Assembly (NCBI GenBank): GCA_964447495.1
Contig: CAYUTF010000046.1
Location: forward strand, 1 to 24,866
Reading direction: 5' to 3'
DNA: 24,866 nt
DNA from: an uncultured archaeon
Lineage (GTDB): Archaea > Asgardarchaeota > Lokiarchaeia > Sigyniarchaeales > SOKP01
Made by a program: the position numbers and the translations under genes. Each line of letters opens with the position of its first letter. The stretch's first letter is position 1. Of this stretch, positions 1 through 24,866 are shown piece by piece. The notes beneath the pieces were generated by a model. It was not told where the DNA came from. It saw only the letters and a program-made list of their open reading frames with translations, and searched no databases.

Positions 1-683
1 CCTGAATCAGGGTCTTCTGAGAACATTACACCCGAAGCTTTAACACCATCTTTCCCACCTGCCATTTCTTGAACTCCTACACTTAACTTTACAGCAAAGT
101 GATCAAATCCCGCTCTTTCTCGATACATGGTTGCCCTAGTTGTAAAAACAGAAGCCATGTCTTTTAAGATATAGTCTAAGACATCTTTTTCTCCGGAAAT
201 ATTTAAATGAGTGTCTTGTTGACCCGCGAAAGATGCATCAGGTAAATCCTCTGCCGTTGCAGAACTACGAATGGCAAATGTTGTTTCTTCTCCTATCTGA
301 AGAACTAATTTGCGATAAGCCACTAGAATCTCATCCCGCAAACTATCGGGTATTTTAGCTTTTTCAATTATGTATCGAATATTTGCACAGAGTTTATCGA
401 CTTCCTCAATAGATTTTATATCTTCTTCCATAAGTTGAGAAGAAATGCGCTTTATATCACGAGATATGAGTTCTCTTAAAGACACTTCCTCTTCCTTTAT
501 AGTGAAAAAATTTGTATCCAATACATAATCAAAAGCTTTGGCTGTTACAGCAAAACCTAAAGGTACAGGAATTCCAAAAGAGAGTAATTCTCCAAGAGAG
601 GAATTCTTTCCTCCCACAATTGGAACATCCTCTTTTCGAACATCTTCAAAAAATCGAATAAAGTCGTATTTTTTAGCTTCCAT
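1..683 (-). CDS. ppsA: Phosphoenolpyruvate synthase (pyruvate,water dikinase), N-terminal part; runs off the window edge
   Basis: Not in the ORF track; translated by hand from ATG at 683: MEAKKYDFIRFFEDVRKEDVPIVGGKNSSLGELLSFGIPVPLGFAVTA...VRSSATAEDLPDASFAGQQDTHLNI. The VGGK..LGE and RSSATAEDLP.ASFAGQQ motifs are typical of the PEP synthase nucleotide-binding domain. Confidence 0.93.
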   Translation of the reverse strand, partial: MEAKKYDFIRFFEDVRKEDVPIVGGKNSSLGELLSFGIPVPLGFAVTAKAFDYVLDTNFFTIKEEEVSLRELISRDIKRISSQLMEEDIKSIEEVDKLCANIRYIIEKAKIPDSLRDEILVAYRKLVLQIGEETTFAIRSSATAEDLPDASFAGQQDTHLNISGEKDVLDYILKDMASVFTTRATMYRERAGFDHFAVKLSVGVQEMAGGKDGVKASGVMFSEDPDS

Positions 684-749
684 AAGAAACGGTGGTTAAA
701 GTTTATTTTTAAATAAATTTTGAAGTTTTTTTAATAATAATTAACCTAC

Positions 750-759
750 AAAAAAAAAA
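750..759 (-). terminator. Possible archaeal oligo-U terminator
   Basis: A10 on the + strand (T10 on -) about 45 nt downstream of the stop of 805..1410(-). Positional inference only. Confidence 0.3.
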
Positions 760-804
760 GTAAGCATTCCTATAAAGTTCTTTTCTGATGGGTTAGCTAA
801 TTTA

Positions 805-1410
805 TTATCTTACTAAAATTCCAAATTTTTTCTTATAAAGATAGATTCCAATAACAGAAAAGATAAGCATATAAAAGGAATAAACTTCGGTAAAGGAAGT
901 AGGTACAATTTCATATAAACCAGTAATAATATCCCAACGTTGGAAGTTGTCATAACTACTCATAAAAATTAAGAAAAATAAGAAACTCCACAGTAGATGT
1001 CTCTTACTTATTGGAATCTTTTGGTGAAGAATAATAAATAGTTGAAATAGACCAATTGCTAAATGAAGAATAGGGCCTACAATTAAACTAAATGCATCAA
1101 CAACTACAGAAATCATAGAAATTGCGATATTAATAAACCCATAAAACGTAATACAAGAAATTGTATTAAGTAATACCGATTCAAACTTAAATATGCAGGT
1201 TAAACCAATTAAAATTAAGCTCAAATAAGTTGTATATACGAGTGGTTCATACATTCTCACAATGAAAAAGAAATGTATCCAATAATAGACACATCCAATA
1301 AGAATTATCAATCCAAGGATGCTGAAAATAAGTTTAATTTTTTCATTCATTTCTACTATTATTCTAGGTTTGTAAATAGCTCGGGATAACTTTTTAGTAA
1401 ATTCAATCAT
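805..1410 (-). CDS. Hypothetical polytopic membrane protein
   Basis: About 6 hydrophobic segments. No recognised motif. The true start may be the internal Met (MNEKIK). Confidence 0.75.
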   Translation of the reverse strand: MIEFTKKLSRAIYKPRIIVEMNEKIKLIFSILGLIILIGCVYYWIHFFFIVRMYEPLVYTTYLSLILIGLTCIFKFESVLLNTISCITFYGFINIAISMISVVVDAFSLIVGPILHLAIGLFQLFIILHQKIPISKRHLLWSFLFFLIFMSSYDNFQRWDIITGLYEIVPTSFTEVYSFYMLIFSVIGIYLYKKKFGILVR

Positions 1411-1499
1411 TATACTTCAACCATTCTTTTTAAAAGATTTATAATTTGGTGCGAAAAGTGCATTGAATAAGGATTTAAATATATTACTATTAGGTCGAT

Positions 1500-2027
1500 C
1501 TATGCATATATATTTAGCTCTCTCTTAAAAACTTCATAATCTTGTTTTGAATATAAACAAAAAATTACTTCTTTAATCCGTGTGTCTCCTGATAAATATG
1601 CTTTACATGTTGCTAGCATGATTTTTGCACATTTCTCTATAGGATAGCCAAATATACCTGTAGAAATCGCTGGGAATGCAATTGTTTGAAGCATGTTTTC
1701 GTCCATAAGTTTAAGACTATTTAATGTTGCATTTTTTAATTTCTCATCCTCATTACCTTCTCCCATTCGCGGTCCAACGGCATGTATTACATGCTTTGCT
1801 TTCAAGCTTCCTCCAGTTGTAATTACTGCCCCTCCTACATACGTCCCTCCAATTTTGTTGCATTCTTCTTGAATTTTTATGCCTCCTTTTCTTCTTATTG
1901 CGCCAGCAACACCGCCTCCCATAATCAATTGTGAATTGGCAGCATTTACTATCACATCAGAATTTAATTCAGTGATATCTCCCTGAACTAGTAAAATATG
2001 TGAATTTTTTATCTTAAATTCCTTCAT
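1500..2027 (-). CDS. Macrodomain protein (MacroD/YmdB-type ADP-ribose binding/hydrolase)
   Basis: QGDIT, DVIVNAAN, GGGVAGAI, VIHAVGP, AFPAISTGIFGYP motifs. Confidence 0.95.
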   Translation of the reverse strand: MKEFKIKNSHILLVQGDITELNSDVIVNAANSQLIMGGGVAGAIRRKGGIKIQEECNKIGGTYVGGAVITTGGSLKAKHVIHAVGPRMGEGNEDEKLKNATLNSLKLMDENMLQTIAFPAISTGIFGYPIEKCAKIMLATCKAYLSGDTRIKEVIFCLYSKQDYEVFKRELNIYA

Positions 2028-2087
2028 AATTTTTTTGTGTATTTTTATTTGAAAATAATTATAATAAGAATATTAAAAAAAATTATT

Positions 2088-2837
2088 CTAATCTTCTGGA
2101 TTTTCTTGATTTTTCTTGAAAATCTCATCTAGTTTATTTCGATCTTCATCACTCATTTTACTCATTGCTTCCATGTTTTGCCTCATCAAATCCATCATTA
2201 CTTTTTGAGTGATTAACTGAGAGATAACCGGTAATGCGATTCTCATCCTCGTCAATTCATAGAACATTCTCTTTGCAGTATCTCTCATTTCTTTCAGTTC
2301 CTCTTTCGTCATTCCTTCTTCAGATAAACCGGGGCATTCCACATCGACTATAGTGAAATTTTTTCCATCATATTCTAAAGGATAAGTTCGACAACTAAGG
2401 GGGCGATTATCGTATATTAAGCATTCTTTCTTTTCTTTATTGTAGAGAGGGCATTTCTCTTCAAGGAGTTCTTCAATTGGAGTAGGACTAAAAGGATCCC
2501 TTTTTACTTCCGCCCCTTCTTTAGGTTTAGGGGGAAGAGGCTTCAATATCAAATCAACACTGCCATCAGGTTTATTATAAATATCTAGGTAGGGAAGAAA
2601 ATTAGCTACAACGCCATTTTTAGCCCACAATTCCAGATCATAAAATGTTATCGGTATAGGCCCTCGAGAGAGACAGCATTTATCGCATCGAGTACATTTG
2701 AAGGTAAATTTCGCTTTTGAAGGCATTTCTTCAAATTCTTGGGTATCTTTTTCTGTTATCGTTTCTTCTTCTTTAACTTCTTCTTTAACTTCTTCTTTTA
2801 TATCGGTATTCTGATTCTCGTCATTATTTTCTGACAT
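2088..2837 (-). CDS. YkgJ-family (CxxCxxCC) Zn/Fe cysteine-cluster protein
   Basis: FKCTRCDKCC...CPLY...CLIYDNRPLSCRTYP...CPGL; acidic N-terminal tail. Confidence 0.9.
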   Translation of the reverse strand: MSENNDENQNTDIKEEVKEEVKEEETITEKDTQEFEEMPSKAKFTFKCTRCDKCCLSRGPIPITFYDLELWAKNGVVANFLPYLDIYNKPDGSVDLILKPLPPKPKEGAEVKRDPFSPTPIEELLEEKCPLYNKEKKECLIYDNRPLSCRTYPLEYDGKNFTIVDVECPGLSEEGMTKEELKEMRDTAKRMFYELTRMRIALPVISQLITQKVMMDLMRQNMEAMSKMSDEDRNKLDEIFKKNQENPED

Positions 2838-2911
2838 ATATCCACACTTATTTATAATTTTATAATTTATTTCTATTTCAAGATTTTTTTCAAGGTTATG
2901 AATTTTCGGTC

Positions 2912-2920
2912 AAAAAAAAA
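2912..2920 (-). terminator. Possible archaeal oligo-U terminator of tbp
   Basis: A9 on the + strand about 44 nt downstream of the tbp stop, a similar spacing to the tract at 750-759. Confidence 0.3.
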
Positions 2921-2963
2921 TTTTACCCTTACTTTTTTAAGAATCATTCTATATAATTTCAAA

Positions 2964-3542
2964 TTAGTCTTTGAAAAGACCCTCATCTTTAATAAGTTTG
3001 CCAATATGGATTAAACAAGGCTCTATCACTTCCTTATTATTAATTCCTGTAAAAACAATTTTTCCTGTGCTAAAAATCAAAAATACACTTTTCACAGGAT
3101 TATTATTTTTATACATAAGACCAGGGAAGACTTCTGGTTCATATATCGCGTTTTCTAATACTACTGAGGCGAGGTCCAAATCAATTTTATTATGCAAATC
3201 AGCAGTTATCACAATATTCACTACTTTATACTCAACATTTTCTTTTCGCAATTTTATACTAACAATATTTTCACTATTAATTTGCTCTAATAAAAATACT
3301 AAGACATGATCGATATCGTCAAATTTTTTTAGTCCTGTTAAAATCATTTTACCATTTCTAAATATGATAAATACAGATTTAGGAAAATTAATTCGCAAAA
3401 AAAGTCCGGGAAAGCGACTAGGATTATAATTACAATTTTTCAAAGAAGATTGCACTTTTATTAAATTCAGACTTAGGTTTAGATTTAGCTTAACTACGAT
3501 GTTCTGTATTGAATACGTTAAACTATTTTTATTTTCATTCAA
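2964..3542 (-). CDS. tbp: TATA-box binding protein (divergent)
   Basis: Two TBP repeats: IQNIV...YNPSRFPGL...IFRNGKMILTG and VVNIV...YEPEVFPGL...IFSTGKIVFTG. TTG start. Confidence 0.93.
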   Translation of the reverse strand: MNENKNSLTYSIQNIVVKLNLNLSLNLIKVQSSLKNCNYNPSRFPGLFLRINFPKSVFIIFRNGKMILTGLKKFDDIDHVLVFLLEQINSENIVSIKLRKENVEYKVVNIVITADLHNKIDLDLASVVLENAIYEPEVFPGLMYKNNNPVKSVFLIFSTGKIVFTGINNKEVIEPCLIHIGKLIKDEGLFKD

Positions 3543-3739
3543 TTCAAATCGCTAATTCTCCCTTAAATCTCTAAGATAAATTGAAGAGATCAACCTCAAT
3601 AATACAATTTTAATAGGATAGCTTTCTATTTAAGACTACTGAATCACCAAAAAGCCGAGAAGTCTTCTTAATACGGCTGTTTTTGTTTGTGCCATCTAAA
3701 ATGGAATACTTTAAGATTATAACAAAAAAAGTTATAGTA

Positions 3740-3759
3740 TATAAAATTTTATAAAATTT
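3740..3759. promoter_or_regulatory. Candidate bidirectional TATA element between divergent tbp and archaeosortase genes
   Basis: Overlapping perfect palindromes TATAAAATTTTATA (3740-3753) and AAATTTTATAAAATTT (3744-3759), about 40 nt upstream of GAGGAG..ATG at 3796. Confidence 0.35.
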
Positions 3760-3795
3760 CATGCCTTTTCTAAAGAAAGATATTAAGAGGAGATT

Positions 3796-4833
3796 ATGAG
3801 CTTACATCTTAAAAATAATTATTTAATCATAATAATTTTATCAGTTCAACTAATTTTAGCCTTTATCTTTGGTTTTTATTCCATTTCTAGTTCTAATGGA
3901 TTTAATTTTATTTTTATAAGTTTAGCCTGTTTATTGGCCGTTTTTCATCTGTTCTACACAAATTTTTCATTATCAAATTTCTCATCTCTAAGAGATAAAA
4001 TAAAGAATATCGTTTATTTAACTATTAATTTAATCTTTTCATATGTTATTGGTTTTTCAATTTCAGTAATGGAGTCGATTTCTAAGTATAATTTTGGTAT
4101 AACTATGCTCCCACTATTAATACTTTTCATCTACATTTTAATCGATAAATATTTTCGCCAAACGAGTGATTTTACTACTTTAGAAAAAAAGAATATAGGA
4201 AAAAATCGTCTTTCGATTGAATTTGACAATAAAAAATACATTTTTAAAACCAATTCACTCATTTTATTCGCAATAGGAACGCCAATATTATCTTTTGTAA
4301 TATATTTATTTTTTGATCTGGAGGCAAATTATTGGCTTCATGAAATTGTTGTTAAGCAGACAGTATATATTCTTAATTTATTCTTCAATATGGGAGCAGA
4401 AGCTGTATATAATCCTATAGGAAAATATCATTGGAATTTTATAGTTCCTGGAAAGTCAAGTATCTATTTCGAGACATTTTGTACCGGCATTCAAGCAATT
4501 TGCGTCTTTGCGGGGTTAATCTTCTTTATTCCGCATTCACAAGATGAGGAGACAAATAAAAATATTTTATGGAGAAAAGCAAAATCATTGATTGTATCTT
4601 CAATTATATTTTATGTCGTCAATATCATTAGAATGTTGATACAGATTTATTTATACTATATAGGCTATCCTTGGGATAGTATTCACGTGAGTATTAGCGC
4701 AGCATCGAGTTTTATCGCAGCAATCATTATTCTTTTACTTCATAAATGGATTCCAGAATTTATAATTTCCATAATTTATGCTGGAACACTAATTAAAGAA
4801 CGATTTAAATCTAAAGGTAAAGATAATCGATAA
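3796..4833 (+). CDS. Archaeosortase/exosortase-family membrane transpeptidase with an extra N-terminal 4-TM region
   Basis: Multi-TM protein with the family triad in the expected order: C229 (FETFCTG), R279 (VNIIR), H297 (WDSIH). SD-like GAGGAG upstream. Confidence 0.85.
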   Translation: MSLHLKNNYLIIIILSVQLILAFIFGFYSISSSNGFNFIFISLACLLAVFHLFYTNFSLSNFSSLRDKIKNIVYLTINLIFSYVIGFSISVMESISKYNFGITMLPLLILFIYILIDKYFRQTSDFTTLEKKNIGKNRLSIEFDNKKYIFKTNSLILFAIGTPILSFVIYLFFDLEANYWLHEIVVKQTVYILNLFFNMGAEAVYNPIGKYHWNFIVPGKSSIYFETFCTGIQAICVFAGLIFFIPHSQDEETNKNILWRKAKSLIVSSIIFYVVNIIRMLIQIYLYYIGYPWDSIHVSISAASSFIAAIIILLLHKWIPEFIISIIYAGTLIKERFKSKGKDNR

Positions 4834-4937
4834 ATTTAAGCAAATTTTATAAAATATAAACTTAGTTGTTAATTAATATCAATAAAATTAAGAATTGCCT
4901 AATGCATCTAATTAAAGAATAAAAATAGTGATAATTA

Positions 4938-5840
4938 ATGTTAGAATATGAAAAAGAACAAAAAGTAGTTAATGTAGCAGGTGTAAAGATCGGAGGACAA
5001 CCAGGCGAAAATCCAACGGTTATGGTTGCTACAGTATTCTATACAAATCATGCAGCTTTATTGGATGAAAAGACAGGAAATATTGATAGGGAAATATTAG
5101 AGAGAGAATTAAATGAATACGAAGAAATAATTGAAGATACTGGTATGCAAGGTATTATTGATATTGTTGGAGGATATCCTGAAGCCTTAATTAAGGAATG
5201 TGAAATAGTTGCTGACTTAATCGATTATCCTTTTCTCGTTGATGGGTTGAATGATAGTGCTCGTATACCTGCTCTGAAAGGTTTAAAAGAGATTGGTTTG
5301 CTTGATCGCGCGATTTTGAATAGCATTGATGATGCTACTACCGATGAAAGCTTACAAAAATTAAAAAGTTATGGTGTTAAGAACGCTGTGTTATTAACTT
5401 TCGGAAATAGATACATATATCCTGAACAAAAGTTAAAATTCTTAAATGAAAGTTTGATTCCTAAAGCTAAAAACGCAGGGATTGAAAATATAATAGTTGA
5501 TACTGCGGTTTTGGATTTGCCTTCTATTAGCATCAATGCTGAAACTGTAAGATTAATTAAAACACAATTAGGAATACCTGCTGGATTTGCTCCGGCAAAT
5601 GCTATCTATGCTTGGAATTATGTGAAAAAGTATGGGGAATCCGCAAGATGTGGTGCAATTGCATCCTTAATGTCCTATTGTCTTAATTCGGGGGGAGATT
5701 TCGTGTTATATGGTCCAATTAAATTTGCAAAATGCATTATCCCGGCATTATCATTGCTATCAGCTGTAAATTCTTATTATAGAAAACGAATACTTCGAAA
5801 GAATATCTCTGAACGCACTCCACTGAGAAAAGTATTTTAA
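4938..5840 (+). CDS. mtrH: MtrH/MtgA-like pterin-binding methyltransferase
   Basis: EQKVVNVAGVKIGGQPGENPTV, AILNSI, IVDTAVLD, GFAPANA, GDFVLYGPI match the MtrH family. Confidence 0.88.
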   Translation: MLEYEKEQKVVNVAGVKIGGQPGENPTVMVATVFYTNHAALLDEKTGNIDREILERELNEYEEIIEDTGMQGIIDIVGGYPEALIKECEIVADLIDYPFLVDGLNDSARIPALKGLKEIGLLDRAILNSIDDATTDESLQKLKSYGVKNAVLLTFGNRYIYPEQKLKFLNESLIPKAKNAGIENIIVDTAVLDLPSISINAETVRLIKTQLGIPAGFAPANAIYAWNYVKKYGESARCGAIASLMSYCLNSGGDFVLYGPIKFAKCIIPALSLLSAVNSYYRKRILRKNISERTPLRKVF

Positions 5841-7342
5841 GAAATATATCTAAGCAGAAGATCTTGAGTTTGATTAAGAAAATGAGGTAAGTTATTATTT
5901 ATATTCAACTTTTTCTTTTCATCATCAAGTAAAAAGAGAATAAACATATCGGAATCAGATACCGTAATTCTTTTAAAAAATATCACAGAATTTGCTACTT
6001 TGAAAATAGCTTCATCCTTGTTAAGTGCTTTATATCTTGAAAAAATCTTAAATAACATCGCAAATTGTGGAGCAGTTATCTCGAAAACATTAATCATCTC
6101 TTCTGATTTTGGCATTTCTGTTAGACTCATAGCTTCAGGGGTATAGTAATCTGCTAGAACTAACCCATCCATGCTTAAGAGTAATGATAGATATGTTTCT
6201 GTCTGTGTTGAAAATCTACTTAAATTATATTTGATAAGATCTCGATTTGGGCTTAGTTTTGAAATGCCCGAAGAAAAGGCTCTTAAAATAGAGAATAATT
6301 GAAATATACTGGTGTTATAAATCTCGGGTCTTCCTTCTCGCGAAATCTTTTTCAATTCTTTAGAAATTTCTTTGATATTTTCTTTTATTTGAACAGTCTC
6401 AATAATGTCAGGATCTCCCTTAGACAAAATGAAAATTATTGGAGTTTCTTGTTCAAAACTGTCTAAAATTTTCTTTATTTTACTAAAATATTCAATACTT
6501 TCTTCAAATCTGTTACGATTTTTAATATCTATGAAATAAAATAATAAATCCGCTTCATATAAATAGAGCTGTGCTTTACTTAAATATTTCTTACGTAAGC
6601 TTAATTGACCGCCTAAATCCCATAAAAAAATCGTGGCTCCCAAAGCCTCGATTGAATTCACTTTCGCTCCTTTCGTCGGTTTTAGCCCGATTAACTTTGA
6701 ATATTTTCTATCTACCGAGAGTAAGAAAGATGTTTTTCCAGAGTCATCAAGGCCAGCCATAATAATTTTCAATTTCCTATGAGCCGAAATGGGAGTAGTG
6801 GGTGCATGTTCGATTGATAAGATTTCAGTAACAAGGGTTTTAAATAAGGGCTCAACATAATCTTGAGGTTTAAATTCTTGGCTAATTTCTTTATCAAATT
6901 CTTTAAAAAAATCAAGAATTAATATTTTAATCCTCTCAATATTATTGTACAAAAAACTTCTTTTTGTTTCATCTATTAAAATAGAAAATGCTGATGGTAG
7001 GGGATTTTCATTGAACTTTTGATCTGAGAAGTGAAAATAGGTTAAGGAAGTTAATTTATAATCAGGAAACGGAATAATACCAAAATATTGATAATTAGAC
7101 ACATCTTTTTTTTCTAAAATACTTCCGTCTCCAATTAATAGGCTTAAATTTTTAATAGAGATTTGAGTTGCATCTCTAGTAGTTAAATATACAATATCAT
7201 TCTCTATCTTATGTGAAGGATTTGTATTATCCTTATTATTCTTTATAACTTTAGGAAAGACGTAAATTGCTTGAGGCCCTAGTTCACCATAGGCTGAAAA
7301 AACTATTGATTTGATAATTGAGGATTTAATTAATTCTTCCAT
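5837..7342 (-). CDS. Longin/uDENN-like + small GTPase (Arf/Rag-like) + roadblock-like fusion protein
   Basis: G1 GLDDSGKTS, G2 KPTKG, G3 WDLGGQ, G4 SKGD, G5 TSI. N-terminal SIVFSAYGELGPQAIYVFP. C-terminal LLSMDGLVLA roadblock-like hairpin. Stop overlaps the convergent mtrH stop by 4 nt. Confidence 0.85.
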   Translation of the reverse strand: MEELIKSSIIKSIVFSAYGELGPQAIYVFPKVIKNNKDNTNPSHKIENDIVYLTTRDATQISIKNLSLLIGDGSILEKKDVSNYQYFGIIPFPDYKLTSLTYFHFSDQKFNENPLPSAFSILIDETKRSFLYNNIERIKILILDFFKEFDKEISQEFKPQDYVEPLFKTLVTEILSIEHAPTTPISAHRKLKIIMAGLDDSGKTSFLLSVDRKYSKLIGLKPTKGAKVNSIEALGATIFLWDLGGQLSLRKKYLSKAQLYLYEADLLFYFIDIKNRNRFEESIEYFSKIKKILDSFEQETPIIFILSKGDPDIIETVQIKENIKEISKELKKISREGRPEIYNTSIFQLFSILRAFSSGISKLSPNRDLIKYNLSRFSTQTETYLSLLLSMDGLVLADYYTPEAMSLTEMPKSEEMINVFEITAPQFAMLFKIFSRYKALNKDEAIFKVANSVIFFKRITVSDSDMFILFLLDDEKKKLNINNNLPHFLNQTQDLLLRYIS

Positions 7343-7436
7343 AAACCATTTTTACTTATTAATTAATTTTTAAAATAATAATTATTGAATTTAATATGGG
7401 TAATTAATTATTAATAAATTTAGATTTGATACTAAA

Positions 7437-8393
7437 ATGCTTCATGAAATTGCTGAATCAATTCGAAATAATGAGAATATAATTGAAAAAAAAGAAATAA
7501 ATCCCATAATTGAATACATTAACAATAATACTTTTAAAAGTAGCCGAATTTATTCTGATATCGGGGAGGATTCTGCTGCAATAAATGATAAAGATACATA
7601 TATCTTAGTTACAACAGATAGAATTAACACAAAATTTCTAAAAAATTTTCCCTTTGGAGCAGGTTTTAGCTCAATTTTGGTAGGTGTGGATGATGTTTAT
7701 TGTTGTGGAGGAACGCCACTAGCAGCAAGCCTAATTCTTTCATATGAAAACCCAAAAATAGGGCAAGAAATTATTGAAGGGATTTGTGAAGGATCTAAAA
7801 AATTTAGGGTTCCGATTATTAGAGGACACACAAAACCAAGAGGTAAGTCTTATGAATTAAGCTCTACAATGATTGGAGAAATTAAAAAGGAAGATTATAT
7901 CTCAGCAACAAATGCAAAAGTCGGTGATTCTATAATTTTAGCAGTAGATTTCGATGGTAAAGTTGGAAAAGCAAGCAAATTATATTGGGATACAGTAACA
8001 TTTAAATCTTCAGAAGAGGTTTTAAATAAAAGAAAAGCAATGAATCAAATTGCGAAACATCATATTGTTAATGCTTCGAAAGATATTTCTAATGCTGGAA
8101 TTTTCGGATCTATATTACAATTAACTAAATATTCTTCTGTTGGAGCAAATATTAACATAGATTCTATGAAAATTCCTCCCAAATTAATTGCTCAAAATTA
8201 CACTTTAGAAACCTATTTTAAGATGTATCTTACAACCTCATATGTTTTAACAGCGCCATTAGAAAACTGTGATGATGCATTAAAAATTTTTCACGCCTAT
8301 GGATTAGAAGCGGGGATTATTGGTGAAATTATTAAAGAAAATATATTAAGAATTCATAACTCAAAAGACTCAATAGATGTGATTAAATATTAA
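7437..8393 (+). CDS. AIR synthase (PurM/ThiL/HypE) superfamily protein, resembling the methanogenesis-marker-2/sll0787 group
   Basis: IGEDSAAI, TTD, VDDVYCCGGTP, RGHT, KDISNAG motifs. Confidence 0.8.
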   Translation: MLHEIAESIRNNENIIEKKEINPIIEYINNNTFKSSRIYSDIGEDSAAINDKDTYILVTTDRINTKFLKNFPFGAGFSSILVGVDDVYCCGGTPLAASLILSYENPKIGQEIIEGICEGSKKFRVPIIRGHTKPRGKSYELSSTMIGEIKKEDYISATNAKVGDSIILAVDFDGKVGKASKLYWDTVTFKSSEEVLNKRKAMNQIAKHHIVNASKDISNAGIFGSILQLTKYSSVGANINIDSMKIPPKLIAQNYTLETYFKMYLTTSYVLTAPLENCDDALKIFHAYGLEAGIIGEIIKENILRIHNSKDSIDVIKY

Positions 8394-8403
8394 AGGTATT
8401 GTA

Positions 8404-9129
8404 TTGAATGTAATGAGGTTACTAAAAAAAAAGGTACTTCTAATTTTATATTTAATTTGCTTTTCAAGTATAATCTACTTTGAATTTACAAATCAAACCT
8501 TATCACTAATGCAAGATAATACTTTTCATTCCACTCGAAATGAAAATCCCAAATCCGCTCAATTAGGACCCAATATTACTTTAAATATATTGAGATCGGG
8601 ATTTATAATGGTAGAGGGGCAAGTTGGTTTAAATATCACTTCAGCAAATTCTGGGCAAATTCATTGTGCTTTAGCTGAAGAATTTGGGGAGCGATACTTC
8701 TTGAAAATTAACCAAACAATAGTTATTATCGGCGATAATCAATCTCATTTGACGTTAATTCGAATAATCCCATTGATTACTACATTTCCTGGAGATTATC
8801 AGTTTATCCTCAATATCACAGGACTTTTTACTTATAATGAGATTTTCGAAGTTTTTCTGGGAATGGGATATAGTCTTTTTACTATAGTATTAGGATTTTT
8901 AGCAGTTATAATTATTATTGTCGTGTTAAAACGCAAAAATGCTAATAAGTCTAAAGCAACAAAAAATGGAACAAGTTCTCAAACATTTCAAACATCTCAA
9001 TCAGATTCATTGGATAAAATAAATTGTCCTAACTGTAAAAAGATAATTGATGAAGGACTCTCATTTTGTCCCGAATGCGGTGAACGGATACCTGAATTTC
9101 TTCGCTTTAACCCGAATAAACCAGGATAG
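8404..9129 (+). CDS. Membrane protein with an extracellular beta-rich domain and a C-terminal cytoplasmic zinc ribbon
   Basis: N-terminal signal/TM, several N-x-S/T sequons, second TM followed by KRK, then CPNC...FCPECG. Start may be the ATG at 8413. Confidence 0.8.
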   Translation: MNVMRLLKKKVLLILYLICFSSIIYFEFTNQTLSLMQDNTFHSTRNENPKSAQLGPNITLNILRSGFIMVEGQVGLNITSANSGQIHCALAEEFGERYFLKINQTIVIIGDNQSHLTLIRIIPLITTFPGDYQFILNITGLFTYNEIFEVFLGMGYSLFTIVLGFLAVIIIIVVLKRKNANKSKATKNGTSSQTFQTSQSDSLDKINCPNCKKIIDEGLSFCPECGERIPEFLRFNPNKPG

Positions 9130-9146
9130 AAAAATGAAATAATAAT

Positions 9147-10415
9147 TTAGTGTATATCGGCACTTGGTTTGAGTTCTGAATATTTCAAGTTTCCTTTTGC
9201 TATCGTTCGATTATCATATCCCAATTTTAACACTTGAAAGCTAATGATAAACGGAATTATACTTAACATGCTTAAAAAGATGCCATAAAATGAATTATTC
9301 GGGAGAGCAAGAAGTATGCCTCCAACAATAGGTCCAAAAATTTGAGAAAGATTATCTAATGAGCTACTTATGCCCATAATTTTACCTTGATTTCGAAAAT
9401 CTACAGAGCGACTGGTAAATCCTATAGTTATACCCCTTGATGTAGCTCCACTGAAGCTTATATAAAACAATATTAATACAAGTTGCCACAATTCAGACAC
9501 AAATCCTAATAAGAAGTATGAAAGAATAAAGCTAGCTAATCCTAACATTGCCGTTTTCGGATCTCCTAAATAGTTTCGCAATTTATTGAATGCTAAACTA
9601 CGAAAAATTACTTGAAAAAGCCCCATTGAAGTCAATAATAATCCGATCATTTGTTCATTTAGATTTAACCTTAAGAAACCAAATAGACTAAAGGTGCCTT
9701 GAAACACGCCAGCAGCTAAAACAATAAATGTATATTGAATTAGTAAAATCATTGCATTCTTATTCTTATATACAGGAGTTGATTTGTTATCAATATTGAT
9801 TTTTAAAGTGTCATGTTCTTCTAAAACCACAATGTTCTTTTTATTAATTTTCATAGGAAGAGACTCTTTCAAAAATAAACCTGTAAATAACATAGTGAAG
9901 ATAGCTAAAATACTGGCTAATATCGCAGGCCCAGCGATCCCAAAAGAAGATAGAAATCCTCCCAATGCGGGACCAATAAGAAACGCCAATGTAAATGTTA
10001 CCCCAATATTAGTCATTTGTTTAGGACGATCTTCGGGAGGGACAACATCTCCAATGACTGCTTTAGAAATTGGAAACTGACCACCAAAGATTCCATCAAC
10101 TATACGAGCAATAAATAAGGTTTCAATATTATTCGCAAAAATTAATATAATAAACCCTGCAATAGTTCCAGCCTGTGAGATTAGAAGTAAAGGCTTTCTT
10201 CCATAAATATCACTTAGCTTGCTTAAAATAGGACCAAAAAAAAATGCGAAAATAGCATTCGAACTCAGTAGTAAACCTATTACAACTGGATTTGTATTGA
10301 ATTCATTTAGAAAAAAGGGTAAAAACGGTAGAATAATACTAAAACCTAATATATCAACAAAAACTGCAATCCAAAGAGGAGCAAGATTAGAGTATTTCAA
10401 AGAAAATCTCTTCAT
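9147..10415 (-). CDS. MFS transporter, TetA/DHA1-like
   Basis: About 12 TMs; motif A SKLSDIYGRK, ARIVDGIFGG, motif C IGPALGG. Confidence 0.92.
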   Translation of the reverse strand: MKRFSLKYSNLAPLWIAVFVDILGFSIILPFLPFFLNEFNTNPVVIGLLLSSNAIFAFFFGPILSKLSDIYGRKPLLLISQAGTIAGFIILIFANNIETLFIARIVDGIFGGQFPISKAVIGDVVPPEDRPKQMTNIGVTFTLAFLIGPALGGFLSSFGIAGPAILASILAIFTMLFTGLFLKESLPMKINKKNIVVLEEHDTLKINIDNKSTPVYKNKNAMILLIQYTFIVLAAGVFQGTFSLFGFLRLNLNEQMIGLLLTSMGLFQVIFRSLAFNKLRNYLGDPKTAMLGLASFILSYFLLGFVSELWQLVLILFYISFSGATSRGITIGFTSRSVDFRNQGKIMGISSSLDNLSQIFGPIVGGILLALPNNSFYGIFLSMLSIIPFIISFQVLKLGYDNRTIAKGNLKYSELKPSADIH

Positions 10416-10627
10416 AATAGATATGAATTCTATTAAGAATTAAAGACTTAATCTTATAAAATATTGAAATTTCAATGCTTTCTCATTTAATTAGTAATTT
10501 TATTTTTCAATACATTTTTGTTGTATAATTTCGAATATTTTGAATTTAGGATCGTATTTTAGAAAGAAATTTAAGTGTCGTATTAATCATATATAAGAGT
10601 AATCTAAAAATTCACTAAAAGTAGCTT

Positions 10628-11641
10628 ATGACTTTCAGAGTTGGTCTTATAGGGAAAGGGAATGTTGGATCATGTTTTCTTGAACTTCTAAAAGCTAAAG
10701 AGAGTTTTATGAAGGATACATTAAATGAGAAAGTAAAGATTACCGGGATCTTTAAGTCAGATGGGGCTCTACTAGATGATCAAGGATTAAATATATCAAG
10801 AGTTATAGCACATAAACATGAAATTAATACAATGGAACAATGGCATGCAAATATTTCAGCCAAAAAATGTTTATCTAAAGAGAACTTTGATATAATTGTA
10901 GAGACTACTCCAACAAACCCAAAAACGGGAGAACCTGGAATATCTCATATTCTCGGGGCATTGAATAATAAAATTGATGTTATTGCTTCAAATAAGGGAC
11001 CATTTTTTTTATATTATAAACAGATCAAAGAACTTGCAAAAAAGAAGCGTCTCTTTCTCAAATTTGATGCCACTGTAGCGTGTTGCCTCCCAATCATATC
11101 TATAAAAAAATTACTCCCCGGAAATGAAATCATTAGCATTCAAGCTATACTTAATGGTACTTCTAACTACATTCTTAGTAAAATGACAAATGATGGATTA
11201 GAGTTTGATATAGCTCTACAAGAGGCTCAAAGTTTAGGTTACGCTGAATCAAATCCTTTTCTTGACATATATGGATTAGATTCAGCAGGAAAAATTGTTA
11301 TTTTAGCAAATGAGTTGTTAGGTTGGTCGAAAAGTATAAATGATGTCCAGACAAAAGGCATCTCTGATATTTCTCTCCAAAAGATTAAATCTGTTAGTTC
11401 AAACGGACAAGTTATTAAACTAATCTCAAAAGCGAAAGATGATAAATTAATTGTTGAACCTTGTTTAATAAAGAAGGATTCTTTATTGAATTTAAATGGA
11501 AATTTTAACGGAATTATTCTTGAAACACGGTATGCAGGTCCGATTGTATTAATAGGAAGAGGCGCAGGGGGATATGAAGCGGCTTCTGCTATATTAAATA
11601 ATTTAATTGAAATAATACAGAACAGAGTCCAAGCTGTTTAA
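10628..11641 (+). CDS. hom: Homoserine dehydrogenase (no ACT domain)
   Basis: GKGNVG, ASNKGP, LNGTSNYIL, GYAESNP..D..G.DSAGK, GRGAGG.EAASA. Confidence 0.9.
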   Translation: MTFRVGLIGKGNVGSCFLELLKAKESFMKDTLNEKVKITGIFKSDGALLDDQGLNISRVIAHKHEINTMEQWHANISAKKCLSKENFDIIVETTPTNPKTGEPGISHILGALNNKIDVIASNKGPFFLYYKQIKELAKKKRLFLKFDATVACCLPIISIKKLLPGNEIISIQAILNGTSNYILSKMTNDGLEFDIALQEAQSLGYAESNPFLDIYGLDSAGKIVILANELLGWSKSINDVQTKGISDISLQKIKSVSSNGQVIKLISKAKDDKLIVEPCLIKKDSLLNLNGNFNGIILETRYAGPIVLIGRGAGGYEAASAILNNLIEIIQNRVQAV

Positions 11642-11684
11642 AATAATTAATTTAATTAATTATTAGCAATAAAGTGAATTAACT

Positions 11685-12242
11685 ATGAATTTTAATTTTA
11701 AAAAAGAAGTTAAAGCAACAGTTTCTATTATTGGGACCAGCGAGATTGATGATAAAACGAGAAGAATTGTTGTTAAATTAGGAAGGTTACTCGCTGAAAA
11801 TGGTTATGCAATAGCATGTGGAGGATTATCTGGGGTAATGAAAGCCGTCTGTGAGGGAGCCAAGGAAGCAGGGGGTTTAACGATAGGAATCATTCCTTTT
11901 AAAGAAAAAAGTTTAGCAAATGAATTTGTTGATATTGTAATTCCCGTTCCTTTTTCACAAGCAAGAAATATAGTTGTAGTTTTATCCGGAGATATTTGTG
12001 TTGCAATTGGTGGAAAAGCGGGAACCTTATCTGAAATGTGTTTTGCATGGATATATGAAAAGCCTATAATTGCTATGAACGATATAGAAGGCTGGTCCTC
12101 TAAGATTGCAAATCAGAAAATTGATGACAGACGAGATGACATAATCCATGGTGCGAAAACACCAGAAGATGTTATTAAAAAAGTAAATCAGCTTATCTAT
12201 GATAAAAATTTAAATTATTCGAATCCTGAAGGAAATTTTTAA
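11685..12242 (+). CDS. LOG/SLOG-family Rossmann protein (TIGR00725-like)
   Basis: CGGLSGVMKAVCEGAKEAGGLTIGIIP, ARN, GGKAGTLSE. Confidence 0.9.
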   Translation: MNFNFKKEVKATVSIIGTSEIDDKTRRIVVKLGRLLAENGYAIACGGLSGVMKAVCEGAKEAGGLTIGIIPFKEKSLANEFVDIVIPVPFSQARNIVVVLSGDICVAIGGKAGTLSEMCFAWIYEKPIIAMNDIEGWSSKIANQKIDDRRDDIIHGAKTPEDVIKKVNQLIYDKNLNYSNPEGNF

Positions 12243-12247
12243 GAAAG

Positions 12248-13609
12248 ATGATAATGTTTCATTCTACTAACTATAAAAGCCCAGAAGTTGATTTTCAAAC
12301 AGCAATTTTGCAAGGGCAGGCTGTAGATAAGGGATTATATATGTTAAATACGATTCCAAAATTAAGTGGAACTATTTTATCCTCTTTCCCAGAATATTCC
12401 TTTCAGACAATTGCACTTGAAATTTTAAATCTTATTATTGAAAAGGTTATTCCGTACGAGACATTAAAAGAAATTGTATCAAATGCTCTTAATTTTGATA
12501 TTCCTATAGAAAAATATGGGCAATATGATTATATCTGCTTTTTAGATAAAGGTCCAACCGCTAGTTTTAAAGATTTTGGAGCTAGAATCTTAGCAAGGTT
12601 GTTAGAATACATTTTAGATTTAGAAAATAAAAATATCATTATATTAACTGCGACTTCAGGTGATACAGGAGGCGCTGTTGCTCAAGCTTTTCATTTGATG
12701 AATCATATTCAAGTGGTTGTGCTCTATCCAAAGAATGAAATAAGTACTTTACAAAGAACACAAATGACAACATTAGGAGATAACGTCACAGCTCTAGGAA
12801 TAAATGGAAAATTTGATGATTGTCAAAGAATTGTAAAAAAGGCATTTGCAGATAAACATCTGAAAGATTTAAATTTGTGTTCGGCTAATTCCATAAATTT
12901 TGGAAGATTATTACCTCAAACAACATATTATTTTTGGAGTTATTCTCGAATAGCAAAATCAGTAAAGGAAAAAGTAATTTTTTCAGTTCCTTCTGGAAAT
13001 TTTGGTGATCTTACAGGAGGGCTACTCGCATATAGAATGGGTTTACCTGTCAAAAGATTTATTGCTGCAGTAAATGAAAATAATGAATTCCCCAAATTCT
13101 TGCAAACGGGAGAATATGAAAAAGTGGAACCATCGAAACATTGCATATCTAATGCTATGAATGTGGGTCATCCTTCTAATCTTGCAAGAATTTTTGATTT
13201 ATATGGAGGACAAATTGATGAGAATGGAACTGTTATTAAAAAACCAGATATGAATACACTGAGAAAAGATATTATGTCTTATTCTATCTCTGACTCTTTG
13301 ACAAAGCAGACGATTATTGAATTTTATAAGAAATATCAAAGAATTATTGAGCCTCATGGTGCCGTAGGCTGGGCAGCACTTCAAAAATATCGTGGAAATT
13401 TTCCCGAGCATAATAAATTTAAATCTATTTGCTTTGAAACCGCCGATCCAGCGAAATTTCCAGAGGAAATAATTCCTATAATACATATTGAACCAAAAAT
13501 TCCTTATTCTTTAAAAAATATTCAAAATAAAAAAGAAATAGTTATTCCAATAGAAATTATAGAATACCAAGATTTTAAGGCATTTTTACAAAAGAAATAT
13601 AAAGAATAA
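12248..13609 (+). CDS. thrC: Threonine synthase, long E. coli/yeast-type
   Basis: GQAVDKGLY N-domain, GPTASFKDFG (PLP Lys), ATSGDTG, SANSINFGR, VPSGNFG, SNAMNV, ETADPAKF. Confidence 0.95.
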   Translation: MIMFHSTNYKSPEVDFQTAILQGQAVDKGLYMLNTIPKLSGTILSSFPEYSFQTIALEILNLIIEKVIPYETLKEIVSNALNFDIPIEKYGQYDYICFLDKGPTASFKDFGARILARLLEYILDLENKNIIILTATSGDTGGAVAQAFHLMNHIQVVVLYPKNEISTLQRTQMTTLGDNVTALGINGKFDDCQRIVKKAFADKHLKDLNLCSANSINFGRLLPQTTYYFWSYSRIAKSVKEKVIFSVPSGNFGDLTGGLLAYRMGLPVKRFIAAVNENNEFPKFLQTGEYEKVEPSKHCISNAMNVGHPSNLARIFDLYGGQIDENGTVIKKPDMNTLRKDIMSYSISDSLTKQTIIEFYKKYQRIIEPHGAVGWAALQKYRGNFPEHNKFKSICFETADPAKFPEEIIPIIHIEPKIPYSLKNIQNKKEIVIPIEIIEYQDFKAFLQKKYKE

Positions 13610-13673
13610 TTTCTTCAAATCTTACAAAAGAATATATTTAATAATTGTCTCATATTTGCTAGGTGAATTTATT

Positions 13674-14636
13674 TTGGAAATTCAATATCTTTCTAAAGAA
13701 AAAAAAGAAACACCAGAGCCCCAAAGCAAGATACTCTTTACAGGATTGGATGCAGCAGGAAAGACATCGATTATTTTAGCCCTTCAGAGAGAATTTTCTA
13801 AAATAGCCCTCTTAAAGCCTACCAGAGGAGCACAGAGAAGGATCTTCGAATTTTTAGGGCGAGAGATAGCAGAATGGGATCTTGGTGGCCAGATTAGTTA
13901 TAGAATTAGTTATCTTAAAAACCCTGGAAAATATTTTGATGGAACTGAGATTGCTATTTATGTTATAGATATTCAAAATAAACCGAGAATTCCAGAGGCT
14001 ATGAGTTATTTTAAGGATGTTGTAGATCAGTTTAGAAAGCTTGAAATTGAACCTCCAATATATGTCTTTTTCCACAAATACGATCCTGCATTAAGACGTA
14101 ATGCTATGAACGAATTTAAGACCCTTGAAGTCGATCTAAAGGAGAAATTAAGAAAGTCTGTAGATTATAAACAAATCTATTACTATAATACCTCCATATA
14201 TGACTTAAATTCAATTATTAGTGCTATGTCTGAAATATTGCTAAATTTATATCCAAAAGCAGAATTAATTAGTAAAACTATTCATGAATTTGCCAAAAAA
14301 GTTGATTCTGAAGGGGTAGTCGTTATTGACGATAATTCCCTTATCATTGGGTCTTATTATAAAGATGAGGAAACTAAAAACCTATTGTCCGCATCAACGC
14401 CATATTTTCTTACCCTTAATGACAGTTTTCAATTCACTCAAGTCATACCCGGAAAAATTCAAGAAGAAGGAAAAATGGTGGTGCAAAGATTTGGAAGAAA
14501 TTTTATATTCAAAACACTAAATATCCGAGGATCAAACACACCCTATTACTTGCTCATGTTAAAAGGAGATCCAAACATTGATAAGGAAGATTTTGATTCT
14601 TTTGCTAACTTAATGACCGAACTCTTATATAAATAG
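13674..14636 (+). CDS. Rag/Gtr-like small GTPase with a C-terminal roadblock domain
   Basis: G1 GLDAAGKTS, G2 KPTRG, G3 WDLGGQ, G4 HKYD, G5 TSIYD; C-terminal VVVIDDNSLIIGSY. Start moved from 13656 to the in-frame TTG at 13674 because AGGTGA (13661-13666) sits 7 nt upstream. Confidence 0.87.
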   Translation: MEIQYLSKEKKETPEPQSKILFTGLDAAGKTSIILALQREFSKIALLKPTRGAQRRIFEFLGREIAEWDLGGQISYRISYLKNPGKYFDGTEIAIYVIDIQNKPRIPEAMSYFKDVVDQFRKLEIEPPIYVFFHKYDPALRRNAMNEFKTLEVDLKEKLRKSVDYKQIYYYNTSIYDLNSIISAMSEILLNLYPKAELISKTIHEFAKKVDSEGVVVIDDNSLIIGSYYKDEETKNLLSASTPYFLTLNDSFQFTQVIPGKIQEEGKMVVQRFGRNFIFKTLNIRGSNTPYYLLMLKGDPNIDKEDFDSFANLMTELLYK

Positions 14637-14814
14637 TTAATTAGTTATTTCTTTTTTCATTTATCTTAGCTTTATTTCATTTTATTCTATTGTAAAGTTA
14701 ATTTTTATATTAAAGAACTAATATTAATAATATTGAATTTACACTAGTTATAAAAAGATGTAATTTTATTTTAAACTTAAATTAAATATCAATTGACAGC
14801 AAAGGGATTTTTGG

Positions 14815-15768
14815 ATGATTATCTGTAGTAATTGTGGCGCTACTAATAACGAAACAGATGGCAATATATGTAGGAAATGTGGAGCATTACTTCCAATATC
14901 ATCTAAACCGACTCGTATAAGACTTACATTACCTAAAAAAAAAGAAGTTAAGCCAAAACAATCCAAAACTATCGATAAACCAATTGAAATTAAGAAGCCA
15001 AAAGTGTCAGAACTTAAGGAAATACCTCACGGAAAAATTGAAAACGTAGAATCAGAACCGGAGACTTTTAAAGAAGAAGTATATGAGGAAGCTATAGAGA
15101 TAGATAAAGGCGATGAGAGAGAATTCTTAACTGAGATAACACCCAAACCCTTTAATGGCTCAATTATTGCTTCAAAGGGAATATATTATTCGACATCATT
15201 AAGCAAGCCTGACTTTAGTGAGGCTAAAACACCTCATTCAGAATCTACGCTTATGAAACAGAAACAATTAGAAGAAGATATGACAAAAGTATTGCGTTTT
15301 CTTTCAAAAAAGATAACTGTTCAAAAATTACCAACAGAAATGACAGCTGAAACGAAAAAACAAAAAGAAGAGGCAATACCACCTTCAAGTATGAGCGAAA
15401 TTCTGAAAGAGTTGTTGAAATTAGATTTACATATTGAAGCATCAGCAATTATCAAAAAAGACGGAACTATATTAGCATCAGCAATTTCTTCACGAATGTC
15501 AGATTCCTTATTTGCCACGATTGGTCAAAATTTATCAATGATAGGAACAGATATTATTGAGGGTTTGAGCGCAGGCAAGTTAATGAATATTTCGGTACGA
15601 GGATCTAAAGGTGTGGTTGATCTTGCGCCTATAGATGCAGAGAATTCTTTGGGGAGCGATATGATCCTTATTATATTCTCATCACCGAGAGTTAAGTCAG
15701 GTATTATAAATTTTGCTGCAAATATAGTAAAAAAGCAAGTAAAACAATATTTAGGTTTATCAAAATAA
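14815..15768 (+). CDS. Zinc ribbon + charged linker + roadblock/LC7 domain protein
   Basis: N-terminal CSNC...CRKCG; K/E/P-rich linker; C-terminal IEASAIIKKDGTILASA...NISVRGSKGVV...LIIFS roadblock pattern. Confidence 0.85.
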   Translation: MIICSNCGATNNETDGNICRKCGALLPISSKPTRIRLTLPKKKEVKPKQSKTIDKPIEIKKPKVSELKEIPHGKIENVESEPETFKEEVYEEAIEIDKGDEREFLTEITPKPFNGSIIASKGIYYSTSLSKPDFSEAKTPHSESTLMKQKQLEEDMTKVLRFLSKKITVQKLPTEMTAETKKQKEEAIPPSSMSEILKELLKLDLHIEASAIIKKDGTILASAISSRMSDSLFATIGQNLSMIGTDIIEGLSAGKLMNISVRGSKGVVDLAPIDAENSLGSDMILIIFSSPRVKSGIINFAANIVKKQVKQYLGLSK

Positions 15769-15774
15769 CTAATA

Positions 15775-16575
15775 TTATAGCAATTGTTTTTGTATATGTA
15801 ATTTATTGATTTTAATTGTTTTAAAATAGTAGAGATTATATGGCAGTTCTTGTAAAAAGGAATTAAAGTTAGATATCCCTACAATGGGTACTGAATTTTC
15901 ATTAATCTTTATCCAATTATTTTCTAAAGTAACCATAAGGGGAATTATAATGAAAGGTGGTTTTATTTTTTGGATTTTTCTAATACCTAATATTGATAGG
16001 ATCATCTCTGAAAGAATTTCCAAATTATTTTTGAGAGCTAACCCTCGTCTAAACTGTAAATTTGCTGCTTTATTGATTGCACTATATGAATCTTTCCGTT
16101 TCCATTGCTTGCAATCAATGAGCAAAATTTTATTTCTATCAATCCCAATTACATCAATCTCATATTTGGATTGATGGGTTTTTGATTTAAAATTTGATTT
16201 ATCTGAAAATCTGTAATTTTTAGAAGTATAATAATTGTTTTCCATCAAAATTAGTCTAACCAATGCTTCAAAACCATCATAATTTAATAAGTTTGAAAGA
16301 AAAGTAATGTCATATTGAAGATACTTAAAGCTTCGAATAATAAATAGAATCTTATTTATTACAAGATATTCAATATAATTTCCCTTTTTAATAGAAACAA
16401 AGTCAAAATACGAAACAACTTCTATTATTTCATCTTGAGCAAACTCATTAAAATATTCAATATCTGACATTTCACACCAAATTTCCGTTACTTCAGGGGT
16501 GGATTGTTTCAATATCGAATAAATATCATAAAAAAATTGTTTTAATGAAGATTCTGAAAACAAATCATCTTGCAT
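15775..16575 (-). CDS. PD-(D/E)xK nuclease, Mrr/NERD-like
   Basis: FEALV...YEIDVIG...LLIDCKQW motif arrangement. Confidence 0.75.
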   Translation of the reverse strand: MQDDLFSESSLKQFFYDIYSILKQSTPEVTEIWCEMSDIEYFNEFAQDEIIEVVSYFDFVSIKKGNYIEYLVINKILFIIRSFKYLQYDITFLSNLLNYDGFEALVRLILMENNYYTSKNYRFSDKSNFKSKTHQSKYEIDVIGIDRNKILLIDCKQWKRKDSYSAINKAANLQFRRGLALKNNLEILSEMILSILGIRKIQKIKPPFIIIPLMVTLENNWIKINENSVPIVGISNFNSFLQELPYNLYYFKTIKINKLHIQKQLL

Positions 16576-16785
16576 AATTACAGTGAGGTTTCATATTGTA
16601 TATAATTCAAAGAGAGTGTTGATATAATAATAACATAATAAATGAATTTGAAAGTTCAAATAGAAATTCTTTTCTAACTAAACTTTCCAACTTTAATGTG
16701 TTAATAATTCATTTTTTAAAATCTCTTTAATAATAATATCTAGTGAAAATATCTAAAAAGAAATTAAAAAAGTTGACGAGACGTA

Positions 16786-18579
16786 ATGCACCTATTGCCA
16801 AAAGTCTTTAGATCTGAAGGAGATGTTGTTGATTTTGACACCTTAAAAATTCTTGAGAGTATAATTAAAGAAACTGGTATGCAAGAAGAGGAAGCAAAGC
16901 ACGTTACTGAACTTGTAGTAAGAAGAATTATAAGCTCTGGAATAAAATTCCTTTCAGGACCACATATAAGAGAAATAGTTTGTTCAATTTTATCTGAAAA
17001 TCATTATGAAGAAGAGAGAAAATTATATACTCGCATTGGAATGCCGTTAATGGATTATGAGGATATTTTAGAAAAAGTAGATACCAATGATATTAAAAAA
17101 GTAATAAACCCCGAAAAGATACACCATTGGGCAGCTAATAAATTAGCTGAAGAGTATACGTTGTTAAGAATATTAACAGATGAAGAATCCAAAGCACATT
17201 TATTCGGTGACATTTACATTCATCAACTAAAATATTTTGATCTAAGACCATATGAACATAATTGGGATCCTAGAATTATTTTAAAATATGGGATACCCCC
17301 CACTGATTATGACTCCTTTTCATATAAAGTTGGACCTCCACAGAATTTAAGAGAAGCATTAAATCAATTAGCTAATTGGTCCGGGTTGATTCAAAATGAA
17401 TTTTCGGGACATCAAGCATTTAATCATTTAACAATTTTTTTAGCTCCCTTTATTGGTACTTTATCAGAATCCACAATTCGAAATGAACTGAAAACTTTTA
17501 TTTATGAGATTAATCATTTATCTGCTATATCGGGCAAAAGATACCTTAAATCTTCAATAGAATGTTATCCAACAATAACTAACTATTTTCTAGATGAACC
17601 AGCTATTGGTCCTCATGGGAAAATATATGGTACTTATAAAGATTATACTTCTGAATGTGTAAAACTTTTTGATGGTTTTATAGATATATTTACGGAAGGA
17701 GATTATTATTCCAATGCATTTCATTATCCTTTACACAAGATATATTTCAACAATGAATGCTTAAAGACGTATCATGATTTATATTTGAAAGTTGTTAATG
17801 AAATTAATACAAATCATACTCCCCTGTTAATAAATTCATTCTTCTCTGAAACTCATAGACCAGATGCAACAAACAATTCTTCAAAATATCTAAACAGTGG
17901 AATACTTCAAAAAATAACCATCAACTTACCCCGGATAGCATATTTAAATACTGATGAGGTTAAATTTTTAGATGGTTTAACGCTAAAGCTACGCTTGAGC
18001 GCTGAAATTTTAAATAAAAAATACGAAATAATCAAAAAAAGACTTTCCACAAACCATTTACCATTATGTAATAGTTTGATTGAAAACAACACTTTATATC
18101 AGCTAAAGAATCAAGATTTATGTATAGGATTCGTTGGCTTAAACGAAGCTATTAAAATAATGACTGAAAGTATGATGCACGAAAACTCCACATCATTTGA
18201 TTTAGGCAAGCGTATAATATCTGAAATGGTAAATATTTGCAGTGAAATGTCAATAAAGTTTAATAAAAGTTATAGTTTAATAGAAGACTCCTCAGAAAGA
18301 GCAATCGAGAGATTCGTTAAATTAGATCAAAAGCATTTTCCTGAAATTTCAATGGAATATTATAGTAATTCAACTAAATTCGACAAGAGAATTGATATTG
18401 ATTTATTTAAAAAATTAGAGTTACAAGGTACCTTTCACTCCTTAATCAAGCACGGAGCTAAAGAGGAAATTTCCCTCAAAAAAGCCAAATCTCAATATCA
18501 TAATGATGATGCTTTTTTAGAGTTTTTAGACATGATTTGCATGAAAACAAAGATAAAGAGTCTGAAATTTGTAAAATAA
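16786..18579 (+). CDS. ATP-cone + class III (anaerobic) ribonucleotide reductase homolog, probably catalytically inactive
   Basis: ATP-cone LPKVFRSEG...IREIV; NrdD motifs AHLFGDIYIH, QNEFSGHQ, ITINLPRIA, IGFVGLNEA, YYSNST. The C-terminal Zn-binding CxxC motifs and the RxxGY glycyl-radical motif are absent. Confidence 0.85.
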   Translation: MHLLPKVFRSEGDVVDFDTLKILESIIKETGMQEEEAKHVTELVVRRIISSGIKFLSGPHIREIVCSILSENHYEEERKLYTRIGMPLMDYEDILEKVDTNDIKKVINPEKIHHWAANKLAEEYTLLRILTDEESKAHLFGDIYIHQLKYFDLRPYEHNWDPRIILKYGIPPTDYDSFSYKVGPPQNLREALNQLANWSGLIQNEFSGHQAFNHLTIFLAPFIGTLSESTIRNELKTFIYEINHLSAISGKRYLKSSIECYPTITNYFLDEPAIGPHGKIYGTYKDYTSECVKLFDGFIDIFTEGDYYSNAFHYPLHKIYFNNECLKTYHDLYLKVVNEINTNHTPLLINSFFSETHRPDATNNSSKYLNSGILQKITINLPRIAYLNTDEVKFLDGLTLKLRLSAEILNKKYEIIKKRLSTNHLPLCNSLIENNTLYQLKNQDLCIGFVGLNEAIKIMTESMMHENSTSFDLGKRIISEMVNICSEMSIKFNKSYSLIEDSSERAIERFVKLDQKHFPEISMEYYSNSTKFDKRIDIDLFKKLELQGTFHSLIKHGAKEEISLKKAKSQYHNDDAFLEFLDMICMKTKIKSLKFVK

Positions 18580-18726
18580 GTTACGACGTAATTAAATTTA
18601 TTAACACTTACTTTATTCATATATTAATTTTAATATATATTGAAATTTGAAAGGGAATTTTAATCATCTCTGCTTCGACTAGTCTATTTTATATAATCAG
18701 ACCATGCGCTAAATAATAGTGATATA

Positions 18727-20139
18727 ATGACAGAACAAAAAAAAGAAATTATTACATCGATTGTATTTAGTTTATTTGATGATGATGGACCGACGCCCAA
18801 AGTTTATTGGCCAGAAGATTTAGATGAATCAGCGCGTTTATTAATTGCAATGAAAACTATAAGTTTACTAATGGGGGATTCAATATATCAAAATGGTACT
18901 AGTATTGAAGGAATTGCCTATTTTGGCGTCTTACCTTTTCCAGATTTAAAATTAAATGGCTTAACATACTTTTTTCTAATTCCTGATGAAAATGCTCGGG
19001 GTAATGCGAAAGCAGCGACCATAACAATTTTGACTGAAGAAGCAAATAAAATCTTTTTTTATGAGAATATGAAATATTTAAGAGTTATCATTGATACTGC
19101 CGCATCCAAAATTCAATCTCAAAATACTTATGATCAAAATAAAAAGATCTTATATGGGCTTAAACAAGAGTTATTTGAATTTACAAATGAAATTAAAGAT
19201 CCTTTCTCAGTGAAAAGACAGCTTAAAATTTTATTCACTGGGTTGGATCGAGCGGGAAAAACGAGTTTTCTACTTGCGGTTAAAAAGAGATATTCAGAAA
19301 TTATAAAAACCTTACCAACTAAAGGTATATCACGAACAGAAGAGAGATTATTCGAAGAACAAAATTCGCAGATATCTATTTGGGATTTAGGAGGACAAAA
19401 AAAATATCGCGAGAGATTTCTCGAGCAAGGTAAGGTATATCTCTATAATGTAGACTTATTATTTTATTTTATTGATATCCAAGATAGTGAGCGAATTGAA
19501 GAATCTATCTCTTTATTTTTAAAAATAATAAATTCTCTCAGAGAATTTGAAGAATTTCCTCCTATTGTAATTTGTATAAATAAACTGGACCCTGATTTGA
19601 AAAAATCAAAGGAGATTAATAAGAACCTCGATTTTATCAAAAATGAGATAATGAAAAATTCTCAAAATTATTTCATAAAAATATTTCAAACTTCAATCTT
19701 TGACCACTGGAGTCTTATCTCAGCATATTCATTTGGTTTATCGCAACTTAGTCCAAATCGTGAATTATTTAAGAACCAACTGCGAAATTTTTCCAAAAAG
19801 ACCCATTCCGATGCCACACTTCTATTAAACGAGAATGGAATTATTTTATCTAATTACTCAAACTCAGATATAGCAGATAAAGTATTTGAAATTTCAGCTC
19901 CTCATTTTCAAACTTTATATAAAACCTTTAAAGAATTTAAAATACTAAAAAAAGACTTTATTATTACTTCTGGAATAACAGATGAATCAAAAAGAATTGT
20001 CTTTCAAAAGATTGGAGTAGAAAAATATAATCTCTATCTATTATTATTTATGGATATAACAGAAAAAATAGAAAAAATCGAAAAACATTTACCGAAATTG
20101 GCGAATAATTTAAAAGATTTGATCAAAACCTATATTTAA
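18727..20139 (+). CDS. Longin/uDENN-like + small GTPase (Arf/Rag-like) + roadblock-like fusion protein; paralog of 5837..7342
   Basis: N-terminal SIVFSLFDDDGPTPKVYWP; G1 GLDRAGKTS, G2 PTKG, G3 WDLGGQ, G4 NKLD, G5 TSI; C-terminal LLLNENGIILS. Shares KTISLL.GD, YFG..PFPD, LSPNR.L and VFEI.AP.F-type blocks with the paralog. Confidence 0.88.
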   Translation: MTEQKKEIITSIVFSLFDDDGPTPKVYWPEDLDESARLLIAMKTISLLMGDSIYQNGTSIEGIAYFGVLPFPDLKLNGLTYFFLIPDENARGNAKAATITILTEEANKIFFYENMKYLRVIIDTAASKIQSQNTYDQNKKILYGLKQELFEFTNEIKDPFSVKRQLKILFTGLDRAGKTSFLLAVKKRYSEIIKTLPTKGISRTEERLFEEQNSQISIWDLGGQKKYRERFLEQGKVYLYNVDLLFYFIDIQDSERIEESISLFLKIINSLREFEEFPPIVICINKLDPDLKKSKEINKNLDFIKNEIMKNSQNYFIKIFQTSIFDHWSLISAYSFGLSQLSPNRELFKNQLRNFSKKTHSDATLLLNENGIILSNYSNSDIADKVFEISAPHFQTLYKTFKEFKILKKDFIITSGITDESKRIVFQKIGVEKYNLYLLLFMDITEKIEKIEKHLPKLANNLKDLIKTYI

Positions 20140-20208
20140 ACAGAATTTAATTTAATGCTTTTAGAAAAGATATTAAATTAATTAGAAAAATAAAATATTA
20201 AATAAATT

Positions 20209-21462
20209 TTAATAAACCGGTTTTCTCTTCTTTTTTACTACTATTACTAAACTAGTTATTGATATAATTACAACAGCTGTAATTACAACTATTATAATTA
20301 ACACAAGTGGATCTATTCCAAGATAATTTGTATCGATAACAGTGACTTTGAACTCAAATTCATAAGTATAAGCGCCTGAAAAAAAACCCGTAGCATAGGG
20401 AACTGGAAATTCACTATGCATTTCATCAGGAGGGAAAAAAAACCATGCTCCAATATTATAATTGAATCTTAGATAATCAATTCTATTAAAGTAGGTATGA
20501 GTAACTTGATACCATGTAGGATCACAAGCAATCCAGCCAATATTGGGCACATAATATTCAATCCACGCATGGCCTAATAACGTTGGAGACTCTCCATATC
20601 GTGAATAGAATGTATAAATATCTCCAATTTCGGGTTTAAAGTTGTTAATATTGGATACACAAAACCCTGTAACTTTACGAGCAGGTATGCCTTGAATTCG
20701 AAGAAGAGTAATCATTAAACTTGAAAATTCAGAGCAATCGCCAGTCAAATTTCCATAAGCACTAGAAGCGCCTATCTCTACATCAAGGCTATCATTATAT
20801 ACAATATTGTTGGAAATCCAGTTAATTATTTTTTGTGCTTTTGTAATGGGATTATCTGAAGGATTGACAATGCTATTTGATAAACTAATTAAATTGGTAT
20901 CATTTTTATTATAAAACGTTTCCGATTTATTACAATAAAGTCCAAAAATGTCATCAGAGTAATTATACGTCTCTATATCTGAGGGTAATATATTCTCAAA
21001 TGCAATTTCATTAAGTGTAACTAAATACTTAGAGCTCAATTTTACTTCAGGATTTTCAAAATTAAGACTTGCATTGAAAGAATCATAGGTATTATTAAAT
21101 TTGTCTGTATGGTCTAATAAGATCTCAGTTGGAATATAGCCTGAAATCTTATTATAGAGTAAAATACTCTCTTGGTATGGAGGGCACATAGGCGTAAGGA
21201 GAGAATTAGGTTGACGGTCATTCAACCGTGGTAACTTAACGTAATAATTTCCAGATCCACTTATTTGCTGAATTGAGAAATTAATTTCGACTTGATACGT
21301 TACACTTTGCTTAATCTGATATTTACTTGTTCCATTATCTGTAATACTACTTAATTTAAGAGATTCCTTTTCAATAATAATAAGATTTTCTGGAAATAAT
21401 ATTGTCGTAATCAGAGAACTACATATGATTGCAAACAAAATAAGTTGATTTTTTCTTGACAT
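20209..21462 (-). CDS. Transglutaminase-like (Cys-His-Asp) surface protein, membrane anchored
   Basis: GDCSEFS, GIPARKVTG, GHAWIEYY, WIACDPTW; N-terminal signal; C-terminal TM + KKKRK. Confidence 0.92.
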   Translation of the reverse strand: MSRKNQLILFAIICSSLITTILFPENLIIIEKESLKLSSITDNGTSKYQIKQSVTYQVEINFSIQQISGSGNYYVKLPRLNDRQPNSLLTPMCPPYQESILLYNKISGYIPTEILLDHTDKFNNTYDSFNASLNFENPEVKLSSKYLVTLNEIAFENILPSDIETYNYSDDIFGLYCNKSETFYNKNDTNLISLSNSIVNPSDNPITKAQKIINWISNNIVYNDSLDVEIGASSAYGNLTGDCSEFSSLMITLLRIQGIPARKVTGFCVSNINNFKPEIGDIYTFYSRYGESPTLLGHAWIEYYVPNIGWIACDPTWYQVTHTYFNRIDYLRFNYNIGAWFFFPPDEMHSEFPVPYATGFFSGAYTYEFEFKVTVIDTNYLGIDPLVLIIIVVITAVVIISITSLVIVVKKKRKPVY

Positions 21463-21609
21463 TTTAGTTTAACAGAAATAAGAATATGTTTGTATTAGTC
21501 ATAAAAATCTCTCTTTTTATTTTTAATTGTTCTTTAGTATAATAAAAAACATTCTTAAGAGGGAATTTTTATTATATTGGTAAAATAATTATTTTACTTA
21601 CTTTATATT

Positions 21610-22251
21610 TTGATTTATAAAATTTATTTAATTGATGGGGATAACGGTATATCTATATTAGAAGCGTCTTTTAAGGATTTTAAAGAAAGTAAGATTAATA
21701 AAGGTATCATCCCTGGTTTTTTTAAAGAAATTAACCGAATCATTGATAATATTCAAGATGCGATGGCAAAAGGAGAGAAAAAGGATGAATTATTGCGAAC
21801 TGTTGAATCCGAAAACTCAATTATTATTATATTTTACCATCCCTATTCAAGGATTTTGTTTTGTTCAATTTCTGACGCTGATGATAACAAAGATCGCTTA
21901 ATTGAAGTAATACGGAAAATTGCCAACAGATTTTGGAAAAAGCATAAATCAGATATTGAAGTATTTAGAAATACTACTGATAAGAGTAGATTCCAAACAA
22001 TTATTACAGATATAGAAAATCTAACTCATGGAGGAACCATAGCTGAAGTATTTCCTAAATTGTTGATCGCAGAAAGTGTATTAAAGAAGATAATTTCAAT
22101 GGGAATGATAAGTGAGGAGGAATTTCAAATAGCAATTAAATGTAACGGAGAGACTTCCCCGCTTGAAATATCAAGAATATTTGGTAAAACGAAATTAGAG
22201 ATTTATGAGGCTTTAAAAAAGTTGGAACAATTAGATATCATTCAAATTTAA
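21610..22251 (+). CDS. Longin-like domain + C-terminal winged-helix protein
   Basis: N-terminal IYLIDGDNGISIL, helix PGFFKEI, three beta strands, helix IRKIANRFWKKH (longin topology judged by eye). C-terminal CNGETSPLEISRIFGKTKLEIYEALKKLEQLDII wHTH pattern. TTG start. Confidence 0.7.
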   Translation: MIYKIYLIDGDNGISILEASFKDFKESKINKGIIPGFFKEINRIIDNIQDAMAKGEKKDELLRTVESENSIIIIFYHPYSRILFCSISDADDNKDRLIEVIRKIANRFWKKHKSDIEVFRNTTDKSRFQTIITDIENLTHGGTIAEVFPKLLIAESVLKKIISMGMISEEEFQIAIKCNGETSPLEISRIFGKTKLEIYEALKKLEQLDIIQI

Positions 22252-22407
22252 AATTTGTCTCTTTTCTTATTTTTGTGGCATCTTAGGGTTTCAAATAACA
22301 CTAATGATTTCTATTTAATTCCATCTTTTAGGTTTGAAATAGAAAAAAATAAAAAGTCTTAATGTTTATCTAAAATACATTAATACTAAAAAAGCGGTAA
22401 TTTTATT

Positions 22408-23010
22408 ATGGAAGATAATAAAAAAGTCATTGCTATGGTAATTTCACCTTCAAATAATGCGTTTTTAAGGAAAGGAAAAGGTTTTTCATTAAAAGAAATT
22501 AGCCAAGCTGGAAAAACGGTTCAAGAGCTTGATAAGTTAAATATTAGGATTGATTTTTTAAGAAAATCTGCTCGGCAAGAGAATATTGAAAGCTTAAAGA
22601 ATCTTAAATCTCCAAAAACACACGCAAAGAAGCGTAAACCTTTTACTGCAAAAGAGAAACGGCGAACAGAATTTAAACCAAAAAAAGAAAAGCCAATTAT
22701 TACTGAAGAGAAAACACCTGCTCCTAAGAAAGCTGAAGCGATTGTAAAACCTGCTCCTATTAAGGAAGAAGGCGTAAAAGCAAAATCCAAAGTCACAAAA
22801 ATAGAAACATCTAAGGGAGGAAAAATACCTCTTACTAAATTATCGGGATTAGGTACTACAACTGAAAAGAAATTCGTGGAATTAGGTGTAGAATCCGTAG
22901 AAGAACTCATAGCAGAAGATCCTAATGAACTATCTCAGCTAATAAAGGGATGTTCCGAGGATAGAATTAAAAAATGGATAGAAGAAGCTAAAGAACTAAT
23001 ACAAAAATGA
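22408..23010 (+). CDS. rpl13e: Ribosomal protein L13e (eL13) fused to a Lys-rich linker and a C-terminal helix-hairpin-helix domain
   Basis: RKGKGFSLKEI..AG...IRID..RKS...ENIESL matches L13e. LTKLSGLGTTTEKKFVELGVESVEEL...IKGCSEDRIKKWIEEAK is a tandem HhH. Confidence 0.82.
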   Translation: MEDNKKVIAMVISPSNNAFLRKGKGFSLKEISQAGKTVQELDKLNIRIDFLRKSARQENIESLKNLKSPKTHAKKRKPFTAKEKRRTEFKPKKEKPIITEEKTPAPKKAEAIVKPAPIKEEGVKAKSKVTKIETSKGGKIPLTKLSGLGTTTEKKFVELGVESVEELIAEDPNELSQLIKGCSEDRIKKWIEEAKELIQK

Positions 23011-23092
23011 TAGCTCTCAGATAATCAATTCCTCTATTACAAGAGTTACAATAGTGCATCTTCACCAAATATGGAATAAAGGGAGAATAAAT

Positions 23093-23590
23093 ATGGAGTA
23101 CAATTATTACGTTTATAATAAGCCGGAAGGGAATTTACAAGTTAATAAAATGCCTATATGGTTTAAAGAAGTAGAATTTGATGGCGATGAAAATAAAGGA
23201 AACCTTATTTTTCACTCCCAAAATGATTTTGATGAAATTTGGGGGAGTAATGCTAAGATGGATATTAGTTGGGAGAAAAAAGAACGTGAAAGTTTTTTTT
23301 TTGGACGAGAAATTCAAACATCTATTGATACATATAATTCAATTGGATTAGTCATTACTTCAAAAGAGAATTCATGGCTTTTAAGTCATGAATTTACGAC
23401 TTGGTTTGGTCGAAGATCTAAAATGATAAGAAAGAGATTTTATCCAGAAAAAAGTATTCATGGTATTTTTTATTGCGACATCACAGAACGCCTAATAAAT
23501 GTCCATACGGCTATTGTTGATAAATTTTATGAAAATTTTAAACCGTTCATAATTAAAGCTTATAACTCAATTATCTGTCATCCAATTTAA
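23093..23590 (+). CDS. Hypothetical protein
   Basis: Open frame. ATG at 23093, preceded by GGGAG, is preferred over the GTG at 23054. Ends SIICHPI. Confidence 0.75.
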   Translation: MEYNYYVYNKPEGNLQVNKMPIWFKEVEFDGDENKGNLIFHSQNDFDEIWGSNAKMDISWEKKERESFFFGREIQTSIDTYNSIGLVITSKENSWLLSHEFTTWFGRRSKMIRKRFYPEKSIHGIFYCDITERLINVHTAIVDKFYENFKPFIIKAYNSIICHPI

Positions 23591-23591
23591 A

Positions 23592-24329
23592 TCATTTTTT
23601 CGCTAGGAAAAAATAATTATCTTTCTTATTTGGACCTCCTAATTTTTTCGTTATAGAAATAATAAATTTTTCCATTAAGTTCTTAGCTTCTCGATAAGAA
23701 AAGAAATGGTAAAATCTTTGATATGTTTTTCCTTCTTTTGACAATGTCCAAGGGATAAATTTATCTCCATATTCACTTAATCCTCTTTCTTCTTGTTCTT
23801 TTGAATAGTTTTCTATAACTTTCCTTTTAATAAAATCCTTTATAAAAAAGTTTTTATACCTTTTTTGAAATCTACGCCACACAGATATGATTAACCATCC
23901 ATTTCCTTTGATAACGTCATAAATTTGTTCCATTATTGCATTTCTATTATCAATTCCCTTAATATGGTGAATTACAGCTATCATAAAGACCGAATGGATA
24001 ACATTTGATCTTATAGGAAGTGACTTTAAAGAACTAAGTATTAATTGGGTATGATTTAATCCTTTTTTTTGTTCATTTGACATAGCTTCCACATTTTTTT
24101 GAACTTTTTTTAACAACTCAATTGAATTATCAAGCCCAATGATATGGTTAGAATAGCTAGAGTAAAGCGGAAAATTTCTCCCATTTCCGCAACCTAAATC
24201 GAGGCAATAACCTGATGACCCTAAATTTTCTCTATTTATATCTTCTAGAAATTCTGCTAACGCATTCCAAGGTTTTTTCCTTTTGAGATTATAATCATTA
24301 GCGAGATAATCATAATAAGTATTATCCAT
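23592..24329 (-). CDS. Class I SAM-dependent methyltransferase, Trm9/ALKBH8-like
   Basis: LDLGCGNGRN, GLDNS, IAVIHHI, ISVW, IPW...YQRFYHFF. Confidence 0.85.
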   Translation of the reverse strand: MDNTYYDYLANDYNLKRKKPWNALAEFLEDINRENLGSSGYCLDLGCGNGRNFPLYSSYSNHIIGLDNSIELLKKVQKNVEAMSNEQKKGLNHTQLILSSLKSLPIRSNVIHSVFMIAVIHHIKGIDNRNAIMEQIYDVIKGNGWLIISVWRRFQKRYKNFFIKDFIKRKVIENYSKEQEERGLSEYGDKFIPWTLSKEGKTYQRFYHFFSYREAKNLMEKFIISITKKLGGPNKKDNYFFLAKK

Positions 24330-24510
24330 TTAAGATCAAATTGATAGAAGTGATATATCTGATTTATTTGTAAGTATCGAGAACTTATTTTATTTTCTTA
24401 TCTAAATTATTAAAAATCATTTCTCCAAATTATTAAACAAAGTTAAATATTTTTTTATCCTTTATAATTTGTTTATTTATTGTAAATCTATAACGATTGT
24501 AGCGATAATT

Positions 24511-24866
24511 ATGGAGCAAGTAAATTTTTTCTTATCAAATTTATGTCTTACATTACAAAATGAAATTATTGAATATTTAGATAAGGTTCATGCTTATATC
24601 AGAGACCTCTTTACTTTTAAAAACATAACAATATTTTCTAAATTAGCACATGATACTGAATTTCAAAAGAAAGAAATCATTCAAAGTATTATCTTATCGA
24701 CAAATTCCGCCTTAAATACGATTGGTATTCCTATGGAAGATTTATTATCTAACAATATCTTATTTGAAACAGTTTACACGGATAGAATTAATACTTATGG
24801 AGACTATAATGCTTTTTTTGAGAATGAATTAAAGAATTATATTAATAAATATTTGTTCAATAGCCT
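24511..24866 (+). CDS. Hypothetical protein, N-terminal part; runs off the window edge
   Basis: Translated by hand from ATG at 24511, stop-free for 118 codons in very AT-rich DNA: MEQVNFFLSNLCLTLQNEIIEYLDKVHAYIRDLF... Confidence 0.75.
   Translation, partial: MEQVNFFLSNLCLTLQNEIIEYLDKVHAYIRDLFTFKNITIFSKLAHDTEFQKKEIIQSIILSTNSALNTIGIPMEDLLSNNILFETVYTDRINTYGDYNAFFENELKNYINKYLFNS

Follow-up and report, generated by a model that had tools for sequence, protein, structure and literature searches.

A conserved radical-less paralog of the class III ribonucleotide reductase NrdD in Lokiarchaeia, with a probable regulatory role for its ATP-cone

In the 24,866-nt stretch of lokiarchaeal DNA analysed here (the window), an ORF of 597 aa encodes a radical-less, C-terminally short paralog of NrdD, the catalytic subunit of class III ribonucleotide reductase (RNR), which we call trunc. 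We consider that trunc, taken as a whole, is a duplicate of NrdD that has turned into a conserved pseudoenzyme with a regulatory or sensing role based on its ATP-cone, and we put the probability of this reading at about 0.6. Because the radical parts have all been lost while the cone is under strong selection, the role of trunc most likely lies in regulation or sensing, not in catalysis. The features on which the argument rests are as follows.

15775..16575, minus strand: NERD-like / PD-(D/E)xK-like protein of 266 aa, upstream and divergent (Pfam NERD 7.5e-4, under the cut-off)
16786..18579, plus strand: trunc, 597 aa, ATG start, from the ORF list
16786..17085, plus strand: ATP-cone, aa 1-100, the most conserved part of trunc
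17077..17106, plus strand: linker at the site of the canonical NxN substrate flap (NENANQD); motif lost and stretch variable in alignments
17107..17280, plus strand: first core helices and HxH-type motif region, aa 108-165, the second most conserved block
17254..17256, plus strand: codon of E157, which aligns with the catalytic Cys of the first strand (canonical RPF-C)
17821..17910, plus strand: what is left of the finger loop, aa 346-375; alignments show a deletion of the QCCR (SCCR-type) motif together with some 20 residues behind it
18562..18579, plus strand: C-terminus, LKFVK and stop, reached with the last barrel strand; alignments show neither Zn ribbon nor glycyl-radical domain
18580..18726, plus strand: 147-nt spacer before the GTPase gene; by eye, a TATA-like TTTATATAA lies some 30 nt ahead of the ATG
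18727..20139, plus strand: downstream protein of 470 aa with a longin/folliculin-like N-terminus and a Gtr1/RagA-like GTPase (Pfam Gtr1_RagA 1.4e-24, Folliculin 5.2e-4)

The reading frame of trunc is uninterrupted, as a preliminary description of this DNA had claimed, and its descent from NrdD is clear. The Pfam model NRDD (PF13597) matches with 1.3e-67, aligning aa 106-592 with model positions 6-501 of 562, and the protein falls below the NCBIfam equivalog cut-off for NrdD (TIGR02487; 206.2 bits versus 326.35). An AF2 model (pLDDT 86.7, pTM 0.79) keeps both the cone and the barrel, and its best Foldseek matches are class III RNRs (8p28_A, E 4.8e-26; TM 0.64-0.71).

Four elements of the canonical enzyme are missing when trunc is aligned with the canonical NrdD of its own genome and with 25 related proteins. 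First, E157 takes the place of the first-strand Cys of the canonical RPF-C motif, which bears out the claim that the Cys following the IHIHDL-type motif has gone; across 114 short relatives this position is S in 54, N in 21, E in 16, T in 16, C in 2 and another residue in 5. Second, a deletion of 26-28 residues relative to canonical NrdD takes out the QCCR motif and the segment downstream of it, so that the finger loop is short and, between aa 346 and 375, free of Cys, just as had been described. The N-x-G-x-x-Q stretch ahead of NLPR is retained, with N370, G372 and Q375 invariant in 82 sequences, and the loop remnant has both the lowest AF2 confidence of the model, at aa 356-365, and the weakest conservation (0.41). 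Third, trunc was correctly said to stop before the Zn-binding and glycyl motifs, since it ends where the canonical protein goes on with CxxC..CPxC and RITGYY. Fourth, the NxN flap, which did not figure among the three losses listed originally, is absent. At the triphosphate motif of HxHD type, trunc reads YIHQ and the consensus of its family HIHK; in the canonical paralog the motif is HIHM, likewise without Asp. The roles of the lost elements are taken from PMC11226230 and PMC4493059, the former describing the NxN motif as a flap over the substrate. With these four elements gone, the mobile segment along with the SCCR motif, trunc cannot reduce nucleotides.

No separately encoded partner that could make good these losses was found. 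A search with the C-terminal 68 aa of the canonical protein found no NrdD-type glycyl-radical domain elsewhere in the genome, nor any match in the 147-nt gap behind trunc, where the preliminary description had likewise seen no such motif. Matches to Pfam Gly_radical in the genome, considered as candidates for a stand-alone partner, proved to be six full-length PFL-type enzymes. A finger-loop Cys together with a separate glycyl-radical subunit had been named as the finding that would speak against a dead enzyme, and neither was found.

The genome has its working machinery elsewhere. The second, canonical nrdD whose existence it had been proposed to check encodes a protein of 707 aa (L001 ORF 1144..3267) to which trunc is 48% identical. 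The window was rightly said to contain no nrdG, and a single gene of NrdG2 type sits on another contig (158.6 bits, above the cut-off). Because trunc has no Gly loop, the activase has no site on it to act on, and NrdG2 would serve the canonical NrdD. A class II RNR is also encoded, so that with canonical NrdD, NrdG2 activase and class II RNR all present, the genome has no need of trunc as an enzyme. A further paralog encoded in this genome carries a wHTH.

Trunc belongs to a lineage in which these losses are shared. Of the 120 best relatives in the database, 114 are short; none of these has the CC motif and all stop at one position, and the same losses are carried by every one of the 112 relatives of near-full length (560-640 aa). 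Short forms occur in 74 of the 161 genomes of the class, within a single family, about 70 of these genomes being by our own count of trunc type. In the tree, the trunc proteins form a single clade (SH-aLRT 100), whose sister group is made up of the canonical proteins of the genus. For four pairs with dS of 0.33-0.42, dN/dS of trunc is 0.19-0.21; in the same pairs canonical NrdD gives 0.075-0.107 and two GTPases of the neighbourhood 0.06-0.13. Full-length orthologs or signs of decay had been named as grounds for abandoning the idea of a selected pseudoenzyme; the orthologs are instead intact and short, with the same losses and with dN/dS well below 1 (0.19-0.21), and with a canonical nrdD elsewhere in the genome this part of the preliminary description is well supported.

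Selection is unevenly distributed along the protein. By region, dN/dS is 0.05-0.15 for the cone, 0.05-0.14 for the block at aa 108-165, 0.10-0.32 for the barrel and 0.19-0.75 for the finger-loop remnant. The frequency of the majority residue, in 20-aa windows across the 112 relatives, agrees with this, reaching 0.86-0.96 at aa 41-100 and 0.82-0.85 at aa 121-160. Purifying selection thus keeps the gene despite the loss of its catalytic residues and is strongest on the cone and the first core helices; the barrel is a more loosely constrained scaffold. Invariant barrel residues in the 82 sequences are N370, G372, Q375, N380-L-P-R383, K411, K412, R419, G451-L452, D514 and H517. The barrel, too, remains under purifying selection, for which a function of the cone alone offers no explanation.

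The description of the ATP-cone as clear has to be qualified. The predicted fold (a hairpin of E6-8 and E14-16 followed by helices H19-30, H34-51, H58-71 and H75-84), an identity of about 80% to the canonical cone and the Foldseek alignment of trunc with cone-bearing NrdD structures all speak for it, whereas the Pfam ATP-cone score (PF03477) of 20.0 bits lies under the gathering threshold of 25.8; the cone of the canonical paralog likewise stays below that threshold, at 23.1 bits. Identity between trunc and canonical cones is 0.78-0.81, the level found among trunc proteins themselves (0.785), and drops to about 62% in the first core helix and 0.39 in the barrel. Five nucleotide-contacting cone residues of StNrdD, K19, R20, I32, Q79 and Y98, are named in PMC12662201. 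In an alignment of low confidence, the counterparts of K19, I32 and Y98 are kept in trunc (R9, I22 and Y81) and those of R20 and Q79 are not (S10 and V65), and the canonical paralog shows the same pattern of three kept and two lost. We considered concerted evolution of the two cones and set it aside, as the excess of identity within genomes is only 3 points (0.806 versus 0.775), which is too small.

How might such a protein have arisen, and what might it do? It probably originated by duplication of the SCCR-type catalytic subunit of the family's class III RNR. The four catalytic elements listed above were then lost, and selection holds what remains, most firmly in the cone and the first core helices, with the barrel as a looser scaffold. 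The cone would bind adenine nucleotides in the manner of RNR and NrdR cones and relay their state to a partner, the candidates being the organism's working RNRs and the proteins encoded on either side of trunc.

The first of these candidates leads to the proposal that trunc serves the working class III RNR as a regulatory subunit, pairing with canonical NrdD through the barrel dimer, through cone-cone contacts or through both, and tuning its activity or allostery, much as dead paralogs elsewhere act as partners of active enzymes. The distribution of identity to the canonical protein (about 80% in the cone and 62% in the first core helix, compared with 39% in the barrel) speaks for this proposal, and the cone is slightly closer to the canonical cone of its own genome (0.806 versus 0.775). 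In NrdD, both the effector site and the dimer interface follow the first core helices (PMC4493059), and dATP causes the cones to pair (PMC12662201). However, the trunc gene is near neither nrdD nor nrdG in this genome, and two of five trunc genomes show, by Pfam NRDD, only trunc and the HTH paralog. Because these two genomes are fairly complete (G103, 92%; G085, 96%), the earlier suggestion of a regulator of the real NrdD is weakened. Other dead NrdD lineages of the class also occur in genomes without a match to canonical NrdD, and the cone-only proteins that replace trunc, described below, have no barrel and hence no barrel dimer interface. We regard this proposal as improbable.

The second set of candidates calls for a closer look at the locus. 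The preliminary description had placed trunc on the same strand as the GTPase gene and directly upstream of it, and this arrangement is conserved. The position of trunc is the same in all 22 mapped trunc loci, from eight genera, and the GTPase ortholog is adjacent in 21 of them, a 221-aa ORF being inserted in the remaining one; the NERD-like gene is conserved on the other side. Across 44 mapped loci with the NERD-like/GTPase pair, the slot between the two holds trunc in 22, a cone-only protein of one of three kinds in 13, an unrelated ORF in one and nothing in eight. The cone-only proteins comprise SA1 (nine loci, on the opposite strand), another of SA type (two loci) and a 162-aa protein with a cone signature of NrdD type (two loci), the last of which, found in one genus, looks to be derived from trunc. 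Against the PDB, the best matches of these proteins are NrdR cones (E 1.2e-3 to 9e-3, TM 0.45-0.49). The split between SA-type and NrdD-type cones comes from a 147-column tree with supports of 84-94, which are below the 95% mark. Trunc and SA1 never occur together, trunc being found in none of 22 SA1 genomes and SA1 in no trunc genome. In a tree built from four flanking proteins, the SA1 loci form two separate, well-supported clades, so the swap must have happened independently at least twice. We considered whether SA1 might be a shrunken, inverted trunc, which is not favoured, since SA1 shares a TAPLIRE-type signature and a hairpin insertion with the stand-alone cones of other families and clusters with them (moderate support). 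Because cone-only proteins of two lineages fill the slot where trunc is absent, the cone and the helix following it would seem to be the functional core, and trunc and the cone-only slot proteins probably have a partner in common.

Could that partner be a neighbour? Trunc would then sense nucleotides on behalf of the longin-Rag-like GTPase or of the nuclease-fold NERD-like protein, its cone reading ATP/dATP and acting on the product of that flanking gene. The adjacency in 21 of 22 loci from eight genera invites this proposal, as does the fact that, where trunc is missing, the slot goes to a cone-only protein of another lineage (11 loci) or to the trunc-derived one (2), through at least two independent swaps and, here, in a genome with only four ATP-cone ORFs. 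In the two main genera, moreover, the GTPase ortholog is missing as well from eight of 11 genomes without trunc and SA1. But synteny across the family extends to a whole block of about 12 genes, which makes adjacency by itself weak evidence, and both adjacency and co-loss may reflect inheritance or one deletion. The eight empty slots, spread over four genera, retain the GTPase, which means that the neighbours can do without a cone protein, and the GTPase ortholog occurs in 114 of 135 family genomes, far more than carry a slot gene. SA1 lies on the opposite strand, and each gene appears, by eye, to have its own TATA-like promoter, the TTTATATAA in the 147-nt spacer being a candidate promoter of the GTPase gene. 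The stand-alone cone genes of other families do not adjoin GTPases, and those of one family overlap with a class II RNR gene. A complex prediction for GTPase aa 1-400 with full-length trunc, run without controls, gave scores of 0.00 and 0.00 and counts as evidence neither way. On balance, we consider a direct input to the neighbours unlikely. A reading of the slot as part of a defence system was also tried and rejected: PADLOC is blank for trunc, SA1 and the GTPase, and gives only a weak PD-(D/E)xK match in the NERD-like protein (CARF_PDDEXK, 1.5e-5, aa 130-178).

We also considered that trunc might still be an enzyme, with non-radical chemistry in its barrel such as nucleotide hydrolysis or chemistry coupled to binding. 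The purifying selection on the barrel (dN/dS 0.10-0.32) and its several residues invariant in 82 sequences would fit, but the elements known to contact the substrate (the NxN flap, the Glu that follows the P-S/A motif, and the leading His of HxH) have disappeared or vary in the trunc family, the same slot is taken by cone-only proteins, and neither Pfam nor NCBIfam profiles recognise a catalytic motif of another kind; we judge such an activity very improbable. That trunc is a functionless, decaying relic of nrdD or an assembly artefact is already contradicted, for although trunc changes more quickly than the genes around it (species of the genus share 50-55% identity, versus 66-77% for the GTPases) and many genomes have lost or replaced it, its ORFs of about 600 codons are intact in about 70 genomes, in a genome of 30% G+C, with dN/dS of 0.19-0.21 and with identical deletions and end point in 114 clusters from many assemblies.

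For the preferred reading of trunc as a conserved pseudoenzyme, we looked for precedents. Our literature searches found no published description of a radical-less NrdD family; supplements, which lay outside their scope, could list such proteins, and the passages of PMC9669993 that were consulted do not mention them. What is new is the position of trunc beside the longin-Rag-like GTPase and NERD-like genes, together with its cone-only replacements. As annotation pipelines name the family 'anaerobic ribonucleoside-triphosphate reductase', reconstructions of Lokiarchaeia may over-count anaerobic RNR.

In eukaryotes, repurposed enzyme folds act upstream of Rag GTPases as nutrient sensors. We hold it doubtful that the ATP-cone module, a dead NrdD here and a cone-only protein elsewhere in the slot, is the sensing input of an Asgard longin-Rag-like GTPase switch; if it were, it would be a prokaryotic counterpart of these sensors, tying ATP/dATP status, and with it the state of DNA precursors or energy, to eukaryote-like signalling. 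The roles of the many Asgard Rag-like GTPases are described as unknown in PMC10933270, and trunc is a testable candidate for what might talk to them.

The closest known relative of trunc is the SCCR-type NrdD of its own genome; solved NrdDs are those of P. copri (8p23/8p28), S. thermophilus (9d3x) and T. maritima (4coi/4col). Trunc is homologous to these over the cone, the linker helices and the 10-stranded barrel, and keeps the NLPR strand and the barrel-filling N-x-G-x-x-Q stretch; in contrast to them, it has no first-strand Cys, SCCR motif, NxN flap, Zn ribbon or glycyl-radical loop, and it evolves several times faster. With NrdR, the bacterial RNR repressor built from a Zn ribbon and an ATP-cone, trunc shares the lack of catalysis and the cone as conserved core, but in the Pfam matches and the model it has neither a Zn ribbon nor another DNA-binding domain, and carries a whole dead RNR barrel instead. 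Catalytically dead RNR proteins kept by selection, as partners or in new roles, are familiar from class I, in yeast Rnr4, a small subunit that pairs with Rnr2, and in the R1 homologs of betaherpesviruses. To our knowledge, no class III NrdD is among these dead subunits, nor is a retained ATP-cone the defining feature of any of them. Trunc would be a natural case of an allosteric cone that has outlived its enzyme, allowing the function of a stand-alone cone to be studied along a graded series that runs from full NrdD through dead forms with a Gly-less C-terminus and truncated forms to cone-only proteins.

The gene with which we are concerned encodes a paralog of NrdD, the class III ribonucleotide reductase (RNR), that lacks the radical machinery and ends early at its C-terminus (hereafter, short NrdD).

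16786..18579, plus strand: short NrdD gene, an ORF of 597 aa in a window of ~30% G+C

In Pfam, the NrdD barrel (PF13597) was matched at aa 106-592 (1.3e-67), and the protein did not reach the NCBIfam NrdD equivalog (206 versus 326 bits). An AlphaFold2 model built from 82 relatives was confident (pLDDT 86.7, pTM 0.79), with weak spots only at aa 83-91 and 356-365, and it matched the NrdD of P. copri, S. thermophilus, T. maritima and T4 (E down to 4.8e-26, TM 0.64-0.71). All solved relatives of the protein are class III RNRs, and class I RNRs were far weaker structural matches. The preliminary description had reported a clear ATP-cone; this holds for the fold but not for the Pfam score, which at 20.0 bits lies under the cut-off of 25.8. 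When the StNrdD cone residues K19, R20, I32, Q79 and Y98, named in the available text of PMC12662201, were mapped through a weak alignment, they fell on R9, S10, I22, V65 and Y81, a pattern shared by the canonical paralog. Thus, the N-terminal domain has the cone fold, and ligand binding is putative for the short form and the canonical protein alike.

The own assembly (3.8 Mb, 98% complete) contains three NrdD-family genes, including, as the preliminary description had proposed looking for, a second and canonical nrdD. Its 707-aa product, encoded on a different contig, has RPF-C, the QCCR motif, CxxC..CPxC and RITGYY. Pairwise alignment with this paralog (48% identity) bore out the three losses originally described: E157 occupies the position of the first-strand Cys, a deletion of 26-28 residues takes out QCCR and the following segment, and the protein stops at the last barrel strand. 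The QCCR motif resembles the SCCR of T. maritima-type enzymes, which precedes a disordered segment according to the available part of PMC4493059; the short form has therefore lost an SCCR-type motif together with a mobile segment. The N-x-G-x-x-Q stretch after the deletion is retained and is invariant among the 82 relatives. A fourth loss in the short NrdD family is that of the NxN flap, which, in the available text of PMC11226230, is among the most conserved NrdD motifs and touches the substrate: canonical proteins of the class read NENANQD at this site, and the short forms have a variable stretch. A search across the own genome for a separate NrdD-type glycyl-radical domain found none. The genome also encodes an NrdG2-type activase (158.6 bits, above the cut-off), a class II RNR and only four ATP-cone ORFs. 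Glycyl radical enzymes of the PFL type, six in all and full-length (frames of 794-889 aa), are encoded on six contigs.

The losses are shared. Among 40 related genomes, full-length orthologs (50-55% identity) occur in ten further species of the genus, in frames of 599-629 aa, one being shortened to 564 aa by a contig end; all are intact with the identical three losses, which argues against recent decay. Short forms make up 114 of the best 120 database relatives (clustered at 90% identity) and are named 'anaerobic ribonucleoside-triphosphate reductase' or hypothetical at source; in every one of them, the CC motif is missing and the end point is the same. Their first-Cys position holds S, N, E or T in 107, C in two and other residues in five. 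A class-wide search gave short-form matches in 74 of 161 genomes, every one belonging to a single family; the window's genus accounts for 18, a second genus for 45 (of 54) and four other genera for fewer. These 74 include four with a different, in-situ truncated form, and locus mapping added one further genome. A 32-sequence tree grouped the short forms in a single clade (SH-aLRT 100), sister to the canonical NrdDs of the genus and with much longer branches than the latter. The dN/dS of the short form was 0.19-0.21 (Nei-Gojobori, four close pairs, dS 0.33-0.42); in the same pairs, the canonical paralog gave 0.075-0.107 and two neighbouring GTPases 0.06-0.13. By region, it was 0.05-0.15 in the cone, 0.05-0.14 in aa 101-165, 0.10-0.23 in the N-terminal half of the barrel, 0.19-0.75 in the finger-loop remnant and 0.18-0.32 in the C-terminal half. 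Across 112 sequences, conservation was greatest at aa 41-100 and 121-160, with its minima at the C-terminus and the finger-loop remnant. The short and canonical cones are as alike (identity 0.78-0.81) as the cones of short forms are to one another (0.785), and the identity of the barrel has fallen to 0.39. From the common losses and the low dN/dS, the protein is a selected pseudoenzyme, as first proposed, and most of the constraint on it sits in the N-terminal 160 residues.

What might such a protein act on? The surrounding genes include three for Gtr1/RagA-like GTPases within 15 kb, interleaved with genes of other kinds.

5837..7342, minus strand: Gtr1/RagA-like GTPase
10628..11641: homoserine dehydrogenase
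11685..12242: SLOG/LOG-like protein
12248..13609: threonine synthase
13656..14636, plus strand: Gtr1/RagA-like GTPase
14815..15768, plus strand: conserved block gene, N-terminal zinc ribbon but no other family assignment, roadblock-like C-terminal half (by eye)
15775..16575, minus strand: NERD-like gene
18727..20139, plus strand: Gtr1/RagA-like GTPase (longin-Rag-like)
21610..22251, plus strand: conserved block gene, no family assignment, winged-helix-like C-terminus (by eye)

The order Rag-like GTPase, Zn-ribbon protein, NERD-like gene (minus strand), short NrdD, longin-Rag-like GTPase is kept at each of the 10 orthologous loci in the genus, at 10 of the 12 loci from five more genera (one has an ORF inserted) and in a further genus as well, so that the placement directly upstream of the GTPase, noted earlier for this contig alone, is a conserved one. 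The single assembly of genome G132 contains the entire block twice (L084, L085, both full), and one copy is almost identical to the copy in a genome of another genus (branch lengths 0.006-0.009), suggesting a mixed or contaminated assembly.

The slot between the NERD-like and longin-Rag-like genes holds an ATP-cone gene in 35 of 44 mapped loci; it is empty in eight loci of four genera and holds an unrelated ORF in one. The occupant may be a cone-only gene, as in five genomes of the genus that lack short NrdD, in which SA1 (141-160 aa) lies exactly in the slot on the opposite strand, ~100 nt upstream of the NERD-like gene and on the same strand as it. SA1 likewise fills the slot in four genomes of a second genus.

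L052:9047-9469, minus strand (also L053-L056, L088-L091): SA1, ATP-cone plus one long C-terminal helix
L092:5916-6356: SA2, a second stand-alone cone type, sited elsewhere and co-occurring with short NrdD
L101:2383-2871 and L102:2376-2864: 162-aa cone-only gene with an NrdD-type cone signature, in the slot of another genus, beside the GTPase
L060:7042-7599 then 7596-9878; L062:6755-7357 then 4476-6758: cone gene, then class II RNR gene

Counted at ≥69% identity to the query, SA1 occurs in 22 genomes, none of which has short NrdD, and in none of the short-NrdD genomes. A tree built from four flanking proteins (29 loci, 1421 columns) splits the SA1 loci between two well-supported clades, each branching from within the short-NrdD loci, which implies two or more swaps, or a single swap combined with a transfer. 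Another SA-type cone-only gene fills the slot in one genus (two loci mapped, two more from coordinates). SA-type and NrdD-type cones fell into separate clusters (support 94), the 162-aa form grouping with the latter (support 84), each over 147 columns only. In other families of the order, no GTPases were found beside stand-alone cone genes; in one of these families, a cone gene of 185-200 aa shares 4 nt with the beginning of a class II RNR gene, suggesting co-translation with the RNR.

Because cone-only proteins seem able to take the place of short NrdD, the cone and the next helix would be its functional core. A partnership with a working RNR fits the near identity of the cone and first helices to those of canonical NrdD; however, two fairly complete genomes have the short form and no detectable canonical NrdD, the gene is unlinked to nrdD or nrdG, and its replacements have no barrel, all of which weaken this possibility. 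Action on the product of a neighbouring gene fits the finding that different cone genes have repeatedly come to fill the same slot, and is weakened in turn by the empty slots, by synteny that extends over the whole block and by apparently separate promoters (read by eye).

Cone and barrel have outlasted the radical chemistry on several occasions in this class.

L003:400-2349, own genome, another contig: third NrdD paralog, 649 aa, with a DUF7347/HTH_20 wHTH, a weak ATP-cone and a degenerate barrel
L063:7306-9534 and L064:7189-9267, minus strand: full-length Gly-less NrdD of another family of the order, at the canonical nrdD-MazG position
L077:5935-7809 and L086:5934-7808: truncated NrdD, 624 aa, in part of one genus, at the MazG-linked position

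The wHTH fusion, which also stops before any glycyl-radical domain and has relatives (650-690-aa frames) in most genomes of the window's genus, is probably a nucleotide-sensing transcription factor; the gene after it resembles aspartate carbamoyltransferase by eye. The L063/L064 proteins, encoded between HisRS upstream and a MazG-like gene downstream, have N or D for the radical-loop Gly and S or A for the first Cys, and have lost QCCR and kept the C-terminal domain. The 624-aa form retains the first-strand Cys, but its NxN flap, finger-loop motif and glycyl-radical domain are all missing; its genomes also carry the 162-aa cone-only gene. No match to another NrdD was obtained in the genomes of either pair. 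In the database protein P0107 (689 aa), the finger-loop motif is missing but the C-terminal domain is present. In five genomes (G013:C36, G014:C211, G105:C83, G128:C15, G138:C207), canonical nrdD itself is part of an open frame of 1186-1190 aa and its match is split into pieces; this suggests an intein, and it hid these genes from a strict single-hit protein search. We found no published description of dead NrdD proteins in the article texts searched, and they are unmentioned in the available text of the RNR family survey PMC9669993 and of the Asgard GTPase paper PMC10933270.

In working NrdDs, according to the available parts of PMC12662201 and PMC11226230, the cone acts through placement of the flap over the active site. 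Because the flap motif is absent from short NrdD, its cone would lack this kind of output in the same polypeptide, and the output would have to reach another molecule, on which we infer that the cone acts. The best structural match of the stand-alone SA1 model (pLDDT 83.6) is a weak one to the cones of NrdR (E 1.2e-3, TM 0.45-0.49).
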